Virus record (IMG/VR): IMGVR_UViG_2713896775_000007 | Coordinates: 1-31,955 of that record | Length of the DNA: 31,955 nt | Strand: one strand, 5' to 3' | DNA from: a virus | Lineage: Duplodnaviria; Heunggongvirae; Uroviricota; Caudoviricetes | Part shown: one piece after another, positions 1 to 31,955 of the stretch | Numbering within the stretch: the first letter of the stretch is position 1 | Layout: each line of letters starts with the position of its first letter | Made by a program: the position numbers and the translations under genes | The notes under the pieces: model-generated | Told to the model about the DNA's origin: nothing | What the model saw: only the letters and a program-made list of their open reading frames with translations | Database searches by the model: none

Positions 1-46
1 GCCACGGGAGCACCTCAAAAACACCATCATACACTAAATCAGTAAG

Positions 47-1387
47 TTGGCACCATTACCCAAGTTTATTGAAGCAGACTTTGGGCTGAATGTGGCAATG
101 CGTATAGCTAATGATGAAAATATTTTGCTCAAGAAAAGTAGATTCTTTTGTGGGGGAAAGAGTCAGGAGGCATCGTCATATTCACAGTTTGTGCAAGGAT
201 CATATTTTCCTGGCGAATCCATCGAACATCTTAAAACAAAAGCCAAAGAAACTGACAAGTGGGGATGTAATAATATAACTTTTTCTGATTCAATACAGCT
301 AAGTTTAGATGGTGCCCCTACTGCATTAGTAGACGTCTTCAATGATATTGATTCTTCGTTGGCAACCAAAGAGAAAATCGAATTTCCTAAATCGGAAAAA
401 ATCACTGACGAGTCAAAGATAGATGAGCTTGATAATTATCTACTTCAATCGATCATTAAAGATGATGTAAATGTTATTATAGATGAGATTCAATCTTTTG
501 GTGCCTCTATTGTAATTAATAATTCTTTGACATTTTTTAAATTGCACACAAAAGTTGAGGGGAGTGGAAAGTATCTTCAATCAGCAGATAAGGTTAATGA
601 CATAAAAATAACAGATGTTAAGCAATTTATAAAAAACAACGACATAAAGGATGTCAATAAAGTTTTTGTTAAGATAACTAATGAAAATAACAGTGGTCAT
701 ACGGCCTCGCTAAAAGAAATATTGAGTATTACTTATAGCGATGGCAGTGAGCACTACTTCCTTAAGAGGGGAGGGTGGAGTCGATTTAACTCTGCCTTTA
801 TGAAGTATTTGTCTACCTCTTTAGCCAGTATAAAATTTGAGGTTAAAGATGCTCTAAAGGAAGACGACTTCAAAGCATGGCAAGCTGAAAAAATAAAACA
901 AATCGAAGAAGGAACTTCTAAAGACAAATTAGAATATAGAGAGTACTATTTTAATGAAAAGATGTCTGTTGAGAAAGGTTATATACTTCTAGATCGCCAG
1001 CTCAAAAAAATACCATCCTTACGTGATGATGGAAAGGACTACAATGTTGAAGTTGCAGATCTTTATAAAAATGGAGAGATTATTGCTGTAAAGATATCAG
1101 ATAAACCGCATGATCTAATTTATAATATTGAGCAGTCAAAAACTACAATTCAAACTATAGTAAGAGGAGTAGTAAAATTTGAAGAGAAAATTACTGATGT
1201 GGTTTTATGGATCTCAACTACTACAAAAGCCAAAAAATTGATTGACATCAATTCTATCCAATTTTTATTAGCGGTTCAAACTTGGAAGGAAGTTGTTGAA
1301 GGATTTAATTTGAAACCAAAGATATATTATTCGCATCACGACAAACCCAAAAAGAAAAAGGAAAAGAAAAAGCCAAAAAACGGTTGA
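47..1387 (+). CDS. Hypothetical protein, 446 aa, lysine-rich C-terminal tail (HHDKPKKKKEKKKPKNG); no recognisable catalytic motif
   Basis: Long uninterrupted ORF bounded by an in-frame stop at 35..37; TTG at 47 or ATG at 98 as start; AT-rich; convergent with the downstream operon. Confidence 0.5.
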   Translation: MAPLPKFIEADFGLNVAMRIANDENILLKKSRFFCGGKSQEASSYSQFVQGSYFPGESIEHLKTKAKETDKWGCNNITFSDSIQLSLDGAPTALVDVFNDIDSSLATKEKIEFPKSEKITDESKIDELDNYLLQSIIKDDVNVIIDEIQSFGASIVINNSLTFFKLHTKVEGSGKYLQSADKVNDIKITDVKQFIKNNDIKDVNKVFVKITNENNSGHTASLKEILSITYSDGSEHYFLKRGGWSRFNSAFMKYLSTSLASIKFEVKDALKEDDFKAWQAEKIKQIEEGTSKDKLEYREYYFNEKMSVEKGYILLDRQLKKIPSLRDDGKDYNVEVADLYKNGEIIAVKISDKPHDLIYNIEQSKTTIQTIVRGVVKFEEKITDVVLWISTTTKAKKLIDINSIQFLLAVQTWKEVVEGFNLKPKIYYSHHDKPKKKKEKKKPKNG

Positions 1388-1495
1388 TTAAAAATATTTA
1401 ATTTCCTTATCGAATAATTTCAGGAGAGAAAAGAACATTCTAATTACCACATTATCAATATTATTTGAGTGTATTGATGGATTTAAAATCTTATG

Positions 1496-1534
1496 TGGTG
1501 GTGTTATGTGAAACTTACACCACCATTGTTTATT
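1496..1534. terminator. Candidate bidirectional intrinsic terminator between convergent genes
   Basis: 9-bp perfect stem TGGTGGTGT (1496..1504) / ACACCACCA (1517..1525), 12-nt loop, followed by TTGTTTATT. Confidence 0.45.
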
Positions 1535-1648
1535 GAACATTTTTAAGAACTTTCAAAATTTACTCTGGATGTTGGTTATAAACTCCATAGCTGATAAGCT
1601 GTGGCACTATTTATGCAATCATAGTGCCCTCATAATCTCTGTACGATT

Positions 1649-3469
1649 TTATTTGAAATGAATTAAACCATAGTTGCCTCTTAATTCATTATCAACAAGA
1701 GTAAAGTTCGTCATTTCTCTGTCAAGCCAATAAGACTCTTCAATATGCTCTAACAGTATTATTTGGAAACCACCATGAGACCGCATTTTCTCAACAAAAG
1801 AATTAATTTCATTTAGGGCTGCATCAAGACTTGCAAAGTCATCAGTTTTTTTACCAGCAGTACTAAAATATGGAGTGCTGGGCTGGTCAATGACTAAGAA
1901 TCGTGGAACCCACGGTACTTTTCTATCTCTTACCAATTCGTGAAGTGCAAGGAAATAAGCTACATGTACATACATATAGTTAGAAGCACTTCCAATATCT
2001 ATCATTTTTTCAACTTGATTTTTATTTATTAAATCAAGTGTTTTTTTTGCCTTGTTGAATATCGGAGTTGCATCCTCAAATCCTTTTAAAGGCATCCGTT
2101 TGAATATTTCCTTTATTTTTCCGTTCAGTAAACTCAATGTATATTCTTTAAAGGCATTATTATCTGTTATCTTGCTTTCTAACTCATTAATTTTAGTAGT
2201 TATCTTTTCTATAGTATCAGTATAATCATATTTAGGGAGAACAACTATCCGTTTAATTTCAGAGCTGAGTTCACCCATGAACCGATAAAGCTCGATTGGC
2301 GTGATTTTTTCATCACTAACAGTTGCAAGTTTTTTACTCAAGGATGATATTTTAAGTTCTAACTCTTTTCTCTTAGCATTTGTTTTTGATATGAGTGAGT
2401 TTTGTCCTTTTTCGGCTATAGCCTTTTTTATCTCTGAGCTTTGGTTCAATAAGGATTTAATGATTGAATAGATTTTTTTTGTATATAATATTTCGCTATA
2501 ATTATCATCTAGATATTTGGCTATTAAAAGAGAGTCTTGGTTATCTTTTAAAAACTTCTTATATTCAGTATTTGTTTCTATATATTCATTAATGTCTGTC
2601 AGTTCTTTTTTTAAGAGGAAAAGTTCTTTTTCAATTTTTGTTCTTTCATTAATTGCTGGGATTTCGTTTATATCCTTGTAATTAACTATCGCTTTCAAAT
2701 TTTCAAGTTTATCACTTACAGTTGGTTCATTCTTGCTGTTTTCACTTATTAAACCAAAATAATACGCCCTGTCGTATAGTGATTCTATTTCACTTTCGAA
2801 ATTGAAATAAGAGTCTTTGCTAGCCGACTGTTTATATTCGATACGAGCAAGATTCCTTTGTAATTCTTCTAACCGCGTTCTCATTATCATAGTTTCGGCG
2901 TTTTCACTGCCAAGAGCCATGTCAAAGGTTCGGTCAATACGCTCTCTTGTCTTTAAATCAGAGATTTTCGAATAAAGATGTTCTGAAGAGGTTAGTGTTG
3001 TTTGATCTATAAAGCAATGCGGGATAAAATATCTATAGGATACTTTTGACCCTTGTTGTATGAATCTACCACCATAAGGGATTTTTAGAGAACTATTAAT
3101 ACCAAACTCATAATTCAGATGTTCTTTTAAAACATCCTTTTTGATATTGTTAATAGGGATTTGTGGAATGCCTCCATTTTTGTCAAAGTAAACTAGATCA
3201 TCTTCTTCAAAGTGTGTCGCTTTTCTACAAATAGTGAAATATTTACCGTTTATACTTAATCTAATCCCATACCAATTTACAAAATTATCGACATTTGTTT
3301 TTGATATACCATCAGATGATGAGGATAAAAGGCAATAATCAATGATAGCCAGTATTGAGGATTTCCCTTTGCCAGAATCACCTGTTATTACATTTACCTT
3401 ATTTTCCTCAAGTTCTAAATTCCTCAAGGTTGAATCAATTTGCCATATTAAAATATTAGTAATCTGCAT
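1649..3469 (-). CDS. SMC/Rad50-like ABC ATPase with coiled-coil insert; LmuB-like ATPase component of a Lamassu/ABC-3C system
   Basis: N-terminal Walker A GDSGKGKSS; long K/E/L-rich central segment (coiled coil); C-terminal Walker B-like RFLVIDQPS and H-loop-like QIILLEH; 1-nt overlap with upstream gene. Confidence 0.7.
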   Translation of the reverse strand: MQITNILIWQIDSTLRNLELEENKVNVITGDSGKGKSSILAIIDYCLLSSSSDGISKTNVDNFVNWYGIRLSINGKYFTICRKATHFEEDDLVYFDKNGGIPQIPINNIKKDVLKEHLNYEFGINSSLKIPYGGRFIQQGSKVSYRYFIPHCFIDQTTLTSSEHLYSKISDLKTRERIDRTFDMALGSENAETMIMRTRLEELQRNLARIEYKQSASKDSYFNFESEIESLYDRAYYFGLISENSKNEPTVSDKLENLKAIVNYKDINEIPAINERTKIEKELFLLKKELTDINEYIETNTEYKKFLKDNQDSLLIAKYLDDNYSEILYTKKIYSIIKSLLNQSSEIKKAIAEKGQNSLISKTNAKRKELELKISSLSKKLATVSDEKITPIELYRFMGELSSEIKRIVVLPKYDYTDTIEKITTKINELESKITDNNAFKEYTLSLLNGKIKEIFKRMPLKGFEDATPIFNKAKKTLDLINKNQVEKMIDIGSASNYMYVHVAYFLALHELVRDRKVPWVPRFLVIDQPSTPYFSTAGKKTDDFASLDAALNEINSFVEKMRSHGGFQIILLEHIEESYWLDREMTNFTLVDNELRGNYGLIHFK

Positions 3470-3915
3470 TATAATCTAACTCCACAAATGTCATATATAT
3501 TGTGTGGTTCTTCTAATAATAAACGTGCAACGTTTATAGATGCTGCCTGTATTTTTACGGCTCTTTTGCCAATAAACGGGATCGCATTATCTAATATTAA
3601 CTTGTTTTTAAATGCTAATTTACCGTGTTCTAATTCAGCTATTCCATTTTCAAGGCACAATGAAACACAATTAACTGAGGATGGAAGGAAATTATAGAAT
3701 CTTTTATTTATGGATACTATTATTTCGGGCTTGGTTAAAAGTAGATCTTGAAAAGATAGTGTATTGGTTCTCTTGTGGGCAAGGTAATCTAAGCTTTTTT
3801 TATGAAATATAATTGGTAAAATTAGCATTGCATTGCTTATTTCAATATTTGATGCTATTGATAACACCTCTTGCAAAGAGAATATACCCAAAAGCTCATT
3901 GTTATATATTTTCAT
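3469..3915 (-). CDS. Small middle component (LmuC-like) of a three-gene Lamassu/ABC-3C operon
   Basis: 148-aa ORF sandwiched between effector and ATPase with 4-nt (ATGA) and 1-nt overlaps, implying translational coupling; size and position fit the middle component. Confidence 0.5.
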   Translation of the reverse strand: MKIYNNELLGIFSLQEVLSIASNIEISNAMLILPIIFHKKSLDYLAHKRTNTLSFQDLLLTKPEIIVSINKRFYNFLPSSVNCVSLCLENGIAELEHGKLAFKNKLILDNAIPFIGKRAVKIQAASINVARLLLEEPHNIYDICGVRL

Positions 3916-5111
3916 TTATAGACTGACTCCCAGTTTTGAAGCCATCCTATTTTGGGCTTATCTGAAAGGAGCAAGAACGTTCCTGTAGTCATAGATTTAG
4001 GTAATTGATTTTTATCCAACACAATATTACAGTTTCCTGTCAATTCAGTATAGACAGAGAAGGCTTTATTAAGATGATCTTCATTTATTTCTGTAAAACG
4101 GCTTCGTATATACGTTGCTGAATGACGTGATTGCCATTCATCAAGCGCTTTTAGATATATTAGTCTTTCTTCTTGAGTTGTTAAATCTCCAGAGCTTTGC
4201 AATTTTTGAATGAAAGCTTCTGTTTTGGCCATTTCATTTATATATTTTACGATTGAATCGCTATTCAAATCCAAATCTTTGAGTTGTTTGTAAGATATCT
4301 TTGATTCAACGTTAGTTGGGTATGCAGATTCAAAATCGTAGTATTGGTCGAAATTATTTATACAATTTCTTGAAATTTGAATAATCCTATCTATTCCCAA
4401 ATTATTTCGAAAATCATCATAACTTATATTTATTTTGGTGTGATTTTTAACCAAATCATATTTATGTTTAAAAAAAGCACCTGAAATATAATTAAAAGCA
4501 TCATCTATTTTATCATCAGGGATTGCTAATGTTTTTAGTAATGTTTTTATTTGGCGGATGATCCCATCTTCGCTATGTTGAAAACTTATACTATTAAATA
4601 AACGTTTAGAAGAATTGCTATCGAGTGAGTTTATGATAGAAATATACTTATAAAGGTCATCTGACTTATTTTTATGATCTTGTTCTATCTTTTCTATTTC
4701 ATCTTTTATTTTTTCAATGTCCTTAGTGTCGTTAGTCAAAAGTTGCACGATACCAGGCTCTAAGGTAAGACCTTTGTTAGTGTAAAAAATAAGGCTAATG
4801 CTTTTGTCGCCTATGGTCTTAATCGCCTCTGACCAATTATATAATGTTTTCCATAAGTCTATGTCTTTATTAGTTATATTAGACTTGTTAATTGAATGTT
4901 TAACTTGAACCAAAGTTTTATGACCCTCGATGCTCTCAAGATGGAGATCGTCATAAACTTCAATCCCAATGTGTTCTTCTGGTTTAAGCTCTAAGGCATG
5001 TTTTAAAGCAACGTAATCTTGATAGGTAAAACCTATTGAATTTTTGTCAGCATTAGTTTTTTCAAAGAAATCCATATGGTAGCCCACTAAGGAAACAAGC
5101 AATGAAAGCAT
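3912..5111 (-). CDS. Effector component (LmuA-like) of a Lamassu/ABC-3C system; N-terminal region compatible with a PD-(D/E)xK-type nuclease
   Basis: 399-aa ORF, first gene of the operon; N-terminal IGIEVYDDLHLE...LVQVKHS resembles a D...(E/Q)xK nuclease signature; start uncertain (ATG at 5111 or 5075). Confidence 0.5.
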   Translation of the reverse strand: MLSLLVSLVGYHMDFFEKTNADKNSIGFTYQDYVALKHALELKPEEHIGIEVYDDLHLESIEGHKTLVQVKHSINKSNITNKDIDLWKTLYNWSEAIKTIGDKSISLIFYTNKGLTLEPGIVQLLTNDTKDIEKIKDEIEKIEQDHKNKSDDLYKYISIINSLDSNSSKRLFNSISFQHSEDGIIRQIKTLLKTLAIPDDKIDDAFNYISGAFFKHKYDLVKNHTKINISYDDFRNNLGIDRIIQISRNCINNFDQYYDFESAYPTNVESKISYKQLKDLDLNSDSIVKYINEMAKTEAFIQKLQSSGDLTTQEERLIYLKALDEWQSRHSATYIRSRFTEINEDHLNKAFSVYTELTGNCNIVLDKNQLPKSMTTGTFLLLSDKPKIGWLQNWESVYK

Positions 5112-5325
5112 AAAAAAACATCAGTATCTTTTTTTTACCATATCAAACACTAAAAACATATGGAAGCATACGTATCAAAGTTTAGTTATATAACCTTATG
5201 TTTTTATACTGGTTTTATGTACATGTGCGCTTTCAATCCGATGAGAATGTTTTAGCTAAGGGGCATTCGTCAGTATATGGGCTTTCCAGGCTCTCCCTAT
5301 CCTTCTTGCTAATCCCCTGTATCAG

Positions 5326-6555
5326 TCAAGCAGCGATAGCTTTAGCTCTTTGAGTTTGAACGTAATCACTCCACCATTGCATCAAACTCTGTCGTTCTAT
5401 CAGATATTCTGCACGATTGTATGCTGCGATAATTTCATCTTTTTTAGAGTGGGCGAGTGCTGCCTCAAGAACTTCAGCTCTGAACTTACCAGACTCCTCT
5501 GCCGCTGTTCTTGCAATCGAACGCATACCGTGAGCTACAAGTTCGCCTCCAAACCCCATTCGGATAATAGCTGCGTTGGCTGTTTGTTCATGCATATGAT
5601 TAAGAGGCGCTTTAATGCTGGGGAAAACCCATTCTCTATGCCCACTTATTGATTTCATTAATTCAAGGATGTGCAAAGCTTCTTTACTCAAAGGAACTTT
5701 GTGAGGCTTTTTCATTTTCATAAAATCAGCAGGAATGTTCCAAATGTTGTTGGTTGTATCAATATCAGACCACCTTGCGCGAACGGCTTCACCCGGACGA
5801 ACCCATGTCAACAATTGCCATTCAATTAGCATACGTGTTTCCAGCCGGATTGACGCATTCGTCAAAGATTCCATAAACCTTGGCAATTCGCTTGGGGGAA
5901 GGGCAGGCATATTTTGCTTTTTTGGTTTACTGAATCTTTGACCAAGGTTGTCAGCCGGATTGAACTCAATAAGTTCTTCAGTGGCTGCCCACCGGAAGAT
6001 TTCATTCAGACGTGAAATGATGCGGCGTAGAGTTTCCAATACGCCTCGTTGCTCAATAGGATCAAGGTGTTGTTTTAAGAGCTTAGGTCGGATCTCATTG
6101 ATAGGGACATTACCCAGGCCAGGAAAGACATTTCTCTCTAAGCTGCGCCAGATGTCTGCTGCATGGTCTTGTGAGATACCTGAGGTCTTTACCTTCTCAT
6201 CCAACCATTTCCTTGCCACGGCTTGGAGAGTGTGTTCAGTAGCATTCTTTAAGGCATTAGCTTTATCGTTGTTATGAACTTGGGGATCAATGCCATTAGC
6301 AAGCAAGGAAAGGTATTCATCTCGTAAGGCTCTGGCTCTTGCCAGTGTAAGGTGAGGATATGTCCCAAGGCTCATTTTGGTTCTTTTTTTACTGACTGGC
6401 ACTGCATACCTGAAATACCAATTCTTCTTTCCTCCTTTCGAGAGGGGAGCGATTCGTAGTATCAAACCATCTCCGTCAAACAAGTTGATTTCTTTGTCGG
6501 CTGGCTTGGTGCTTTTGATTTCAGTGTCAGTGAGCTTCTTAGCGATTTTTGCCAT
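5326..6555 (-). CDS. int: Tyrosine integrase, P4/CP4-57 (IntA) type
   Basis: N-terminal arm-binding-like region (TDTEIKSTKP...LFDGDGLILRI...WYFRY) and C-terminal catalytic region with R...H..R...Y-type residues (HGMRSIART...AYNRAEY); likely start at the internal ATG at 6555 rather than the longest ORF at 6597. Confidence 0.85.
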   Translation of the reverse strand: MAKIAKKLTDTEIKSTKPADKEINLFDGDGLILRIAPLSKGGKKNWYFRYAVPVSKKRTKMSLGTYPHLTLARARALRDEYLSLLANGIDPQVHNNDKANALKNATEHTLQAVARKWLDEKVKTSGISQDHAADIWRSLERNVFPGLGNVPINEIRPKLLKQHLDPIEQRGVLETLRRIISRLNEIFRWAATEELIEFNPADNLGQRFSKPKKQNMPALPPSELPRFMESLTNASIRLETRMLIEWQLLTWVRPGEAVRARWSDIDTTNNIWNIPADFMKMKKPHKVPLSKEALHILELMKSISGHREWVFPSIKAPLNHMHEQTANAAIIRMGFGGELVAHGMRSIARTAAEESGKFRAEVLEAALAHSKKDEIIAAYNRAEYLIERQSLMQWWSDYVQTQRAKAIAA

Positions 6556-6652
6556 TTTGGGACCCTCGGTTTTTGGACCCTTCTTAGTGGGTCCCATTCA
6601 GGGTGCCATAAGTGATAGTTCTCAGCAATTCTCACTGGACGACAATAGACGT

Positions 6653-6684
6653 AAAAAAGCCCGCAGAGCTTGTGCTGTGCGGGC
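6653..6684 (-). terminator. Candidate rho-independent terminator (minus strand) between the tmRNA fragment and the integrase
   Basis: Stem GCCCGCA / TGCGGGC with ~12-nt loop, followed on the minus strand by a T6 run (plus-strand AAAAAA at 6653..6658). Confidence 0.45.
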
Positions 6685-6720
6685 TTAGTAGACTTCATTG
6701 TACTTCAAACAACTAAAAAG

Positions 6721-6765
6721 TGGTGGAGCTGGCGGGAGTTGAACCCGCGTCCGAAATTCCTACAT
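6721..6765 (-). other. ssrA: 3'-terminal fragment of a tmRNA (ssrA)-like gene; probable attachment-site repeat
   Basis: Minus strand reads ATGTAGGAATTTCGGACGCGGGTTCAACTCCCGCCAGCTCCACCA: tRNA-like T-arm and acceptor 3' strand ending CCA, matching the E. coli ssrA 3' end as recalled; adjacent upstream sequence is AT-rich and not tmRNA-like. Confidence 0.75.
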
Positions 6766-6878
6766 ACTATTTTTACTGTAATAAAAACAGTGAATTACGT
6801 TTAAAAACAGTCCTTTAGTGTTATTTGCTGTTTATATGTTTTATGCGTTTTTAATGCTCTGCCGCCACTTTGTCGCCA

Positions 6879-7937
6879 TTAAATGCGCTGGTCATTTGAT
6901 ATAGGTAAAATGCTTGTAAAGAGTTTTTCGTCATATAGTGCGTACTCAGGTATGTAATCACCATTGCTTTTACCTGTTTGGAAGATAGAGGGGTCCTTGT
7001 CGATTAAAACATATAACTCAATGAGAATATTTCTTAGTCCCCAAAGCATTTGCTTTAGTTGTTTTTCATCATTGAATGAGATGCTTATGGCTTCCGTATC
7101 TGGTTTTGGATGTTCAGGAATTATTGAGAAAAGATGTTCTTGGTATTTATAATCAATTCCAAGTAGTCTGCAAAGTTGAATTATGTTTGATTCTATGAGT
7201 TGTAGGCTAACTAATTGGTTGTCATGATTTTTGTTGTTGGACTTAAGCGATTTGTTTATGTTGTTATAATGATTTGTTGTTTTTCGAATAAAATCTTCTT
7301 CGACAGCGGTGCTATAGCCATTATCAATGGAAGATGATTTGAAAATATTTTTATAAAGAGTGTACGGATGAACTACAGATAGTTCAATACTGTCTATATC
7401 ACTAGTTTCTTTATTTAATCTTGATAATTTAAATGTTGGTAGTGTTTGGAATATATCAGCGAAGCTTTTCAGATGTGAGTAATATGAATCAGTGGTGTTT
7501 TTTTCAATAATAAGATTGATTTGCTTTTGTGTTTTTTCTATTTGGTTCTCTGTTTGTGTGGTTCTATGTATATTGTTGACGATTGCTGCAAGAGGTACCG
7601 AAGAAGCTAAAATAAATAATGGCAATTTAGAGATGTCAAGAAAGTGATTAAAACCGTCTGATGTGAAATTTAAATTGTGGCCTTTCCAAGCCCAGAGGCC
7701 ATACAAAACAAACATTTTTAACGGTACGATAATAGATGCTATGAATAATGGTTGTTTTAATAGATTTTTCTCATTTAGTTTAAGCCAATTGAAGCAATAG
7801 AACATAAGTATCAATCCAAGTATATAAGCTACACTAAAGAAGATAAAAACTCTTGGACGATTAGTGTATATCAATGCTAAGGCAATTAAGATGGTAATGA
7901 TTGCGTAGGTAATGATTAATGTGAGTTTTTTTTTCAT
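6879..7937 (-). CDS. Hypothetical membrane protein (about 4 N-terminal TM helices plus ~230-aa soluble C-terminal domain); moron downstream of the prophage integrase
   Basis: ORF begins 4 nt after the integrase stop; hydrophobic segments LTLIITYAIITILIALALIY, VFIFFSVAYILGLILMFYCF, LFIASIIVPLKMFVLYGLWAW, LPLFILASSVPLAAIV; AT-rich; start 7937 or 7979. Confidence 0.5.
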   Translation of the reverse strand: MKKKLTLIITYAIITILIALALIYTNRPRVFIFFSVAYILGLILMFYCFNWLKLNEKNLLKQPLFIASIIVPLKMFVLYGLWAWKGHNLNFTSDGFNHFLDISKLPLFILASSVPLAAIVNNIHRTTQTENQIEKTQKQINLIIEKNTTDSYYSHLKSFADIFQTLPTFKLSRLNKETSDIDSIELSVVHPYTLYKNIFKSSSIDNGYSTAVEEDFIRKTTNHYNNINKSLKSNNKNHDNQLVSLQLIESNIIQLCRLLGIDYKYQEHLFSIIPEHPKPDTEAISISFNDEKQLKQMLWGLRNILIELYVLIDKDPSIFQTGKSNGDYIPEYALYDEKLFTSILPISNDQRI

Positions 7938-7941
7938 TCTA

Positions 7942-8958
7942 TTAAACCAAATTATGTAAAGGATTTTTTGTAACAGCATCTTCTAGATGGTCTGGAGAAA
8001 AGTGTGCGTAAACCATCGTCATTTTTATATCGGCATGGCCCAATATTTCTTTAAGGACAAGAATATTCCCGCCATTCATCATAAAATGACTGGCGAATGT
8101 ATGACGCAGCACGTGGGTGCATTGGCCCTCTGGTAGCTCGATGCCTGCTCGCTTTACTGCTCGTTCAAAGGCTTTTCTGCACGGTGTGAATAGTTTCCCT
8201 CTGTTCTTGGGGAGTTCATCATACAGATTTTGAGATATCGGCACGGTACGATTTTTCTTACCTTTTGTCTTGGTATAGGTGATCCGGTATTTTGATAACT
8301 GATGGCCCTGCAAGTTTTCTGCTTCACTCCATCGCGCACCAGTAGCCAGGCATATTTTTGCAATCATTAGTAGGCTGGTGTTTTGAGATTCGGCGCAGGC
8401 ATTAAGCAGGCGTTTGATTTCGTCCGTGGAAAGAAAAGCCAATTCACCTTCAGCAATTTTGAAGGTTGGAAGCCCTGCCAGCGGGTTTGGTGCGGACCAG
8501 TGCCCTAGTTTTTTCAATGTACCGAACACCGATGACAGGTTACGCTGCTCAAGATTAACTGTGCGAGGTTTAACGGGTGACATGAACGAGCCGTCTTCAT
8601 TTTGGACCTCCCCCTTTAATCTGGCTTCCCGATATTTTGTGAAATCACCTGCTGTCAGCTCAGAGGCGATGGGATCGCCTAGACCATTACAGATAATTCT
8701 AAGTTTCGCCATCAGGCGTTTGGGGTCTGCGAGTGTTTGACCATATAGGGAATACCACTGCTCAATCACTTCTGATAATCGCCGCCGATCTTCCTTCTCA
8801 CCAAGCCATGGCTTTTTGTTTACTTCGTCCATGGTGAAGCTTTCAAATGCAATGGCTTCGCCTTTGGTAGCAAATTGCTTACGCACGCGCTTACCATTGC
8901 GTCCATTGGGATAGCACTCACACAACCATTTTCCGTTCGGCTGTTTTCTGATGGTCAT
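7942..8958 (-). CDS. int: P2-type tyrosine integrase
   Basis: 338 aa; conserved blocks GRNGKRVRKQF, TGARWSEA, HVLRHTFASHFMMNGGNILVLKEILGH...MVYAHF. Confidence 0.9.
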   Translation of the reverse strand: MTIRKQPNGKWLCECYPNGRNGKRVRKQFATKGEAIAFESFTMDEVNKKPWLGEKEDRRRLSEVIEQWYSLYGQTLADPKRLMAKLRIICNGLGDPIASELTAGDFTKYREARLKGEVQNEDGSFMSPVKPRTVNLEQRNLSSVFGTLKKLGHWSAPNPLAGLPTFKIAEGELAFLSTDEIKRLLNACAESQNTSLLMIAKICLATGARWSEAENLQGHQLSKYRITYTKTKGKKNRTVPISQNLYDELPKNRGKLFTPCRKAFERAVKRAGIELPEGQCTHVLRHTFASHFMMNGGNILVLKEILGHADIKMTMVYAHFSPDHLEDAVTKNPLHNLV

Positions 8959-8961
8959 AAG

Positions 8962-9600
8962 TTAGAGGTTCTTGATTACTTTGACTGCACGTCCTACGAC
9001 TTCCACATCATCTACAGAACATTCAAATGAAGTGTCATCTTGGTTAACTACTATTTTGTTTCCGGGTATGCGCGCAATTTTGACGATGCTTTTAACTCCG
9101 TCCATATCGACTAACCAGAAGCCATTACTGACTTGTTTAACGGACGTATCCACTACAAAGCTATTATTAGCTGTTTTAACAAATAAAGCGTTGGATGAGT
9201 CACCATCGAGCAGGCTGCTATCAAGAAGAATTTCATCACTTGCCTGCAGTTCGCCGTTCTTCAGTTCAACACGTTTGATGCTAGGAGCAACGATCTTAGA
9301 AAGTGGTCTTACAGTGACGGGAGGTTCATTTTTGAGATTTGTTTCTTCGTTCTCACACGCATACATATCTCCTTGACCAGTAGCCAGCCATAGAAGGGAA
9401 ACTCCTGTTTCAAGGGCACATTGAATTACCCATTCGGCAGGAAAGCTATCCCTTAAGTATCTGTTAGCCATAGTGCTTTTGGATACCTCCAGATGTTCGC
9501 AGAGCTGCTGTCGTGAGCTGAAGTTGTAAGCCTTAATAAGCCTGTTAATTGCATCGCGCCCACCACTATCATTTCCCGCCTTGATCAAACTCATAATCAA
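8962..9600 (-). CDS. cI: CI-type immunity repressor (phage 186 CI family)
   Basis: N-terminal HTH block RYLRDSFPAEWVIQCALETGVSLLWLATGQG typical of 186-type CI; divergent from the early lytic promoter. Confidence 0.8.
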   Translation of the reverse strand: MIMSLIKAGNDSGGRDAINRLIKAYNFSSRQQLCEHLEVSKSTMANRYLRDSFPAEWVIQCALETGVSLLWLATGQGDMYACENEETNLKNEPPVTVRPLSKIVAPSIKRVELKNGELQASDEILLDSSLLDGDSSNALFVKTANNSFVVDTSVKQVSNGFWLVDMDGVKSIVKIARIPGNKIVVNQDDTSFECSVDDVEVVGRAVKVIKNL

Positions 9601-9605
9601 ACCCC

Positions 9606-9634
9606 TTGACGTATATAAAAAGTGATCCTAATAT
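9606..9634 (+). promoter_or_regulatory. Candidate sigma70 early lytic promoter (pR-like)
   Basis: TTGACG (9606..9611), 17-nt spacer, TAATAT (9629..9634), about 75 nt upstream of the first rightward gene. Confidence 0.5.
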
Positions 9635-9710
9635 CCATTTATGGTTTGAAAAGCAAAACCAAACCACATAAAACAAGATAAAACGAAACCAAACTAAGAG
9701 ATACTGCACT

Positions 9711-9953
9711 ATGAGTACTGATATTTCAATTCGTGTACCAAAAGAGATGGCTACGCCTGCAGAGTTCGCGGAATGGGAAGGTATCTCCCGCGGCTCCGTG
9801 TATCAAAAAATTCACCATGGTCAGCTTGCTAAATACATGGTCAAGAAAGAAAAAAACAAAGGCCGCGTAAGCCTGCGTTATCTGATGTACAAAACCGATC
9901 AAGTCCGTGAATCCCTCGGTCATTCCAACTTCCGCGTCATTGTTGGTAAGTAA
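9711..9953 (+). CDS. Small HTH protein in Apl/Cox position (excisionase/early regulator-like)
   Basis: 80-aa ORF, first gene of the rightward early operon, directly opposite CI. Confidence 0.5.
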   Translation: MSTDISIRVPKEMATPAEFAEWEGISRGSVYQKIHHGQLAKYMVKKEKNKGRVSLRYLMYKTDQVRESLGHSNFRVIVGK

Positions 9954-9985
9954 GTTCAATTATGAGAACTTTCTAAGGGGGTAGC

Positions 9986-10495
9986 ATGTTTGATTATAAG
10001 ATTTCCAAACACCCGCATTTTGATGAAGCCTGTAGAGCTTTTGCACTTCGTCACAATATGGCGAAGCTGGCAGAACGTGCAGGAATGAATGTCCAGACTC
10101 TGCGAAACAAACTCAACCCAGATCAACCGCATCAGCTCAATGCGCCAGAAATCTGGCTGCTTACCGATCTGACTGAAGATTCAACGCTGATAGATGGTTT
10201 TCTGGCACAGATTCACTGCCTGCCATGTGTACCTATTAATGAGGTAGCAAAAGAGAAACTGCCGCATTACGTCATGAGTGCAACCGCAGAGATCGGGCGT
10301 GTTGCTGCAGGTGCGGTATCTGGCGATGTAAAAACCAGTGCAGGTCGTCGTGATGCTATCAGCAGCATTAACTCTGTAACACGACTGATGGCGCTGGCTG
10401 CTGTTTCATTGCAGGCCCGTTTACAGGCTAACCCTGCGATGGCGAGTGCAGTTGATACCGTGACTGGCCTCGGTGCTTCATTCGGTTTGCTGTGA
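9986..10495 (+). CDS. cII: CII-like regulatory protein (phage 186 CII/CP76 family)
   Basis: 169 aa, the same length as 186 CII; position after apl; SD AAGGGGG upstream. Confidence 0.65.
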   Translation: MFDYKISKHPHFDEACRAFALRHNMAKLAERAGMNVQTLRNKLNPDQPHQLNAPEIWLLTDLTEDSTLIDGFLAQIHCLPCVPINEVAKEKLPHYVMSATAEIGRVAAGAVSGDVKTSAGRRDAISSINSVTRLMALAAVSLQARLQANPAMASAVDTVTGLGASFGLL

Positions 10496-10502
10496 GGTGC
10501 TT

Positions 10503-10703
10503 ATGCTGACGAAAGAACCATCATTTGCATCGCTGCTGGTAAAACAAAGCCCGGCAATGCACTACGGTCACGGCTGGATAATGGGTAAGGATGGTAAACG
10601 CTGGCATCCGTGCCGTTCACAAGATGAATTGCTGGCAGAACTATCAACGAAAAAACGGGGGAACAAATGGCTATTGAAGGCGCTGCGGCGACTGTTCCAT
10701 TAA
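10503..10703 (+). CDS. Hypothetical small basic protein
   Basis: SD GAGGTG at 10494..10499 before ATG 10503; early-operon position. Confidence 0.4.
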   Translation: MLTKEPSFASLLVKQSPAMHYGHGWIMGKDGKRWHPCRSQDELLAELSTKKRGNKWLLKALRRLFH

Positions 10704-11008
10704 GCCCCGGTGAACGCCTGAATGGACTTAATCACATTGCGGAGTTAAGGGCGAAAGTTTTTGGCCTGAATATTGAGTCAGAGCTTGAGCGGTTTATTAA
10801 AGATATGCGTGATCCACGGGATATCAATAATGAACAAAATAAACGGGCACTAGCTGCCATATTCTTTATGGCAAAAATTCCAGCTGAACGTCATAGCATC
10901 AGCATTAATGAGCTGACCACTGACGAAAAGCGGGAGCTGATTAAAGCAATGAATCATTTTCGTGCAGTGGTGAGCTTATTTCCCAGACGGCTAACCATGC
11001 CGAATTAA
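10667..11008 (+). CDS. Hypothetical protein (early operon)
   Basis: 113-aa ORF overlapping the upstream gene end. Confidence 0.45.
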   Translation: MAIEGAAATVPLSPGERLNGLNHIAELRAKVFGLNIESELERFIKDMRDPRDINNEQNKRALAAIFFMAKIPAERHSISINELTTDEKRELIKAMNHFRAVVSLFPRRLTMPN

Positions 11009-11075
11009 CCAACTAATGAAAGTAATGGCGTAAACCCGCCAGGCATCCCTTTATCTAAATTCAGGAGAATTGATT

Positions 11076-11309
11076 ATGCGTAATATTGAAACCCTCACGA
11101 CCAAAACCGGACCGGATGACGCAGGGCTTAATATTTTACTGACAGAGGCTCGTCTGGAAGAACGCCGAGCAAGGGCTGAAGCAATGGCAGCTCGCCTTGA
11201 TAGTCTGGCGTGTCATATTACATCCCGCCAGCTAAACCACGTCGAAGCGGCAGAACTGCTGCGTGTGACTGCTGAAGCAATCCAGAACGAAGCGCAGGAG
11301 ATCCACTAA
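11076..11309 (+). CDS. Hypothetical protein (early operon)
   Basis: SD AGGAGA before ATG 11076; stop overlaps the next start. Confidence 0.45.
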   Translation: MRNIETLTTKTGPDDAGLNILLTEARLEERRARAEAMAARLDSLACHITSRQLNHVEAAELLRVTAEAIQNEAQEIH

Positions 11310-11536
11310 TGGCTGATGCAATGGATCTCGTACAGCAGCGCGTTGAAGAAGAACGCCAGCGCCATATTCGTGCTGCCCGTGCCAAAACACTGGGCGTGTC
11401 TCGCGTGCTTTGTATTGAATGTGAAGCGCCAATTCCGCCAGCACGACGCCGCGCCATTCCGGGAGTGCAGCTTTGCATTACCTGCCAGGAAATCGCAGAG
11501 CTGAAAGGCAAACATTACAACGGAGGTGCTGTATGA
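11309..11536 (+). CDS. TraR/DksA-family C4 zinc-finger protein
   Basis: 75 aa with CIECEAPIP...CITCQ (CxxC-x17-CxxC). Confidence 0.75.
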
Positions 11537-11835
11537 CAAGGGCAGTGCGTATCCATCAATTAAAAATTGCACCTAAGTATTTCAACGCTGTGGTTGCAGG
11601 TCAAAAGACGGCTGAACTTCGTAAAGACGATCGTGGCTATAAAGTTGGTGATGTTCTTTCTCTTTGCGAATGGAAGCATGGCGTATTTACGGGTAGGGAA
11701 TGGGCCGCTGTTATCTCTCATGTGCTTCCGGTTAATGACGTCATGGCAGTTTCAGAACAATGGGTGATGCTATCAATTCGCCCATTAACCCCATTAGAAG
11801 CTTTAGGATATGTTATTGCAGGAGGTGCTGTATGA
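11533..11835 (+). CDS. DUF3850/ASCH-like (PUA-fold) protein
   Basis: [37 protein letters not shown] pattern; SD GGAGG before ATG 11533; the longer 11473 start was rejected. Confidence 0.6.
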
Positions 11836-12689
11836 GTACCATCCTGAAATGGGCGGGTAATAAAACTGCCATTATGTCCGAACTGAAAAAACATCTTCCT
11901 GCTGGCCCGCGACTGGTTGAACCTTTCGCGGGTTCCTGTGCTGTGATGATGGAGACGGATTACCCCAGCTATCTTGTTGCGGATATTAATCCTGATTTAA
12001 TCAACCTCTATAAAAAGGTTGCTGCTGATTGCGAGGCGTTTATATCTCGTGCCAGAGCTTTATTTGAGGAAGCAAACAGGGAGTTGGCTTATTACAACAT
12101 AAGGCAGGAGTTTAATTACTCCACTGAAATTACTGATTTCATGAAAGCGGTATATTTCCTGTATCTCAATCGTCATGGTTACCGTGGGTTATGTCGTTAT
12201 AACAAGAGCGGGCATTTCAACATTCCATACGGTAATTATAAAAATCCGTATTTCCCTGAAAAAGAAATTCGCGCATTTGCAGAGAAAGCCCAGCGAGCAA
12301 CGTTTATCTGCGCCAGCTTTGATGAAACGCTGGCGATGCTGCAGGTGGGGGATGTGGTGTATTGCGATCCGCCTTATGACGGTACGTTTTCCGGCTATCA
12401 CACTAACGGCTTCACTGAAGATGACCAGTATCACCTGGCATCTGTTCTTGAATATCGATCATCAGAAGGTCATCCAGTCATTGTTTCTAACAGTGACACA
12501 TCCCTGATCCGTTCGCTGTATCGAAACTTCACTCACCACTACATCAAGGTAAAACGCAGCATCGGCGTGTCGGCTGGCGAGAGTAAATCTGCAACAGAAA
12601 TCATTGCTGTGTCCGGGGCGCGCTGCTGGGTGGGATTTGATCCTTCGCGTGGCGTGGATAGTTCTGCCATGTACGGAGTGCGTGCATGA
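11832..12689 (+). CDS. dam: Dam-family DNA N6-adenine methyltransferase
   Basis: ILKWAGNK N-terminus, FAGSCAV (AdoMet site) and catalytic DPPY motif; SD GGAGG before ATG 11832. Confidence 0.9.
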
Positions 12690-15100
12690 GCCATGATGAT
12701 ATGAACAACTGCAGCGGCTTTAACGAGGTCGCCGCAGCATTCTCATGGAACAGCCCGAAAAAGGCCATTAACCCTTATCTGGACCCGGCGGAAGTTGCGC
12801 CGGTTTCTGCGCTTTCAAACCTGATCACTCTGTACGCTGTCGATAACGAGCAGGAACAGCTGCGCCGCGAGGCACTGAGTGATCAGGTCTGGGAGCGTTA
12901 TTTCTTTAATGAATCCCGTGATCCTGTCCAACGCGAAATGGAGCAGGATAAACTCATTAGCCGGGCAAAGCTGGCGCATGAGCAGCAGCGTTTTAATCCG
13001 GATATGGTCATTCTGGCGGACGTCAACGCCCAGCCTTCCCATATCAGCAAGCCGCTGATGCAACGTATTGAATACTTCAGCAGCCTGGGCAGGCCAAAGG
13101 CTTATTCCCGCTATTTGCGTGAGACGATTAAGCCATGTCTGGAACGACTGGAGCATGTACGCGAGAGTCAGCTATCCACTTCTTTTCGCTTTATGGCAAG
13201 CCATGAAGGGCTGGACGGCCTGCTGATCCTGCCTGAAATGAGTCAGGATCAGGTGAAACGCCTGTCTACTCTTGTCGCTGCGCATATGAGCATGTGTCTT
13301 GATGCCGCTTGTGGTGATTTGTACACCACCGAAGATGTTAAGCCAGAAGAAATCCGCAAGACATGGGAAAAGGTGGCAGCAGAAACCCTGCGACTGGATG
13401 TCATACCGCCTGCGTTTGAGCATCTCCGCCGGAAAAGAAACCGCCGTAAACCCGTGCCCTATGAACTTATTCCGGGTTCGCTGGCGCGTATGTTGTGCGC
13501 CGACTGGTGGTACCGGAAATTATGGAAGATGCGTAGCGAATGGCGGGAAGAGCAGTTGCGTGCTATTTGCCTGGTCAGCAAAAAAGCATCTCCCTATGTC
13601 AGCTATGAAGCCGTGATGCATAAACGTGAGCAGCGCCGTAAGTCGCTGGAGTTTTTCCGTTCTCATGAACTGGTGAACGAAGACGGCGACACGCTGGATA
13701 TGGAAGACGTGGTAAACGCCAGCAGCAGCAACCCTGCGCATCGCCGCAATGAGATGATGGCCTGTGTTAAAGGTCTGGAGCTTATCGCGGAAATGCGCGG
13801 TGACTGCGCCGTTTTCTACACCATCACCTGTCCGTCACGTTTCCATTCCACGCTAAATAACGGCAGGCCAAACCCGACCTGGACCAACGCGACAGTAAGA
13901 CAAAGCAGCGATTATCTGGTCGGCATGTTTGCTGCATTTCGTAAGGCTATGCACAAAGCCGGGTTGCGCTGGTATGGCGTGCGGGTGGCTGAGCCGCATC
14001 ATGATGGCACAGTTCACTGGCACCTGTTGTGTTTCATGCGCAAAAAAGACCGCCGTGCCATCACTGCATTACTGCGTAAGTTTGCCATCCGTGAAGACCG
14101 CGAGGAGCTGGGCAATAACACTGGGCCGCGCTTTAAGTCTGAGTTGATTAACCCGCGCAAAGGAACGCCGACAAGCTACATCGCGAAATATATCAGTAAG
14201 AACATTGACGGTCGTGGTCTGGCTGGCGAGATCAGCAAGGAAACGGGTAAATCTCTGCGTGATAACGCTGAATACGTGAATGCCTGGGCGTCTTTGCATC
14301 GTGTTCAGCAATTCCGCTTCTTTGGCATTCCGGGGCGTCAGGCTTACCGTGAACTGCGATTGTTGGCTGGTCAGGCGGCAAGGCAACAGGGGGACAAAAA
14401 TGCAGGTGCGCCGGTACTGGATAACCCGCGTCTTGATGCCATTCTGGCTGCTGCTGATGCTGGTTGTTTTGCCACCTACATCATGAAGCAGGGCGGCGTA
14501 CTGGTTCCCCGTAAATATCACCTCATCAGAACCGCTTATGAAATCAACGAAGAGCCGACCGCCTATGGCGATCACGGCATTCGTATTTATGGCATCTGGT
14601 CACCCATTGCAGAGGGCAAGATCTGCACTCATGCAGTGAAGTGGAAAATGGTTCGTAAAGCCGTTGACGTTCAGGAGGCGGCAGCCGACCAGGGCGCTTG
14701 CGCCCCTTGGACTCGTGGCAATAACTGTCCCCTTGCTGAAAATTTGTACCAACAAGGGAAAGACAAATCAGCTGATGGAGATACCAGAACGGATATCACC
14801 CGTATGGATGACAAGGAGTTGCACGATTACCTGCACAGTATGAGCAAAAAAGAGCGCCGGGAACTGGCAGCAAGGTTACGCCTGGTGAAACCGAAACGGC
14901 GTAAAGACTACAAACAGCGAATTACAGATCATCAGCGACAGCAGCTCGTGTATGAACTGAAGTCCAGGGGATTTGATGGCAGCGAGAAAGAGGTCGATTT
15001 ACTCCTTCGCGGCGGCAGTATTCCGTCAGGAGCAGGCCTGCGTATCTTCTATCGGAACCAGCGTTTGCAGGAAGATGATAAGTGGCGGGATCTGTATTAA
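12686..15100 (+). CDS. A: Replication initiation endonuclease gpA (rolling-circle, HUH type)
   Basis: 804 aa; HUH-like [11 protein letters not shown] and tyrosine motif YIAKYISKN. Confidence 0.9.
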
Positions 15101-15169
15101 TTACGCGGGTTAACAATTCGTGCTCTTAATAATACCAGGCATATCAGGCTGATGAACGTAAAAAAACGT

Positions 15170-15196
15170 TTTACATCAGTAAGATTATTATATACT
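15170..15196 (+). promoter_or_regulatory. Candidate SOS promoter for the orf62/dinI-like operon
   Basis: TTTACA (15170..15175), 15-nt spacer, TATACT (15191..15196), with the -10 overlapping the LexA box. Confidence 0.4.
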
Positions 15197-15212
15197 GTAA
15201 ATATAAACAGTG
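15193..15212 (+). promoter_or_regulatory. LexA (SOS) box
   Basis: TACTGTAAATATAAACAGTG = CTGT-N8-ACAG with AT-rich spacer, 41 nt upstream of orf62. Confidence 0.75.
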
Positions 15213-15252
15213 GTTATGTATACAGTATTGCTTTGGTGTCATAGGAGGAAAG

Positions 15253-15441
15253 ATGCAGGCCTATTTTTTGGAGTCTTTGAAGCTCCAGCGCATTGATTTT
15301 TTTCTTAAGCTTGTAGCGGCTAGTGAGTGTAGTGATGAAGAGAAGGGGCTGGCTTTGCAGTGGGTTTCTGAACTAACAGATGAACTCATGGCAAAAATCA
15401 GAACCCACGAATACAACCGCTCAATGGATGTCATCAGCTGA
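15253..15441 (+). CDS. Small SOS-controlled protein (candidate Tum-like antirepressor; function not established)
   Basis: SD AGGAGG at 15243..15248; directly downstream of the LexA box; first gene of a two-gene unit with the DinI-like gene. Confidence 0.45.
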   Translation: MQAYFLESLKLQRIDFFLKLVAASECSDEEKGLALQWVSELTDELMAKIRTHEYNRSMDVIS

Positions 15442-15451
15442 GGTGACTTTT

Positions 15452-15685
15452 ATGCGCATTGAAATAATGATCGATAAAGAGCAGAAGATTAGCCAGTCTA
15501 CCCTGGACGCTCTGGAGTCCGAGCTTTACCGCAACCTGCGCCCCCTGTATCCCAAAACGGTAATTCGTATCCGTAAAGGTAGCTCTAACGGTGTGGAACT
15601 GACCGGACTGAAACTGGACGAAGAAAAAAAACAAGTGATGAAAATTATGCAGAAGGTGTGGGAAGACGACAGCTGGCTGCATTAA
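15452..15685 (+). CDS. DinI-like protein
   Basis: MRIEIMIDK...LESELYRNLRPLYP...WEDDSWL resembles DinI; SD GAGGTGA before ATG 15452. Confidence 0.8.
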   Translation: MRIEIMIDKEQKISQSTLDALESELYRNLRPLYPKTVIRIRKGSSNGVELTGLKLDEEKKQVMKIMQKVWEDDSWLH

Positions 15686-15999
15686 GAAACGTTGCCCCCA
15701 GGAGGATTCATTCTGAAGGGGGCTAGTTTGGGCAACGAGTGAAATAAGGTGTAAGGTCATTTTGATAAATGATCGTCTGCTTTGTGCAAGATGCAAACGT
15801 TTCTTCTGCTAACTTTCGTTAATTAACGAATGGCAGACTAATTCGCAACGGATAATCTGAATTTTGTAAGATTATGGGCATTTCTATAAAATTTACTAAT
15901 AATAACCTTACAATGTACACTACCGATTGAATTTTCCATAGTTGGCCTTTGGCTCTACTTACCATCTATGTTTATGTATTTTATCAAAATGGACTAAAA

Positions 16000-17892
16000 A
16001 TGAACAATACGTACATCAAAGACTATATAGAATATTACCTTAGCCTTACAACTGAACCTCAATACGCCATTATGCTTAAAGGTGCTTGGGGATCAGGTAA
16101 AACTTGGTTCATTGAACAAGTTCTTGAAGAATATAAGCAGAAGAATTCAGAGTTTAAATTTCTAAAAGTGAGTTTGTATGGCGTCAACTCTATTAAGCAG
16201 ATTGAAGATGAGTTCTATCGTCAACTTCATCCTGTCCTATCAAACAAAGCCCTTATCTTTGGTGCAAATGTACTAAAAAATACGCTTAAGGCTACTTTCA
16301 AGATCGATCTCAATGGCGATAATAAATCTGACGTTGATGTCAATACCAATGTTCCCACCATTAATCTTAACGATTTTAGTAGAAAACCAGATGGTTTTGT
16401 GCTGGTCTTTGATGATATCGAGAGAGCTGGTATAGATTTACCAATTTTATTTGGATATATAAACCACTTTGTAGAAGTAAACGGATACAAAGCGATCTTG
16501 GTTGCCAATGAAGAAGAAATAATCAATAGAGAAAAGCGAATAAATAATGATGATGAGAAATCTAGCAGCGAATACATGAGAACAAAAGAAAAGCTTGTTG
16601 GTAAAACATTTGAAGTAACGTCAGATTTACATAGTGCTTGTAATGTTTTTTTGGGCGTAATTAGCAGTTTACACGTTGCTAATATATTTAAAGAAGATAT
16701 GCAGGCCATAGAAGACATCTATGTGTCGGCGAAATATAATAATCTAAGACACTTGAGGCAGTTCTTTCTTGATGTACAACGCATCATTTCCCTTTTTGGA
16801 AATAAATATGTCAGCAACGACGATTTTATGAGGGTATTTTTCCAGCAGTTGTTAATTTTCTCGATAGAGTACCGGGGAGGGAACCTTAACTACGAGGAAT
16901 TCGATTCAATCAGCAATGTTAATTATGGTATGTTTTTAGGTAAAGAGCGTACCAAAACTAAGTATGACATGATCGTCGAGAAATATTCATCTCCTGTATT
17001 AACCGAGAAGTTACTGGATGGTGCGTACTGGAGGGAGCTAATCTGTGATGGAAAGGTAACGAGTGAACTTCTCGCTCAGTTGGATATTACGCGATTTTTT
17101 AGAAGCACCGATGCCCAAGCATGGGAGTATTTGTGGAACTATCGAGAACTTAATGAAACTATGCTTAATGAGCAGTACGCCATTGCCAAGGATAATCTAT
17201 TTTCAGGTAAGATCACTTCCTTAGGTGAACTCCTGATGACCGCGAGTATTTTGCTGGACATGGCGAAAGAAGGTCTAACAACAGATGATGTTCATGATCT
17301 CATAAATGAGACAAAACAGAATATAAATAATTATTATAATAGACTTAGAGCTGAAGATATACATAAGGAATATGCGCAAACGCATTATAACGAATTAAGG
17401 GCATGGCGTGGCTTTGGTTTTCTTGACAGGGATAGCGATGAATTCAAACTCATTATTGAGCATATTGAGATAGCGAAGAAGAAACGGTTTGATGAATCAA
17501 TTCCGGAATTTGCGTTGCAGTTCAGCGATGAGTTGCAAAGGGGAAACTTATCGTTTGTATCTGAATTGAGTCATTCTAATAATAGGCAGTTAAATCTTCA
17601 TAACGTGCCTTTTTTACACTTGGTTCCTCCTGAAGTTTTCATTGAAAGCTATAGGAAACTTGACCCAGTCCTCATGAGGAAACTGGCATTTAGCTTGCGG
17701 AATCGTTATTCTGATGGGGATGCTAGAACCAGACTGACCGAAGAATACAACTGGTTGATTAACCTAAAAGAGATAGCTGTAGATTTCACTCAAAACGCAG
17801 CCAATAACTCCTTTCAGGTTTTTCACGTAAAGTTTTTTATTGACTATGTATTAACTAGCGCAATCAAATTCTTTACTGAGGGAACTGATTAA
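16000..17892 (+). CDS. KAP-family-like P-loop NTPase (cargo; candidate anti-phage gene)
   Basis: Walker A GAWGSGKT and Walker B VLVFDDIER (hhhhDD-x-ER, KAP-like) about 115 aa apart; large helical C-terminal region; AT-rich; likely start ATG 16000. Confidence 0.75.
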   Translation: MNNTYIKDYIEYYLSLTTEPQYAIMLKGAWGSGKTWFIEQVLEEYKQKNSEFKFLKVSLYGVNSIKQIEDEFYRQLHPVLSNKALIFGANVLKNTLKATFKIDLNGDNKSDVDVNTNVPTINLNDFSRKPDGFVLVFDDIERAGIDLPILFGYINHFVEVNGYKAILVANEEEIINREKRINNDDEKSSSEYMRTKEKLVGKTFEVTSDLHSACNVFLGVISSLHVANIFKEDMQAIEDIYVSAKYNNLRHLRQFFLDVQRIISLFGNKYVSNDDFMRVFFQQLLIFSIEYRGGNLNYEEFDSISNVNYGMFLGKERTKTKYDMIVEKYSSPVLTEKLLDGAYWRELICDGKVTSELLAQLDITRFFRSTDAQAWEYLWNYRELNETMLNEQYAIAKDNLFSGKITSLGELLMTASILLDMAKEGLTTDDVHDLINETKQNINNYYNRLRAEDIHKEYAQTHYNELRAWRGFGFLDRDSDEFKLIIEHIEIAKKKRFDESIPEFALQFSDELQRGNLSFVSELSHSNNRQLNLHNVPFLHLVPPEVFIESYRKLDPVLMRKLAFSLRNRYSDGDARTRLTEEYNWLINLKEIAVDFTQNAANNSFQVFHVKFFIDYVLTSAIKFFTEGTD

Positions 17893-17957
17893 CTTTTTGT
17901 TGATTAACATAGGCAATATTATTAGAAGTACTAGGGATAGTCAGTAAAATTATTAAC

Positions 17958-17989
17958 GTCCGCTTCGCTCAAAGCGGACTTTGTGCTTT
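17958..17989 (+). terminator. Rho-independent terminator after the KAP NTPase gene
   Basis: GTCCGCTT (17958..17965), loop CGCTCA, AAGCGGAC (17972..17979), then TTTGTGCTTT. Confidence 0.6.
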
Positions 17990-18177
17990 ATAAAAACGAG
18001 AGTTTTGTTTTTCAAGCGGTCATTCGGTTACGGGATTTCACTTCCCCCGTAAGTGCATGACTATGCCGCATGAGATCGCATGATCGTTTGCGGATCGTTT
18101 TTGCTAAGGCACGCCAGAACTGGTGGGATTTTGCGTAGATCATGCGCCTGCATGAAAACCGCTACATAAAGCGGGCA

Positions 18178-18197
18178 GGCGTGGCGGGGATACGAGC
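18178..18197. other. Candidate cos site (P2/186-type cohesive-end sequence) inside a GC-rich non-coding block (17990..18274)
   Basis: GGCGTGGCGGGGATACGAGC followed by GCGCGCTG; the first 13 nt match the 186/P2 cohesive-end consensus GGCG(A/T)GGCGGGGA as recalled, and the GCGCGCTG just downstream also matches P2. Confidence 0.45.
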
Positions 18198-18304
18198 GCG
18201 CGCTGTATGCCTGAAGTGGCTAAAATAGTATCTGTCATAGGTACAACTTAGTGTAGTATCATCCATATAATCCATTGAAATATAATCGACTCTCATTAGA
18301 GGTG

Positions 18305-19303
18305 ATGATGAACGGAATCTGGTACGAAAACACTCATACACGCATTCCTAATTTTGAAACAACAGTACATCAAAAGCACAAATTCGGTTACGCTTATGAA
18401 ACAACAAGTCATTTTGTGCATCTGTATGGGCGTGACGTGGGATTTAATGTAATATCAGTTGGGTTAACTGTTATTGAGCAACGAAGTGGAACTCTCAATG
18501 ATTGGGTTCGGAGAGTATTTGGGGCTCAGAACATATCTCCTTTAGATAATGAAATTGGACATGTAACTAGGGGAGTGTGGCGGCCATCCTTATATTATGT
18601 CAATGATACAGAAACAGCATTAGGTATCGATGAGTTTGAAAAAAGAGCAACAGAGCAAGCTCTAAGAGTTTTGATAGAAAAACTCGATGATATTTTTCTA
18701 TATGTAGAACCAAGTGCCCATGGTTTGATTTCTTACAGTCATAAATGTAGAGAGCTATTAATTCTTGCTTGTACTGAGGTTGAAAATCAATGGGTGTCAA
18801 TCATTGGTAATTCGAATTTATCTCGTTCAAATGGTCGATACTCCACAAATGATTATGTGAAATTATTAGATAAGTGTTATTTGTCTGAATATAAAATTCA
18901 ATATTTGAATTATGACGGATTAAGGCATTTCAAACCTTTTGATGGGTGGAATGCAAGTACCCCTACAACATCTTTGTCATGGTATAATGCATATAATAAA
19001 ACTAAACATGATAGATCAGGAGCATTCCACTTTTCCACTTTAGAAAATGTAATGGATGCAGTTGCTGCTTGTGTTGTAATGTACTGTGTAAAATATGGCC
19101 CGTTTAGCTTATTGGAAGCCAATACGTCTCTATCAACGATCGTTAATCAAAACTTTTCAATTTCATTAGATAATAGCAATCCAGCAAGTTATTACATTCC
19201 TGAAATTGAACTTCCACCGGATACAAGAACGGATTTATTAATTTATGATTGTTATCGAGAAAACCATAATAAAGCATGGGTCACTGATCCCCTAGTGCTC
19301 TAA
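18305..19303 (+). CDS. Hypothetical protein, about 333 aa (cargo); possible HEPN-like Rx4H motif (speculative)
   Basis: AT-rich ORF after the cos-like block; C-terminal KTKHDRSGAFHFSTLENV contains R-x4-H; start ATG 18305 or 18308 (ORF track begins at TTG 18275). Confidence 0.55.
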   Translation: MMNGIWYENTHTRIPNFETTVHQKHKFGYAYETTSHFVHLYGRDVGFNVISVGLTVIEQRSGTLNDWVRRVFGAQNISPLDNEIGHVTRGVWRPSLYYVNDTETALGIDEFEKRATEQALRVLIEKLDDIFLYVEPSAHGLISYSHKCRELLILACTEVENQWVSIIGNSNLSRSNGRYSTNDYVKLLDKCYLSEYKIQYLNYDGLRHFKPFDGWNASTPTTSLSWYNAYNKTKHDRSGAFHFSTLENVMDAVAACVVMYCVKYGPFSLLEANTSLSTIVNQNFSISLDNSNPASYYIPEIELPPDTRTDLLIYDCYRENHNKAWVTDPLVL

Positions 19304-19312
19304 TTTCCTGCT

Positions 19313-19342
19313 AAAGGGAGCTTTTAATTATAAACGCTCCCT
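19313..19342. terminator. Candidate bidirectional terminator between convergent cargo genes
   Basis: AAGGGAGC (19313..19320), 14-nt AT loop, GCTCCCTT (19335..19342). Confidence 0.45.
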
Positions 19343-19359
19343 TCGGTTGTCGCTATTTA

Positions 19360-19986
19360 TTATATATCAATAGAGTTTTGAAATTTTAATAACTGCCATC
19401 TTGTTAATAGTGGTTTTATTGCTATGTTGTGTTGGGTATTTATTTTTAAACCTTCGAATTTCGAATATCCATTTTCCAAGGCTTCCACTGAAAAATGAAT
19501 GGTTTTTGTTATCGGGTTTATAGCACAAAGATTTAGGTCATATAAAGTATGAATGTCACTTCTGAGCAATAATCCATTGCTAATATGATTGTGACTATCG
19601 TTTCGATATACATTAATGTGAGCAGCATCAAGAATATCAACAAGCTTACAGCCCATAACCGCACAAGTAGGATTTGATTTTAATAGCTGGTCGCGAAATG
19701 TTTTTTGCCCACTTCGTTGTTTTATTTGCCGTTCTACAATTTGCCGTTGATCTTCACCCATTAAAGTGGGGGTGTCTTTATCAGCTTCGCTGGCGTTGAG
19801 CTCCAGAATAATAGTATGTTGGGCGGTAAGCAAAGCAACAGCCCATTGATAGTTAACTTCTTGGATGGACATTTGCCCATTGTAGCGTGGAGTTTCATCT
19901 ATAAATTGTGACATTGTAATATTGGATAATTTACGGTACTGGTTGCCGCAGTATGCTATAAATTCTTTAGCTGGCTCAAAAACCAC
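19360..19986 (-). CDS. HNH endonuclease domain protein (C-terminal portion of a probable frameshifted gene)
   Basis: CAVMGC...AAHINVYRNDSHNHISNGLLLRSDIHTLYD is an HNH signature; this frame stays open upstream of the GTG at 19986 back to a stop at 20077..20079. Confidence 0.7.
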   Translation of the reverse strand: MVFEPAKEFIAYCGNQYRKLSNITMSQFIDETPRYNGQMSIQEVNYQWAVALLTAQHTIILELNASEADKDTPTLMGEDQRQIVERQIKQRSGQKTFRDQLLKSNPTCAVMGCKLVDILDAAHINVYRNDSHNHISNGLLLRSDIHTLYDLNLCAINPITKTIHFSVEALENGYSKFEGLKINTQHNIAIKPLLTRWQLLKFQNSIDI

Positions 19987-20033
19987 TCTGGGTTCATCAA
20001 ATTCATGGCCATTATCACAACGCCACTCTGATT

Positions 20034-20333
20034 TTATAGTTTTCCTTTGAAGAATTTTTTTGCTTTGCAGTCTAGGTTAATACATTTGTTACGCTTCTTA
20101 TTAATGCTCTGTGTTTCTAATTTTTCAATAACAGATATACCTAAAATATTTTCTCTGTTGGTAATAATAATAATATCACCGTCTTTTACATTTTTGTGGT
20201 TCGCTACAAAACTGTCATAGCGATAGAAAACTGATGAGTCATCGGGATAACTATCATTTCCCCAGTATCTAAGATCGTCTTTCTCAATTGCCTTAAAAAA
20301 AACCATACTTGCTGTACCATGAACTTTTCCCAC
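20034..20333 (-). CDS. Small beta-rich N-terminal domain ORF (likely N-terminal portion of the frameshifted HNH gene)
   Basis: 99-aa ORF ending just after an A7 run; a single A insertion would fuse it in frame to the HNH ORF. Confidence 0.4.
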   Translation of the reverse strand: MGKVHGTASMVFFKAIEKDDLRYWGNDSYPDDSSVFYRYDSFVANHKNVKDGDIIIITNRENILGISVIEKLETQSINKKRNKCINLDCKAKKFFKGKL

Positions 20334-20390
20334 TAATCAAATTTTGGTTTGTTCTATCGAACAGCAAAGCATGTTGATATACAAGAGAAA

Positions 20391-21422
20391 TCATCCCAAA
20401 GAATATGGCTCAAATCGCAAAATTTTTTGTTCTAACCAGTCATTTACTTCACGCATCCTTTTTTGCAACGGTAATAATTCATTTCGCACAAACACATTTG
20501 CCGCCTTCTCCACATCCCCAAACCCCCCAACATTGCTAGGCATTATCCCCATCATTTGTGGTGGCACACGATGCGCTGCCATCATGTCATCCCGACTCAC
20601 GTTCTTGATGTTAAGAAATTCATCCTTCGCTGCGACTTCTGATAGCGGGATAATCTGAAGCCCGTCTTTTTTGCCGTTAGGCGAGTACATAAACAGGTTG
20701 CGGAAGTTACCCGGACCTTTGGCACTTTTCATCGCGTTGCGGAGGTTGTTTACATCCTCCTGGTTCTGCGCGGCGTCGGTCATGTACATGATGAAGCCTG
20801 CATGACTGCCGTTGATGTAATACTTACGGCGGAACAGCGTGGCGGACTCATTGAGCAGGGCGGACGGAATGGCAGAAAGATAGCCGGGCAGGCCGTAGAT
20901 CTCTTGGTTAATGTCCGGTTCCATCAGATGAAAAATGCTGCCTTTCGTGAACTGATACGGCTGGGTTGTCATACCGTATTGCACAAACCAGTAGGTATTC
21001 AGGTCTAACCCGCGTCGGGTGTATTTTGCCAGAGCAGGCTCAAGGGCGATAACTTCACCGAAGCGGTTCGTGCGTTTCTCCAGGTAGGCGTTACCAAATA
21101 CCAGATAGTCCTGCACAAAACGTGAAAAAGCCTGCTGGCTGAGCAGCGGGTGAGGGATGTAGGTACTGGTCAGAATGTTGCATTTCACCGCAATTGGTGA
21201 ACTGTGATGCACGGCGGCGCGGAAGGTGCGCGCCAGTCCGTCAAAACTCACTGGCGGCTCATACCAGCGATCTGTCTGTACGCATTCCACATAGTCCAGT
21301 AGTTCACGGCGGTCCAGAACCGGAACGGGATCGCCGAAGCTGAATGCTTCGGCTGAAGTCTGGTTTTTATGCTGGGTCTGTTTCGTCGCCGCAGCGAGGT
21401 TCTTCTTACTCTTTCCCATCAA
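20391..21422 (-). CDS. Q: Portal protein gpQ
   Basis: 343 aa, P2 Q-like; overlaps the start of P. Confidence 0.9.
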   Translation of the reverse strand: MMGKSKKNLAAATKQTQHKNQTSAEAFSFGDPVPVLDRRELLDYVECVQTDRWYEPPVSFDGLARTFRAAVHHSSPIAVKCNILTSTYIPHPLLSQQAFSRFVQDYLVFGNAYLEKRTNRFGEVIALEPALAKYTRRGLDLNTYWFVQYGMTTQPYQFTKGSIFHLMEPDINQEIYGLPGYLSAIPSALLNESATLFRRKYYINGSHAGFIMYMTDAAQNQEDVNNLRNAMKSAKGPGNFRNLFMYSPNGKKDGLQIIPLSEVAAKDEFLNIKNVSRDDMMAAHRVPPQMMGIMPSNVGGFGDVEKAANVFVRNELLPLQKRMREVNDWLEQKILRFEPYSLG

Positions 21423-23185
21423 AAAATCTCCACAATATTGCTGGTATTGGCGGACTCGCCCTGCAGCGGTTCGTTAAACAGTGCGTGCATTGTTGCCCAG
21501 GCCAGATCGGCATGGCTGGCTTCTTCGCTGCGGCTGGCTTCATAGGTCGGGCGGTTGCCACTGGCGGTGGTGGCGCGACGGATTGCCATGAATGACTGCG
21601 CAATGTCGGTGTGCCCGGCGTCAAACTCAAGACGGCGGTGGCTGATAATGTCGTAGGCCTTGAGTACCAGGGCGTTTTTAACGTTGGGGTTGTAGACAAA
21701 CTCCCGGACGGCAGGAAAAAACGCTTTCACGTTCTCGTAAACCCCGTGACCAACGCCGGTTGAGTCGATGCCGATATAGGTCACGTTGTACTGTTCGGTC
21801 AGTTTTTTGATGGCGTCAGCCTGGGCGCGAAAGTCCATTCCGCGCCACTGGTGACGCTCAAGAATGCGGAACTTACCGCCTGGCACGGCTGGCGGTGCCA
21901 CCACCACGCATCCGGCGCTGTCGCCGTTCTGCGTACCTTTTGCCGGGTCATAACCGATCCACACTTCGCGCCAGCCAAACGGGCGCAGGGCCAGTGCATG
22001 AAAGTCGGTCCAGACTTCCCAGCTGTCCACCATGCACGCCTGCAATTCGCTGAGCGGGAACACGGACGCGAGATCGTCCACGAACTCGCACATCAGCAGG
22101 TTCTGGTATTCGTCAGGGCTGTACTCCATGCGCAACTGGTCAAGGTCGAACAGGTTACAGCCGCCGCGCACCGCATCTTCCACGGTGACTATCTGGCGGT
22201 ATTGCCCGTCTGCGCACAGCAGGCCGGGGGCCAGATTGCTGTGGGACAGGTCGATGTCCACCTTGTCAGCTTTGTTGCGCCCACGGTTGAACAGCGCACC
22301 GGACCAGAACGGATAAGCACTGTGGGTCAGACTGGATGGTGTGGAAAAATAGGTCTGCCGCCATTTCTTGTGAATAGCCATACCGGAAGCCACTTTGCGT
22401 AGCTCCTGAAATTTCGGTATCCAGAAATATTCATCCAGATACAGGTTGCCGTGATAACTCTGGGCCGTGCGGGCATTGGTGCCGAGGAAGTAAAGCGTGG
22501 CCCCGTTAGGAAGTACCATCGGATCGCCTTTCAGCTCCACCTCCACTTCTTTGGCGAAGTCGATGATGTACTGCTTAAAGACGTGGGCCTGTGCCTTACT
22601 GGCGGAAAGGAAAATCTGGTTACGCCCGGTAAGCAGGGCGTCAATCAGGGCTTCACGGGCAAAGTAAAAGGTCGCGCCGATCTGGCGTGACTTCAGCAGG
22701 TTGCGGATGCGGTTGGTTTTTCCGGCTTCCCACCAGTGGCGCTGGTAGTTGAACATGGAGGAATGGAAGATTTCTTCCAGTTTCTCAATCTGTTCATCGG
22801 TGAAGACATTTTTTTCCGGCTGACGGCGCGGGCCTTTGTTGCGGTTGGCGACGTTAGGATTTAAGTCGGCTTCGTTGCCGCCATTGTTAAACTTGCCGAT
22901 CCGCGCGTGGCGCTCAGACTGGCGCGCCAGCAGGTCAATCTCTTTGAAATCTTTCCCTTCTTTGTGCTCCTTCATAATGAGCTGGCAGTAGCGTGCGGCG
23001 GTGGTGAGCTGCATCTGATCCAGCGGCCCATAGTCACCCCACTTGTCGCGTTTTTTCCAGCTGTGAACGGTTGCAACTTTCTCGCCCAGCATTTCAGCAA
23101 TGCGGGCTACGCGGTATCCCTGAAAGTACAGCAGCATGGCCTGCCGACGGGGATCGAGATCTGCGGGTGTCAGTGTGGTGTTCAT
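21419..23185 (-). CDS. P: Terminase large (ATPase) subunit gpP
   Basis: 588 aa, P2 P-like; divergent from O. Confidence 0.9.
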   Translation of the reverse strand: MNTTLTPADLDPRRQAMLLYFQGYRVARIAEMLGEKVATVHSWKKRDKWGDYGPLDQMQLTTAARYCQLIMKEHKEGKDFKEIDLLARQSERHARIGKFNNGGNEADLNPNVANRNKGPRRQPEKNVFTDEQIEKLEEIFHSSMFNYQRHWWEAGKTNRIRNLLKSRQIGATFYFAREALIDALLTGRNQIFLSASKAQAHVFKQYIIDFAKEVEVELKGDPMVLPNGATLYFLGTNARTAQSYHGNLYLDEYFWIPKFQELRKVASGMAIHKKWRQTYFSTPSSLTHSAYPFWSGALFNRGRNKADKVDIDLSHSNLAPGLLCADGQYRQIVTVEDAVRGGCNLFDLDQLRMEYSPDEYQNLLMCEFVDDLASVFPLSELQACMVDSWEVWTDFHALALRPFGWREVWIGYDPAKGTQNGDSAGCVVVAPPAVPGGKFRILERHQWRGMDFRAQADAIKKLTEQYNVTYIGIDSTGVGHGVYENVKAFFPAVREFVYNPNVKNALVLKAYDIISHRRLEFDAGHTDIAQSFMAIRRATTASGNRPTYEASRSEEASHADLAWATMHALFNEPLQGESANTSNIVEIF

Positions 23186-23231
23186 GGCACAAACCTACAG
23201 CCTTGAATGAAGGCTTTCCCCGCCTGCGGTT

Positions 23232-23249
23232 TGTGTGGTTGTCGGTACA
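23232..23249. promoter_or_regulatory. Candidate late-activator (Ogr/Delta-type) site TGT-N12-ACA in the P/O divergent promoter region
   Basis: TGTGTGGTTGTCGGTACA between the divergent P and O starts. Confidence 0.3.
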
Positions 23250-23327
23250 AATACCGCGCATTGTTTCACTGCCCCCATCACCGCAACCATAAGGCTCCAG
23301 TAAGTTTTTTCTAACGGAGCACGGCTC

Positions 23328-24161
23328 ATGACAGTGAAAGCAAAGCGTTTTCGCATCGGGGTGGAAGGTGCCACCACCGACGGACGCGAAATCCAGCGTG
23401 AATGGCTGGAACAGATGGCAGCCAGCTACAACCCGGCGGTGTATACCGCGCTGATTAACCTTGAGCACATCAAGTCTTATCTGCCGGACAGCACCTTTAA
23501 CCGCTACGGCAAGGTGACGGCGCTGTTTGCTGAAGAAATCACGGAAGGTCCACTGGCAGGCAAGATGGCGCTGTATGCCGACGTTGAGCCAACGGAGTCC
23601 CTGGTGGAGCTGGTGAAAAAAGGCCAGAAATTATTCACCTCTATGGAAGTCAGCCCGAAGTTCGCTGATACGGGCAAAGCCTACTTGGTTGGCCTGGCTG
23701 CCACTGATGACCCTGCTAGTCTGGGCACTGAAATGCTGACATTCAGCGCCAGTGCAGCTCATAACCCGCTGGCAAACCGCAAGCAGAATCCTGCAAATCT
23801 CTTTACCGCTGCAGAGGAAACGGTGATCGAACTGGAAGAAATCCAGGATGACAAACCGTCCCTGTTTGCCCGTGTCACGGCGTTGTTTACCAAAAAAGAG
23901 CAGTCCGATGACGCCCGGTTCTCTGATGTGCATAAGGCCGTGGAGCTGGTCGCCACTGAGCAGCAGAACCTGAACGCACGCACCGAAAAATCCCTGTCTG
24001 AGCAGGAAGAACGCCTGTCTGAGCTGGAGACTGCCCTGCAGGCACAGCAAACCGCCTTTAACGAACTGGTGGACAAGCTGAGTCATGAAGACAGCCGCCA
24101 GGACTACCGCCAGCGTGCAACAGGCGGTAACGCCCCCGCTGACACTCTGACCAATTGCTGA
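23328..24161 (+). CDS. O: Capsid scaffolding protein gpO
   Basis: FRIGVEGATTDGREI...LINLEH...YLVGLAATDDPASLGTE resembles P2 O. Confidence 0.85.
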   Translation: MTVKAKRFRIGVEGATTDGREIQREWLEQMAASYNPAVYTALINLEHIKSYLPDSTFNRYGKVTALFAEEITEGPLAGKMALYADVEPTESLVELVKKGQKLFTSMEVSPKFADTGKAYLVGLAATDDPASLGTEMLTFSASAAHNPLANRKQNPANLFTAAEETVIELEEIQDDKPSLFARVTALFTKKEQSDDARFSDVHKAVELVATEQQNLNARTEKSLSEQEERLSELETALQAQQTAFNELVDKLSHEDSRQDYRQRATGGNAPADTLTNC

Positions 24162-24177
24162 TGGAGCACAAAACCCG

Positions 24178-25236
24178 ATGAAGAAGAATACCCGCTTTGC
24201 TTTTAACGCTTACCTGCAGCAGCTGGCGCGTCTGAACGGTGTGGCAGTTGAAGAACTGTCCAGCAAATTCACTGTGGAGCCGTCTGTGCAGCAGACGCTG
24301 GAAGACCAGATCCAGCAGTCCGCCGCTTTCCTGACGCTGATTAACGTCACGCCAGTGACTGAGCAGTCCGGTCAGCTGCTGGGGCTGGGTGTTGGCAGCA
24401 CCATTGCCGGAACCACTGACACCACCGCGAAAGAGCGTGAACCTGTCGACCCGACGCTGATGGTCGATGTGGAATATAAATGCGAGCAGACCAACTTTGA
24501 CACGGTGCTGACCTACGCGAAGCTGGACCTGTGGGCGAAGTTTCAGGATTTCCAGGTGCGTATCCGTGACGCCATCGTGAAACGTCAGGCACTGGACCGC
24601 ATCATGATCGGCTTTAACGGCGTGAAGCGTGCGAAAACCTCCAACCGTAGTGAAAACCCGCTGCTGCAGGATGTGAACAAAGGCTGGCTGCAGAAAATCC
24701 GTGAGGATGCACCGGATCACGTCATGGGCAGCACCACCACGGGCGGCGAAACCACACCGGGTGCGGTGAAAGTCGGGAAAGGTGGCGAATATGCCAACCT
24801 GGACGCTGTGGTGATGGATGCGGTCAATGAGCTTATCGACGTGGTCTACCAGGACGATGACGATCTGGTGGTGATTTGCGGTCGTGAACTGCTGTCTGAC
24901 AAGTATTTCCCGCTGGTCAACAAAGAGCAGGAGAACAGTGAAAAACTGGCTGCCGATATGATCATCAGCCAGAAACGTATGGGTGGCCTGCAGGCGGTGC
25001 GTGCGCCGTTCTTCCCGCCGAATGCGCTGCTGATCACCCGTCTGGATAACCTGTCCATCTACTGGCAGGAAGATACCCGCCGCCGTTCAGTTATCGACAA
25101 CCCGAAACGTGACAGGATTGAAAATTTTGAATCCGTTAACGAAGCCTATGTGGTTGAGGACTATCGCTGCGCTGCACTGGTGGAAAACATCCAGATTGGT
25201 GACTTCAGCGCCGCCGCAGCAGAAACCGGAGCGTAA
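24178..25236 (+). CDS. N: Major capsid protein gpN
   Basis: 352 aa; FAFNAYLQQLARLNGV...KFTVEPSVQQTL resembles P2 N. Confidence 0.9.
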   Translation: MKKNTRFAFNAYLQQLARLNGVAVEELSSKFTVEPSVQQTLEDQIQQSAAFLTLINVTPVTEQSGQLLGLGVGSTIAGTTDTTAKEREPVDPTLMVDVEYKCEQTNFDTVLTYAKLDLWAKFQDFQVRIRDAIVKRQALDRIMIGFNGVKRAKTSNRSENPLLQDVNKGWLQKIREDAPDHVMGSTTTGGETTPGAVKVGKGGEYANLDAVVMDAVNELIDVVYQDDDDLVVICGRELLSDKYFPLVNKEQENSEKLAADMIISQKRMGGLQAVRAPFFPPNALLITRLDNLSIYWQEDTRRRSVIDNPKRDRIENFESVNEAYVVEDYRCAALVENIQIGDFSAAAAETGA

Positions 25237-25239
25237 TTC

Positions 25240-25890
25240 ATGAGCCTGAGTCCCGCACGGCAGCATCGCCTGCGCGTTCAGGCTGAACAGGCCGCTCGCG
25301 AGGGTGGCAGTGTTCGCCACGCGTCGGGCTATGACCTGATGCTGCTGCAACTGGCGGAAGACCGCCGCCGTCTCAAGGGCGTTCAGTCCACGGTCAAAAA
25401 AGCGGAAATCAAGGTGGAGCTGCTGCCGAAGTACGCCGCCTGGGCGGAGGGTGTCCTGGCTGCCGGAGGCGCTCAACAGGATGACGTGCTGATGTACGTG
25501 ATGCTGTGGCGCATTGATGCCGGAGATTATGCCGGGGCGCTGGAGATCGGGCGTCACGCCCTGCGTCATGGCTGGGTGATGCCGTTAGGTAACCGCAACG
25601 TGCAGACCGTGCTGGCAGAGGAAATGGCAGACGCGGCGCAGAGCGCAATGCTTGCCGCCACCGGCTTTGATGCTGATCTGTTGCTGCAGACGCTGGAGCT
25701 GACAGACGGTCTGGATATGCCGGACCAGTCACGGGCACGTCTGCATAAAGCGATTGGCGCTGTCCTGAGTGAAAGCAATCCGGCTTCCGCCCTTAATCAT
25801 CTTAACCATGCGTTACAGCTCGATCCCCGCTGTGGCGTGAAAAAAGACAAACAGCAGCTGGAGCGCAGGCTGCGCAATGACAGCCGCTGA
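25240..25890 (+). CDS. M: Terminase small (endonuclease) subunit gpM
   Basis: 216 aa, position and size as P2 M. Confidence 0.85.
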   Translation: MSLSPARQHRLRVQAEQAAREGGSVRHASGYDLMLLQLAEDRRRLKGVQSTVKKAEIKVELLPKYAAWAEGVLAAGGAQQDDVLMYVMLWRIDAGDYAGALEIGRHALRHGWVMPLGNRNVQTVLAEEMADAAQSAMLAATGFDADLLLQTLELTDGLDMPDQSRARLHKAIGAVLSESNPASALNHLNHALQLDPRCGVKKDKQQLERRLRNDSR

Positions 25891-25985
25891 CAGAACGTGC
25901 CCCCGCGCACGGGCGGCACGGGGTGGCGAAAGGCACTGCCACATCAAAACCCCGTCCACCGCCCTTTATTTCAGGAGAAAGCAGC

Positions 25986-26450
25986 ATGAAGTTTGTTGCG
26001 CCAGAACAGGCACCGGAACAGGCGGAAATCATCAGGAATACGCCGTTCTGGCCTGATGTGGACCTGTCGGAGTTTCGCAGCGTGATGCGCACTGACGGCA
26101 CGGTGACGCAGCCGCGTTTAAAGCAGGTTGCGCTGTCGGCAATTTCGGAGGTCAACGCAGAGCTGTATGAGTTTCGCAGACGCCAGCAGATGCTGGGGTA
26201 TGCCTCGCTGGCAGAGGTTCCGGCGGAACAGCTGGACGGCAAAAGTGAGCGCATTCAGCACTATTTCAACGCGGTTTACTGCTGGGCACGCGCCATGCTC
26301 AACGAACGTTACCAGGACTATGACGCCACGGCGTCCGGTGTGAAGCGGGGCGAGGAACTGGCGGAAGCAAGCGGTGATTTGTGGCGTGACGCCCGCTGGG
26401 CCATCAGCCGGGTGCAGGATGCGCCGCACTGCACAGTGGAGCTTATCTGA
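25986..26450 (+). CDS. L: Head completion/stabilisation protein gpL
   Basis: SD AGGAGAAA before ATG 25986; the longer 25923 start was rejected. Confidence 0.8.
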   Translation: MKFVAPEQAPEQAEIIRNTPFWPDVDLSEFRSVMRTDGTVTQPRLKQVALSAISEVNAELYEFRRRQQMLGYASLAEVPAEQLDGKSERIQHYFNAVYCWARAMLNERYQDYDATASGVKRGEELAEASGDLWRDARWAISRVQDAPHCTVELI

Positions 26451-26653
26451 TGAAAGTGCGTGCGTATCAGTATGACACGGTGGACGCGCTTTGCTGGCGT
26501 CATTACGGGCGCACGCAGGGTGTCACGGAGCAGGTACTGAAGGCAAATCCGGGGCTTGCCGAATACGGCCCCTTTTTACCTCACGGGCTGCAGGTGGAGC
26601 TGCCGGACATTCCGACCACCACCACCGTGCAGACCGTCCAGCTATGGGACTGA
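26450..26653 (+). CDS. X: Tail protein gpX
   Basis: 67 aa, identical in length and position to P2 X. Confidence 0.8.
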   Translation: MKVRAYQYDTVDALCWRHYGRTQGVTEQVLKANPGLAEYGPFLPHGLQVELPDIPTTTTVQTVQLWD

Positions 26654-26656
26654 ATT

Positions 26657-26872
26657 ATGACGCTTGAGCGAATCAGCGCCTTTATCACGTATTGCATCGC
26701 CGTCGTGCTGGCCTGGCTGGGTGATTTGTCCATCAAGGATGCCTCAACGCTGGGCGGCCTGATGATTGGTGTGCTGATGCTGGCTATCAACTGGTACTAC
26801 AAACACAAAGCCTACCAGCTTCTGCGCGACGGGCAGATCTCGCGGGAGGACTATGAATCCATCAATCGTTAA
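26657..26872 (+). CDS. Holin, two TM segments (pinholin-like)
   Basis: 71 aa with hydrophobic segments ISAFITYCIAVVLAWLG and LGGLMIGVLMLAINWYY and a charged C-terminus; immediately upstream of the endolysin. Confidence 0.55.
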   Translation: MTLERISAFITYCIAVVLAWLGDLSIKDASTLGGLMIGVLMLAINWYYKHKAYQLLRDGQISREDYESINR

Positions 26873-27368
26873 ACGCTGCCTTGTCGGGACCGTGCTGGCT
26901 ATTACTGCCACGCTGCCGGGTTTTCAGCAGCTTCACACCTCCGTGGAGGGGCTGAAACTGATTGCTGATTACGAAGGCTGTCGTCTGCAGCCGTATCAGT
27001 GCAGCGCGGGTGTCTGGACCGACGGCATTGGTAATACATCGGGTGTCATTCCCGGCAAAACAATCACGGAACGACAGGCAGCAGAAGGGCTGATCTCCAA
27101 CGTGCTGCGTGTGGAGCGGGCGCTGGAAAGGTGTGTGAAGCAACAGCCGCCACAAAAGGTGTATGACTCGGTGGTGTCGTTTGCCTTCAACGTGGGAACG
27201 GGCAATGCCTGCAGTTCCACGCTGGTGAAATTACTCAATCAGCGGCGCTGGGCGGATGCGTGCCGACAGTTGCCGCGCTGGGTTTATGTAAAAGGTGTGT
27301 TTAATCAGGGGCTGGATAACCGCCGTGCGCGGGAGATGGCCTGGTGCCTTAAAGGAGCTGGACTATGA
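26853..27368 (+). CDS. Endolysin, T4-lysozyme-like (GH24) with N-terminal signal-anchor-release (SAR) segment
   Basis: N-terminal KRCLVGTVLAITATLPG hydrophobic segment; catalytic E-x8-D-x5-T arrangement (YEGCRLQPYQCSAGVWTDGIGNT). Confidence 0.8.
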   Translation: MNPSIVKRCLVGTVLAITATLPGFQQLHTSVEGLKLIADYEGCRLQPYQCSAGVWTDGIGNTSGVIPGKTITERQAAEGLISNVLRVERALERCVKQQPPQKVYDSVVSFAFNVGTGNACSSTLVKLLNQRRWADACRQLPRWVYVKGVFNQGLDNRRAREMAWCLKGAGL

Positions 27369-27793
27369 CGCGTGCGTTGGCAGTAGTGGTGGCGCTGGCA
27401 CTCGTTGCGCTGGGCTGGCAGTCGTGGCGGCTTAACAGCGCCAGCCACACCATCGAAACGCAGCGCGCGGCGCTGAAAAGTAAAGCGCAAGAACTGACGA
27501 AGAAAAACAGCCAGCTGATCGGTCTGTCCATTCTGGCTGAAACCAACAACCGGGAGCAGGCGCGGCTCTACGCCGAAGCAGAACAGACCAGCGCACTGCT
27601 GAGACAACGACAACGCCGGATCGAGGAACTGAAATGTGAGAATGAGGATTTACGCCGCTGGGCTGATACTCCTTTGCCTGCTGACATTATCCGGCTGCGG
27701 GAACGTCCGGCACTCACCGGAGGTGCAGCTTACCGTCAGTGGTTGTCCGCGAGTGACGCCGTGTCGGCTGGAGCAGGCAGCGCCGCGCACTAA
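27365..27793 (+). CDS. lysB: LysB (Rz-like inner-membrane spanin)
   Basis: N-terminal TM segment (ALAVVVALALVALGW), coiled-coil middle, 142 aa as P2 LysB. Confidence 0.7.
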   Translation: MTRALAVVVALALVALGWQSWRLNSASHTIETQRAALKSKAQELTKKNSQLIGLSILAETNNREQARLYAEAEQTSALLRQRQRRIEELKCENEDLRRWADTPLPADIIRLRERPALTGGAAYRQWLSASDAVSAGAGSAAH

Positions 27794-27926
27794 CGGTGAT
27801 CTGAACGCATTGCTGGATGAAACGGAGGCCGCCTGGGCGGTCTGTGCAGACAAAGTGGACATGATTATTGCGTGTCAGGAGCGAAACAGTGAACAAACCA
27901 CAGTCCCTGCGCCACGCCCTCAATAA
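27636..27926 (+). CDS. lysC: LysC (Rz1-like outer-membrane lipoprotein spanin), embedded in and extending past lysB in another frame
   Basis: Lipobox LTLSGC after a signal peptide; 96 aa as P2 LysC. Confidence 0.7.
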   Translation: MRMRIYAAGLILLCLLTLSGCGNVRHSPEVQLTVSGCPRVTPCRLEQAAPRTNGDLNALLDETEAAWAVCADKVDMIIACQERNSEQTTVPAPRPQ

Positions 27927-28320
27927 AGCAGTGCCTTATGTCCGCAATAACCCGGACAAACTGCATCTGTTTGTGGATAACGGTTCGCTGGTTGCCACGG
28001 GGGCCAGCTCCATGTCATGGGAGTACCGTTATACCCTCAACGTGGTGATTGAGGATTTCAGCGGCGACCAGAATCTGCTGATGGCCCCGGTTTTGCTGTG
28101 GCTGCGTGATAACCAGCCCGATGCCATCAATAACCCGGCGTTACGGGAAAAACTATTCACCTTTGAGGTGGATATTTTGCGCAACGATGTCTGTGATATC
28201 AGCCTTAACCTGCAACTGACGGAGCGTGTGCTGGTCAGCACTGACGGCAGTGTGTCGAGTGTTGAAGCTGTAGCGGAACCCGATGAACCTGAAGAAATGT
28301 GGACGGTGAAACGTGGCTGA
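27889..28320 (+). CDS. R: Tail completion protein gpR
   Basis: SD AGGAG at 27876..27880 before GTG 27889; product begins VNKPQSLRHAL like P2 R; the 27868 start was rejected. Confidence 0.75.
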   Translation: MNKPQSLRHALNKAVPYVRNNPDKLHLFVDNGSLVATGASSMSWEYRYTLNVVIEDFSGDQNLLMAPVLLWLRDNQPDAINNPALREKLFTFEVDILRNDVCDISLNLQLTERVLVSTDGSVSSVEAVAEPDEPEEMWTVKRG

Positions 28321-28759
28321 ACTGCAGAAGGTGGACGACTGGCTGAGTGCTTTGCTGGCGAATCTGGAACCAGCCGCAAGAAGCCGCATGATGCGCCAGC
28401 TGGCGCAGGAACTGCGCCGGACACAGCAGCAGAATATCAGAATGCAGCGCAATCCAGATGGCAGCAGTTATGAACCTCGACGGGTAACAGCACGCAGTAA
28501 AAAGGGGCGCATCAAACGTCAGATGTTTGCAAAGCTGCGCACCGCAAAATACCTGAAAACTGCCGCCAGCGCCGATTCTGCCAGCGTGCAGTTTGAAGGT
28601 AAGGTGCAGCGCATTGCCCGCGTTCATCACTACGGCCTGCGCGATCGCGTCAGTCGTAAAGGACCGGAGGTCCGTTACGCAGAGCGTCGCCTCCTAGGCG
28701 TAAATGATGATGTTGAGGCAATGACCCGCGACATGATTCTGCAATGGCTGGCGGTGTGA
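28313..28759 (+). CDS. S: Tail completion protein gpS
   Basis: 148 aa, GTG start overlapping the R stop. Confidence 0.8.
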   Translation: MAELQKVDDWLSALLANLEPAARSRMMRQLAQELRRTQQQNIRMQRNPDGSSYEPRRVTARSKKGRIKRQMFAKLRTAKYLKTAASADSASVQFEGKVQRIARVHHYGLRDRVSRKGPEVRYAERRLLGVNDDVEAMTRDMILQWLAV

Positions 28760-28762
28760 TCG

Positions 28763-28782
28763 TTGTATCAGCACTGATACAA
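28763..28782. promoter_or_regulatory. Candidate late-activator (Ogr/Delta-type) site upstream of V: perfect 9-bp inverted repeat containing TGT-N12-ACA
   Basis: TTGTATCAG-CA-CTGATACAA, 46 nt upstream of the V start codon. Confidence 0.45.
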
Positions 28783-28827
28783 GTTGCAGCACTGCCGCCT
28801 TTATTCCCCTGATGGCAACCTTTCTCT

Positions 28828-29406
28828 ATGAACGCACAATTAACCGAAATCATGCGCCTTATCACCAACCTGATCCGCACAGGTGTAGTCACCGAAGTGG
28901 ACCGGGAGAACTGGCTTTGCCGGGTGAAAACGGGCGACCTTGAAACCAACTGGATCAGCTGGCTGACGCTGCGTGCCGGGAATGCCCGCACATGGTGGCG
29001 ACCATCGGAAGGTGAACAGGTGGTGCTGCTGAGTCTGGGCGGCAATCTTGAAACCGCCTTTGCGTTGCCCGCTGTCTATTCGAATCAGTTCGCTCCACCG
29101 TCGACGTCGGCGGACGCCTGCGTGACAGAACATCCTGACGGTGGCTGGTTTGAATACGAACCCGCCACCGGGCGCTGGTATGTCAGGGGCATCAAATCCA
29201 TGGTCATTGAGGCTGCCGACAACATCACCCTGAAAACCAGTGAGTTTGTGCTGGAGGCTGACCGCTCGCGTATTAACAGCGAAGTGGTGATCAATGGTGG
29301 CGTTACCCAGGGCGGCGGTGCGATGAGTTCTAACGGGATCGTGGTTGATGCGCATCAGCATACTGGCGTCCTGAAAGGCGGTGATACCACCGGAGGCCCG
29401 GTATGA
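28828..29406 (+). CDS. V: Baseplate spike protein gpV
   Basis: 192 aa, P2 V-like. Confidence 0.85.
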   Translation: MNAQLTEIMRLITNLIRTGVVTEVDRENWLCRVKTGDLETNWISWLTLRAGNARTWWRPSEGEQVVLLSLGGNLETAFALPAVYSNQFAPPSTSADACVTEHPDGGWFEYEPATGRWYVRGIKSMVIEAADNITLKTSEFVLEADRSRINSEVVINGGVTQGGGAMSSNGIVVDAHQHTGVLKGGDTTGGPV

Positions 29407-29762
29407 CGCTTTATAGCGGGATGAATAATACCAGCGGTAAAGCCATTACTGATATTGACCATCTGCGCCAGTCGGTGCGGGACATTCTGCTGACGCCGCA
29501 GGGTAGCCGCATTGCCCGTCGGGAATATGGTTCCCTGCTGTCGGCACTGATAGATCAGCCACAAAATCCGGCGTTACGCCTGCAGGTTATGTCGGCTGTG
29601 TATGTGGCACTGAGTCGCTGGGAGCCACGGCTGACGCTGGATTCCATCACTATTAACAGCAATTTTGACGGTTCAATGGTGGTGGAGCTGACCGGGCGGC
29701 GGAATAACGGTGTGCCTGTGTCCCTTTCAGTATCAACAGGAGCAGAGAATGGCAGTGATTGA
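29403..29762 (+). CDS. W: Baseplate protein gpW
   Basis: 119 aa, P2 W-like; ATGA overlap with V. Confidence 0.85.
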   Translation: MTLYSGMNNTSGKAITDIDHLRQSVRDILLTPQGSRIARREYGSLLSALIDQPQNPALRLQVMSAVYVALSRWEPRLTLDSITINSNFDGSMVVELTGRRNNGVPVSLSVSTGAENGSD

Positions 29763-30657
29763 CCTTTCGCAGTTGCCTGCACCGCAGATTGTGGATGTGC
29801 CGGACTTTGAGACGCTGCTTGCCGAACGCAAAGCAGAATTTGTGGCGCTTCATCCGAAAGATGAGCAGGAAGCCGTGATCCGCACGCTGGAACTGGAATC
29901 TGAACCCGTCACTAAATTGTTGCAGGAGAACGCTTACCGTGAGTTGCTTCTGCGCCAGCGCATTAACGAAGCCGCGCAGGCGGTGATGGTGGCTTACGCG
30001 ATGGGCGGCGATCTTGACCAGCTCGCTGCTAACTACAACGTGACACGCCTGACGGTGACGCCTGCTGATAATGATGCTGTGCCGCCCGTTGCAGCTGTGA
30101 TGGAAAGCGATGAAGCGTTACGCCTGCGTGTGCCTGCAGCCTTTGAAGGGCTTTCTGTTGCGGGGCCCACTGCAGCTTATGAATTTCATGCCCGAAGCGC
30201 CGACGGTCGGGTGGCGGATGCCAGTGCAACCAGTCCGGCTCCTGCAGAGGTGGTGCTTACGGTCCTGAGCCGTGAAGGCGACGGAACAGCAGAAAAAGAC
30301 TTGCTGGATGTGGTGGAGAAAGCTCTGAACAGTGAGAACGTCCGCCCGGTTGCTGACCGTCTTACGGTTCGCAGCGCAGAAATCATCCCGTATCGCGTGG
30401 AAGCCACCATTTTTCTCTATCCGGGACCGGAAGCAGAGCCGGTAATGGCAGCGGCAAAAGCCAGTCTGCAGAAGTACATTGCCAGCCAGACGAGGCTTGG
30501 TCGGGATATTCGCCGTAGCGCCATCTTTGCTGCTCTGCATGTTGAGGGGGTTCAACGTGTGGAACTGGCTTCTCCGCTGGCGGATGTGGTCCTGAACAAA
30601 ACACAGGCGGCATCATGTACGCAGTGGAGCGTAACCAACGGAGGAACGGATGAATAG
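29749..30657 (+). CDS. J: Baseplate protein gpJ
   Basis: Start ATG 29749 overlapping the W end; P2 J-like. Confidence 0.85.
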   Translation: MAVIDLSQLPAPQIVDVPDFETLLAERKAEFVALHPKDEQEAVIRTLELESEPVTKLLQENAYRELLLRQRINEAAQAVMVAYAMGGDLDQLAANYNVTRLTVTPADNDAVPPVAAVMESDEALRLRVPAAFEGLSVAGPTAAYEFHARSADGRVADASATSPAPAEVVLTVLSREGDGTAEKDLLDVVEKALNSENVRPVADRLTVRSAEIIPYRVEATIFLYPGPEAEPVMAAAKASLQKYIASQTRLGRDIRRSAIFAALHVEGVQRVELASPLADVVLNKTQAASCTQWSVTNGGTDE

Positions 30658-31255
30658 TCTGCTGCCACCGGGTTCAACTTCACTGGAGCGCCGACTGGCG
30701 CAAACCTGTAGCGGGATTTCTGATCTGCAGGTGCCGCTGCGTGACTTGTGGAATCCGGCTGCCTGTCCGGTCAGCTTCCTGCCTTATCTCGCCTGGGCGT
30801 TCTCTGTGGATCGCTGGGACGAGGGCTGGACAGAAAGCGTCAAACGCCAGGTAGTGAAGGATGCTTTTTATATTCATCAGCATAAAGGAACCACCAGTGC
30901 CGTGCGGCGGGTGGTGGAACCGTTCGGATTCCTGATCCGCATTATTGAGTGGTGGCAGACCGGAGAAACACCGGGCACGTTTCGCCTGGATATCGGCGTG
31001 CAGGACCAGGGCATCACTGAAGATACCTATCTGGAACTTGAGCGGCTGATAAGCGATGCCAAACCATGTAGCCGTCACATGATCGGCATGTCCATCAATC
31101 TGCAGACCAGCGGTCCGCATTGGGTGGGGGCCGCCAGCTATCTTGGCGAAGAAATCACGATCTATCCGTATATCAACGAAACAATTATTTCTGGCGGCAC
31201 CGCGCATGAAGGCGGGGCGGTCCATGTTATTGACACAATGAGAGTGAATCCATGA
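30650..31255 (+). CDS. I: Baseplate/tail protein gpI
   Basis: SD GGAGG before ATG 30650; P2 I-like. Confidence 0.85.
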   Translation: MNSLLPPGSTSLERRLAQTCSGISDLQVPLRDLWNPAACPVSFLPYLAWAFSVDRWDEGWTESVKRQVVKDAFYIHQHKGTTSAVRRVVEPFGFLIRIIEWWQTGETPGTFRLDIGVQDQGITEDTYLELERLISDAKPCSRHMIGMSINLQTSGPHWVGAASYLGEEITIYPYINETIISGGTAHEGGAVHVIDTMRVNP

Positions 31256-31955
31256 GCACAAAATTTTATACCCTGCTGACGGATATTGGCGCGGCGAAAC
31301 TTGCCAGCGCCGCCGCACTCGGTGTGCCGTTAAAAATTACCCATATGGCGGTAGGCGATGGCGGCGGAACATTACCAACGCCGGATGCAAAGCAGACTGC
31401 ACTGGTAAATGAGAAACGCCGGGCTGCGCTGAATATGCTCTATATCGACCCGCAAAACAGCAGCCAGATTATTGCTGAACAGGTGATCCCTGAAAACGAG
31501 GGTGGTTGGTGGATACGTGAAGTGGGCCTGTTTGATGAATCCGGGGCATTAATTGCCGTGGGCAACTGCCCGGAAAGCTATAAGCCGCAACTGGCTGAAG
31601 GCAGCGGGCGCACCCAGACCGTGCGCATGGTGCTGATTACCAGCAGTACGGACAATATCACCCTGAAAATTGACCCTGCCGTAGTGCTGTCAACCCGCAA
31701 GTATGTGGATGACAAAATATCAGAGCACGAACAGTCACGACGTCACCCGGACGCCTCGCTGACCGCAAAAGGTTTTACTCAGTTAAGCAGTGCGACCAAC
31801 AGTGAATCCGAAATACTGGCCGCAACACCGAAGGCTGTGAAGGCTGCATATGATCTTGCAGCAGGTAAAGCATCCGCCAGTCACACACACCCGTGGAGCC
31901 AGATAACGGATGTGCCTGCAGCTTCACTGACGGTAAAAGGCACCGTGCAACTCAG
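31252..31955 (+). CDS. H: Tail fibre protein gpH, N-terminal part (continues beyond window end)
   Basis: MSTKFYTLLTDIGAAKLASAAALGVPLKITHMAVGDGGG is the conserved P2 H N-terminus; open to the last base. Confidence 0.85.
   Translation, partial: MSTKFYTLLTDIGAAKLASAAALGVPLKITHMAVGDGGGTLPTPDAKQTALVNEKRRAALNMLYIDPQNSSQIIAEQVIPENEGGWWIREVGLFDESGALIAVGNCPESYKPQLAEGSGRTQTVRMVLITSSTDNITLKIDPAVVLSTRKYVDDKISEHEQSRRHPDASLTAKGFTQLSSATNSESEILAATPKAVKAAYDLAAGKASASHTHPWSQITDVPAASLTVKGTVQL

Follow-up and report, generated by a model that had tools for sequence, protein, structure and literature searches.

An IS1-truncated remnant of a DUF6119/TIGR04141 gene beside a Lamassu operon, and the linkage of its intact relatives to the hxsDBCA defense module

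Introduction

HXS is a four-gene anti-phage system, experimentally validated in 2026, that blocks the entry of phage DNA through the periplasmic, radical-SAM-matured protein HxsA (Li et al., Nat Commun; PMC13128918). That work found each of the four hxs genes to be necessary and the cloned operon of four genes to be active in MG1655; it describes over 99.8% of HXS systems as composed of four proteins and does not mention DUF6119 (PMC13128918), which is not one of the genes required for HXS defense. The validated operon comes from strain MEM. HXS as defined thus consists of four genes without DUF6119, whereas in intact islands hxsA is directly followed by a DUF6119 gene in the same orientation, an arrangement seen in three clades of the family.

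Two further groups of described systems bear on the locus. Lamassu, a system of the ABC-3C type, adjoins DUF6119 convergently, yet its Lmu proteins show no homology to DUF6119 and the operon is exchangeable. The PD-(D/E)xK group, with the restriction-endonuclease fold, includes the CdiA-CT EC869 DNase, HamA of Hachiman, Cap4/LmuA, NucS, and the type II restriction enzymes, and the C-terminal domain of the DUF6119 family is predicted to share its core fold. A literature search on DUF6119, TIGR04141, or "sporadically distributed protein" returned nothing relevant.

The window, that is, the whole stretch of 31,955 nucleotides that was analyzed (IMG/VR record IMGVR_UViG_2713896775_000007), begins with an open reading frame (ORF) that a preliminary description, made from the sequence alone, had presented as a protein gene next to a Lamassu-like operon. 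Here, the origin of this ORF, its family, and the neighborhoods of its intact relatives are described.

Results

The ORF lies on the + strand at positions 47 to 1387 and comprises 446 codons counted from TTG, as read from the window sequence. The GC content of this region is 0.31 to 0.35, against 0.55 to 0.60 across much of the window, in agreement with the preliminary description of the gene as AT rich. The view that it encodes a natural 446-residue protein does not hold, because its first bases belong to IS1. Positions 1 to 60 match the terminal 60 bp of IS1 copies in Escherichia coli records at 60 of 60 bases (100% identity); the search with this end returned 9,345 matching records, 884 of them with at least 99% identity, annotated as "IS1 family transposase." In one annotated copy (L047), the transposase coding sequence begins at most 5 bases into the match and is directed away from the flank, while the last matched base is the end of the IS, where the split host gene resumes. 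The first 60 bases of the window are the transposase-proximal end of an IS1 on the − strand, and the element runs leftwards out of the window.

Homology to intact loci begins where IS1 ends. When positions 1 to 1700 of the window were compared by megablast with 5,426 complete E. coli genomes, the non-IS match started only at base 61, and direct alignment with strain NCTC9040 showed the break at 60/61. As IS1 identity extends to base 60 and homology to the intact locus starts at 61, TTG47 and the approximately five codons that go with it (positions 47 to 60, + strand) are IS1 sequence and represent an artefactual ORF start. An in-frame TAA precedes them at 35 to 37, and the "446-aa ORF" arises because the frame, by chance, has no stop in the adjoining 14 bases of IS1. 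Other IS1 insertion pseudogenes likewise display an exact cut at the IS1 terminal repeat and a chance in-frame run into the IS; this locus differs from the typical ones in that the window holds a single IS end, with the transposase gene outside the window.

The intact gene in NCTC9040 and 1332KP measures 1,635 nt and encodes a "DUF6119 family protein" of 544 amino acids (WP_126325728.1). The window remnant (61 to 1387, + strand) corresponds by homology and HMM matches to codons ∼103 to 544 plus the stop and is a probable pseudogene. It is 99.5% identical in amino acid sequence to residues 102 to 544 of the NCTC9040 protein; approximately 103 N-terminal codons, the promoter, and the ribosome-binding site are missing. 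A promoter consensus scan of the window found no + strand promoter-like site upstream of TTG47 or of ATG98, the latter being the start that gene calling on an ENA contig assigned, with a product of 429 amino acids. An independent metagenome contig from ENA (ERZ24930544) has the same IS1 junction and likewise breaks inside IS1; the allele is therefore real and not a misassembly. The junction is absent from the 5,426 complete E. coli genomes searched by megablast, and a search of plasmids for the far side of the IS1 gave matches to IS1 alone. The ORF at 47 to 1387 is almost certainly an IS1-truncated remnant of a 544-codon gene and not a natural gene of 446 amino acids.

The preliminary description had left the protein unassigned, and two profiles now assign it. 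The remnant matches PF19614 (DUF6119) with 82.5 bits (E value of 3.6e-23; cutoff, 27), starting at profile position 101 of 524, and NCBIfam TIGR04141, "sporadically distributed protein," with 68.5 bits (cutoff, 35), starting at position 98 of 516; the absence of positions 1 to ∼100 is owed to IS1. Judged by these matches, the remnant is a truncated member of DUF6119/TIGR04141, a family already catalogued and whose intact alleles are annotated in RefSeq. The full-length architecture is not attained by the window copy, which has 441 native residues, compared with 515 to 555 amino acids in nearly all of the best 120 homologues from a collection of 5.8 billion proteins. When 1.84 billion cluster representatives were searched exhaustively with HMMER, only 277 clusters (50% identity) emerged at E values of ≤0.001. 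DUF6119/TIGR04141 is thus a small, sporadic family with one architecture. Within it, the window clade is divergent, scoring ∼90 bits on PF19614 versus ∼420 bits for the clade of the XJ5.2/H6 type. PADLOC scans of both the remnant and the full-length protein gave no match. The family is all but missing from phages, with three weak matches among 50,697 phage records, and the earlier suggestion of a counter-defense function was rejected on this count.

The AlphaFold2 model of a full-length relative with 96% identity (P0001) has a mean pLDDT of 83.4 and a pTM of 0.76 and presents four alpha/beta domains, spanning residues ∼1 to 120, 124 to 235, 261 to 358, and 361 to 530. The C-terminal domain, which reached a pLDDT of 92 when modeled alone, is predicted to have the alpha-beta-beta-beta-alpha-beta core of restriction endonucleases, and the segment encoding this PD-(D/E)xK-like domain (833 to 1342, + strand) is complete in the remnant. 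In an alignment of 73 members with 19 to 41% identity, the only invariant columns are G340, W342, E397, E433, D436, K447, and Q461 (numbered according to P0001). The last five fall in the C-terminal domain, where, in the model, the first core helix holds E397, the second strand together with the stretch just ahead of it bears E433 and D436, the third strand carries K447, and the helix after that contains Q461. All seven are retained by the window copy, in which G340 and W342 have their equivalents in the stretch RGGWSRFN and the other five are E37, E73, D76, K87, and Q101 of the window domain.

As modeled, the layout of these residues is that of a PD-(D/E)xK active site, save for the residue two positions before the invariant lysine, which is serine or alanine; the strand reads (S/A)-V-K, and the canonical (D/E)xK is not literally present. 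Such an S-x-K variant, with the acidic residue recruited from elsewhere, is also found in active restriction enzymes of the Cfr10I/NgoMIV/Bse634I type. By analogy with these enzymes, the acid could come from E433, E397, or the near-invariant E442 and E460. The C-terminal domain therefore resembles PD-(D/E)xK effectors in carrying invariant acidic, lysine, and glutamine residues on the expected elements but differs from them in its noncanonical triad, in its fusion to three N-terminal domains, and in the lack of a detectable sequence relationship. A profile search of PDB sequences returned only noise, a permissive Pfam scan (E value of ≤1) of 73 diverse members revealed neither a link to a nuclease family nor a recurrent second family, and Foldseek, run on the full model, retrieved no PDB entry at an E value of ≤0.001; the full-length protein has no solved counterpart.

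Since no sequence profile ties the family to a known nuclease, the nuclease assignment is of moderate strength, and we consider the chances about even that the intact family is a metal-dependent nuclease. A PD-(D/E)xK-like fold could also be inactive, serving only to bind nucleic acid or a ligand in a protein that acts as a sensor or regulator. The strict invariance of two glutamates, one aspartate, a lysine, and a glutamine at 19 to 41% identity is seen more typically in catalytic sites, and enzymes of the Cfr10I/NgoMIV/Bse634I type, which are active and share the S-x-K variant, appear in the hit list for the domain, which makes an inactive fold improbable. The absence of a recognizable catalytic motif, as first described, is hence accurate at the level of sequence but leaves aside the PD-(D/E)xK-like domain that structure prediction brought out; the proposed Foldseek comparison contributed no PDB match for the full model at the cutoff given above.

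The ORF product ends, as had been described, in a lysine-rich tail, formed by its final 14 residues, KPKKKKEKKKPKNG, and encoded by an A-rich tract at 1345 to 1384 (+ strand). Comparison of 120 tails showed that the conserved core ends in ...LKPKIYISKH and that most homologues stop 2 to 4 residues later; lysine-rich extensions of 8 to 15 residues occur in Enterobacterales and in some Pseudomonas. Homology to the O55:H7 and Klebsiella alleles breaks at ∼1372, inside the tail, for which no regular secondary structure is predicted. The tail may add nonspecific affinity for nucleic acid, but its variability among the 120 homologues led us to reject it as a defining functional feature. The nucleic acid-related role first attributed to the basic tail fits instead the predicted PD-(D/E)xK-like domain, the tail being a variable appendage.

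In the window copy, the first domain of the protein is wholly lost and with it the near-invariant SLGKSHFY motif; of the 67 residues that are invariant in an alignment of closer relatives (A3), 15 fall in the missing part. The frame of the remnant is undamaged, with 441 native codons open and neither internal stops nor frameshifts, which fits a recent insertion. Loss of function in the window copy is very probable. A defense function of this ORF, as first proposed, is unlikely given the truncation by IS1 and the lack of a promoter, and the suspicion raised by its place in a defense island is reasonable for the family but not for the disrupted copy.

A shortened protein starting at ATG98 or TTG47 could nonetheless retain domains 2 to 4 and act as a single-gene defense or toxin, expressed from a fortuitous promoter or an outward promoter of IS1. 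The intact native codons, 99.5% identical to the intact allele, the retention of E397, E433, D436, K447, and Q461 in the C-terminal domain, and the occurrence of the same allele in two independent assemblies would fit such a product, and some residual expression from a fortuitous promoter may occur. Against it stand the loss of the whole first domain, with SLGKSHFY and the 15 invariant positions, which is kept in every full-length homologue, and the result of the promoter scan together with an IS1 transposase that is transcribed away from the remnant; the absence of decay is equally well explained by recent insertion. A functional remnant is therefore very unlikely. The explanation that likely accounts for the locus as a whole is that 61 to 1387 is a promoterless, IS1-interrupted, most likely nonfunctional pseudogene of a family of candidate defense nucleases.

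Disruption of the ORF in otherwise identical islands, which the preliminary description had named as evidence against its reading, is found in the window itself and in ECC-1470, whose copy of the gene is interrupted by ISEc52. Strain 1332KP carries an IS1 within the spacer between DUF6119 and LmuB and an hxsB gene disrupted by an IS3. The island as a whole is prone to such damage by IS elements. The O55:H7 allele, labeled "frameshifted," was considered as a case of decay and rejected, since an intact ORF of 543 codons reads through and the tail alone differs.

On its 3′ side, the ORF converges on LmuB (1649 to 3469, − strand) over a spacer of 261 nt (1388 to 1648). RNA folding of the spacer gives a 10-bp stem (1495 to 1504 with 1517 to 1526) followed by TGTTTATT, and a consensus scan found one terminator-like site, at 1585 to 1604. 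The convergence that had been reported is thus confirmed, while the shared terminator is plausible, on the strength of the 10-bp hairpin, the T-rich run, and the further hairpins. The Lamassu operon (1649 to 5111, − strand) comprises LmuB, LmuC (3469 to 3915), and LmuA, a Cap4-type nuclease (3912 to 5111), identified by PADLOC with E values of 6.6e-84, 8.8e-07, and 2.7e-43, respectively; in Pfam, its genes match DUF3732, MC3, and, weakly, Cap4_nuclease. It is followed by a tyrosine integrase (5326 to 6597, − strand; Pfam Arm-DNA-bind_3, Phage_int_M, and Phage_integrase) that is 99.8% identical to the NCTC9040 integrase adjoining ssrA. Alignment with that integrase-ssrA region identified the 3′-terminal ∼47 nt of ssrA as an att-type duplicate at 6721 to 6768 (− strand), where the island ends; P2-like prophage genes lie beyond. 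Scans of the window for a complete tmRNA, tRNAs, and Rfam families found none. The region is an ssrA-linked defense island and a prophage integrated in tandem.

The convergent adjacency of DUF6119 and Lamassu is found in the window and in five E. coli genomes. The cargo that separates DUF6119 from the integrase is variable: Buttiauxella, like these E. coli genomes, has Lamassu there, whereas the islands of O55:H7, Klebsiella, and Raoultella retain DUF6119 but have a small hypothetical gene in place of Lamassu. In 31 species-level loci, Lamassu adjoins DUF6119 only in a minority. PADLOC revealed no homology of DUF6119 to LmuA, LmuB, or LmuC. A role as a Lamassu accessory gene was rejected for want of conserved linkage; Lamassu is swappable cargo, a neighbor and not a partner of DUF6119.

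The conserved partner is instead hxsDBCA. In NCTC9040, 1332KP, and O55:H7 CB9615, DUF6119 follows hxsD-hxsB-hxsC-hxsA on the same strand with a gap of 68 nt, and in intact islands this gap ranges from 18 to 68 nt. The hxs genes are absent from the window, where IS1 stands in their place. The neighborhood comparison that had been proposed as a check shows hxsDBCA directly upstream in 10 of the 31 species-level loci. The hxs-linked DUF6119 proteins of Dryocola and Photorhabdus are only 42 to 43% identical to that of the window. Other E. coli hxs loci often carry, 18 to 20 nt after hxsA, a divergent TIGR04141 protein of the XJ5.2/H6 type, which has no BLASTP link to the window clade at E values of <1e-5 yet attains the high PF19614 score given above. 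Enterobacter hormaechei has the same hxs-TIGR04141 arrangement inside a mobilizable element, and altogether three deeply divergent clades of the family fill the slot after hxsA. Among complete E. coli genomes, 155 carry hxs, 29 carry a DUF6119 gene of the window type, and 72 carry one of the XJ5.2/H6 type; approximately 101 of the 155 hxs-bearing genomes carry a family member, and roughly one in three hxs loci of E. coli lacks the gene. Conversely, 21 of the 31 species-level loci have a family member without hxs, as do Vibrio, Pseudomonas, and Marinomonas. The linkage is frequent and evolutionarily persistent, and it is facultative, not universal; DUF6119 belongs with the hxsDBCA module and not with the convergent Lamassu operon. 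Two hypothetical genes that flank hxs were also considered as a known system and rejected, having neither a Pfam nor a PADLOC match.

This arrangement raises the possibility that DUF6119 is a fifth, accessory HXS component, co-transcribed with and dependent on the other four, that degrades DNA stalled at or leaked through the HxsA barrier or has a regulatory or repair function. The shared strand and short gap, the conservation of the slot in three clades, two of which cannot be linked by BLASTP, and the proportion of hxs-bearing E. coli genomes with a family member point in this direction. On the other hand, the four-gene operon suffices when cloned and each of its genes is necessary, and more than 99.8% of the systems are four-protein (PMC13128918). 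DUF6119 and hxs also occur each without the other, as counted above, and DUF6119 has no signal peptide, while the HxsA effector is periplasmic. A dependent HXS component is accordingly an unlikely role for the family.

Elsewhere, the family adjoins Hachiman (L013), a Lamassu-like system (L016), CBASS (L029), and the PADLOC candidate systems PDC-S54 and PDC-M43. In Vibrio, it lies by Mrr and a type I restriction-modification system, in Pseudomonas aeruginosa by SRA-HNH and HigBA, and in Marinomonas by ParDE pairs. Many members stand alone beside housekeeping genes, among them those for MetRS, HrpA, and a GGDEF protein. The setting in a defense island that was first described is borne out by the integration at ssrA, the Lamassu assignment by PADLOC, the presence of HXS in intact relatives, and this recurrence near defense genes. 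A role of the intact family in phage defense is quite conceivable, if somewhat short of an even prospect.

The family might instead serve mobile elements, as a nuclease or DNA-binding factor for the maintenance, transfer, exclusion, or addiction of islands and plasmids. It often adjoins integrases, a relaxase, ParB/RepB partition proteins, a resolvase, transposases, and toxin-antitoxin pairs, and its distribution, with only 277 clusters, is sporadic and looks horizontal. Such a context does not discriminate between the two roles, since defense systems also ride on these elements. On plasmids, the family is rare (72,556 records yielded two Bacillus megaplasmids); its neighborhoods share no conserved mobility gene, and the solitary copies between housekeeping genes have no adjacent mobility genes. 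Service to a mobile element is decidedly unlikely.

Discussion

The intact members of the family would be cytoplasmic, stand-alone proteins of ∼530 amino acids, with four domains and no signal peptide. In the mechanism proposed, the N-terminal alpha/beta domains would bind or sense nucleic acid, and the C-terminal PD-(D/E)xK-like domain would cut it in a metal-dependent manner, with DNA the most likely substrate. Such a protein could serve as a phage-defense effector on its own or back up the periplasmic HXS barrier, as a second line, from within the cytoplasm. A cytoplasmic layer that destroys DNA past the HxsA barrier would explain why three divergent alleles keep the slot after hxsA. We tentatively propose that the intact family is an anti-phage nuclease with a new multidomain architecture, functioning either by itself, as a single-gene system, or in the cytoplasm as the second layer of an HXS island of five genes.

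As regards the window itself, the main outcome is a correction: the appropriate annotation for the ORF is a DUF6119 pseudogene disrupted by IS1 rather than a candidate defense protein of 446 amino acids, and it should not be grouped with Lamassu. If the proposal is true, the window copy would be a recently inactivated example of a family of anti-phage nucleases. The lead lies in the family, which has a likely nuclease domain and provides the commonest gene directly after the HXS operon, an operon that was characterized without it. In most HXS islands of E. coli, the position behind hxsA is occupied by a family member, and the intact gene could add a new single-gene defense or reveal a layered protection that combines the periplasm and the cytoplasm.

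Integration of the defence island and prophage at ssrA

The integrase gene of the defence island adjoins a remnant of the tmRNA gene ssrA that consists only of its 3'-terminal ~47 nt (6721-6768), and the P2-like prophage, with its integrase (7942-8958) and CI repressor (8962-9600), extends from position 6769 onward, directly after this remnant. The island and the P2-like prophage are therefore tandem integrants at ssrA, and the intact tmRNA gene lies beyond the window.

The prophage carries four AT-rich genes. The first encodes a 366-aa protein with no Pfam match and adjoins the phage integrase gene (6879-7979, minus strand), and the remaining three encode a KAP-family P-loop NTPase of 647 aa (15949-17892, plus strand), followed by a 342-aa protein, also with no Pfam match (18275-19303, plus strand), and an HNH_2 endonuclease (19360-19986, minus strand). 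These genes resemble the cargo of prophage hotspots, and a defence role is possible for them.

Variation among related islands

Islands of the same type show independent IS insertions in further strains. ISEc52 splits the DUF6119 gene of ECC-1470 (5001-7888 of locus L039), and 1332KP has an IS3 that disrupts hxsB and an IS1 between DUF6119 and the Lamassu gene LmuB (2529-3691 and 7417-8114 of locus L003, respectively). The DUF6119 gene of O55:H7 strain CB9615 (7693-9505 of locus L002) is labeled "frameshifted" in RefSeq, but its translation is an unbroken 543-aa ORF, equal in length and nearly identical in sequence to P0001, the full-length relative from Klebsiella/Raoultella. The variable A-rich tail seems to be the source of this flag.

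The spacer between DUF6119 and LmuB contains a 10-bp hairpin, located at 1495-1526 in the window and at ~9435-9466 in the NCTC9040 locus L001. Its stems do not differ between the two, and its 12-nt loops (TATGTGAAACTT in the window versus AAGTTTCACATA in NCTC9040) are reverse complements of each other. The loop flip amounts to a small palindrome-mediated inversion.

Distribution and neighbors of DUF6119

A DUF6119 gene of the mainstream clade, which scores ~420 bits against PF19614, also follows hxsA, at 7419-9023 of locus L035, 7417-9024 of L037, and 6001-7605 of L040. In these loci the gene is part of elements with genes for RepB/ParB partition, a serine recombinase, and a relaxase. The three proteins likewise have lysine-rich C termini (…KKKICKPKKK), and BLASTP gave no alignment between them and the window clade. 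Among 50,697 phage records searched, distant DUF6119-like ORFs (~23% identity, E values of 2e-7 to 6e-6) were restricted to a single faecal phage contig and two Staphylococcus phage records, one of 282 kb (phage SA 1306 Kay; H130, OR844989.1; ORF at 184759-185886) and one of 3.5 kb from a related phage.

Two adjacent hypothetical genes, encoding WP_000377565 (419 aa) and WP_000723546 (347 aa), flank hxs in E. coli islands (minus strand; 1336-3640 of L001 and 1110-3414 of L035). In Pseudomonas fragariae, homologues with 36% and 30% identity are found directly upstream of DUF6119 (7014-9512 of locus L020, plus strand). Neither protein has a Pfam or PADLOC match, and the pair may form an uncharacterised two-gene module that travels together with DUF6119.

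Follow-up and report, generated by a model that had tools for sequence, protein, structure and literature searches.

A probable hook-less, Cap4-type Lamassu operon beside the integrase of an ssrA-inserted island

Three adjacent genes in a 31,955-nucleotide stretch of DNA (hereafter, the window) from the Caudoviricetes record IMGVR_UViG_2713896775_000007 of IMG/VR very probably form an intact Lamassu operon of the short type II (three-gene, ABC-3C) kind. The proposed system combines a Cap4 nuclease, CTD7 and MC3, lacks a zinc hook, and is the integrase-proximal cargo of an island inserted at ssrA. Lamassu systems, which have been studied in detail, protect bacteria against phages and plasmids by means of an effector that cuts DNA. 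The terms ABC-3C and type II Lamassu denote one and the same group; its structure and mode of activation were worked out in 2025. A preliminary description of this DNA had proposed a Lamassu/ABC-3C identity, and we found that all three proteins match PADLOC Lamassu models, with MC3 and DUF3732/LmuB_C scoring above curated cut-offs. We found no published experiments on this orthologue; gene content, gene order, motifs, folds and conservation were read from the locus itself, its models and its homologues. The features of the locus are as follows.

1649..3469, minus strand: lmuB, SMC/Rad50-like ABC ATPase sensor, 606 aa
3469..3915, minus strand: lmuC, small middle component of the MC3 family, 148 aa
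3912..5075, minus strand: lmuA, effector, 387 aa when started at Met13 (399 aa, to 5111, as the longest ORF)
5076..5325, minus strand: intergenic region between the integrase stop and lmuA, presumed promoter/leader
5326..6597, minus strand: P4-type (arm-binding) tyrosine integrase, by Pfam architecture
6721..6765, minus strand: 45-nt remnant of the ssrA 3' end, exact match, attachment-site repeat

The ORF list gave 399, 148 and 606 aa at 3912-5111, 3469-3915 and 1649-3469, the order and sizes described at the outset, and both of the short overlaps reported then were read directly in the sequence. The lmuA/lmuC junction (...TATAAATGA...) contains ATGA, a 4-nt overlap, and the lmuC/lmuB junction (...TTATAATGC...) contains TAATG, a 1-nt overlap; GGGAG and GTGGAG precede the starts of lmuC and lmuB, respectively, by ~10-13 nt. 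The overlaps suggest that the three genes are translationally coupled. The operon DNA is 31% G+C, as against 55-58% in the remainder of the window. At this composition ~7.8% of random codons are stops, and the probability of frames of 387, 148 and 606 codons staying open by chance is ~2e-14, ~6e-6 and ~4e-22. A consensus promoter scan returned no site in 5076..5325, and fewer sites region-wide than in shuffled sequences. This was a simple scan, which a promoter in 30% G+C DNA could escape.

LmuB matched the PADLOC LmuB model PDLC03859 at 6.6e-84 over residues 1-591 and Pfam DUF3732/LmuB_C (PF12532) at 7.5e-38 (130 bits vs a cut-off of 25). Among solved proteins, Salmonella LmuB (9hqu_A) aligned over residues 2-540, through its coiled-coil arms, at 2.5e-27, and V. 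cholerae LmuB (9ny5_D) at 7.5e-19 with good alignment in the N-terminal half only. The protein carries a Walker A motif, GDSGKGKS, at 30-37 (with K36), a signature-like GSAS at 493, and, 487 residues from Walker A, a Walker B motif of deviant form, FLVIDQ, at 524-529. A Walker B of the type hhhhD[Q/S/T/E] has been described for short Lamassu (PMC12663957), and the length of 606 aa fits the ~600 aa 'short' class. Residues ~172-485 were mostly helical in a single-sequence AlphaFold model, an unreliable one (pLDDT 41.7), and heptad periodicity, looked for with a crude test, was not clearly evident. No CxxC zinc hook is present in LmuB; its only cysteines are at 46, 81 and 152, and the alignment has a gap where the Salmonella CPMC motif sits. 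The LmuB homologues of Halopseudomonas (L004) and of one metagenomic locus (L005) likewise have the Walker A and B motifs and no CxxC. The zinc hook is variable in short Lamassu (0, 1 or 2 copies), and the hook-less class includes V. cholerae. By score, the closer of the two solved proteins is Salmonella LmuB, whose hook is needed for defence; as CxxC is missing here, dimerisation at the apex must differ, as in V. cholerae.

LmuC matched Pfam MC3 at 1.8e-12 (47.5 bits vs a cut-off of 23.2) and the PADLOC LmuC model at 8.8e-7, and RefSeq names the product 'three component ABC system middle component'. By sequence, its top PDB match with a small profile was the solved LmuC chain 9hqu_D, which was not significant (E ~1).

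The effector, LmuA, is 100% identical to E. coli WP_223271244.1. RefSeq annotates that protein from Met13, and most homologues and the alignments with solved LmuA also begin there; the start is therefore likely to be Met13 (387 aa, at 5075) rather than that of the 399-aa ORF. LmuA matched the PADLOC LmuA model PDLC03848 at 2.7e-43 and the solved LmuA proteins by phmmer at 1.7e-8 (9nxx) and 3.1e-8 (9hqu_C). In Pfam, Cap4_nuclease scored 21.2 bits, below its gathering score of 26.2, and CTD7 scored 23.1 bits, below its cut-off of 27.6, spanning positions 3-123 of the 126 in the profile; several LmuA homologues have a precomputed PF20283 match. The AlphaFold model (pLDDT 86) was searched with Foldseek. 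The leading matches were the V. cholerae and S. enterica effectors, aligned from end to end at E of the order of 1e-16 (2.7e-16 for Salmonella), and next came CBASS Cap4 nuclease domains (E ~3e-5). Against the CTD-only chain 9hr5_D, the model gave a TM of 0.76 and an rmsd of 2.9. Identity to the solved LmuA proteins in structural alignment is only ~15-20%. Residues E39, D43, Q57 and K59 did not vary across 26 homologues, and K59 (K71 in 399-aa numbering) aligns with V. cholerae K57, which is catalytic and required for defence (PMC12663957), and with Salmonella K68, also required for defence (10.1101/2025.03.14.643221).

The N-terminal motif quoted previously (IGIEVYDDLHLE...LVQVKHS) is present in the LmuA ORF, and the PD-(D/E)xK-type nuclease proposed from it agrees with the model, the invariant residues and the aligned lysine. 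The accompanying view that the effector was not clearly assignable did not stand, as a named subtype fits, namely a Cap4-like nuclease N-terminal domain with CTD7. On this assignment LmuA consists of an N-terminal Cap4-like PD-(D/E)xK nuclease and a C-terminal CTD7 oligomerisation/sequestration domain, within the sub-family of V. cholerae DdmA and Salmonella LmuA.

Homologous loci kept the same arrangement. Among 5,426 complete E. coli genomes, 24 carry a near-identical operon (96.6-99.4% DNA identity). The three ORFs of the window are intact; their products share 98.6-100% identity with E. coli RefSeq proteins and differ from those of another E. coli strain by 0, 2 and 4 amino acids. In E. 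coli (L001, L003), Xenorhabdus (L008, L009), Halopseudomonas (L004) and metagenomes (L005-L007), the genes overlap or abut and follow the order A-MC3-LmuB_C. LmuA is 93% identical in Xenorhabdus; A/C/B identities are 36/32/43% in Halopseudomonas and 26/32/33% in the metagenomic loci, which lie among type I R-M genes (hsdM/hsdS upstream). The A-C-B order persists in homologues down to 25% identity, and the three proteins diverge in parallel across the loci.

The gene next to lmuA had been called a P4-type integrase, in agreement with the Pfam matches to Arm-DNA-bind_3, Phage_int_M and Phage_integrase, all above cut-off. The same integrase gene adjoins lmuA in E. coli (L001, L003) and in Xenorhabdus (L008). 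It lies between ssrA and lmuA in both E. coli loci inspected, and the Xenorhabdus order is smpB-integrase-lmuA, with ssrA absent from the gene table of that locus. Beyond the integrase, the 45-nt 3' end of ssrA (the tmRNA gene) was matched exactly (0 in 100 shuffles); neither ARAGORN nor Rfam found a full tmRNA, and alignment to the E. coli int-ssrA junction collapses past the remnant. The 45-nt remnant is the integrase-side end of the island, and a P2-like prophage begins beyond it. At the other side, an IS1-type end at window positions ~1-60 cuts off the island and truncates a neighbouring DUF6119 gene. The integrase type would suit a P4-like satellite defence hotspot with integrase-proximal cargo. 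Related E. coli islands, inspected over 8-14 kb, contain relaxase/mobilisation, Hxs, SIR2 and DUF6119 genes; within that span no P4 satellite genes (psu, delta, sid, alpha primase) are annotated.

We compared the operon with known systems. In the V. cholerae El Tor DdmABC system (LmuA/LmuC/LmuB, 'Lamassu Vc-Cap4'; PDB 9nxx, 9ny1, 9ny5, 9nyg, 9uxh-9uxl), as here, the order is effector, middle component and SMC-like ATPase. Both systems have a LmuA with Cap4-like nuclease and CTD7, in which V. cholerae K57 aligns with K59, a LmuC of the MC3 family, and a short LmuB (~600-650 aa) that has Walker A and a deviant Walker B and lacks a zinc hook; both are on horizontally acquired islands. In contrast to DdmABC, the present operon is a predicted system in a different host and island, at the ssrA site of Enterobacterales, and identity is low (LmuA ~15-20%, phmmer E 1.7e-8; LmuB E 7.5e-19). 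LmuACB of Salmonella enterica serovar Tennessee ('SalEnt'; PDB 9hqu, 9hqx, 9hr5) belongs to the same Cap4-CTD7-MC3 sub-family. Its LmuB is the best solved match, with the common motifs VNVI(T/S)G..GKS, IGS.SN and FL(V/I)(I/L)DQPS; however, SalEnt defence depends on a CxxC zinc hook (CPMC) in this LmuB, and the SalEnt LmuC shows no significant sequence similarity to the LmuC studied here. Within the ABC-3C families of Pfam (middle components MC1-MC8, effector C-terminal domains CTD1-CTD12), the operon scores above cut-off for MC3 and near cut-off for CTD7, and the pairing of MC3, CTD7 and a short LmuB is that described for the DdmABC sub-family. More distant systems share single features. CBASS Cap4 (PDB 6vm5, 6vm6, 6wam, 6wan) has the N-terminal nuclease fold in common with LmuA; it is activated by a cyclic oligonucleotide at its SAVED domain, whereas LmuA, by analogy, would be controlled through CTD7 by sequestration in and release from LmuB-LmuC. 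SbcCD and Rad50-Mre11 share with Lamassu an ABC ATPase head split by a coiled coil and the recognition of DNA ends, and SbcCD has been proposed as the Lamassu ancestor. Unlike them, Lamassu has no Mre11/SbcD nuclease partner, a much shorter coiled coil, a LmuB_C-type C-terminus and a releasable, promiscuous effector.

By analogy, the operon is likely to follow the mechanism of V. cholerae DdmABC and Salmonella LmuACB. Anti-phage and anti-plasmid activity, the LmuA1-LmuB2-LmuC1 complex and the active LmuA tetramer have been described for the V. cholerae and Salmonella systems only; for the present operon we infer the stoichiometry, trigger, tetramerisation and phenotype from them. Two LmuB and one LmuC would hold a single LmuA monomer by its C-terminal domain, keeping the nuclease inactive. 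When a phage or plasmid invades, LmuB and LmuC may recognise the ends of its DNA or its abnormal replication structures, upon which LmuA would be released. Slow turnover of ATP at the deviant Walker B might contribute to this release; published work is divided over a stimulation of cleavage by ATP in vitro. The freed LmuA would form a tetramer via its C-terminal domains, two Cap4-like nuclease domains would form the active site, and DNA would be cut without sequence specificity, so that the infected cell is killed or arrested (abortive infection).

Two readings would deny the operon its Lamassu identity. The 606-aa ATPase might be a housekeeping SMC/RecN/SbcC-type repair protein in an accidental gene trio, as a weak, sub-threshold Pfam AAA_23 match at the LmuB N-terminus (19.7 bits) and the presumed derivation of Lamassu from SbcCD could suggest. 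However, NCBIfam gave no SMC, RecN or SbcC match to LmuB, only a chance-level P-loop match, its C-terminus is DUF3732/LmuB_C, and its best solved relatives are Lamassu LmuB proteins only. Both E. coli and Xenorhabdus have their actual recN elsewhere, in conserved chromosome beside ssrA, and the operon differs in G+C content from the rest of the window and adjoins an island integrase. Co-occurrence of the three genes, on which the preliminary description had also made its reading depend, was found in the same order at 93%, 36% and 25% LmuA identity, across distant taxa. The NCBIfam result, the LmuB_C match and the conserved trio refute the housekeeping identity, whose probability we consider close to nil. 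It is similarly hard to credit that the effector is a CBASS Cap4 nuclease and the locus part of a cyclic-oligonucleotide signalling system, although the sub-threshold Pfam Cap4_nuclease match and the Foldseek matches to Cap4 nuclease domains point that way. No SAVED/CARF domain was detected in LmuA, whose C-terminal half matches CTD7 and the LmuA CTD, no CD-NTase match was obtained among the flanking ORFs scanned, and solved LmuA outscores Cap4 by ~11 orders of magnitude in the Foldseek search; for practical purposes these results refute the CBASS assignment.

The other readings accept the family and question the function. The operon may differ in behaviour from DdmABC and SalEnt LmuACB as part of a divergent, hook-less clade with the same architecture and effector, having a different trigger or stoichiometry; its main targets in this host might be plasmids, or the P2-type prophage next to it or the satellites of that prophage. 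The low identity to solved systems in LmuA (~15-20%) and LmuC (not significant) and the absence of a zinc hook in a LmuB closer to the hook-dependent Salmonella protein favour such a difference; moreover, LmuC and the LmuA CTD have been proposed to diversify under phage pressure, and DdmABC is known to eliminate plasmids. We nevertheless regard it as unlikely, since the sequence gives no hint of another sensor, MC3, CTD7 and LmuB_C are the domain families of the solved systems, and the solved V. cholerae LmuB is hook-less as well. A related speculation, which we rate as rather improbable, starts from the lack of a hook, the distant LmuA and the barely recognisable LmuC of the Enterobacterales clade. 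The clade could be a Lamassu variant with another mode of dimerisation at the LmuB apex, and with a LmuC/CTD pair that binds DNA of a different structure or escapes an anti-Lamassu factor of phages; the fixed place beside the ssrA-site integrase, here abutting a P2-type prophage with its own defence cargo, could reflect a part in the rivalry of mobile elements instead of plain protection of the host. Finally, the operon could be Lamassu by descent and yet silent or non-functional in its host, an island passenger that is unexpressed or being lost. No recognisable sigma-70 promoter was found upstream of lmuA, the operon is rare in E. coli, the DUF6119 gene is cut by the IS1-type end, and IS elements lie near the operon in other strains. 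The truncation and the nearby IS elements indicate that the island is decaying in places. However, the three frames are intact with every catalytic motif kept, the proteins are nearly unchanged in another E. coli strain, and the module is conserved together with its integrase in Xenorhabdus at 93%, while a promoter in such A+T-rich DNA is possible despite the simple scan; a silent operon is therefore very unlikely.

The operon, read as a functional short type II Lamassu, is an ordinary, catalogued example that adds little new biology, and PADLOC models of 2023 already recognise all three proteins. The gain is in annotation, from the RefSeq 'hypothetical protein' WP_223271244.1 to LmuA (Cap4-like nuclease/CTD7) and from 'DUF3732 protein' to LmuB. 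This LmuB is related to the Salmonella protein, which depends on its hook, and has no hook itself; it may offer a point of comparison for LmuB dimerisation. The window is also an example of the build-up of defence cargo at the ssrA integration site, where the Lamassu island and a P2-type prophage with its own candidate defence genes stand in tandem.

The Lamassu (ABC-3C) operon comprises three open reading frames:

3912-5111, minus strand: lmuA (effector), ORF of 399 aa
3469-3915, minus strand: lmuC (middle component), ORF of 148 aa
1649-3469, minus strand: lmuB (SMC-like ABC ATPase), ORF of 606 aa

These sizes and the 4-nt and 1-nt gene overlaps agree with the preliminary description. The lmuA/lmuC junction reads TATAAATGA, with a 4-nt overlap (ATGA), and the lmuC/lmuB junction reads TTATAATGC, with a 1-nt overlap (TAATG); purine-rich GGGAG and GTGGAG stretches lie 5' of the lmuC and lmuB starts, respectively. 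The length of LmuA itself is corrected here to a probable 387 aa with a start at position 5075, the second Met, where the identical E. coli RefSeq protein and most homologues also start and where alignments to solved LmuA begin. The G+C content of the three genes is 30-31.5%, compared with 44.5% for the neighbouring integrase and 57% for the prophage structural region. As stops are expected at approximately 7.8% of random codons given the base composition of the operon, the 387-, 148- and 606-codon frames are not chance products (P of about 2e-14, 6e-6 and 4e-22). Consensus scans, which have no bearing on expression, detected no promoter-like site 5' of lmuA and fewer such sites in 1300-5400 than in shuffles; terminator-like sites across 1300-5400 were not above shuffles.

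The preliminary description had called a three-gene Lamassu/ABC-3C system, and this call proved correct: PADLOC models of LmuA, LmuC and LmuB as well as Pfam LmuB_C and MC3 matched the products. For the 606-aa protein, PADLOC LmuB model PDLC03859 gave an E value of 6.6e-84 over residues 1-591, and Pfam DUF3732/LmuB_C scored 130 bits (cut-off 25). Its best solved relatives were exclusively Lamassu LmuB proteins, namely Salmonella 9hqu_A (E 2.5e-27, residues 2-540) and V. cholerae 9ny5_D (7.5e-19). A housekeeping SMC, RecN or SbcC protein was considered and rejected, as none of these models in NCBIfam matched LmuB. Walker A GDSGKGKS spans residues 30-37, a signature-like GSAS is located at 493, and Walker B FLVIDQ occupies 524-529. 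'Short' Lamassu systems carry a deviant Walker B, hhhhD[Q/S/T/E], and an LmuB of ~600 aa on average (PMC12663957), and FLVIDQ is of this deviant form. The single-sequence AlphaFold model of LmuB (pLDDT 41.7) was too poor for a fold search, and a crude heptad-periodicity and composition test of the coiled-coil region gave an uninformative signal; a coiled coil is supported by alignment to solved LmuB.

LmuC matched Pfam MC3 ('ABC-3C middle component 3') at 47.5 bits (cut-off 23.2) and the PADLOC LmuC model at 8.8e-7. When a profile of four LmuC proteins was searched against PDB sequences, the solved Salmonella LmuC (9hqu_D) ranked top with a non-significant E value of 0.99; the assignment of LmuC therefore rests on Pfam MC3 and PADLOC.

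For LmuA, the PADLOC model matched nearly the whole protein (2.7e-43), Pfam CTD7 and Cap4_nuclease both scored slightly under their cut-offs, and phmmer retrieved solved LmuA from V. cholerae (9nxx, 1.7e-8) and Salmonella (9hqu_C, 3.1e-8). An AlphaFold model built from 26 homologues had a mean pLDDT of 86. Foldseek of this model against the PDB returned solved LmuA chains as hits 1-16 (best E 2.3e-16; alignments of ~385-400 columns at 15-20% identity), and the CTD-only chain 9hr5_D aligned with a TM score of 0.76. CBASS Cap4 nuclease domains followed the solved LmuA chains at E ~3e-5, and a CBASS Cap4 reading was rejected on this ranking together with the CTD7 content of LmuA. E39, D43, Q57 and K59 are invariant in the family alignment, and K59 (K71 in the 399-aa numbering) aligns with K57 of V. 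cholerae; V. cholerae K57 and Salmonella K68 are catalytic lysines needed for defence (PMC12663957; 10.1101/2025.03.14.643221). Taken together, the PADLOC, Pfam, phmmer and Foldseek results and the invariant residues argue that LmuA is a Cap4-like nuclease/CTD7-type effector of the DdmA sub-family. The PD-(D/E)xK-type character proposed earlier thus stands, whereas the statement that the effector could not be assigned to a subtype does not.

Clustered at 90% identity, the homologues of LmuA make up a small clade with 45 clusters, whose sources are Xenorhabdus, Photorhabdus, Pectobacterium, Brenneria, Providencia, Serratia, Orbus, Pseudomonas, Halopseudomonas, Photobacterium and also metagenomes. 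In every homologous locus from Halopseudomonas (L004), metagenomes (L005-L007) and Xenorhabdus (L008/L009), the MC3 gene directly follows lmuA and precedes the LmuB_C gene, with overlapping or abutting frames, so the three genes do co-occur. LmuA, LmuC and LmuB diverge in parallel among these loci:

L004, Halopseudomonas: LmuA 36%, LmuC 32%, LmuB 43% identity
L005-L007, metagenomes, with type I R-M genes around the operon (hsdM/hsdS upstream): LmuA 26%, LmuC 32%, LmuB 33% identity
L008/L009, Xenorhabdus: LmuA 93% identity

In L005-L007, the most distant of these loci, the operon sits inside a type I restriction-modification cluster; L005 (1627-11048) encodes, in order, HsdM, HsdS, LmuA-C-B and a Fic/HTH protein, followed by a large cut-off ORF.

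Apart from the LmuB coiled coil, which alignment to solved LmuB supports, the operon has every defining feature tested for the Cap4-CTD7-MC3 sub-family of short type II Lamassu. Three 2025 studies solved V. cholerae and Salmonella systems of the same sub-family, from which the window operon differs in its low sequence identity, its host and its island. No CxxC zinc hook was found in the window LmuB sequence, which resembles V. cholerae LmuB in this respect; in contrast, Salmonella LmuB has a CPMC zinc hook, and the aligned window protein is gapped exactly at CPMC. The 2025 studies showed that LmuB and LmuC of the solved systems bind DNA ends in vitro and that LmuB gathers at the lambda replication origin in vivo; they continue to disagree on the part that ATP hydrolysis plays. 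By homology, the window operon most likely works as the solved systems do. One LmuC and two LmuB protomers, whose coiled coils are folded, would hold one LmuA monomer via its CTD. After LmuB and LmuC have bound DNA ends, LmuA would be liberated and would form a cyclic tetramer via the CTDs, in which two Cap4-like domains would constitute one active site and cut DNA non-specifically, leading to abortive infection or plasmid loss. Every component that this scheme requires is encoded in the window: LmuB has the ATP-binding lysine and the deviant Walker B, LmuC is an MC3 protein, and LmuA contributes CTD7 and the catalytic D...QxK. Models from 2023 in PADLOC recognise all three proteins, a RefSeq census counted 3,829 Lamassu systems (PMC12663957), and identical proteins sit in RefSeq under generic names; the operon represents an unremarkable system of a type already described.

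The operon was present in 24 of 5,426 complete E. coli genomes at 96.6-99.4% DNA identity, always chromosomal and single-copy. Megablast against phage records gave no match, and blastn against plasmids gave nothing beyond a 91-nt P-loop match. In the collections searched, the operon is chromosomal-island cargo. The adjoining integrase has an arm-binding architecture, confirming its description as P4-type. In E. coli EC21Z-048 and SWHEFF_68, the gene order is smpB - ssrA - integrase - lmuA - lmuC - lmuB, followed by variable cargo (DUF6119, a His-Xaa-Ser system, SIR2, relaxase and IS elements). Xenorhabdus griffiniae carries smpB - integrase - Lamassu, then DUF6650 and SIR2, with ssrA not in the gene table.

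Scanning the entire window for tRNA and tmRNA genes and against Rfam gave no hits, and no complete tmRNA gene was found. Alignment to the E. coli int-ssrA junction and an exact pattern search located an exact 45-nt copy of the ssrA 3' end at 6721-6765 in place of intact ssrA. This remnant is an att-site repeat separating the Lamassu island from a P2-type prophage, and therefore indicates tandem insertion at ssrA: occupation by the island and then the prophage is the most economical reading. We infer that an intact ssrA copy would lie outside the window. E. coli MFDS1016424 has the same ssrA-site integrase/P2-type arrangement with other genes in the integrase-proximal slot. At 4994-8950 of that locus (L002), the slot encodes an 'ATP-binding protein' of 572 aa, a 'response regulator receiver domain' protein of 582 aa and one small hypothetical protein. 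Because of these different genes, the slot is a variable cargo position and appears to exchange cargo.

Beside the operon lies a DUF6119 gene (47-1387, plus strand). When compared with its intact DUF6119/TIGR04141 counterpart in EC21Z-048 (544 aa), the gene shows homology only from ~61 onwards, and an in-frame stop precedes the ORF; the gene is therefore 5'-truncated by about 100 codons. The first ~60 nt of the window match thousands of E. coli genome sites (median 10 per genome), and positions 1-60 are presumably an IS1-type terminal end. Downstream of lmuB, the majority of E. coli carriers as well as Xenorhabdus have, instead of DUF6119, a small DUF6650/hypothetical gene and then a SIR2-family gene (SWHEFF_68 locus, 5107-8052; Xenorhabdus locus L008, 11518-13678); these two may constitute another pair of defence genes carried by the same island.

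From ~6766 to the window end at 31955 extends a P2-type (Peduovirus-like) prophage. Over ~78% of the prophage, records of P2-like phages from Klebsiella and E. coli match at 94-96% identity. Its features include:

6879-7979, minus strand: 366-aa ORF, 31% G+C, phrog_17460 (unknown function; 7.5e-49)
7942-8958: prophage integrase
8962-9600: CI
11760-12689: Dam-type methylase
12686-15100: gpA
15380-15685: DinI
15949-17892: 647-aa KAP-family P-loop NTPase, PADLOC candidate system PDC-S49 (3.6e-159)
18275-19303: 342-aa protein, phrog_19461 (unknown function)
19360-19986: 208-aa HNH_2 endonuclease, on the opposite strand
20391-21422, minus strand: portal
21419-23185, minus strand: terminase

Low-G+C (34-40%) cargo occupies 15900-20350 between gpA and portal, a slot that we take to be a known hotspot for defence genes in P2. 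The 366-aa ORF is flanked by the ssrA remnant on one side and the P2 integrase on the other, and it overlaps the stop region of the integrase; it had no match in Pfam or PADLOC, and by eye its N-terminal half appears hydrophobic and membrane-like. E. coli MFDS1016424 has a different hypothetical gene in the same slot. The 366-aa ORF may be a prophage moron.

Follow-up and report, generated by a model that had tools for sequence, protein, structure and literature searches.

What does a 45-nt sequence resembling the 3′ end of a tRNA represent, when it lies on the minus strand between two integrase genes? This question is raised by the window examined here, by which we mean the whole 31,955-bp stretch of DNA that was analyzed. 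The window is the entire draft contig LDYL01000069.1 of assembly GCA_001309535.1, and the repeats bracketing the prophage, as well as the phage terminator, were read in relatives. The DNA of the two elements in the window is 95–99.6% identical to sequences in E. coli chromosomes. A sequence-only reading had proposed that the 45 nt are an att repeat dividing two integrase-bearing elements that occupy ssrA in tandem, and that these might be a P4-like satellite and its P2-like helper. We consider it very likely that the site is the attR of a P2-like prophage of the 186/Fels-2 type whose integration target was the 3′ end of ssrA.

A displaced piece of ssrA and the junction around it

The 45-mer ATGTAGGAATTTCGGACGCGGGTTCAACTCCCGCCAGCTCCACCA at positions 6721–6765 (minus strand) occurs once in the window and is identical at 45 of 45 positions to nt 319–363 of E. 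coli ssrA, as read from the intact 363-nt genes of a Logan contig (L003) and of strain NCTC9040 (L008). None of 100 shuffled sequences contained a match to it, even with three mismatches allowed. ARAGORN called no tmRNA or tRNA gene in the window and Rfam returned no match at gathering score; when the threshold was relaxed, the tmRNA model (RF00023) reached 38.6 bits against a cut-off of 47, with confident alignment only for the 3′ ~50 positions. Positions 6721–6765 do not contain the complete molecule, at gathering score, that defines a tmRNA gene under RF00023, and the sequence is a fragment of the tmRNA gene, not a gene. Because it has no 5′ acceptor strand, tag reading frame or pseudoknots, tmRNA cannot be produced from it. 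The description of the site as a 45-nt tRNA-like 3′ end on the minus strand that lacks an upstream tmRNA body was therefore borne out by the exact ssrA match and the empty ARAGORN and Rfam searches, and the observation named beforehand as speaking against it, an intact tmRNA gene across the site, was made by neither program. The interval originally assigned to the feature, 6653–6791, does include the fragment, but it is too wide, as it adds the terminator, a 34-nt spacer and 26 nt of the phage arm.

Equivalent displaced fragments carry gene annotations in some genomes. In NZ_AP022036.1 (1140562–1140738; L012 3162–3338) RefSeq places a 177-nt “ssrA transfer-messenger RNA” on the fragment, which there has a P4-type integrase on one side and the phage moron on the other, and among the matches listed an ssrA feature also underlies the junction in E6, GPEC1040, GPEC1201, and GPEC1366. 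The feature in NZ_AP022036.1 is an annotation artefact and not a second tmRNA gene. The 45-nt scar can thus be mistaken for a tmRNA gene, an error that RefSeq makes in some genomes.

To define the junction, we aligned the window in ssrA orientation with the Logan contig, NCTC9040, C21 (L010), and ET665 (L009). In the Logan contig and NCTC9040, which have the island and lack the prophage, the site is unoccupied by phage and its host arms are contiguous: the ssrA body is followed by the 45-mer core and then by the same terminator and integrase leader that are found in the window. In the window the phage arm is followed by the core and then by the terminator and integrase as in these two sequences, with identity over all 110 nt compared, and the terminator at 6653–6686 is base-for-base the sequence downstream of their ssrA. 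At the attL of C21 and ET665, the hairpin terminator that comes after the ssrA body and core is a different one, which is borne by the phage. The complete genomes of C21 and ET665 each contain exactly two copies of the 45-mer, flanking a ~36-kb prophage beside smpB-ssrA; one copy ends the intact ssrA next to smpB and the other adjoins the phage integrase ~36 kb away. The core is in this way the 3′ end of the target, matched at 45 of 45 positions and repeated at both prophage ends. As judged by these alignments, the arrangement is the textbook pair of attL (B-O-P′) and attR (P-O-B′), with the window site the predicted attR and positions 6721–6765 its predicted 45-bp core (O), which sets the exact right-hand boundary of the P2-like prophage at 6765/6766. 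The last ~16–18 nt of the same fragment would also be the proximal att core of the island carrying the P4-type integrase. The comparison of junctions, together with the two-copy bracketing in relatives, upholds the proposal of an att repeat between two elements, and two integrase-bearing elements placed in tandem at ssrA are supported.

The phage arm adjoins a tyrosine integrase gene and contains putative arm-type repeats. The repeat TGCCGCCACTT at 6860–6870, ~95 bp from the core, is an exact match to tgccGCCActt, the arm-repeat consensus of the 186-type integrase group (PMC3448106). A degenerate second copy, TGTCGCCATT, lies at 6871–6880, and an inverted counterpart, GTGGCGGCA...ATGGCGACA, is present in the P′ arm at the attL of C21 and ET665. 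Prophages of Klebsiella aerogenes have the same 45-bp core and arm repeats, and in one of them a P4-type integrase again follows. Of 5426 complete E. coli genomes, 64 covered 80% or more of a 321-nt junction probe spanning both arms; one arm alone cannot reach such coverage, so both junction arms are present in these genomes.

The other side of the core is the B′ arm, where the fold of 6645–6770 (z = -3.8) includes a stable hairpin. Rfam aligned IsrM (RF02763, a Salmonella island sRNA) in part to 6653–6730 (minus strand). The score is 56.6 bits, where the gathering score is 376, and the 329-nt model aligns at its two ends only, with the 3′ ~55 nt, which form the terminator, nearly identical. 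We take the Salmonella gene STM2763 to encode an integrase. In S. Typhimurium LT2, isrM and STM2763 have the same orientation, with isrM located immediately upstream (PMC2330248). This placement and the likeness of the terminators suggest that IsrM may share an origin with the ssrA-downstream leader, that is, that it may derive from the leader and terminator of an island with a P4-type integrase.

The two elements at the site

The coordinates of the features are collected in Table 1. The neighbors originally proposed for the fragment, a P4-type integrase 3′ of it and a moron and P2-family integrase 5′ of it, were confirmed by their open reading frames and, for the two integrases, Pfam domains.

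Table 1. Features of the locus in order along the window, with the evidence for each.
Feature	Positions	Strand	Evidence or remark
Presumed IS1 terminal 60 bp (1–60) and truncated DUF6119 gene (61–1387)	1–1387	+	left contig break
Lamassu operon	1649–5111	-	PADLOC
LmuB	1649–3469	-	PADLOC 6.6e-84; Pfam DUF3732 above cut-off
LmuC-like middle component	3469–3915	-	PADLOC 8.8e-07; Pfam MC3 above cut-off
LmuA	3912–5111	-	PADLOC 2.7e-43
P4/IntA-type tyrosine integrase, 409–423 aa	5326–6597	-	Pfam Arm-DNA-bind_3 + Phage_int_M + Phage_integrase
Terminator: hairpin and U-tract, Rho-independent (B′ arm)	6653–6686	-	terminator-like site; stable fold
Displaced ssrA 3′ fragment (part of helix 2, T-arm, 3′ acceptor strand, CCA)	6721–6765	-	exact match to ssrA
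Phage arm (P arm) of predicted attR	6766–6880	-	putative arm-type integrase-binding repeats
Low-GC moron, 352–366 aa	6879–7979 (or 6879–7937)	-	phrog_17460 (no function assigned)
P2-family (186/Fels-2-type) tyrosine integrase	7942–8958	-	Pfam Int_N (PF24624) + Phage_integrase; phrog_1, phrog_11531
186-type CI immunity repressor	8962–9600	-	Pfam Phage_CI_repr + Phage_CI_C
Apl/Cox-like excisionase and repressor	9711–9953	+	phrog_6912, phrog_575
Prophage remainder: CII, Fil, Dam, replication protein A, defence/moron hotspot, portal, terminase, scaffold, capsid, lysis, baseplate	9986–31955	+	ORFs, gene calls, Pfam for left part

The P2-like prophage extends in the window from 6766 to the contig end, which falls inside its tail-fibre gene; tail, D and ogr genes would be located beyond. 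Pfam and PHROG matches identify the gene set of a P2-like (186/Fels-2-type) prophage in P2 order, and homologous prophages annotated in ET665 and C21 have 95–96% nucleotide identity to it. The closest match on the integrase side (99.7%) is in KL53, where the prophage apparently spans only ~16 kb from ssrA to the fragment and therefore looks truncated. The interval of the prophage from replication gene A to the portal gene encodes a KAP-family P-loop NTPase (15949–17892, plus strand), for which PADLOC returned PDC-S49, a candidate defence protein (E 3.6e-159); C21 has different cargo there. This interval would correspond to the tin/old cargo hotspot of P2. Two minus-strand reading frames, 19360–19986 and 20034–20333, match the C-terminal (112–319) and N-terminal (7–91) parts, respectively, of the HNH-like phrog_21425, and from these matches look like one HNH-like gene split by a frameshift or stop.

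The moron between the integrase gene and attP had no match in Pfam or PADLOC. Its 76 homologs are all from Enterobacterales as far as the sources name genera; the gene holds the same position between int and attP in other prophages, sometimes together with a second gene with no assigned function, and a homolog in Dickeya adjoins a helicase/DUF6094 cluster. In the AF2 model of the protein (pLDDT 88), hydrophobic helices at the N terminus are accompanied by a long helix and a C-terminal alpha/beta domain, and no match to it was found among PDB folds (best E 0.64). It is conceivable, although we think it rather unlikely, that the fragment and the orphaned terminator form the 3′ end of an int-moron transcript or of an IsrM-like sRNA, and that the int-attP interval is an undescribed cargo hotspot of ssrA-targeting 186-type phages whose commonest occupant, the 352-aa protein, is a new anti-phage or exclusion factor.

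On the other side, directly 3′ of the ssrA core, lies an integrase gene with the domain architecture of the P4/IntA type (Arm-DNA-bind_3/DUF4102, central and catalytic domains), the likely start of which (MAKIAKK, at 6555) is ~165 bp from the CCA end. Its product is 48% identical to the IntA of K-12 CP4-57 and 96.6% identical to that of a gene annotated as CP4-57 integrase in LN997803. The integrase heads an island with a Lamassu defence system, in which the effector LmuA, the SMC-like ATPase LmuB and LmuC are encoded in one operon; matches of the operon to Pfam Cap4_nuclease and CTD7 (E 3.7e-4 and 9.1e-5) both fell short of the Pfam cut-off. The reverse complement of positions 1–60 reads GGTAATGGTGCCAACTTACTGATTTAGTG..., which we take to be an end of IS1, and island matches in other genomes begin at base 61. 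The DUF6119 gene codes for 446 residues in the window, with its Pfam match starting at profile position 101, and for a full-length 544 residues in the Logan contig and in a second, independent contig (L006). With the left break in IS1 and the right break in a tail-fibre gene, both contig breaks are at repeated sequences.

Relatives show what the island looks like beyond the break. That of NCTC9040 is 99.5% identical to the window over 61–6720 and continues past Lamassu and DUF6119 with hxsABCD, two hypothetical genes, IS150 and IS3, followed by chromosomal glaH-gab; neither hypothetical protein had a match in PHROGs. The gene order Lamassu-DUF6119-Hxs is shared by L003 and L006. The His-Xaa-Ser (hxsDBCA) radical-SAM maturase cluster of the relatives lies at 16227–19624 in L008 and at 13786–17183 in L003. 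Of the other att repeats that the sequence-only reading had suggested locating, the second copy was found, in C21 and ET665 as noted above, but a third was absent from NCTC9040 and C21: searches for a third ssrA 3′ end or a psaA-like variant, both exact and with up to three edits, covered the window as well as the island DNA of the two strains and gave only chance-level matches in unrelated genes. A distal psaA-like repeat bounding the island is accordingly not found in NCTC9040 or C21; K-12 has one.

Order of integration and competing explanations

The simplest history of the locus would begin with ssrA directly followed by an island-borne terminator and the P4/IntA-type integrase heading the Lamassu island, a state resembling the occupation of ssrA by CP4-57. 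The ssrA 3′ end is present on the phage as a 45-bp copy, which in lysogens completes the gene together with the phage terminator. Recombination within the core, mediated by Int, would have placed the phage between nt 318 of ssrA and the original 3′ end. The phage 45 bp and the phage-borne terminator, which would be AAGGGGTTACG...CGTAGCCCCTTTTT-like, would then complete ssrA at attL, off the contig, while the original 45 bp, the old terminator and the island would be displaced by about the length of the prophage to form attR. Together with the Int sites of the P arm (6860–6880) and Apl/Cox, attR would serve excision of the prophage; the last ~16–18 nt of the fragment would still provide the P4-type integrase with its proximal core; and the old terminator (6653–6686), orphaned from ssrA, is placed such that it could end transcripts of int and the moron. 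The remaining activity of the fragment would be that of a recombination substrate. We infer that the island arrived first, because it is IS-truncated, has no distal repeat and is present on an intact ssrA in prophage-free strains; the phage would have entered ssrA afterwards by means of its tyrosine integrase.

A variant of the fragment is seen in KL53 (L001 ~4000–4045), where the displaced copy is one T short (CAGC-CCACCA) and directly abuts the ypjA flank. This variant is that of K-12 psaA and of the excision scar delta-T357, the reported product of CP4-57 excision (PMC10107115). It suggests that in KL53 an IntA-type excision occurred at the displaced copy, not at ssrA itself, and it fits a fragment that would stay recombinogenic.

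The KL53 scar bears on whether the order of arrival could have been the reverse, with the P2-like phage integrating first and an island with a P4-type integrase later using the displaced fragment as its attB. The ~16–18 nt needed by an IntA-type integrase, as indicated by K-12 psaA, are present in the fragment, the prophage occurs without the island in ET665 and KL53, and the KL53 fragment bears delta-T357, the scar that CP4-57 excision typically leaves, so the displaced copy can be a substrate for IntA-type recombination. We nevertheless consider this order distinctly unlikely, as the island, being IS-truncated and having no distal repeat, has the look of an old and immobile element, an island 99.5% identical to it is located directly on intact ssrA in prophage-free strains, and the prophage side appears intact up to the contig end. 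It is exceedingly improbable that integration had no part in the junction and that the fragment is instead an ssrA pseudogene which decayed after a deletion, or an assembly chimera. Such an origin would account for the absent tmRNA body upstream, and the sequence is a draft contig broken at repeats; yet the fragment is a perfect copy adjoined by an integrase and arm sites, the identical 45-nt boundary is found in E. coli and K. aerogenes prophages with different flanks, and the junction recurs in 64 complete genomes. The recurrence of so precise a boundary and the two-copy bracketing refute both the pseudogene and the chimera.

The sequence-only reading had supposed that the left element might be a P4-like satellite; the fragment would then separate a functional satellite and helper pair. 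In P4-like satellites, a defence hotspot adjoins int. The integrase does belong to the P4 family by its domain architecture, and Lamassu beside int would fit that layout. However, the P4 genes named in that reading were not found: psu, delta, sid, and alpha were absent from window positions 1–6600 (Pfam, PADLOC, PHROGs), and these genes, primase and cos-associated genes were all absent from the RefSeq annotation of the complete, 99.5%-identical NCTC9040 island, so that neither has the gene complement (psu, delta, sid, alpha, cos) of a P4-like satellite. In their place the cargo is Lamassu, DUF6119 and Hxs, in an order that L003 and L006 also have; the two hypothetical proteins of the NCTC9040 island lack PHROG matches, NCTC9040 and C21 lack a distal att repeat, and the integrase is only 48% identical to the IntA of CP4-57, which is not a satellite. 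The supposition is largely refuted for the relatives of the window island, and we regard it as very improbable for the window itself. With no satellite genes and no third repeat, the left element is better described as a decayed and probably immobile CP4-57-like defence island, and the integrase to the left of the fragment is part of this separate Lamassu island, not of a satellite.

Comparison with known systems

The att scar is of a known kind, as the targeting of ssrA by Fels-2/SopEPhi-type phages and by CP4-57-type islands, and tandem arrays at tDNAs, have all been published, and the locus has little significance beyond its correct annotation. PMC3448106 and PMC10107115 (and Pelludat et al., 2003, as cited there) place the integration of Fels-2 and SopEPhi, which have P2-type integrases, in ssrA. 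Like these phages, the window prophage uses the ssrA 3′ end as its attB and has a CI/Apl-type switch and a P2-family (186-type) integrase, which is located at the prophage end distal to the intact ssrA, and its copy would regenerate the unchanged ...CGCCAGCTCCACCA end of the gene (PMC10107115). It differs from the Salmonella phages in being an E. coli prophage with different morons, namely the int-attP gene and the PDC-S49 KAP NTPase. With phage 186 it shares the arm-repeat consensus tgccGCCActt and the set of CI, Apl, CII, and Fil, whereas 186 targets tRNA-Ile genes and not ssrA (PMC3448106).

The counterpart of the island is CP4-57, annotated at ssrA in K-12 with a distal repeat, psaA, of only ~16 nt. 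Both have a P4-type integrase directly 3′ of ssrA behind an island-borne terminator, carry anti-phage genes and occupy the site between ssrA and the ypjA/gab region. They differ in their integrases (48% identical) and in their cargo, which is Lamassu, DUF6119 and Hxs instead of alpA, abpAB, rnlAB and others, and the closest complete relatives have neither ypjA nor a distal psaA repeat. Under the Islander principle, a regenerated tDNA and a displaced fragment mark the ends of an island, tandem arrays occur, and the tmRNA gene is the most enriched target (PMC4383910). The strict Islander definition assigns a fragment to each member of an array, whereas in the relatives examined here only the prophage has one, the inner island having lost its own. 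As in the Islander/TIGER tandem arrays, there is a regenerated target, a displaced 3′ fragment and more than one integrase-bearing element at a single tDNA, and the locus further illustrates how ssrA serves as a multi-occupancy integration hotspot at which defence cargo accumulates.

Follow-up and report, generated by a model that had tools for sequence, protein, structure and literature searches.

A LexA-box look-alike, probably accidental, beside an ssrA fragment in the integrase-proximal attachment arm of a Fels-2/186-type prophage

A perfect palindrome that resembles a LexA box and lies beside a fragment of the tmRNA gene ssrA is most probably an accidental look-alike in the integrase-proximal attachment (att) arm of a Fels-2/186-type (P2-family) prophage inserted in ssrA. 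Its right half (AAAAACAGT) would be the A-tract and the (W)A(W)CAR core (AAACAG) of an IHF-consensus module, named H-a here, and would be LexA-like only because AACAG includes ACAG. Its left half, ACTGT, would fall in an unconstrained variable linker with the family consensus ACTAT, in which a single, lineage-specific A-to-G change at position 6778 would have created CTGT. The att arm itself is ordinary, already known biology. All positions refer to the window, the whole stretch of 31,955 nucleotides that was analysed.

Results

Genomic context of the palindrome

The palindrome is situated 9 bp from the 46-nt 3' fragment of ssrA, outside the att core and on its integrase-proximal side. The features of the junction and of the prophage to which it belongs are listed below.

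5326..6597, minus strand: P4-type integrase (Pfam Arm-DNA-bind_3, Phage_int_M and Phage_integrase) encoded on the adjacent island and using this ssrA fragment as well
6657-6671: native ssrA terminator, from terminator prediction
6721..6766, minus strand: 3'-terminal 46 nt of ssrA (tmRNA), predicted attachment core common to the phage and bacterial att sites, here at the two-island junction; sub-threshold Rfam tmRNA match
6767..6775, plus strand: ACYATTTTTA flank, adjoining the core and conserved in the alignment of ten phages
6785..6797, plus strand: H-a, AAACAGTGAATTA, core-proximal IHF-consensus module, 12 of 13 positions of WATCAR-N4-TTR, including the right half of the palindrome
6805..6817, plus strand: H-b, AAACAGTCCTTTA, second IHF-consensus module, 20 bp from H-a
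6816..6856, minus strand: putative operators of an Apl-type excisionase (RDF), TAAAAC-like direct repeats, about four in number and spaced by roughly 10 bp, the strongest at 6836-6845 (CATAAAACAT)
6860..6881, plus strand: Int arm-type sites TGCCGCCACTT and TGTCGCCATTA in tandem, matching the 186 consensus and nearly invariant in 93 homologous arms
6879..7979, minus strand: cargo ORF of 366 aa (orf366) between the att arm and int, overlapping the int stop region; no Pfam match
7942..8958, minus strand: 186/P2-type tyrosine integrase, transcribed towards the core, 55% identical to 186 Int (Pfam Int_N and Phage_integrase)
9711..9953, plus strand: switch regulator and excisionase of Apl/Cox type; identity to 186 Apl 30% (E=4e-13); TAAAAC operators upstream at 9650-9695
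15193..15227, plus strand: overlapping pair of LexA boxes, matrix ranks 1 and 2 in the window, ahead of a split tum/dinI operon

Judged from these features, the segment 6721-6766 serves as attachment core for a P2-family prophage of Fels-2/186 type, which adjoins an island with a P4-type integrase. The Rfam tmRNA match that begins at 6721 scored 40.2 bits, which is sub-threshold, and was seen only at a relaxed threshold; neither a tRNA/tmRNA scan nor Rfam at the gathering threshold found an intact tmRNA or tRNA anywhere in the window. The 46-nt ssrA block is identical in the intact attP of Cartapus, SEN8, SopEPhi and MLG42. The Cartapus and SEN8 records contain an intact attP in which the ssrA block carries both arms on either side, and the Fels-2 record labels the corresponding end attP. 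The arm has the components of a 186-type attP, namely an adjoining core formed by a tRNA/tmRNA 3' end, tandem arm-type sites and a 186-type int directed towards the core. To the right of the arm the prophage genes follow in the order orf366, Int, CI, Apl homologue, CII, replication protein A (GPA) and DinI, and the ORFs after DinI fit P2-type late genes in size and order. The slot of orf366 is empty in Fels-2, SEN8 and MLG42; in Cartapus it holds a RES-domain protein, and in RE-2010 and SopEPhi other, unknown ORFs.

The two-island junction layout is also present in E. coli genomes. Among the complete E. coli genomes in the collection, none matched positions 6400-7200 above about 85% over the full length, and the two halves separately matched at 92-99%. 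The window appears to represent an island combination unrepresented among those complete genomes, or to come from a close relative of E. coli. Two annotations touch the same region. In the RefSeq E. coli sequence NZ_AP022036.1 (L130, 2821-2997) a truncated 177-nt 'ssrA tmRNA' is annotated over the homologous junction and enters the phage arm DNA, a call that is probably an annotation artefact arising from the 46-nt ssrA fragment. The Salmonella sRNA IsrM gives a partial match at 6653-6730 on the minus strand (56.6 bits against a gathering score of 376), which covers only the ssrA 3' end and terminator.

The crossover may adjoin the octamer TTCCTACA at 6757-6764, or it may fall at the end of the homology at 6760-6766. 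In Fels-2-type attP this octamer is inside the ssrA core, and in the 186 attP it is found just outside the tRNA homology (L010, 532-539). It is a candidate for a core-type Int site common to both, in which case the crossover would be near 6749-6756.

The palindrome as a LexA operator

Reading of the window sequence confirmed the 17-bp palindrome ACTGT-N7-ACAGT at 6775-6791 (ACTGTAATAAAAACAGT) in the surrounding sequence ...cctacatactattttTACTGTAATAAAAACAGTGaattacg...; the 19-mer TACTGTAATAAAAACAGTG quoted in the original prediction corresponds to 6774-6792. The half-sites CTGT (6776-6779) and ACAG (6787-6790) are inverted and separated by AATAAAA, so that the 7-nt spacer and the coordinates given for this LexA-box-like sequence were accurate, as was the 8-nt spacer ascribed to the SOS box at 15193..15212 (TACTGTAAATATAAACAGTG) with which it had been compared. 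In the window CTGT-N7..9-ACAG occurs twice against an expectation of 1.09, a count that was equalled in 36 of 100 shuffles. For the exact 17-nt pattern the expectation is 0.02 per window, a value to be read in the knowledge that the pattern was picked after being seen. The statistical weight of the palindrome is small, and resemblance alone does not show more than chance. Words like AAAAACAGT are not enriched in the window (18 counted, 13 expected). A role as hairpin or terminator was considered and rejected: the fold reaches only -2.7 kcal/mol (z = -1.1), and terminator prediction was negative there.

The LexA operator consensus in Gammaproteobacteria is CTGT-N8-ACAG (PMC8601168). Like the E. 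coli operator TACTGT-(AT)4-ACAGTA, the palindrome has both pentameric half-sites in inverted orientation and an AT-rich spacer; however, its spacer measures 7 bp instead of the 8 bp of the 16-bp core, and neither a promoter nor conservation goes with it. We scored the window with a LexA position weight matrix built from 21 E. coli operators, the scores of which are approximate. The palindrome ranked 213 of 31,936 in the window, its best register giving -3.4 bits, about 17 bits under the weakest training operator on this approximate scale, the 21 operators ranging from 13.2 to 25.6 bits. Prediction of sigma-70-like promoters on both strands of 6500-7100, about 300 bp around the palindrome, returned none, and the palindrome is positioned 3' of the lysogenic operon cI-int-orf366. 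Because of the 7-nt spacer, the score of -3.4 bits, the missing promoter prediction and the lack of conservation at orthologous positions described below, we conclude from the sequence that the palindrome is not a LexA operator. The same four observations support the earlier expectation that it would probably be non-functional for LexA.

It is extremely improbable that the palindrome is a weak yet functional operator with non-canonical 7-nt spacing, one that would place integration, excision or read-through at this junction under the influence of the SOS response. Such a role would be in line with the perfect extended half-sites (TACTGT / ACAGTG) and the AT-rich spacer, with the 21.4-bit box that the matrix predicts after insertion of one base into the spacer, and with the SOS control of the prophage that exists elsewhere, at the 15193 box. 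Nevertheless, gammaproteobacterial operators are spaced by 8 nt (PMC8601168) and the in-register score here is -3.4 bits, a predicted promoter to regulate is absent nearby at this place downstream of the lysogenic operon, and the left half is missing in 92 of 93 homologous arms, G6778 being a minority allele.

The SOS input of the prophage is, as predicted from sequence features, the double LexA box at 15193-15227. With the same approximate matrix the 15193 box scored 23.2 bits and the overlapping box at 15208 scored 15.3 bits. Overlapping LexA boxes are also known at colicin promoters, which the double box resembles. Downstream follow a 62-aa ORF and then an overlapping DinI-family ORF (15380-15685), both within 15253-15685, which together look like a split tum antirepressor/dinI operon; a split tum has been reported in Fels-2 and PSP3 (PMC3121763). 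The tum/dinI genes are directly followed, at 15949-17892, by a gene for a 647-aa KAP-family P-loop NTPase. It is likely a cargo or defence gene, and its position is one that we take to be a variable slot of P2-like phages.

Conservation across homologous arms

A pattern scan of IMG/VR returned 126 arms. The counts are based on the 93 of them that are distinct and stay in register with no indel. Since positions 6767-6772 are fixed by the search pattern in this set, only 6773-6775 of the conserved flank are informative in it. The left tetramer at 6776-6779 reads CTAT in 25 arms, GTAT in 19, TTAT in 11 and CTGT in a single one, and position 6778 is G in 7 arms and A in 66. One of the 93 arms has both halves of the palindrome together, and none has an N8-spaced box. 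In the 39 more distant 186-type arms described below, CTGT-N7/8-ACAG is absent.

An alignment of ten phages (including Fels-2, SopEPhi, SEN8, RE-2010, Cartapus, MLG42 and three Klebsiella phages) gave a mean column identity of 76% through the arm, and its left-half variants are ACTAT, AGTAT, ATTAT, ACCCT, ACATC and TGTGT. The att site in ssrA of the Fels-2/SopEPhi group (Felsduovirus and the related Elveevirus and Gegevirus) has the same 46-nt core and the same arm at 79-87% identity; however, these phages carry CTAT, GTAT, TTAT or CCCT in place of the CTGT of the window and are thus without the palindrome. Integration of SopEPhi and Fels-2 in ssrA has been published (cited in PMC3448106).

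Since CTGT is present as left half in only 1 of 93 arms and the N8 box in none, the palindrome is not conserved and is not a remnant, and its distribution shows that it is not under selection. This weighs against the earlier suggestion that the sequence could be a decayed ancestral SOS box which has lost one spacer base. Although the palindrome is indeed a single indel away from a strong box, CTGT-N8-ACAG is found in 0 of 93 homologous arms and 0 of 39 distant ones, the homologous arms align gap-free across the palindrome segment, and the family consensus CTAT identifies CTGT as the derived state; we attach hardly any credence to an origin by decay.

The conserved positions of the 93 arms lie elsewhere. 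They comprise AAA(A/T)CA at 6784-6789 with TT at 6795-6796, and AAA(A/T)CA at 6804-6809 with TTA at 6815-6817, the 4-5 bases inside each module being free. The flank at 6767-6775 may represent either a core-type Int site or the A/T tract that belongs to H-a.

IHF-type modules in the arm

Both conserved blocks coincide with the IHF consensus WATCAR-N4-TTR, from which H-a and H-b of the window depart at consensus position 3, where each has A in place of T. In the 93 arms C6788, A6789 and T6795-T6796 of H-a are invariant or nearly so, while N4 varies. With at most one mismatch, the consensus is found in the H-a register in 61% of these arms and in the H-b register in 90%, and in any other register or strand in at most 4%. 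A single-sequence scan of the window at the same stringency is uninformative alone (73 matches, 68 expected), and the argument for IHF is therefore based on the pattern of conservation.

To look beyond the Fels-2 group, we collected 80 genomic loci encoding a 186-type Int (53-94% identity), of which 43 have recognisable tandem arm sites; the cores of 39 of these 43 differ from the Fels-2-type ssrA core. The 39 arms with unrelated cores come from Pectobacterium, Rahnella, Shewanella, Aeromonas, Gilliamella and others. Since shifts of 1-2 nt blur the information content of fixed columns in this set, a histogram of offsets from the first arm-type CGCCA was used instead. IHF matches with at most one mismatch cluster at -77 to -79 (25 arms, 15 of them exact) and at -58/-59 (22 arms, 7 exact), with essentially no other offsets, and the pairs of H-a/H-b type are all on the same strand and 19-20 bp apart. 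In the window, where the first CGCCA is at 6863, H-a is at -78 and H-b at -58. The modules persist despite differing cores and differing excisionase repeats (TTGCCA in 186, TAAAAC here), which points to a host factor rather than an RDF as the cause of their conservation, with IHF as the obvious candidate.

H-a thus shows the consensus match and the selective conservation of an IHF site, but it does not correspond to a footprinted site in a relative. We see an even chance that IHF occupies H-a. The claim stays at this level because the DNase I footprint in 186 covers only the equivalent of H-b, and because an IHF site spans roughly 35 bp, so that two full sites 20 bp apart would overlap. These same two points speak for a reading in which H-a has no dedicated protein and is conserved for bending or spacing, as a phased A/T-tract spacer, as the 5' flank of H-b or as an outer core-type Int site; A/T tracts recurring about every 10 bp (6770-74, 6783-87 and 6803-07) would also fit. 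We nevertheless consider it unlikely, since conservation is focused on exactly those bases that define the IHF consensus (C, A, TT, R), and the match at H-a is perfect in many lineages, including the 15 exact matches among 39 arms.

With H-a read as a candidate IHF module, the original prediction that the palindrome could be part of an integrase or IHF arm site holds in one part: the right half corresponds to the WATCAR core of H-a, a conserved IHF-consensus module in the arm next to int. The palindrome as a whole, however, is not an Int arm-type site, these being at 6860-6881, and its left half is unconserved linker.

Apl-type repeats and Int arm-type sites

TAAAAC-type hexamers at 10-bp intervals are present upstream of apl (9650-9700) and are conserved in 49 related switch regions. 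A 10-bp direct-repeat pattern has been described for Apl (PMC7498355), and the hexamers are likely the Apl operators of the Fels-2 group, unlike the TTGCCA-type operators of 186. The Apl of Fels-2-type loci is 67-100% identical, and all these loci have the same TAAAAC operators. From the TAAAAC repeats at -52/-42/-32 relative to the apl start codon in 49 distinct cI-apl switch regions, which represent several immunity types, we derived an operator matrix. Applied to the arms, it gave its best match, with a mean of 8.5 bits against an operator median of 11.0, at 6836-6845 (minus strand) and weaker, phased matches at 6816, 6826 and 6846, so that Apl may be expected to bind within 6816-6856.

The same matrix bears on the possibility that the conserved right half, ATAAAAAC, is an inverted operator of the Apl-type excisionase and not an IHF site. 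Its reverse complement, GTTTTTAT, is indeed similar both to the switch operators (TAAAAC) and to the GTTTTA repeats found at 6838-6853, and in the window the matrix reaches 5.1 bits at 6780 on the plus strand. Over the arms, however, the mean score at the palindrome is only 2.1 bits, against 8.5 at the 6836 site and 11.0 for true operators, which makes an Apl operator unlikely here. Further points weigh against it as well: the orientation is wrong, the spacing is 20 bp and not 10 bp, an IHF site, but not TAAAAC, is matched by the invariant TT that follows 7 nt downstream and by the alternation of A and T that yields AAATCA, and the module is kept in arms of 186 type with other Apl operators (TTGCCA). 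Taken with these points, we hold this alternative to be very unlikely and retain the IHF-type module as the preferred reading of the right half.

Comparison with phage 186 and lambda

The GenBank record of 186 gives the order truncated tRNA core with predicted crossover, IHF DNase I footprint, five Apl sites, Int arm-type sites, orf69 and int. The footprint lies at 558-587, the Apl sites at 576-622 and the first arm-type CGCCA at 630 (L010 coordinates). A MAFFT alignment aligned poorly past the core, and the 186 coordinates were mapped by anchoring on the first arm-type CGCCA (630 to 6863). The footprint then corresponds to 6791-6820 and the Apl sites to 6809-6855 of the window. The mapped footprint takes in all of H-b but only the TTR end of H-a, and by this mapping H-b takes the position of the IHF site footprinted in 186. 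In 186 two ATCA-type modules are found at -79 and -59, their window equivalents being those at -78 and -58.

The order of elements and their distances from a 46-nt tRNA-like 3'-end core are the same in both phages. The arm-type sites, for which the 186 record gives the consensus YAYCGCCAYTY and the literature tgccGCCActt for the 186 type (PMC3448106), are nearly identical as well (TACCGCCACTT/TATCGCCATTC in 186, TGCCGCCACTT/TGTCGCCATTA here), with integrases that are 55% identical. In contrast, the core is ssrA here and tRNA-Ile in 186, the repeats are of TAAAAC type here and of TTGCCA type in 186 with Apl proteins only 30% identical, and a 366-aa cargo ORF is present in place of orf69. Moreover, the footprints belong to 186, whereas the assignments in the window are made from sequence alone.

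The IHF sites of lambda attP (H1, H2 and H') share the consensus WATCAR-N4-TTR with an A/T-rich 5' flank, and the candidate modules described here are likewise located between the core and the arm-type Int sites, beside excisionase sites. However, the two putative sites of the window are on the same strand, only 19-20 bp apart, and would overlap.

Discussion

We propose that, rightwards from the core, the att arm would consist of an A/T segment, H-a, H-b, about four Apl-type repeats, two Int arm-type sites, the cargo ORF and int. By analogy with 186, IHF would bend the arm so that Int bound to the arm-type sites also reaches the core, and Apl filaments over the direct repeats would re-shape the arm for excision. 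LexA would have no role at the arm; the SOS signal would enter through the 15193-15227 box that is predicted to control the split tum/dinI antirepressor operon.

Since H-a and H-b would overlap as full sites, they may be mutually exclusive IHF positions that form a directionality switch, a speculative idea that we rate as decidedly unlikely. IHF would be at H-b in the integrative complex, and Apl, on filling its operators, would move IHF to H-a, by which the phase of the bend would be changed for excision. In 186 the Apl operators do overlap the footprint that is equivalent to H-b. Even if such a switch were to exist, the LexA-like palindrome would still be incidental.

The assignment removes a false lead to an SOS operator, identifies the junction as the arm on the integrase side of a Fels-2/186-type ssrA att site and locates the predicted true LexA input of the prophage. 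For the family as a whole, the paired IHF-type modules at fixed offsets, which extend across the 186-type integrases, are a candidate part of the directionality control.

Follow-up and report, generated by a model that had tools for sequence, protein, structure and literature searches.

This locus raises a question of origin and one of use: is the AT-rich gene that separates the integrase gene of a prophage from its attachment site part of the phage backbone or mobile cargo, and what could its membrane protein product do in the lysogen? The window, i.e., the whole stretch of 31,955 nucleotides analysed here (IMG/VR virus record IMGVR_UViG_2713896775_000007, positions 1 to 31,955), carried this gene, called gene X below, on the minus strand at positions 6879..7937, with its stop codon at 6879-6881. 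The ORF list and the sequence confirmed what a first-pass annotation had proposed, an ORF of this extent starting 4 nt past the integrase stop. The first ATG of the frame is located at 7979 and would give a 366-aa product (6879-7979) overlapping int, and the ATG of MKKKL (7935-7937) lies 4 nt from the integrase stop codon (TAA, 7942-7944). The second start was preferred because of this spacing, because a RefSeq 'hypothetical protein' of E. coli KL53, 98.9% identical to X, is annotated with 352 aa, and because X homologues begin at the equivalent point, either abutting the int stop or overlapping it by 4 nt (ATGA). The true product is likely the 352-aa membrane protein beginning with MKKKL, and the start at 7979 was dropped.

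The GC content of gene X was 31.6% (29.7% at third codon positions), as compared with 46.0% in int, 42.9% in cI and 56.2% in the structural genes (20.4-32 kb), so that the sharp compositional difference claimed at first, here 31.6% against 46-56% in int and structural genes, holds. At the base composition of the gene itself, a stop-free run of 352 codons would arise with a probability of about 5e-12. That X codes for a protein is shown by its homologues and by the confident AlphaFold2 (AF2) fold (see below).

The element that hosts X is a Fels-2/186-like E. coli prophage inserted at ssrA; the earlier label of a 'P2-type' prophage was corrected on the basis of its CI/Apl/CII/Fil genes and its ssrA attachment. 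Directly upstream of X, on the same minus strand, lies a Fels-2/186-type tyrosine integrase gene (7942..8958; Pfam Int_N and Phage_integrase), whose product is 93% identical to the Fels-2 Int and 55% identical to the 186 Int, preceded by the gene for a 186-type CI repressor (8962..9600, minus strand; a PHROG repressor, 'phage repressor protein CI' in RefSeq). The gene neighbours in the prophage were CI, an Apl/Rha-like protein, CII, Fil, DUF2732, a DksA-like protein, Dam and GpA. The cI gene is presumed to be the first of a lysogenic operon cI-int-X. In the phage 186 record promoter pL drives the lysogenic operon cI-int-orf69, with a predicted operon terminator beyond attP, and a simple scan of the window found no promoter near the X start and no terminator between int and X; on these two grounds co-transcription of cI, int and X in the lysogen is likely.

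Downstream of the X stop codon, and directly adjacent to it, is the att arm region (6766..6878, minus strand) with Int arm-type repeats ATGGCGACA / GTGGCGGCA, recognized in an alignment of the interval between the last stop codon and the core in six elements: the window, Fels-2, RE-2010, SopEPhi and two E. coli prophages. Within it, positions 6860-6870 match YRYCGCCAYTY, which is the 186 arm consensus YAYCGCCAYTY relaxed at one position. The arm region is followed by the att core, ATGTAGGAATTTCGGACGCGGGTTCAACTCCCGCCAGCTCCACCA, at 6721..6765 (minus strand), which repeats the 3' end of ssrA (tmRNA) and marks the prophage boundary; its extent of 45 nt is assumed from the E. coli ssrA sequence. 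The Rfam tmRNA model gave a partial alignment ending at 6721 (E 1.7e-13), ARAGORN found no complete tmRNA in the window, and the sequence match with KL53 stops at the core. The first terminator-like hairpin downstream of cI-int-X detected in the terminator scan (6657..6671, minus strand) is located just beyond the ssrA 3'-end copy, outside the prophage. As the ssrA-derived core is followed by this hairpin and then by a P4-type integrase, the prophage ends at the core and X is its last gene. An Rfam match to the IsrM sRNA (6653-6730) scored 56.6 bits where the gathering score is 376 and was rejected as a real IsrM; overlapping the ssrA 3' end and the terminator, it is probably due to shared ssrA-flank sequence.

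Other elements of the window are given here for orientation. A second mobile element stands in tandem at ssrA (47-6597), an AT-rich island with a P4-type integrase (5326-6597, minus strand); it holds a Lamassu system with an LmuA/Cap4-nuclease (3912-5111), an LmuC-like MC3 protein (3469-3915) and LmuB (1649-3469), and also a DUF6119/TIGR04141 gene at 47-1387. In the prophage the ORF at 12686-15100 was assigned to GpA from the KL53 gene order, and the AT-rich stretch past it (15000-20400) was taken to be the GpA-GpQ hotspot. This stretch contained a PADLOC candidate PDC-S49 protein (15949-17892, E 4e-159), a 342-aa unannotated ORF (18275-19303) with no match in PADLOC or NCBIfam, and an HNH-like ORF (19360-19986, minus strand).

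We compared the int-att intervals of related phages. In Fels-2 the arm-type repeats (ATGGCGGCA...TGGCGGCAG) begin directly past the int stop codon, and the core lies about 115 bp further with no gene between. The same arm region of about 115 bp comes after the stop codon of X in the window, so X stands exactly between int and att, and the site that it fills is empty in Fels-2 in spite of 93% identity of the integrases, which supports the insertion that had been claimed. The slot holds the 83-aa orf69, different from X, in phage 186, and in RE-2010 and SopEPhi the arm region comes after the stop codon of orfY, an unrelated gene of 401 aa that also occupies the interval in Cartapus. Since Fels-2 lacks X and 186 has orf69 in its place, a conserved backbone gene is ruled out. 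Gene X thus showed what is expected of cargo in the int-att slot of P2/186-like phages, i.e., a position inside the prophage, an empty site in Fels-2, a deviating composition and cassette turnover between conserved flanks. The first-pass annotation had called the gene a moron; this stands as far as prophage cargo between int and att is meant, and fails in the sense of a sporadic one-off, as the family habitually fills the slot (see below).

The orfY genes (~400 aa) make up a second unannotated cassette family of the int-att slot in RE-2010 (L028 204-1409), SopEPhi (L029 161-1372) and Cartapus (L030 1084-2289). The Cartapus record names the product 'putative RES protein, NAD+ binding domain', and searches in Pfam and PADLOC gave no match. 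In Klebsiella aerogenes an orfY homologue (L004 7184-8377), 49% identical to the RE-2010 gene, was found directly behind X; two cassettes can therefore stack.

A word-indexed search revealed 53 clusters related to X, all 'hypothetical' and all from Enterobacterales, and a second indexed search added unnamed relatives in Pseudomonas, Serratia, Providencia, Rahnella and others. An exhaustive profile search over 1.84 billion representatives returned 941 clusters (at 50% identity) with E <= 1e-3, 460 with E <= 1e-10 and 179 with E <= 1e-30. A profile scan of genome contigs, made with a narrower alignment, found 5 loci, and a search for other domain fusions with a profile of the core only gave fragments. 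A literature search on three accessions of the family retrieved no paper naming them.

The position of the gene is far better conserved than its sequence. The order cI-int-X was kept in K. aerogenes, K. pneumoniae, Citrobacter koseri, E. coli and Providencia at only 25-39% identity of X. By the criterion of our script, a Fels-2-type int was directly upstream in 63 of 71 IMG/VR viral contigs with an X relative, a sample skewed to Enterobacterales prophages by the method of locus retrieval; in two of three other viral contigs the relative likewise adjoined int. Among 61 non-identical prophage loci the median pairwise identity was 92.8% for Int and 33.8% for X, and in 91% of the locus pairs with Int at 90% or more the X proteins were less than 50% identical. 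The X proteins of these 61 loci fell into 25 clusters at 60% identity, and one X type occurred with differing CI types. The slot gene of E. coli TW10690 (309 aa), which looks like a different gene, proved to be of the same family, with 30% identity to X (hhalign probability 100%, E 2e-67). Divergent alleles of the X family habitually occupy the int-att slot.

In a set of 5,426 complete E. coli genomes any one allele was rare: that of the window was found in 6 at 99% identity or more, relatives of it at 60-80% in 9 (about 6 of which cover most of the gene), the TW10690 allele in 14, and an allele represented by protein P0015 in 7. In E. coli EC101 (NZ_CP196707.1 9313-10359; H12, H84) the annotation divides a 78%-identical allele into two hypothetical proteins, of which P0230 has 163 aa, and this split suggests a disrupted copy.

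Relatives of X were also found away from int. On two P2-like viral contigs they lie between the portal gene (GpQ) and GpA, and one such hotspot (L100 3351-5491) holds two tandem paralogues with a 4-nt overlap, 43% identical in the core, whose C-termini give no BLASTP alignment and whose stalk linkers (see below) have 12 residues in one and 5 in the other. The relative in Dickeya adjoins DUF3577, DUF3275, DUF6094 and SNF2 genes, which we take to be genes of an integrative and conjugative element (ICE). Those in Pseudomonas are near transposase and PIN genes, or beside phage-tail and umuDC genes. In Pseudomonas veronii (L023 7106-8343) the next genes after the relative are two small unannotated ones (189 and 199 aa), with a transposase behind them; neither small gene had a match in Pfam or PADLOC, and they may be partners of the X relative or separate cargo. 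A 2026 survey (PMC13586616) placed most P2 defence systems in the GpA-GpQ interval and assigned 3% of P2 systems to the stretch between int and att, which it describes as a minor hotspot of defence. The family is thus present in both recognised P2 hotspots.

Four hydrophobic segments were found in X by Kyte-Doolittle hydropathy (residues ~5-25, 29-50, 62-84 and 103-123), consistent with the four or so N-terminal transmembrane (TM) helices proposed at the outset. They match helices in the AF2 model, which was built from a 36-sequence alignment and comprises helices 2-24, 28-48 and 63-84, a short helix 94-102, a continuous helix 104-164 and then an alpha/beta domain. The non-membrane remainder (124-352) has 229 aa, in agreement with the ~230-aa soluble part claimed. 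The pLDDT was 81.3 for full-length X and 89 for the C-terminal domain, the structure prediction advised for this domain thus giving a confident alpha/beta fold.

Conservation differed strongly along the protein. The pair TM1-TM2 (residues ~5-50; 7788..7925, minus strand), delimited by hydropathy, was poorly conserved, with 29% mean identity to X and reduced occupancy in alignment A1; it is missing from many members, and many family representatives begin at profile position 26-55. In the same alignment the mean identity to X was 62% in TM3, 86% in TM4, 54% in the proximal stalk and 22-30% in the C-terminal domain. The invariant columns define a conserved core of TM3 (62-84), a loop and TM4 (103-123) at 7569..7754 (minus strand), followed by a juxtamembrane stalk helix (124-164; 7446..7568, minus strand) that is part of the AF2 helix 104-164. 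The invariant or nearly invariant residues P106, H124, R125, T126, Q128, T129, Q132, I133, K146, N147, D150, H155 and K157 are found at or after the end of TM4. They belong to a conserved juxtamembrane motif, NNIHRTIQTxxQI...KNxxDxxYxHxK, seen in X as H124-R-T-x-Q-T-x-x-Q-I133 and K146-N-x-x-D-x-x-Y-x-H-x-K157. The hypervariable C-terminal alpha/beta domain (165-352, ~190 aa; 6882..7445, minus strand) completes the protein, and in the alignment columns of the family no invariant polar residue was found past Y195. As the TM4 and stalk motifs are conserved while this variable domain lacks conserved polar residues, it looks like a binding or sensor module rather than an enzyme.

The topology was examined through the charges of the segments. 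The K+R counts were 2.0 in the N-terminal tail, 0.6 in loop 1, 2.3 in loop 2, 1.2 in loop 3 (net negative) and 2.4 after TM4, a pattern that by the positive-inside rule points to a cytoplasmic N-terminus and a C-terminal domain that is probably cytoplasmic as well. The TM3-TM4 loop, with the invariant G95 and F99, would then probably be periplasmic. The linker between the two stalk motifs (residues 133-146 of X) varied in whole heptads: in 264 distinct family proteins it had 5 residues (n=206), 12 (n=49, the set to which X belongs), 19 (n=8) or 26 (n=1), and no other length was seen. The extra heptads look like Q[IL]xxTxx repeats. Steps of whole heptads mean that selection acts on the helical register that links the membrane part with the distal domain; such linkers are typical of coiled-coil signalling helices, and this one hints at an oligomer.

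Comparison with known families gave little. The X protein of the window had no significant match in Pfam, NCBIfam or PADLOC (the best NCBIfam candidate, RoaM, reached 17 bits against a cutoff of 400 and was discarded), and its sole PHROG match was phrog_17460, of 'unknown function'. A sequence-profile search of solved structures in the PDB returned only designed coiled coils with E > 0.01. Among 60 family members there were only scattered Pfam matches below threshold, e.g., to the hydrophobic families DctQ and S_4TM, and scattered PADLOC-DB 2.0 matches with E > 0.001. Homology to a housekeeping transporter, which would have contradicted the moron proposal, was not seen, Pfam and NCBIfam matches of X being below threshold. 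Likewise, with no family match and 2-4 TM helices, X did not resemble O-antigen modification proteins (Gtr, Oac) or transporters, and it had neither the fold with the catalytic Rx4-6H of HEPN proteins nor that with the GS...DxD of nucleotidyltransferases, as in Abi systems of this type. RexA and RexB were rejected as homologues by hhalign against the family profile (probabilities of 0.1% and 0.3%, respectively).

A single lead came from one E. coli allele, which matched the PADLOC model PDLC00691 'Effector 2TM' of CBASS over TM3, TM4 and the stalk (E 8e-5). Two of 60 other members gave weak matches to 2TM models and 58 gave none, the X protein of the window itself had no match to these models, and no Pfam SLATT match was present among the 60 members. 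No cyclase or nucleotide-sensor partner gene was seen at any of the X-family loci examined. The match could reflect hydrophobic composition, and we regard it as a lead rather than as evidence of membership.

We propose, with a probability of roughly 0.4, that X is mobile prophage cargo encoding a single-gene membrane sensor-effector that would be made in the lysogen and act against other phages by heterotypic exclusion or abortive infection. Its gene would be read from the lysogenic promoter together with cI and int, with translational coupling to them, and the protein would insert in the inner membrane with its N-terminus and C-terminal domain in the cytoplasm. By means of its heptad-register stalk it would probably form oligomers. 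A component or a consequence of infection by another phage would be sensed by the hypervariable cytoplasmic domain, and the signal would run along the stalk to the conserved TM3-TM4 hairpin and the juxtamembrane polar motif, which could then permeabilise or depolarise the membrane and halt the infection. The anti-phage reading is strengthened by the hypervariability of X together with its presence in the GpA-GpQ hotspot. Against it, these same two properties equally fit superinfection exclusion, counter-defence or surface-related conversion, and the searches described above found no homology to a known defence, exclusion or toxin family.

One of these alternatives, that X blocks genome entry at the inner membrane (e.g., by other P2/186-like phages) as a superinfection exclusion protein and does not kill the cell, seems rather unlikely, even if several properties would suit it. 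X is predicted to reside in the membrane and to be co-expressed with the repressor, in Felsduovirus-like phages it occurs strictly at the prophage ends, its hypervariability would suit an arms race with ejection proteins, and the probably periplasmic TM3-TM4 loop is conserved, including the invariant G95 and F99. However, the variable part is predicted to be cytoplasmic, and the short periplasmic loops (~4 and 18 residues) are conserved. The stalk that keeps its register points to allosteric signalling more than to a passive block, and relatives also occur in the Dickeya locus with ICE-like neighbours and in non-prophage Pseudomonas loci. We find it improbable that X is a lysogenic conversion factor unrelated to phages, acting on the envelope, stress or host interaction. 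The location would be a usual one, as O-antigen modification genes adjoin int-att in P22-like and Sf phages, and X is AT-rich, membrane-located and from a family without known function; SopEPhi, RE-2010 and Cartapus, moreover, hold another 401-aa gene of unknown role in the slot. Yet X carries no signature of a glycosyltransferase, acyltransferase, transporter or other enzyme, its soluble domain is free of invariant catalytic-type residues, it has only 2-4 TM helices, and both the extreme allelic turnover and the residence between GpA and GpQ are more typical of conflict genes.

A role in the cycle of the prophage itself, within the cI-int operon, e.g., in modulating integration or excision, in induction or in the timing of lysis, would agree with the tight translational coupling to int and with the conserved operon position. 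It is nevertheless very improbable, because Fels-2 works without X and because relatives are found far from int, between portal and GpA or near ICE-like genes; in addition, 186 and RE-2010 hold unrelated genes in the slot, and one X type pairs with differing CI types. If, as we propose, X is anti-phage, a single-gene membrane system joins the defences of the Fels-2/186-like prophages, a common group in E. coli, Klebsiella, Salmonella and Citrobacter, and the int-att slot would carry a dedicated and fast-turning-over immunity cassette transcribed with the repressor. This would be relevant for phage therapy and typing, since near-identical prophages may differ in resistance spectra through X alone. 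The natural alleles, with a conserved effector and a hypervariable sensor part, are suited to domain swaps, and the heptad-only variation of the stalk offers a handle for insertions of 7 versus 3-4 residues. If X is not defensive, it still represents a large family that lacks any annotation.

A broader and more tentative proposal, which we hold as somewhat doubtful, is that X founds a new and widespread family of one-component transmembrane immune receptors composed of a sensor, a heptad-quantised stalk and a two-helix effector, and distributed as swappable cassettes. If true, it would add a new defence family whose signalling is nearer in its logic to that of sensor kinases and chemoreceptors than to that of known Abi proteins. 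Its cassettes would be carried in the two P2-type hotspots and on further mobile elements, in some cases as tandem paralogues that differ in their sensors.

Several known systems resemble X in part. In phage lambda, with the layout cI-rexA-rexB, the Rex genes are transcribed together with the repressor gene in the lysogen, as proposed for X, and RexB, which spans the inner membrane several times, is regarded as the effector, coupled to a cytoplasmic sensor; lambda Rex, however, consists of two proteins, whereas X is one polypeptide with a heptad-register stalk and a hypervariable domain. T4 Imm, P22 SieA and HK97 gp15 are small membrane proteins of phages or prophages that protect the cell against other phages. 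X has no sequence or PHROG link to them, is larger and differs by its structured, probably cytoplasmic variable domain. In the mycobacteriophage prophages Butters and Sbash, pairs of membrane and sensor genes reportedly defend against heterotypic phages; these pairs have two components and act in other hosts, whereas X is a single polypeptide. The 2TM/SLATT effectors of CBASS resemble X in having a conserved cytoplasmic helix behind a TM hairpin, but X carries its own domain of ~190 aa. With the cargo of P2-like hotspots (tin/old between GpA and GpQ, and that of int-att) X has in common the slots, the cassette turnover and the AT-richness (PMC13586616, PMC9122126), and, unlike that cargo, the X family has no entry in PADLOC 2.0. 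Cargo that varies and is probably related to conflict is thus already known from P2-type hotspots, and so is the slot itself, whereas the X proteins are a large, unannotated and uncharacterised family with a distinctive architecture.

Follow-up and report, generated by a model that had tools for sequence, protein, structure and literature searches.

In the annotated record of phage 186, gene A is followed by the LexA-repressed promoter p95 and then by tum, which encodes a 146-aa product that 'inhibits CI DNA binding', and Tum has been found to bind its repressor (Shearwin et al., 1998, as cited in PMC3121763). In Fels-2 and PSP3, tum is split by a stop codon and the upstream gene is the antirepressor (PMC3121763); a personal communication in the same paper assigns the antirepressor activity of PSP3 to this upstream gene, and the regulation of Fels-2 is described there as an antirepressor mechanism like that of 186. 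The PSP3 record annotates tumA as 'similar to 5' end 186 tum; UV induction of prophage' and tumB as 'similar to dinI and 3' end of 186 tum', and in the Fels-2 annotation STM2728 is 'hypothetical' and STM2726.1 is a DinI family protein 'similar to TumB of PsP3'. In Salmonella TA100 the mutagen MX induces STM2727 of Fels-2 by 5.5 to 14.8 fold, this gene being listed with the LexA regulon, and STM2726 to STM2728 behave as one operon. SOS-dependent induction of SopE-phi has been ascribed to Tum in reviews. In DuoHS, a prophage of E. coli HS, an in-frame deletion of 'tum' (ECHS_RS04495) abolishes induction by mitomycin C (Phollow paper, PMC12055606), and the use of a lexA(Ind-) strain indicated that cleavable LexA is needed as well (PMC12055606). 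SOS derepression has thus been demonstrated for Fels-2 (by its transcripts) and for DuoHS (by the lexA(Ind-) strain), and the necessity of TumA for induction has been demonstrated for DuoHS. [quoted passage not shown] These resemble the system considered here in their logic, but the repressors that they inactivate are lambdoid and of another family. The Gifsy antirepressor genes share their operon with a dinI homologue (PMC3121763).

We analysed a stretch of 31,955 nt (IMG/VR record IMGVR_UViG_2713896775_000007, positions 1 to 31,955; hereafter the window) which holds a Fels-2-like (P2/186-family) prophage. An integrase gene (7942-8958, minus strand) adjoins cI (8962-9594, minus strand), which encodes a 186-type immunity repressor of 210 aa (Pfam Phage_CI_repr 3.9e-33, Phage_CI_C 5.1e-40) that is 98% identical to Fels-2 CI in its N-terminal core and 88% in its C-terminal domain, and which is the presumed target of the antirepressor discussed below. 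After cI come, in that order, an Apl/Cox-like gene, cII (Phage_CP76) and a DksA/TraR zinc-finger gene. A large ORF at 11760-12689 matches in position the DNA adenine methylase annotated in Fels-2 and DuoHS, and the replication endonuclease gene A (12686-15100, plus strand), 97% identical to that of DuoHS, lies directly 5' of the two-gene unit that is our subject. Beyond the unit there are cargo genes and then the portal and terminase late genes. A search of the window for a tRNA or tmRNA gene to mark the attachment site returned none.

The unit between gene A and the cargo is, with a probability of about 0.9, the SOS (tum) operon of this Fels-2-like, 186-family prophage, in the split tumA/tumB form. 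As in Fels-2, DuoHS and PSP3, gene A is followed by a LexA-boxed promoter, a gene of about 60 aa and a DinI-like gene of 77 aa, and Fels-2 and DuoHS have almost the same operator. DNA and proteins of the module are 96-98% identical to STM2728/STM2726.1 of Fels-2 and ECHS_RS04495/04500 of DuoHS, and the same level of identity (96-98%) is found over the 660-bp module region in Fels-2, Salmonella phage RE2010, several E. coli phages and many Klebsiella phages. The split tum module is therefore one already described, a DNA-damage switch of the Fels-2/186 type. We found it in 1125 of 5426 complete E. coli genomes (~21%). The likeness to the LexA-controlled tum gene of 186 in the equivalent position, on which the original prediction had drawn, is borne out by the order of gene A, LexA-repressed p95 and tum in the 186 record; the two phages share the position after gene A as well as a CI of the same family. 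What the present analysis adds is a double LexA operator, a LexA box in all 33 loci that could be compared, a contrast in conservation between TumA and CI, and the lack of the DinI partner in about one third of the loci.

The first gene, tumA (orf62; 15253-15441, plus strand), starts with ATG and encodes 62 aa, a predicted small antirepressor by homology to the N-terminal domain of 186 Tum. Direct reading identifies a Shine-Dalgarno sequence, AGGAGG, at 15243-15248 on the plus strand, and nearly all loci compared have a purine-rich, GGAGG-like stretch ahead of the ATG, most commonly ATAGGAGGGAA. Across 33 homologues the median dN/dS in the gene's own frame is 0.06, indicative of strong purifying selection, whereas four of the remaining five frames give 1.2-2.5 and one antisense frame gives 0.14; because of this difference we regard orf62 as a real gene, and the 62-aa ORF with a strong ribosome-binding site that had been proposed from the sequence holds. 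TumA shares 97% identity with each of two counterparts, ECHS_RS04495 ('tum') of DuoHS and STM2728 of Fels-2. No alignment was obtained when orf62 was compared by pairwise BLASTP with 186 Tum or with PSP3 TumA. At the profile level, orf62 matches phrog_698 (1.8e-36), phrog_8554 (2.9e-8) and phrog_1993 (2.5e-3), and residues 1-70 of 186 Tum match phrog_1993 (1.5e-23), phrog_8554 (3.4e-12) and phrog_698 (5.9e-6), phrog_8554 and phrog_1993 being the families of the N-terminal part of 186 Tum and of PSP3 TumA (PSP3 TumA belonging to phrog_1993). The match of 186 Tum to phrog_698, the family of orf62, places its residues 6-44 on profile positions 6-44, and in a multiple alignment orf62 and the Tum proteins share ~21% identity. 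By these profile relationships orf62 is a diverged, remote homologue of the N-terminal half of 186 Tum, and thus a split form of Tum. We call the homology remote because pairwise BLASTP was negative and the relationship is carried by the profile cross-matches and the ~21% identity. The earlier suggestion that the short first gene encodes a 'different' small antirepressor is contradicted by the cross-matches. PSP3 TumA differs from that of the window in being only ~22% identical, in belonging to phrog_1993 and not phrog_698, and in having a single LexA box upstream of its gene.

An AlphaFold2 model of TumA built with 42 homologues predicts a two-helix hairpin (helices 2-23 and 28-61, mean pLDDT 90) with a conserved cysteine, Cys26, in the turn. 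A Foldseek search of the PDB with this model returned generic helical hairpins only, none of them at E <= 0.001; neither TumA nor TumB is covered by a PADLOC model, and a literature search on 'TumA/TumB' returned only unrelated papers. As to nomenclature, the gene at 15253-15441 is a 'hypothetical protein' in the RefSeq E. coli and Fels-2 records and phrog_698 is of 'unknown function', while UniRef and some Klebsiella phage records misname tumA as a 'levan regulatory (domain) protein'; for this gene the names tum or tumA are used solely by the PSP3 record and the DuoHS paper.

A scan of one genome per species yielded 31 loci, from Escherichia, Citrobacter, Kluyvera, Serratia, Raoultella, Enterobacter, Lelliottia, Leclercia, Klebsiella, Pantoea, Tatumella, Erwinia and other genera, to which we added DuoHS, Fels-2, 186 and PSP3. 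Among the 31 genome loci, 30 have a recognisable gene A product (gpA) encoded directly 5' of tumA, the remaining one (L008) being too short to tell, and the order gene A-tumA is common to 186, PSP3, Fels-2 and DuoHS.

The published deletion in DuoHS bears directly on the function of the first gene. ECHS_RS04495 is a 62-aa gene upstream of the DinI-like ECHS_RS04500, and when the primers used for the delta-tum construct are mapped to the window, NHR24 falls at 15233-15255 (one mismatch) and NHR28 at 15439-15461 (no mismatch). It follows from these positions that the deletion fuses the orf62 ATG to the TGA and keeps the DinI gene together with its ribosome-binding site. An SOS induction module with the first gene as inducer, as initially proposed for this locus, is thus supported by the loss of induction on deletion of the 97%-identical DuoHS orthologue (PMC12055606). 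Applying the necessity of tumA in DuoHS to the window assumes that TumA acts on both types of CI, and the two CIs are 40% identical.

We compared TumA with CI, which is encoded ~5.7 kb upstream, over 378 locus pairs. TumA is far better conserved (median identity 84%, range 61-100%) than CI, the N-terminal core of which has a median identity of 65% and the C-terminal domain one of 29% (range 21-99%). Co-variation between the two proteins over these pairs, which would be a sign of specific pairing, was sought and none was found (Spearman -0.01 for the N-terminal core and -0.06 for the C-terminal domain of CI). The window itself illustrates the contrast, in that its Fels-2-type CI shares only 40% identity with DuoHS CI although the TumA proteins are 97% identical; DuoHS and Fels-2 likewise have TumA proteins that are 97% identical and CIs that are only ~40% identical. 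Near-identical TumA proteins beside CIs only 34-40% identical were also seen among loci L005-L036. In Pantoea stewartii (L026), a 186-like CI (73% and 59% identical) is paired with a Fels-2-type TumA.

These data could be read to mean that the unit is an SOS-induced accessory (moron) operon serving host DNA-damage physiology and not a trigger of induction, for instance if TumA missed the type of CI present in the window. A Spearman coefficient near zero and CI C-terminal domains with identities down to 21% would agree with such a role, as would the fact that the functional proof comes from DuoHS, with its distant CI. We nevertheless consider this quite improbable, since the window combines a CI of the Fels-2 type (98% and 88%) with a TumA 97% identical to that of Fels-2, a phage described as having a 186-like antirepressor mechanism (PMC3121763), and since position, LexA box and coding constraint are kept in every locus examined. 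Retaining the induction trigger as our reading, we take the conservation of TumA beside divergent CIs to suggest that it recognises a feature common to the whole CI family. A stronger version, that Fels-2-type TumA is a broad-spectrum antirepressor of many 186-family CI immunity types acting via a conserved CI surface, is put forward tentatively and at a little under even odds; it is based on the conservation of TumA across divergent CIs without co-variation and on the DuoHS/Fels-2 and Pantoea pairings. If it is true, one SOS-induced TumA could cross-induce heteroimmune Fels-2/186-like prophages in the same cell. The alternative to a shared CI feature is that module shuffling gives some mismatched, non-inducible prophages.

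The second gene, tumB (15452-15685, plus strand, ATG at 15452), encodes a DinI-family protein of 77 aa, in agreement with its first description as DinI-like. In a full-length match to the Pfam DinI profile (PF06183, 4.2e-23), residues 14-76 cover all 63 profile positions (1-63). The identity of TumB is 97% with its Fels-2 and DuoHS counterparts, 81% with PSP3 TumB and 41% with the C-terminal half of 186 Tum, and the DinI-like half of 186 Tum matches the solved E. coli DinI (1ghh) at 2e-6. The two parts of 186 Tum, the N-terminal resembling TumA at the profile level and the C-terminal resembling TumB, form one fused polypeptide, whereas in the window they are separated by the tumA stop codon and a 10-nt gap. 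TumB probably modulates RecA and the SOS response; going by its family membership, it may bind RecA filaments and modulate coprotease activity. Among the 31 loci, tblastn identified a full-length DinI-like gene in 18 and a truncated one in two (L017, L035), and it was absent from 11 (L010, L015, L024, L025, L029-L034 and L036), which have a LexA-boxed tumA without a DinI-like gene in the 20 kb fetched. This absence fits an accessory role for TumB.

The roles of the two genes would be reversed if TumB were the real inducer, for example by boosting RecA against CI, and orf62 an accessory gene or leader peptide. Such an arrangement is compatible with the joining of both parts in one polypeptide in 186, with the U32222 record, in which truncated DinI-like products 'modulate SOS induction', and with the good conservation of TumB, but it is hard to reconcile with DuoHS, in which induction is lost when only the orf62 homologue is taken out and the DinI gene stays. 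The 11 loci that do without a DinI gene and the assignment of PSP3 antirepressor activity to the upstream gene (personal communication in PMC3121763) argue in the same direction, and we hold this reversal to be highly improbable and keep TumA as the inducer. Our scan also picked out a terminator-like hairpin at 15430-15447, GTCATCAGCTGAGGTGAC followed by TTTTAT, which extends across the stop codon of tumA and the ribosome-binding site of tumB and folds no more stably than shuffled sequences (z = -1.0). An inverted repeat at 15683-15745, after tumB, does not stand out from shuffles in stability either (z = -1.5) and lacks a T-run. With these z-scores, we do not claim an attenuator or terminator at either place.

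Upstream of tumA, direct reading places the -35 hexamer of the tum (p95-like) promoter, TTTACA, at 15170-15175 (plus strand), and TTTACA or a close variant is present in most homologous loci. The -10 region TATACTGT (15191-15198, plus strand) can be read as TACTGT (15193-15198, 17-nt spacer) or as TATACT (15191-15196, 15-nt spacer). A TTTACA/TATACT promoter overlapped by an SOS box had been proposed originally; TTTACA is indeed present and the -10 is covered by a LexA box whichever hexamer is taken, but we prefer TACTGT as the better fit because TATACT leaves a spacer of 15 nt. The record of phage 186 also gives TACTGT as the -10 of p95, and there too the hexamer makes up the left half of a LexA box. 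The TTTACA/TATACT pair was absent from the output of a consensus promoter scan of the window.

The canonical SOS box CTGT-N8-ACAG that had been noted upstream of orf62 is present at 15195-15210, the single match to this pattern in the window. The bare 8-base core is weak evidence, with 0.44 matches expected per window and at least one match in 32 of 100 shuffles, and because the core alone is not significant we scored full 20-mers with a weight matrix made from 29 LexA sites of E. coli. LexA box 1, TACTGTAAATATAAACAGTG (15193-15212), which contains this core and overlaps the -10, scores 22.5 bits, above the median of the training sites; it ranks first in the window and none of 100 shuffles reaches its score. 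LexA box 2, CAGTGGTTATGTATACAGTA (15208-15227; core GTGG-N8-ACAG at 15210-15225), ranks second in the whole window at 15.1 bits (0.08 expected per shuffled window). The two boxes overlap, with centres 15 bp apart and cores sharing an end, so that the two top-ranked LexA-like sites of the 32-kb window are adjacent to each other and overlap the -10. The strong box of the original prediction is thus retained, whereas its description as a single box missed the second; judged by these scores, the operator is a double overlapping LexA box of the colicin type. At the level of sequence, the unit has a LexA operator that overlaps its promoter.

A LexA box of 16.9-27.1 bits is found 38-97 nt 5' of the start codon in 33 of 33 comparison loci with enough upstream DNA, which come from many Enterobacterales genera and include 186 and PSP3, and the sequence flanking the box diverges among these loci while the box stays. 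Of the 32 Fels-2-type loci whose upstream DNA is long enough (the window counted), 25 have the second box at +15, while 186, PSP3 and the most diverged loci have a single LexA box, a further difference between 186 and the window with its two overlapping boxes. In L008 the contig end cuts the upstream DNA and the second box alone is visible. Together, the sequence of the double operator and its conservation point to repression by LexA, which would bind there.

The double operator matches more than 1000 plasmids at 85-95% identity. The Fels-2-type operator, TACTGTAAATATAAACAGTGGTTAT(A/G)T(G/A)TACAGTATT, aligns base-for-base with TGCTGTATATAAAACCAGTGGTTATATGTACAGTATT upstream of the colicin E1 gene cea, and a double SOS operator upstream of a Klebsiella bacteriocin gene aligns with that of the window as well. 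At colicin double boxes two LexA dimers are bound and untimely expression is prevented (PMC2994835); by analogy, the double box of the window may provide tighter or delayed control. The likeness ends with the operator, the genes downstream in the colicin and bacteriocin loci being unrelated. The 0.44 bare cores expected per window and the promoter pair missed by the consensus scan might suggest that AT-rich intergenic DNA has produced the LexA-like sequence by chance and that expression of the genes is SOS-independent, but this has a very small probability in view of the full 20-mer reached by none of the 100 shuffles, the overlapping second box, the box in all 33 other loci with upstream DNA, the alignment with the colicin E1 double SOS operator and the induction of the Fels-2 transcript by DNA damage.

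We propose that in an undamaged lysogen LexA would sit on the double operator (15193-15227), covering the -10 and keeping the operon silent. On DNA damage, activated RecA would promote self-cleavage of LexA and the promoter would fire. TumA, the 62-aa predicted helical hairpin, would then bind the 186-type CI, which as a member of the 186 family is presumably not itself cleaved, and the lytic promoter would be released, leading to lytic growth; by analogy with 186 Tum, binding of TumA to CI may act by blocking binding of the repressor to its operators. TumB would most likely tune the activity of RecA filaments, and thereby how strong the SOS signal is or how long it lasts, as an accessory and not an essential component. 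The main value of this analysis lies in annotation, as naming tumA would allow the inducibility of prophages to be predicted from sequence, tumA being the likely SOS trigger in a prophage family that is very common and has defence and virulence genes among its cargo. The double operator and the absence of TumA/CI co-variation are relevant to the threshold of induction and to cross-talk among prophages that share a cell.

To the left of the prophage, at 47-6597, there is a second integrative element. It comprises a gene for a DUF6119 protein (47-1387), an ABC-3C-type defence set consisting of DUF3732 (1649-3469), MC3 (3469-3915) and a CTD7/Cap4-nuclease-like protein (3912-5111), both matches of which are below Pfam's cut-off, and a P4-type integrase gene (5326-6597). 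The third-best LexA-like site of the window, TACTGGTTTTATGTACATGT (5207-5226), is flanked by the genes for the P4-type integrase and the ABC-3C effector; with 13.2 bits it only just falls within the range spanned by the training sites, and its right arm departs from the canonical CAG. A 366-aa ORF on the minus strand at 6879-7979 is without a Pfam match. On the other side of the module, the window differs from Fels-2 and DuoHS in its downstream cargo, and from 186 in having defence-type cargo and no Orf97 homologue after the module. Similarity to Fels-2 and DuoHS stops ~10 bp past the tumB stop codon, near 15695. The variable cargo slot between tumB and the portal gene (15686-20390) holds three ORFs: one for a KAP-family P-loop NTPase (15997-17892; Pfam KAP_NTPase 3.7e-22), which matches PDC-S49, a candidate defence system (PADLOC 4.7e-159), one of 342 aa without a family match (18275-19303), and one for an HNH endonuclease on the minus strand (19360-19986).

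Follow-up and report, generated by a model that had tools for sequence, protein, structure and literature searches.

A solitary KAP-family NTPase gene, candidate anti-phage cargo of a P2-like Escherichia coli prophage

Here we describe an intact gene for a KAP-family P-loop NTPase that lies at 16000..17892 on the + strand of the window, by which we mean the whole 31,955-nucleotide stretch of viral DNA that was analysed (IMGVR_UViG_2713896775_000007). The predicted product matches Pfam PF07693 (3.6e-22) and, over its full length, the PADLOC candidate family PDC-S49 (4.5e-159), and corresponds to the RefSeq 'P-loop NTPase fold protein'. The analysis establishes the integrity of the gene, the family membership and domain architecture of its product, the lack of a partner, its position in a hotspot and its purifying selection. 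We think it rather probable that the gene is anti-phage cargo of a P2-like prophage and that it encodes a complete single-protein system, in which a solenoid sensor is combined with an NTP switch and there is no separate effector.

Results

A P2-like prophage with an AT-rich cassette ahead of cos

The window as a whole is a P2-like prophage of E. coli. Its genes include those for an integrase (7942-8958), a CI-type repressor, a CII-like protein and a Dam methylase, and the variable region is followed by portal Q, terminase P, scaffold O and capsid N, which were matched via the RefSeq annotation of near-identical loci, with a Q-like ORF at 20391-21422. The left border of the variable region is formed by a P2 gpA-type replication endonuclease gene at 12686..15100 on the + strand (Pfam Phage_GPA, 5.6e-127). 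It is followed by a DinI-like gene at 15380..15685 on the same strand (Pfam DinI, 8.1e-23; phrog_189), a conserved backbone gene for which the RefSeq CDS is shorter, with 234 nt inside this ORF.

Comparison by blastn with the Salmonella phage SEN8, together with a composition profile, delimits an AT-rich cargo cassette at 15696..18052 that comprises a promoter region, the KAP gene and a terminator, and that is inserted between the DinI-like gene and conserved cos-flanking sequence. Homology to the SEN8 backbone stops at 15695 and restarts at 18053, and the cassette is absent from SEN8. The cos site itself is at 18178..18196 (+ strand), where the 19-nt cohesive-end sequence GGCGTGGCGGGGATACGAG agrees letter for letter with the cos annotated in SEN8 (NC_047753, positions 1-19); the canonical P2 cos 19-mer gave no match within three mismatches, and by these comparisons the site is of the SEN8 type. 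The first 13 nt of a SEN8-type cos are, we presume, common to the cos of phage 186. Sequence to the left of cos aligns with the right end of SEN8 and sequence to the right of cos with its left end, which together with the identity of the cos sequence implies that the KAP gene is the last in the linear phage genome.

Most E. coli matches to the left module, which extends from gpA to cos, break at approximately 18203, and in E. coli genomes this module and the one to the right of cos assort independently. The cassette at 15696-18052 in turn swaps independently of both the backbone and the right-of-cos module. In the window the region to the right of cos contains a 342-aa ORF and an HNH gene that is split, and among KAP prophages the content of this region varies, with a 672-nt hypothetical gene, a gene for a RES-family NAD+ phosphorylase or a 297-nt hypothetical gene.

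An intact and solitary gene

The KAP ORF runs uninterrupted from an ATG at 16000 to a stop codon at 17890-17892 and encodes 630 aa. An alternative TTG start at 15949 gives the longest version, of 647 aa; however, the 630-aa form is the one annotated by RefSeq at near-identical E. coli loci, and homologs from other genera start at the same Met as that encoded by the ATG at 16000. Because it has 371 homologs, is conserved over its full length across phyla and shows dN/dS of 0.2-0.3, we conclude on comparative grounds that the ORF is a genuine gene and has not arisen by chance. Its GC content is 36.7%, against 52.8% for gpA, 50.9% for Q and 56.5% for P, and it is the final gene ahead of cos, at a distance of 285 nt.

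An intrinsic-terminator-like hairpin with an 8-bp stem that includes five GC pairs, GTCCGCTT-CGCTCA-AAGCGGAC, is found 66 nt past the stop codon and is followed by the T-rich tail TTTGTGCTTT (17958..17979, + strand); it was recognised by consensus match alone. On the 5' side, two overlapping sigma-70-like promoter matches lie approximately 100-130 nt ahead of the ATG (15864..15903, + strand). These agree with the consensus at 9/12 positions, their number is not enriched over shuffles, and they are a possible promoter of the gene's own. Between 15600 and 18300 there is no partner ORF of credible size, no Rfam RNA at gathering score and no repeat array.

The original prediction had described an AT-rich, stand-alone gene with its own terminator, carried as phage cargo and situated directly before a cos-like site. 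All of this is borne out: the base composition and the distance to cos are as given above, the hairpin and its T-rich tail provide the terminator as a consensus match, the carrier is a P2-like prophage in which gpA, DinI, cos, Q, P, O and N are recognised, and the gene stands alone both in the cassette, where there is no partner ORF, repeat or Rfam RNA, and in nine genomic contexts, which have no conserved neighbour.

A predicted soluble KAP NTPase with a helical C-terminal domain

KAP NTPases are characterised by a Walker A motif of the form GxWGxGK[ST] and a Walker B motif of the form hhhhDD[LI][DE]R, as in PifA. The protein encoded in the window has GAWGSGKT at residues 28-35 (nt 16081-16104) and FVLVFDDIER at residues 133-142, within which VLVFDDIER occupies residues 134-142 (nt 16399-16425). 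In a profile search against PF07693, residues 3-264 aligned with positions 2-291 of 293 in the KAP_NTPase model at 79.4 bits, far over the cut-off of 20 (E 3.6e-22). The original prediction had placed these two Walker motifs on an N-terminal NTPase domain of KAP type, had given it a following helical region of roughly 450 aa and had proposed that there are no TM helices. The motifs and the family were correctly called, and the length of the helical region is about right with the lid counted. The lack of TM helices also stands, since the maximum 19-residue Kyte-Doolittle mean is 1.47, where the usual threshold is 1.6.

Residues 1-262 (16000..16785, + strand) form an N-terminal AAA+/STAND-like NTPase core with a helical lid. 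In an alignment of 37 homologs both Walker motifs are invariant, at W30, G31, G33 and K34 in Walker A and at D138, D139, E141 and R142 in Walker B, and the same holds for N170-E171, E197-K198-G201 and N248-L249-R250 in the remainder of the NTPase domain. N170-E171 is at a sensor-1-like position, and N248-L249-R250 is a candidate arginine finger or sensor 2. The closest structural matches of the protein are DNA-loading or initiator AAA+ proteins, namely Orc1/Cdc6, ORC4, TnsC and MuB.

A conserved insert separates Walker A from Walker B (residues 79-122; 16234..16365, + strand). It is situated where other KAP/YobI NTPases have TM helices, but is here Lys-rich and without TM-grade hydrophobicity, and conservation is complete or reaches at least 90% at K83, K97, K101, D103, D107 and P119. 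The segment from about residue 60 to about 130 ranks with the best-conserved of the family; even so, residues 79-122 are modelled by AF2 with low confidence (pLDDT 30-49). The insert is weakly amphipathic, with a hydrophobic moment of 0.35-0.5 against a protein mean of 0.28 (sd 0.14); a membrane-binding amphipathic helix was considered at this location and was set aside as weakly supported by these values.

Past the last core beta-strand, at approximately residue 205, the AF2 model is wholly helical for about 425 aa, of which residues 263-630 sit outside the NTPase and its lid. An alpha-helical region C-terminal to the NTPase is a feature that the protein has in common with the members of Pfam KAP_NTPase. 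Residues 263-630 (16786..17889, + strand) are predicted to form a family-specific, all-alpha domain that is alpha-solenoid-like, and we regard this as a putative sensor or target-binding module. A few of its residues are invariant among the 37 homologs (E290, W375, F547, R569-Y570, E582 and W585). In a search of 1.84 billion representatives the domain was found essentially only behind a KAP NTPase and in the same position, which speaks against its reuse in other architectures. No enzyme fold was found in the C-terminus, and the protein as a whole contains no nuclease, TIR, SIR2, protease or pore domain.

Hotspot cargo that has been catalogued before

The gpA-cos-gpQ interval is a hotspot of anti-phage systems that in P2 carries old and tin, and genes outside defence, for partition systems and toxins among others, are found there as well (Rousset et al., 2022, Cell Host Microbe, PMC9122126). 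The KAP gene occupies the tin/old position of this hotspot: it is located between gpA and gpQ, adjoins cos, resides in a P2-like prophage and is variable among related prophages. Moreover, a protein two residues off that of the window, WP_029365156, is listed as 'KAP_NTPase' among the P2 loci in Table S5 of Rousset et al. (PMC9122126), and the related alleles WP_000552033, WP_115905234 and WP_032176113 appear under the same name in that table. Their arrangements share with the window the slot orf - DinI - KAP - cos, and the listed alleles face varied defence-type genes across cos, among them DprA, SIR2 and RES. That study does no more than catalogue the 'KAP_NTPase' loci, which are absent from its evaluated systems, Table S2 containing neither the term 'KAP' nor an accession of the KAP alleles (PMC9122126).

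The PDC-S49 models PDLC05029-05031 of PADLOC-DB v2.0.0 match the protein with E-values of 4.5e-159, 5.6e-152 and 4.8e-89. Residues 2-623 of 630 align with positions 5-614 of 624, PDC-S49 is likewise a single-gene family, and no difference from it was detected; by this match the protein is a member of PDC-S49, a computational candidate defence family. A full-text literature search found no paper that mentions PDC-S49, and the literature searched contained no experimental test of the window protein or of this family. The protein also matches phrog_4740, a function-unassigned family. Its exact sequence is present in NCBI (for example EFH4333902.1), and it falls in a 90%-identity cluster of 287 sequences from E. 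coli and Salmonella, which go by the names 'NTPase KAP' or 'P-loop NTPase fold protein'. The gene is already known, then, both as a catalogue entry and as a candidate defence gene.

Distribution, genomic contexts and selection

The KAP gene was found in 46 of 5426 complete E. coli genomes, once in each, always on the chromosome and at full length, and its carriers make up about 3.6% (46/1284) of the complete E. coli genomes that match the P2-type region. The E. coli alleles fall into two main groups, with identities of at least 99% and of 90-95%. Values of dN/dS between the alleles, and against a copy from Edwardsiella, are 0.2-0.3, by which measure the gene is under purifying selection; in two of four comparisons dN in the C-terminal half is approximately twice that in the NTPase half.

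The family comprises some 640 clusters at 50% identity and is distributed over many phyla. Full-length homologs of about 600-670 aa are found in Enterobacterales, Burkholderia, Pseudomonas, Lysobacter, Psychrobacter, Methylophilus and Flavobacterium, as well as in cyanobacteria, one candidate-phylum bacterium and some plasmids. Among isolated, sequenced phages, the INPHARED collection contains no close homolog.

In all nine of the contexts examined the homolog is solitary and has no conserved neighbour. Four of these are prophages or other mobile elements: P2, a lambdoid prophage of Edwardsiella, a Serratia-like contig on which the homolog adjoins a lambdoid integrase at icd, and a Pseudomonas island with a resolvase and DUF3800. 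In each of the other five a single gene has been inserted among chromosomal genes, most of them housekeeping genes, and several distant homologs stand alone between housekeeping genes without defence neighbours. A gene for an HNH_2 restriction-like nuclease is nearby in three of the nine contexts and lacking in six. HNH_2 was rejected as a conserved partner, as the three proteins share only an 80-aa core with 32-33% identity and the order and strand of the genes vary.

Relationship to PifA and other NTPases with roles in defence

The analogy to PifA that was part of the original prediction holds at the level of the superfamily and fails beyond it. PifA of plasmid F (WP_000698737, 741 aa), which mediates T7 exclusion, also matches Pfam KAP_NTPase. 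Its Walker A, GAWGSGKT, is identical to that of the KAP protein, and its Walker B has the same signature (VVMDDLDR in PifA, LVFDDIER here), with FIVVMDDLDR corresponding to FVLVFDDIER. Both proteins have a long insert between the Walker motifs, both are located on mobile elements and neither has TM helices, the maximum 19-residue Kyte-Doolittle mean of PifA being 1.27 compared with 1.47. However, in BLASTP and profile comparison the alignment is confined to about 45-48 residues surrounding Walker A (BLASTP E 6e-4; hhalign probability 84.6%), the PADLOC PifA model finds only the P-loop of the KAP protein (E 0.0032, 0 stretches passing), and the C-terminal regions are unrelated. Furthermore, a pifC-type regulator is absent beside the KAP gene of the window, unlike in the pifC-pifA operon, and there is no F-type plasmid among the 42 plasmid tblastn matches to the protein. 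Orthology with PifA was rejected because of the confined alignment; judged from these sequences, the two proteins belong to a common superfamily and are not orthologs.

TM helices with or inside the NTPase domain are typical of many KAP members (PMC13001434; bioRxiv 10.1101/2022.08.21.504612). They are not universal among KAP NTPases, as PifA lacks them, and are therefore not required for membership of the group. PifA has been reported to act via membrane depolarisation and nucleotide leakage (PMC13001434).

Two recently described types of KAP defence protein have the same overall design. E. faecalis is protected by four KAP NTPases fused to uncharacterised C-terminal regions; in EF_KAP, the one of them studied in more depth, defence requires Walker B and the C-terminal region, and the behaviour is not that of abortive infection (PMC13552941). 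'Reve', a single-gene KAP system from a P4 hotspot, protects E. coli (PMC13586616). As in the window protein, one polypeptide joins a KAP NTPase at the N-terminus to a large C-terminal region that is uncharacterised, and the genes are found on mobile elements. EF_KAP has two TM helices whereas the window protein has none, and the Enterococcus plasmid KAPs match only the NTPase half of the window protein, with about 25% identity. Reve was picked from loci left unannotated by PADLOC or DefenseFinder (PMC13586616), whereas the window protein is a strong PADLOC match; it is thus probable that the two belong to different families, which are set apart here by PADLOC annotation status.

Tmn and QatA likewise belong to the KAP/YobI group of P-loop NTPases and have roles in defence. 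Identity with either was rejected, neither PADLOC model being matched at E <= 0.01. Tmn, of the YobI family, has two TM helices inside its P-loop domain, forms a membrane decamer and acts through enhanced ATP turnover and Mg2+ export; the KAP protein, in contrast, has no TM helices and is predicted to be soluble. QatA requires QatBCD in the four-gene system QatABCD, whereas the KAP gene of the window is solitary and has no qatBCD neighbours. STAND, Avs and NLR-like proteins combine an NTPase of NACHT/NB-ARC type with a winged helix, a repeat sensor and a fused effector, and the KAP protein differs from them in these respects: no Pfam STAND model reaches its threshold (nSTAND6 scores 17.4 bits against 27.7), Pfam detects no TPR, LRR or WD repeats, and there is no N- or C-terminal effector domain. 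Compared with the initiator-type AAA+ proteins Orc1/Cdc6 and TnsC, the KAP protein shows no winged-helix or other DNA-binding domain.

Discussion

We infer the expression of the KAP protein, its defence activity, its trigger, its oligomerisation and its output from the features described above. According to the reading that we favour, the protein would be made in the lysogen from its own promoter, and the fast-evolving C-terminal alpha-solenoid would bind a component, either a protein or a complex, of an unrelated phage that infects the cell. Such binding may flip the N-terminal NTPase of KAP (AAA+/STAND-like) type to an active state that depends on NTP and is probably oligomeric. Because the protein carries no nuclease, TIR, SIR2, protease or pore domain, the output would be an NTPase-driven action itself, by which the bound phage complex might be sequestered or disassembled, or else run-away NTP hydrolysis might take place. 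This final step is guesswork, as no effector domain is recognisable.

Several observations favour a role in defence. These include the hotspot position, the AT-rich swapping cassette, the PDC-S49 match and the defence-type genes across cos. The invariant motifs are intact, dN/dS is 0.2-0.3 and the gene is solo in nine contexts. There is also the precedent of EF_KAP and Reve (PMC13552941, PMC13586616) and the combination of an AAA+/STAND-like switch with an alpha-solenoid. Against a role in defence, distant homologs stand alone among housekeeping genes, the promoter is a consensus match and no close homolog occurs among the INPHARED phages.

The similarity to PifA raises the alternative that the protein causes abortive infection of the PifA type, sensing a phage protein and perturbing the membrane or the energy state of the cell, through leakage or NTP collapse, such that the cell is killed or arrested, where the favoured reading has the phage itself neutralised. 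The two proteins share a Pfam family, agree exactly in Walker A and have a common Walker B signature, and both are without TM helices; moreover, PifA is reported to depolarise the membrane and to let nucleotides leak out (PMC13001434), the related YobI NTPase Tmn works by enhanced ATP turnover and Mg2+ export, and the conserved Lys-rich insert, at the position of the TM helices of other KAPs, could touch the membrane surface. We nevertheless consider this alternative unlikely, given that the homology to PifA is confined to some 45 residues at Walker A, with no relationship between the C-terminal regions, that the search for a TM segment was negative and the insert is weakly amphipathic, and that EF_KAP, the best-studied new KAP defence protein, is not abortive (PMC13552941). 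Still less credible to us is that the gene is a mobile 'moron' unconnected with defence, for example an NTP-dependent regulator that controls how a host or phage protein or DNA complex is assembled in replication, packaging or lysogeny control. The structural matches to Orc1/Cdc6, ORC4, TnsC and MuB, all DNA-loading or initiator AAA+ proteins, and the location of the gene beside replication gene A and cos would fit such a regulator, as would the many homologs among housekeeping genes and the partition systems and toxins known from the P2 hotspot (Rousset et al., PMC9122126). However, of the 1284 complete E. coli genomes with a match to the P2-type region just 46 carry the gene, which must therefore be dispensable for P2 biology. 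The family also occurs in lambdoid prophages, in plasmids and in the chromosomes of unrelated phyla, the protein has no visible winged-helix or other DNA-binding domain, and PADLOC includes the family among its defence candidates.

It could also be envisaged that the protein is only the sensor and switch half of a system whose effector is located elsewhere, either as a host protein or in the variable module to the right of cos, which becomes adjacent once the genome is circularised or integrated as a prophage. The protein itself has no effector domain, its right-of-cos neighbours are often defence-like (HNH_2, RES NAD+ phosphorylase, SIR2 and DprA), HNH_2 genes recur beside homologs in Serratia and Lysobacter, and QatA provides the example of a KAP NTPase that acts in a four-gene system. 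Yet the modules to the right of cos differ among near-identical KAP loci, the left and right sides recombining independently; the three HNH_2 proteins have no more in common than the 80-aa core (32-33% identity), in varying order and strand; six of nine contexts lack an HNH_2 neighbour, and in the window the HNH gene is split. We therefore hold a divided system of this kind to be very improbable, and return to a single protein that acts alone as the reading to be preferred.

A more specific and quite doubtful form of this single-protein reading is that PDC-S49 represents a distinct, soluble and effector-less clade of KAP NTPases. In this clade a strongly conserved, Lys-rich and conformationally labile insert (residues ~60-130), situated analogously to the initiator-specific motif of Orc/Cdc6/TnsC, would replace the TM insert, and the protein would defend, without a toxic effector, by using NTP to assemble on a phage nucleoprotein or protein complex or to remodel it. 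Were this true, it would constitute a mode of direct interference not yet described for single-protein NTPase sensors.

KAP NTPases were established as genuine anti-phage proteins only in 2026. As cargo of the P2 hotspot the gene is a textbook case, the presence of which will not surprise the specialist. It is, however, contained in a compact 2.4-kb cassette in an easily manipulated E. coli prophage, and there is a confident structure model of its product, which together would make it a convenient model for an effector-less KAP NTPase.

Modular exchange at cos

Comparison of the prophage with related loci indicates that the modules flanking cos, the 19-mer that follows the KAP-family NTPase gene, recombine independently of one another (window 18178-18203; comparison loci L002, L011 and L012). 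Homology breaks down within approximately 25-50 nt past the start of the 19-mer, and left modules that carry the KAP gene are joined across cos to four or more distinct modules on the right, one of them with a RES-family NAD+ phosphorylase.

Directly to the right of cos in the window lies a 342-aa ORF (18275-19303, plus strand; 999 nt in its RefSeq form), which is a second, uncharacterised cargo gene of the gpA-cos-gpQ hotspot. Searches of Pfam, NCBIfam and PADLOC returned no match to this ORF, its only match being phrog_19461, a family of unassigned function (E = 1.9e-222). Together with the HNH gene beyond it, the ORF shares 91.8% DNA identity with the left end of Salmonella phage SEN8. The HNH_2 endonuclease gene is in two pieces on the minus strand, of 208 aa (19360-19986) and 99 aa (20034-20333), both of which match phrog_21425 (positions 112-319 and 7-91, respectively), and an intact 319-aa version is present in SEN8. 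Since the same split is annotated in the E. coli lysogen ET665, the gene is probably a pseudogene rather than the product of a sequencing error.

HNH_2 nucleases in the vicinity of KAP homologs

Of the nine contexts compared, three have a restriction-like nuclease of the HNH_2 family (PF13391) no more than about 1.5 kb away from the KAP homolog: on the Serratia-like contig L014 (6794-7693, plus strand), in the Lysobacter locus L015 (10264-11148, minus strand) and right of cos in the P2-like prophage (window 19360-20333, minus strand). A fixed partnership with KAP was considered and rejected, because the three nucleases have only an 80-aa catalytic core in common, at 32-33% identity, and their gene order and strand vary from one context to the next. 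The proximity instead looks like co-localisation of defence genes.

The lysine-rich insert of the KAP protein

Between Walker A and Walker B the KAP protein carries a highly conserved, lysine-rich insert (residues 79-122; window 16234-16365) that AlphaFold2 was unable to place (pLDDT 30-49). It occupies the same site as the transmembrane insertion of other KAP/YobI NTPases.

A Lamassu island adjoining the prophage

The P2-like prophage is directly bordered by an island of 30% GC with a complete Lamassu system on the minus strand (1649-5111), comprising LmuB (1649-3469; PADLOC 6.6e-84; DUF3732), LmuC (3469-3915; MC3) and LmuA (3912-5111; PADLOC 2.7e-43, with a weak Cap4-nuclease match), and adjoined by a P4-type tyrosine integrase (5326-6597, minus strand). 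In AT-rich sequence separating the two integrase genes, that of the island and that of P2 type, is a 366-aa ORF (6879-7979, minus strand) without a match in Pfam or PADLOC searches, which overlaps the start of the P2-type integrase by 38 nt. At the left end of the window is a DUF6119 ORF (47-1387, plus strand).

Follow-up and report, generated by a model that had tools for sequence, protein, structure and literature searches.

The locus considered here poses two questions: whether a GC-rich non-coding block embedded among accessory genes of a P2-like prophage is the packaging cut site, cos, and whether its location away from the portal gene Q would then be unusual. An initial annotation of the window (the whole 31,955-nt stretch of DNA analysed, IMG/VR record IMGVR_UViG_2713896775_000007) had raised both points, describing a cos-like cohesive-end sequence in the middle of the cargo region rather than next to Q. 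Our analysis indicates that positions 18052–18204 very probably constitute the cos site of a 186/Fels-2-type (Peduoviridae) Escherichia coli prophage, and the block appears to be an ordinary P2/186-family packaging cut site, functional-looking and of an already known kind. Cargo flanking cos is the usual, previously described layout in the P2/186 lineage.

An ORF map combined with domain searches identified the window as a 186/Fels-2-type P2-like prophage. Its integrase (7942–8958) and CI repressor (8962–9600) are encoded on the minus strand and are followed by replication protein A (12686–15100) and a DinI/Tum-like gene (15380–15685). Beyond the cargo and the GC-rich block lie Q, the portal protein (20391–21422, minus strand; Pfam Phage_portal), P, the intact terminase large subunit (21419–23185, minus strand; Pfam Terminase_5, Terminase_6N and Terminase_6C), and M, the intact small (endonuclease) subunit of the terminase (25240–25890, plus strand; Pfam Phage_term_smal, 2.2e-40). 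The resulting order, A, DinI, cargo, cos, cargo, Q (minus), P (minus), O, N, M, is that expected around a cos of this family, and in P2 and 186 the neighbours of cos are likewise Q and P in the same orientation. The window holds part of the prophage and ends inside the tail genes; its 15100–20400 stretch has a 99.5% identical counterpart within an E. coli ET665 prophage that is about 36 kb long, lies between ypjA and ssrA and carries the full gene set from int to ogr.

Two regions outside this interval deserve mention in their own right. Positions 1–7900, beside the prophage integrase, form an AT-rich island (29–37% GC) with its own tyrosine integrase (5326–6597, minus strand) and genes matching the ABC-3C components MC3 (3469–3915) and CTD7/Cap4-nuclease (3912–5111), DUF3732 (1649–3469) and DUF6119 (47–1387). 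This island is absent from the near-identical ET665 prophage, which abuts ypjA, and probably represents either a distinct defence island or cargo lying between int and the attachment site. The ET665 prophage, for its part, has an extra AAA-family ATPase gene (24260–26056 of the fetched locus L175) between the tail-completion genes and baseplate gene V, a third cargo position that is empty in the window (S, 28313–28759; V, 28828–29406).

The string on which the initial annotation had drawn, GGCGTGGCGGGGATACGAGCGCGCGCTG, is present at 18178–18205. We rebuilt the circular cos regions of P2 and 186 by joining the right end of each genome to its left end, and gap-free alignment to the annotated cosL of both phages places a predicted 19-nt 5' cohesive end, GGCGTGGCGGGGATACGAG, at 18178–18196 on the plus strand. 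The cohesive ends annotated in the phage records are GGCGAGGCGGGGAAAGCAC for P2 and GGCGTGGCGGGGAAAGCAT for 186; without gaps, the window's 19-mer is identical to the latter at 15 of 19 positions and to the former at 14. Much as initially described, the first 13 nt match 186 throughout and P2 at 12 of 13, the exception being position 5 (T instead of A), giving the G-rich start typical of the P2 family, GGCG(A/T)GGCGGGG. The differences from both phages lie at overhang positions 14, 16, 17 and 19, where the window reads ATACGAG against AAAGCAC or AAAGCAT.

This likeness extends beyond the overhang. The claim that the next stretch also resembles P2 was borne out, with GCGCGCTG directly following the 19-mer at an offset identical to that in P2, and the sequences immediately before (TGCATGAAAACCGCTACATAAAGCGGGCA) and after it (CGCGCGC) align with both P2 and 186. 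Flanks of the form AAAACCG...AAGCGGGC before the overhang and YGCGCGC after it are found in P2 and 186 alike, the latter motif being common to P2, 186, P4, the window and the Salmonella phage SEN8 (Felsduovirus, NC_047753). The cos sites of P2 and 186 have 19-nt 5' cohesive ends and the 55-bp core, common to P2, P4 and relatives, that is attributed to Ziermann and Calendar (1990). In the window the core elements, TGCAT(G/T)AAAACCG...AAAGCGGGCA before the overhang and CGCGCGC after it, are spaced as in P2, 186 and P4, and across 131 aligned sequences the core columns around the cut site are 90–100% conserved. On this alignment, the top strand would be cut before 18178 and the bottom strand after 18196. 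The predicted cos module as a whole (18052–18204, plus strand) thus spans 153 bp, made up of a 126-nt left arm, the 19-nt cohesive-end sequence and an 8-nt right flank, CGCGCGCT (18197–18204, plus strand), at which conservation ends.

The block had been described as GC-rich and placed at 17990–18274. The compositional part of this description stands, with 55.6% GC in 18052–18204 against 36.6% in the left and 35.2% in the right cargo, whereas the interval proved too wide for the conserved element. This value groups the module with the phage core (56.2% in the structural genes) rather than with the cargo.

To survey relatives, 160 loci encoding homologs of the window's Q were fetched, half of them from one-genome-per-species bacterial assemblies and half from IMG/VR (80 each). 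The cos module was present, in the same orientation relative to Q, in 136 of them, and BLAST searches with the intergenic region additionally matched 87–93 P2-like phage records. Across phage records and the 136 loci, matches nearly always start at 18052–18055 and end at 18202–18206. Mean identity to the window is 0.63–1.00 within about 18048–18207 and drops to about 0.25 on both sides (130–131 unique sequences), while 18168–18197 is nearly invariant in the alignment of 131 unique sequences. The 19-mer itself is identical in 102 of the 136 loci, and the variants CTACGAG, GTACGAG and ATACGAT occur in more distant hosts; around the cut site, the window's core agrees with the family consensus in all highly conserved columns. 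In more distant phages, the 18052–18203 island is the only sequence shared with the window from the end of DinI (15695) to the 3' part of Q. The constrained sequence thus appears to comprise only 7–8 bp to the right of the overhang and a left arm reaching 126 bp leftward, and with constraint so limited, foreign genes can adjoin cos on either side.

These data bear directly on the possibility that the block is a chance GC-rich likeness or some other element, such as a promoter/terminator region or a small RNA, with the true cos lying next to Q. There are terminator-like hairpins in the block, and the cos of P2 and 186 lies only 167 and 176 nt, respectively, from the Q stop, compared with 2,194 nt here. 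However, the degenerate pattern for the first 15 nt, GGCGWGGCGGGGAWA, has one exact match in the window, and dinucleotide shuffles yield an expectation of 0.13 matches even with up to two mismatches allowed. The 153-nt island is moreover conserved in more than 130 loci, and a blastn-short search of the whole window, using the cos regions of P2, 186 and the window itself as queries, returned matches only at 18148–18190, with no cos-like sequence between 18205 and Q or elsewhere. Rfam searches of 15000–20500 gave no family at E ≤ 1. One two-mismatch match to the pattern, at 12646, was considered separately as a cos candidate and rejected, as it lies inside gene A and lacks the conserved flanks. 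As far as sequence analysis reaches, a chance match or unrelated element is refuted, and we consider it extremely improbable; the proposal that the block is cos has held up, this being the only cos-like site in the window and one that keeps the motif offsets of P2, 186 and P4. Proper alignment with the P2 and 186 cos regions, the check proposed at the outset, likewise recovered conservation of the cohesive-end sequence, its flanks and the entire 126-nt left arm.

Within that arm, five GCATGA motifs stand out as candidate terminase recognition repeats: four direct copies at 18055, 18068, 18078 and 18150 and an inverted one at 18140–18145. Five of the window's 18 GCATGA sites (both strands) thus fall within 101 nt, where 0.057 would be expected (Poisson P about 5e-9), and their columns are conserved in the alignment of related loci. 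Relative to the cut site, GCAT(G/T)A occurs at offsets −124, −111, −101, −36 (inverted) and −29, equal in the window, P2, 186, P4 and SEN8 save that neither P2 nor P4 has the inverted −36 site; intervals of 13 and 10 nt separate the three distal copies. The left-arm repeat positions are therefore shared with P2 and 186, and the extended arm with GCAT motifs at fixed offsets, a feature seen in P2, 186 and P4, is present in the window. P4 is packaged by the P2 terminase. It has been reported to have only the cos region in common with P2 (Rousset et al. 2022, PMC9122126), and motifs held at the same positions in both are, for these two reasons, good candidates for terminase recognition. The GCATGA repeats are likely to be recognition sites of the terminase small subunit.

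The same spacing evidence addresses the exact cut positions. A functional cos could be nicked away from the P2/186 positions, so that the overhang would not coincide exactly with 18178–18196 and might, for instance, be longer, as in phiCTX, where an annotated cosL of 21 nt attests to variation in overhang length within the family. The window departs from P2 and 186 at four of the last six overhang positions, and the ends of the ATACGAG variant are known from annotation only, namely the putative cos of SEN8; a full-text search for the 19-mer in pursuit of a mapped end for this variant returned only the SEN8 announcement. Yet AAAGCGGGCA before and YGCGCGC after the overhang keep the exact spacing of P2, 186 and P4, and the phiCTX-type loci among those fetched have a visibly different, longer sequence, which makes shifted nicks very unlikely. 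EtG and PSP3 carry the 186-type end.

P4-like satellites sharing the 19-mer would offer independent evidence of function. No homologs of sid, delta, psu or alpha were found in the 119 IMG/VR loci with the exact 19-mer, a collection from which P4-like satellites may be missing. The metagenomic viral contig IMGVR_UViG_3300011853_000021 carries the exact 19-mer twice, in opposite orientations 3.2 kb apart (3447–3465, minus strand; 6704–6722, plus strand), which could mean that virion ends were joined during assembly or that two elements lie side by side. A 36,172-bp separate replicon record of E. coli 13TMH22 (NZ_CP019257.1) has the cos core near its start (163–219) and could represent the genome of a P2-like phage that was assembled as a circular extrachromosomal element.

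A true P2-family cos by descent might nonetheless be a relic in a defective prophage, no longer functional and never cut. Many enterobacterial P2-like prophages are cryptic, the adjoining HNH cargo gene is frameshifted, which indicates some decay, and the window, ending in tail genes, covers only part of the prophage. Against this, no highly conserved column of the core around the cut site departs from the family consensus, and the genes for terminase (P and M), portal (Q), scaffold (O) and capsid (N) are all intact, being full length with the expected domains. The nearly identical 15100–20400 stretch in ET665, moreover, sits in a prophage with a full int-to-ogr gene set next to ssrA. We therefore regard a relic as unlikely and favor a functional cos in a prophage that is presumably still active.

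The genes on either side of this predicted cos can be described as two cargo slots. The left slot (15696–18051, plus strand), corresponding to the right end of the packaged genome, contains a KAP-family P-loop NTPase (15949–17892, plus strand; Pfam KAP_NTPase, 3.7e-22) that matches the PADLOC candidate PDC-S49 over its full length (3.6e-159), and a terminator scan places a terminator-like hairpin at 17958–17979 (plus strand) that closes it. In the right slot, the first gene (18305–19303, plus strand) encodes a 332-aa, candidate HEPN-like protein, initially annotated as a 342-aa ORF and here started at the ATG at 18305. The second (19360–20333, minus strand; Pfam HNH_2) encodes an HNH endonuclease frameshifted into 99-aa and 208-aa ORFs; in tblastn, the intact 319-aa SEN8 protein matches two frames that switch near 20040–20070, at an A-run, and the annotations of E. 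coli ET665 and C21 show two separate ORFs here too. Between the two convergent genes, a hairpin can be read from the sequence at 19314–19343 (AAGGGAGC...GCTCCCTT). The HNH gene begins 57 nt past the Q stop on the same strand, and no tQ/tW-type terminator was found after Q in the window. We also considered whether the 332-aa protein and the HNH endonuclease form a conserved two-gene system and rejected the idea: homologs in Mucilaginibacter, Acinetobacter, Vibrio and Ereboglobus have different neighbors and lack an adjacent HNH gene.

With these genes in place, a packaging scheme can be outlined. By analogy with P2 and 186, the genome excised after induction would be circular. The terminase, consisting of the small subunit gpM and the large subunit gpP, would recognize, on the replicated circular genome, the GCATGA-bearing 126-nt left arm and would nick both strands with a 19-nt stagger at 18178–18196, yielding linear virion DNA that starts at 18178, ends at 18196 and bears 5' cohesive ends. 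Its left end would carry the 332-aa and frameshifted HNH genes, followed by Q, P and the remaining genome, and its right end A, DinI, the KAP NTPase gene and the left arm. Once the DNA is injected, its ends would anneal, and integration via attP next to int would put cos midway along the prophage map. This scheme builds on the homology, conservation edges, motif positions, mosaic structure and intact packaging genes observed here; from them we infer the cleavage positions, terminase binding and activity. It agrees with the initial expectation that the packaged genome carries accessory genes at both ends, KAP NTPase on one side and the 332-aa protein with HNH on the other, and SEN8 has the same left end.

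The implied rarity of this arrangement, on the other hand, did not survive comparison with relatives. In the window's lineage the median cos-to-Q distance is 1,687 nt, and it exceeds 300 nt in 123 of 135 loci (91%) and in 52 of 62 loci of the one-genome-per-species set, so that cargo between cos and Q is the rule. The slot has also been described in the literature, where the cosL-to-Q position is called a known hotspot with reference to Dodd and Egan (1996) and Nakayama (1999) (Askora et al., PMC5694545). In the window, the stretch from 18205 to 20390 has 35% GC against 56% in the core and is variable among relatives. Among 87 loci with DinI, cos and Q, in which the left slot was measured from the DinI stop, 55 have cargo in both slots, 25 in the right slot alone, six in the left alone and one in neither; the right slot is thus filled in 80 and the left in 61. 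A cruder clustering of 116 loci gave 92 right-slot and 59 left-slot sequence clusters, a comparison confounded by the common A–DinI segment included in the left stretch.

Comparison of close relatives further reveals where the cargo has been exchanged. At least 13 genomes, exemplified by E. coli LR-50, are about 99% identical to the window from A through the KAP NTPase gene and cos up to 18204/18205; over the longer 12001–18204 stretch LR-50 is 97.6% identical and then diverges. In genomes of this type a short right cargo of another kind follows, extending to 20410 within the 3' end of Q. Conversely, in at least 10 genomes, including E. coli C21, right cargo, cos and terminator are common from 17963 onward, and a pair of CDI-immunity and RNase A-like genes replaces the KAP NTPase gene. 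LR-50 thus differs on the right only and C21 on the left only, which argues that the two slots assort independently, and the left and right cargo appear, from these alignments, to be swapped independently among related prophages, for which the cos module provides a common homologous anchor. The right-slot breakpoints fall at 18203/4 and 20410–20503, between which LR-50, 813R9, 500465-1 and Fels-2 have other sequences; the occupants include a 565-aa protein in Fels-2, a Hypoth_Ymh-domain protein in vB_EcoM-813R9 and a TIR-domain protein in 500465-1. Homology to relatives with other right cargo resumes 20–110 nt inside the Q coding sequence (20410–20503), so exchange of the cargo takes the final codons of the portal gene with it. 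At its other edge, the right slot starts only 8 bp beyond the overhang, and the breakpoint at 18204 is razor-sharp. A tentative and somewhat doubtful extension would be that the A-to-Q 'hotspot' consists of two independent slots abutting a minimal 153-bp cos module, that cos ends made by the terminase or exposed on injection could drive the exchange, and that the breakpoint at 18204 is its footprint.

Taken as a discovery, a standard P2-family packaging site carries little weight; what the locus offers is defence-type cargo, namely a KAP NTPase matching PDC-S49, a candidate HEPN-like 332-aa protein and a decayed HNH endonuclease, in two known variable positions flanking cos. For annotation, cos can be placed at 18178–18196 and the A-to-Q interval split at cos when cargo is catalogued, and the 153-bp module with its fixed GCAT pattern offers a handy marker for cos in Fels-2/SEN8-type prophages.

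The closest described counterpart is SEN8, whose genome announcement gives 'ggcgtggcggggatacgag' as cos, found by annotation and labelled putative (Bosak et al. 2017, PMC5427200). Its annotated cos is the identical 19-mer, and the record begins with the 19-mer and ends exactly one base before it. Positions 18178–20395 of the window align end-to-end and colinearly with SEN8 1–2216 at 91.6% nucleotide identity, and both share the order cos, 332-aa hypothetical protein, HNH endonuclease, Q; the 332-aa protein and its SEN8 counterpart are identical at 304 of 333 positions (translated ORFs including the stop). SEN8 differs in that its HNH gene is intact (319 aa), unlike the frameshifted copy in the window, and in that a 'DNA binding protein' rather than a KAP NTPase lies to the left of cos. 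SEN8 was grown from a single plaque and CsCl-purified (Bosak et al. 2017, PMC5427200), and since it forms plaques, a phage with GGCGTGGCGGGGATACGAG as its site is viable.

In phiCTX, an accessory gene likewise lies to the right of cos and ahead of Q (cosL, 1–21; the cytotoxin gene ctx, 362–1222; Q, 1417–2469), although the annotated cosL is 21 nt rather than 19 nt long. The same cosL-to-Q slot is occupied by the retrons Ec67 and Ec86 in 186-related prophages and by ORF1–4 of phiRSY1; in all these cases, however, the cargo genes and the hosts are different. At the broader level, 1,650 gene arrangements have been reported between gpA and gpQ in E. coli, at a hotspot adjacent to cos, and cohesive ends were speculated to promote exchange (Rousset et al. 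2022, PMC9122126). The window's KAP NTPase, 332-aa protein and HNH endonuclease lie in exactly this defence hotspot, and the position of P2 tin/old corresponds to its left slot. Where Rousset et al. describe the hotspot, the interval from A to Q is treated as one locus, whereas the window shows two slots split by cos.

Follow-up and report, generated by a model that had tools for sequence, protein, structure and literature searches.

A split HNH nuclease gene of a P2-like prophage is very probably a decaying pseudogene of a candidate Type IV restriction enzyme

Introduction

On the minus strand of the window (the whole stretch of DNA analyzed here, 31,955 nucleotides of the viral record IMGVR_UViG_2713896775_000007, Caudoviricetes), two open reading frames in adjacent frames succeed one another at a homopolymer of seven adenines. 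The initial annotation, made from the letters alone, interpreted them as one HNH nuclease gene split by a frameshift in this A7 tract and offered three readings of the split: a sequencing error, a pseudogene, or a slippage-prone switch that turns a possibly toxic nuclease on and off. Which of these readings holds was addressed by comparing the locus with its intact homologues, with its copies in Escherichia coli genomes and with nucleases of known structure. The feature proved to be real but ordinary, being a pseudogene that was inactivated by two homopolymer indels and is now drifting.

Results

Organization of the reading frames

The coordinates, strand and lengths given earlier for the two adjacent-frame ORFs (99 and 208 aa) were exact, and the features of the region are compiled in Table 1. 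The 99-aa ORF covers the first two thirds of a predicted reader domain and the first half of a zinc ribbon (C84 and C89), and it ends with six out-of-frame codons followed by a stop codon; the second half of the ribbon, with C106 and H110, corresponds to the 23 residues encoded by the stretch that belongs to neither ORF. The cysteine cluster noticed in the initial annotation turned out to be a conserved CCCH zinc ribbon, and since C84, C89, C106, and H110 are invariant in the family alignment, the A7 frameshift falls in the middle of it. The C-terminal HNH motif was likewise recovered, as a Pfam HNH_2 match that exceeds the gathering score; the catalytic-type residues H239, N253, and H262 (numbering of the fused product) are invariant across the family and still present in the window copy.

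Table 1. Features of the window at and around the split HNH gene.
Feature	Position	Strand	Evidence or remark
gpA	12686..15100		
DinI-like gene	15380..15685		
KAP-family P-loop NTPase, 647 aa	15949..17892	+	PF07693, E=3.7e-22
cos site, GGCGTGGCGGGGATACGAG	18178..18196	+	Exact 19/19 match to the annotated putative cos of SEN8
Convergent gene, 342 aa from TTG (331-332 aa as annotated elsewhere)	18275..19303	+	Intact
Whole pseudogene, ancestral start to stop codon	19360..20320	-	DNA alignment with intact L006, L007 and SEN8; between cos and portal gene
208-aa ORF, GTG start (last reader strand, helical linker, HNH domain)	19360..19986	-	
HNH_2 (beta-beta-alpha-Me) nuclease core	19516..19665	-	Pfam PF13391, residues 224-273, E=1.5e-7
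Gap stretch in the -1 frame, outside both ORFs, encoding ILQRKTIKSEWRCDNGHEFDEPR	19987..20054	-	
99-aa ORF, GTG start	20034..20333	-	ORF listing, alignment, structure model
Lesion 2, A7 run (plus-strand T7), ancestral A8, -1 nt frameshift	20055..20061	-	
Lesion 1, T8 run replacing ancestral TCCTTT (+2 nt), frameshift at codons 7-8	20295..20302	-	
New in-frame ATG from a GCA->GTA substitution, possible non-ancestral start of the 99-aa ORF	20304..20306	-	
Ancestral start codon, ATG in the window and ATG or GTG in relatives, no longer in frame	20318..20320	-	
Portal gene (gpQ-like), immediately upstream of the pseudogene	20391..21422	-	Pfam Phage_portal, E=1.6e-16
Terminase	21419..23185		

Insertion of one A into the A7 tract generates a continuous frame of 324 aa starting at GTG, with the junction CINLDCKAKKILQRKTIKSEWRCDNGH, and the residues at this junction (...CINLDCKAKKILQRKTIKSEWRCDNGHEF...) are identical, residue for residue, to the family consensus. 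A single extra A does fuse the frames, as had been proposed, but the ancestral protein is not restored in this way because the T8 frameshift remains; the predicted size of about 308 aa was slightly low, the fused ORF having 324 aa and the ancestral protein 319 aa.

Intact homologues and ancestral state of the A tract

A search with the fused product against 5.8 billion proteins retrieved about 95 clusters of single proteins of 312-321 aa, with 93-96% query coverage and 48-91% identity, from Salmonella, Citrobacter, Klebsiella, Enterobacter, Serratia, Pectobacterium, and others. These full-length, single-chain homologues, which match the fused product at E values down to 3e-188, bear out the proposal that a single HNH nuclease gene, split at A7, underlies the two ORFs. 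In 80 genomic loci taken from a species-level genome collection, the junction is crossed by one continuous frame in every full-length relative and only the E. coli copies are split, so that the case which would have spoken for two genuine proteins, namely homologues encoded separately, is not found outside decayed copies.

In the ancestral state the tract reads GCA AAA AAA ATC, encoding A-K-K-I. That A8 would be the intact state at homologous loci was verified in the closest intact genes, i.e., L006 (91% protein identity), L007 (Salmonella, 88%), and gp02 of the viable P2-like Salmonella phage SEN8 (92.9% DNA identity), all of which have A8 in frame; the same holds for L008, L010, and L011, down to about 65% identity, and beyond this group the tract is interrupted (AAG AAA) or missing. 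The A7 of the window is thus a one-base deletion from A8.

Full-length relatives with the reader, the zinc ribbon and the HNH domain (L018-L057) were also observed at 25-37% identity in Cyanobacteria, Burkholderiales, Sphingomonadales, Bacteroidota, Acidobacteriota, Marinimicrobia, and others, and this spread across phyla indicates that the architecture is ancient, widespread and not phage-specific. The intact family is common in Enterobacteria and reaches several other phyla at 27-37% identity, and literature searches for its biochemical characterization returned none. One further member, 54-61% identical (gene at 1097..2049 of L097, a contig of Logan DRR570703), lies outside any P2 context, where an SRAP-domain gene adjoins it on one side and a umuDC-like pair (IMS and Peptidase_S24) on the other; its break is independent and affects another A7 run.

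A second frameshift at the start of the gene

Comparison with the intact genes revealed a second frameshift, the T8 run, which the earlier sequence-only reading had not noticed. Intact genes start with (A/G)TG GTA CAG CAA GCA TGG TCC TTT AAG, encoding MVQQAWSFK, and the window reads ATG GTA CAG CAA GTA TGG TTTTTTTT AAG. Besides the two additional nucleotides, the lesion includes two C->T substitutions, and it removes the near-invariant A5-W6-S7 motif, of which W6 is near-invariant even in an alignment of 61 sequences that reaches 20% identity. As T8 is 2 nt longer than TCCTTT, the conserved start codon is now out of frame, and translation from it yields an out-of-frame peptide of 38 aa (MVQQVWFFLRQ...TVL*). 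The 99-aa ORF is open only because of the upstream GTG or the new ATG created by substitution, the latter being taken as the start by PGAP in two genomes; no ribosome-binding site was visible before either codon on inspection of the sequence, and a promoter scan upstream of the gene gave nothing convincing. Because of this second frameshift, a single extra A at the A7 tract would not recreate the ancestral protein: the product repaired in this way has a non-ancestral start and lacks the conserved N-terminal strand.

Copies in Escherichia coli genomes

Even in distant mode, the search recovered the gene from only 12 of 5,426 complete E. coli genomes, each copy having at least 99% identity to the window. 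The T8 run is found in the window and in all 12 genomes, and the A7 tract in the window and in 11 of the 12, the remaining strain (ET665) having A6; the intact A8 state occurs in none of them, and no intact allele was found among the 12 genomes. A CAA->TAA nonsense mutation in the nuclease half is carried by 10 of the 12 genomes and is lacking in the window copy, strain FORC_081 shows a 3-bp deletion, and a metagenomic copy (L096) combines T8 and A7 with a third frameshift. Given their identity of at least 99%, the E. coli copies represent one lineage, and T8 and A7, being shared, each correspond to a single historical event.

Codon changes private to the window lineage were 11 nonsynonymous to 2 synonymous, compared with 25 to 29 pooled in three intact lineages (Fisher p=0.015; 300 gapless codons), a comparison in which the window side rests on a small sample of 13 changes. 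Pairwise dN/dS was 0.63 between the window and the family protein P0001, and 0.17-0.23 among intact copies, and the substitutions G28S, P102S, and Y129C affect columns in which the other 20 sequences of the alignment show no variation. This signal of relaxed selection, although drawn from a small sample, agrees with the pattern of lesions. Among the other genes of the near-identical ET665 prophage, PGAP marks none as a pseudogene.

In the public annotation (PGAP/RefSeq) of L001-L005 and L088-L094, the fragments are listed as normal proteins with no pseudogene flag, under the names "hypothetical protein" (WP_139289628.1 or WP_054628034.1) and "HNH endonuclease" (WP_077625619.1 or WP_050490444.1), and the cluster of the 208-aa fragment in the protein collection (P0037) has 54 member sequences. 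The practical value of the present analysis lies mostly here, since the two RefSeq fragments should be marked as one pseudogene.

Predicted structure and function of the intact enzyme

P0001 was modeled with AlphaFold from an alignment of 61 sequences (mean pLDDT 79, pTM 0.48; linker residues 168-201 below pLDDT 50), and the model predicted an N-terminal beta-barrel, a zinc ribbon, helices and an HNH domain, with the two-hairpin zinc ribbon inserted ahead of the last long strand of the barrel (residues 111-123). Foldseek comparison of this model with the PDB gave VcaM4I, an EVE-HNH enzyme, as the best match (E=1e-9), followed by ASCH domains and TagI. The PUA/SRA/EVE-like reader suspected in the initial annotation is therefore predicted by both the model and the structural search, which assign the N-terminal part to a PUA-superfamily (EVE/SRA/ASCH/YTH-like) domain, most similar to EVE. 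In the window itself, no single ORF encodes both domains, owing to the T8 and A7 lesions.

When the family profile was compared with PDB sequences, VcaM4I alone was matched (1.4e-14), over the linker and HNH region. The HNH domain of VcaM4I (PDB 6YEX; TspA15I group) matches the profile, and overall identity is 16-17%, whereas the reader domains show no detectable sequence similarity (domain 1 was not significant), and the reader of the present family differs in carrying the invariant CCCH zinc ribbon insert, the word "zinc" being absent from the main text of the VcaM4I report (PMC7897488). Another difference is that the window copy is dead. Compared with TagI (SRA-HNH, PDB 6GHS), EcoKMcrA, and ScoMcrA, the family reader looks EVE/YTH/ASCH-like and not SRA- or SBD-like. 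Membership in the ScoMcrA-type phosphorothioate-dependent family was rejected, because the NCBIfam model (NF045808) scored 19.9 bits against a cut-off of 180, and in PADLOC no system model spans the whole protein, which is matched by generic HNH models only (E=6e-8).

VcaM4I flips 5mC or 5hmC into its EVE pocket and is auto-inhibited by a linker helix; its bare HNH domain is toxic, and the HNH domain with the linker is stable and not toxic when expressed alone (PMC7897488). PUA-HNH fusions are modification-dependent endonucleases, usually without a neighboring methyltransferase (PMC6765204). No methyltransferase gene is adjacent to the split gene, the neighbors being the portal gene and the 342-aa protein without a methyltransferase signature, and the sole annotated methylase in the near-identical prophage of ET665 is a Dam-like core gene upstream of gpA. 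Analogy with these enzymes and the predicted fold make modification-dependent (Type IV) restriction the most likely function of the ancestral protein. The intact gene is carried by SEN8, a viable P2-like phage, and encodes a reasonable candidate Type IV enzyme.

Origin of the split gene and alternative explanations

Taken together, the locus is very probably a pseudogene in decay, derived from the gene of a probable Type IV restriction enzyme, and not a switch. Of the three readings offered initially, the pseudogene is the one that the T8 run, the nonsense codons, the lack of an A8 allele and the relaxed selection support. The ancestor was one gene, about 319 codons long, which a P2-like temperate phage had as cargo at the site flanked by cos and the portal gene. 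Its product probably began with a PUA-superfamily (EVE-like) barrel into which the CCCH zinc ribbon was inserted, and a helical linker connected this reader to the HNH_2 domain at the C terminus. If it worked as VcaM4I does, the reader would flip a modified base of an incoming phage genome into its pocket, and base flipping would release an auto-inhibited HNH dimer that then cuts the DNA. In the E. coli prophage lineage, two replication-slippage indels in homopolymer runs followed, one turning TCCTTT into T8 (+2 nt) at codons 7-8 and the other turning A8 into A7 (-1 nt) inside the zinc ribbon, with the outcome that the reader domain and the zinc site were cut in two and the nuclease half lost its ancestral start. 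Later neutral drift brought the excess of replacements at conserved positions and, in sister copies, the nonsense codon, a further deletion in the A tract, the 3-bp deletion and the third frameshift. The comparisons show the lesions, their descent and the relaxation of constraint, and the enzymatic function of the intact protein is inferred. As a possible reason for the loss, incompatibility with host Dcm or Dam methylation was considered and set aside as no more than plausible: the E. coli copies form a single lineage, and the genera that harbor intact copies (Salmonella, Klebsiella, Enterobacter, and Citrobacter) are themselves mostly Dam+ and in many cases Dcm+.

A phase-variable contingency gene, in which slipped-strand events would toggle the tract between A7 (off) and A8 (on) and a minority of lysogens would express a potentially self-toxic nuclease, is unlikely. 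Phase-variable restriction systems are well known in other bacteria, e.g., Haemophilus, Neisseria, and Helicobacter, and the locus resembles phase-variable restriction-modification genes in having a length-variable homopolymer tract inside a restriction-type coding region; moreover, relatives down to about 65% protein identity keep the in-frame A8 despite changes at nearby synonymous sites, and A6, A7, A8, and A9 all occur among family members, with an independent A9 break of the same tract in L098. Unlike those genes, however, the E. coli lineage has no ON allele (0 of 13 copies, with A7 in 12 and A6 in one), carries extra lesions and shows relaxed selection. A change from A7 to A8 would by itself not restore the ancestral protein in the presence of T8, a nonsense codon lies downstream in 10 of the 12 genomes, and AAA AAA is the expected coding of Lys-Lys in an AT-rich gene. 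In addition, the broken genes L097, L099, and L100 are disrupted at other poly-A runs, which suggests general homopolymer decay of an AT-rich gene and not a dedicated switch. It is on account of the T8 frameshift, the nonsense codon, the lack of an A8 allele and the signature of relaxed selection that the on/off switch put forward in the initial annotation is unlikely. The probability is equally low that the poly-A of the zinc ribbon is a contingency locus whose A6-A9 states interconvert at high frequency, or on which the ribosome or RNA polymerase slips, with the ATG at 20304..20306 as the start; if this were true, lysogens would keep a small, revertible reserve of a self-toxic nuclease.

Programmed -1 ribosomal frameshifting or transcriptional slippage on A AAA AAA, providing a low and regulated amount of full-length nuclease, is highly improbable and was discarded as the principal explanation. 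In the zero frame, GC[A AAA AAA] TTC does qualify as a classical slippery heptamer of the type X XXY YYZ, on which a -1 slip reproduces the ancestral ...AKKILQRK... exactly, yet the shift is not conserved, as intact relatives have A8 in frame, and a stimulating structure is absent: the folding energy of the following 70 nt is -10.2 kcal/mol, with shuffled sequences averaging -10.3 (z=0.05), and RNA structure within 45-70 nt past the heptamer was no better than in shuffles (z=0.05 and 0.96). No Shine-Dalgarno-like stimulator was visible upstream of the heptamer, the ancestral start is missing from the N-terminal ORF, and in sister copies a stop codon follows farther downstream. Since the HNH residues are intact and the window copy is free of the nonsense codon, slippage on A AAA AAA from the new ATG may, judging from the sequence, still give a low level of full-length product.

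A sequencing or assembly error that hides an intact gene is very unlikely and hardly credible. Both A7 and T8 are homopolymer runs, the class most prone to indel errors on some platforms, but the 13 independent assemblies agree: T8 occurs in every one of them and A7 in all but ET665 (A6), and the 12 complete genomes come from different laboratories, hosts and countries. Furthermore, homopolymer artefacts do not explain the nonsense codon, the C->T changes in T8, the 3-bp deletion or the surplus of nonsynonymous changes. A functional split system, with the 99-aa and 208-aa fragments made separately and working jointly or independently, has scarcely any likelihood. In its favor, PGAP annotates both as ordinary CDSs, and VcaM4I offers the precedent of an HNH domain that, together with its linker, can be expressed alone as a stable, non-toxic polypeptide (PMC7897488). 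Against it, the split falls within the reader barrel and the zinc ribbon and leaves 23 residues, C106 and H110 among them, outside both ORFs; neither ORF has the ancestral start or a visible ribosome-binding site, the 208-aa ORF is cut by TAA in 10 of the 12 genomes, and no non-decayed homologue is split.

Genomic context in the P2-like prophage

The ORF listing and Pfam identified the window as a P2-like prophage, in which the pseudogene lies between gpA and gpQ, by cos, at a position of variable content (C21, L006). The canonical P2 cos sequence had no match in the window with up to three mismatches. The gpA-gpQ interval next to cos is the published P2 defence hotspot, known as the old/tin locus (Rousset et al., 2022; PMC9122126), and the words "HNH" and "pseudogene" are absent from the main text of that paper. 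The cargo of old/tin lies on the gpA side of cos, whereas the HNH pseudogene lies on the portal side. According to a 2026 survey, pseudogenes resembling defence genes make up about 2% of P2 pseudogenes (PMC13586616), so that a recognizable dead defence-type gene is the less common case. The locus clearly illustrates the decay of a defence-type gene at its site in the P2 hotspot, a situation that is uncommon according to the same survey (PMC13586616); neither this nor the proposal of a candidate enzyme family would surprise a specialist.

The KAP NTPase gene occupies the old/tin position, where E. coli C21 has an RNase A-like protein and a CDI immunity protein, and this position makes it likely defence-type cargo. 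Many E. coli P2-like prophages share the segment with DinI and the KAP NTPase (window 15300..18204) at about 99% identity, and the shared segment ends at about 18204, 8 nt past cos (H15-H27 cover query 1-2905). As homology ends by cos, the site looks like the boundary of two independently exchanged cargo modules, the KAP NTPase belonging to that on the gpA side and the 342-aa and HNH genes to that on the portal side.

The 342-aa gene had no hit in Pfam, NCBIfam, or PADLOC. It is conserved at 93-99% beside the HNH gene in E. coli, L006, and L008, with partial matches of 76-88% in L007 and L009 and with gp01 of SEN8 at the same position, and it stays intact while the neighboring HNH gene decays. 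A two-gene system formed with this neighbor was unsupported, since the two co-occur only at an identity of at least 80% (L001, L006-L009, and SEN8), and the 342-aa gene is absent next to the HNH homologues in L010-L017. Between the convergent stop codons of the two genes, an inverted repeat (AAGGGAGC ... GCTCCCTT) with an AT-rich loop of 14 nt spans 19314..19343 and may, from its sequence, be a bidirectional terminator; the terminator scan was silent on it because the loop exceeds the limit of the scan. In another region, the near-identical prophage of ET665 has a gene for a 598-aa AAA-family ATPase between the virion-morphogenesis and baseplate V genes (L101, 30760..32556), where the window has a gap of about 500 bp without a large ORF (about 28320..28828), and this difference indicates another variable cargo site.
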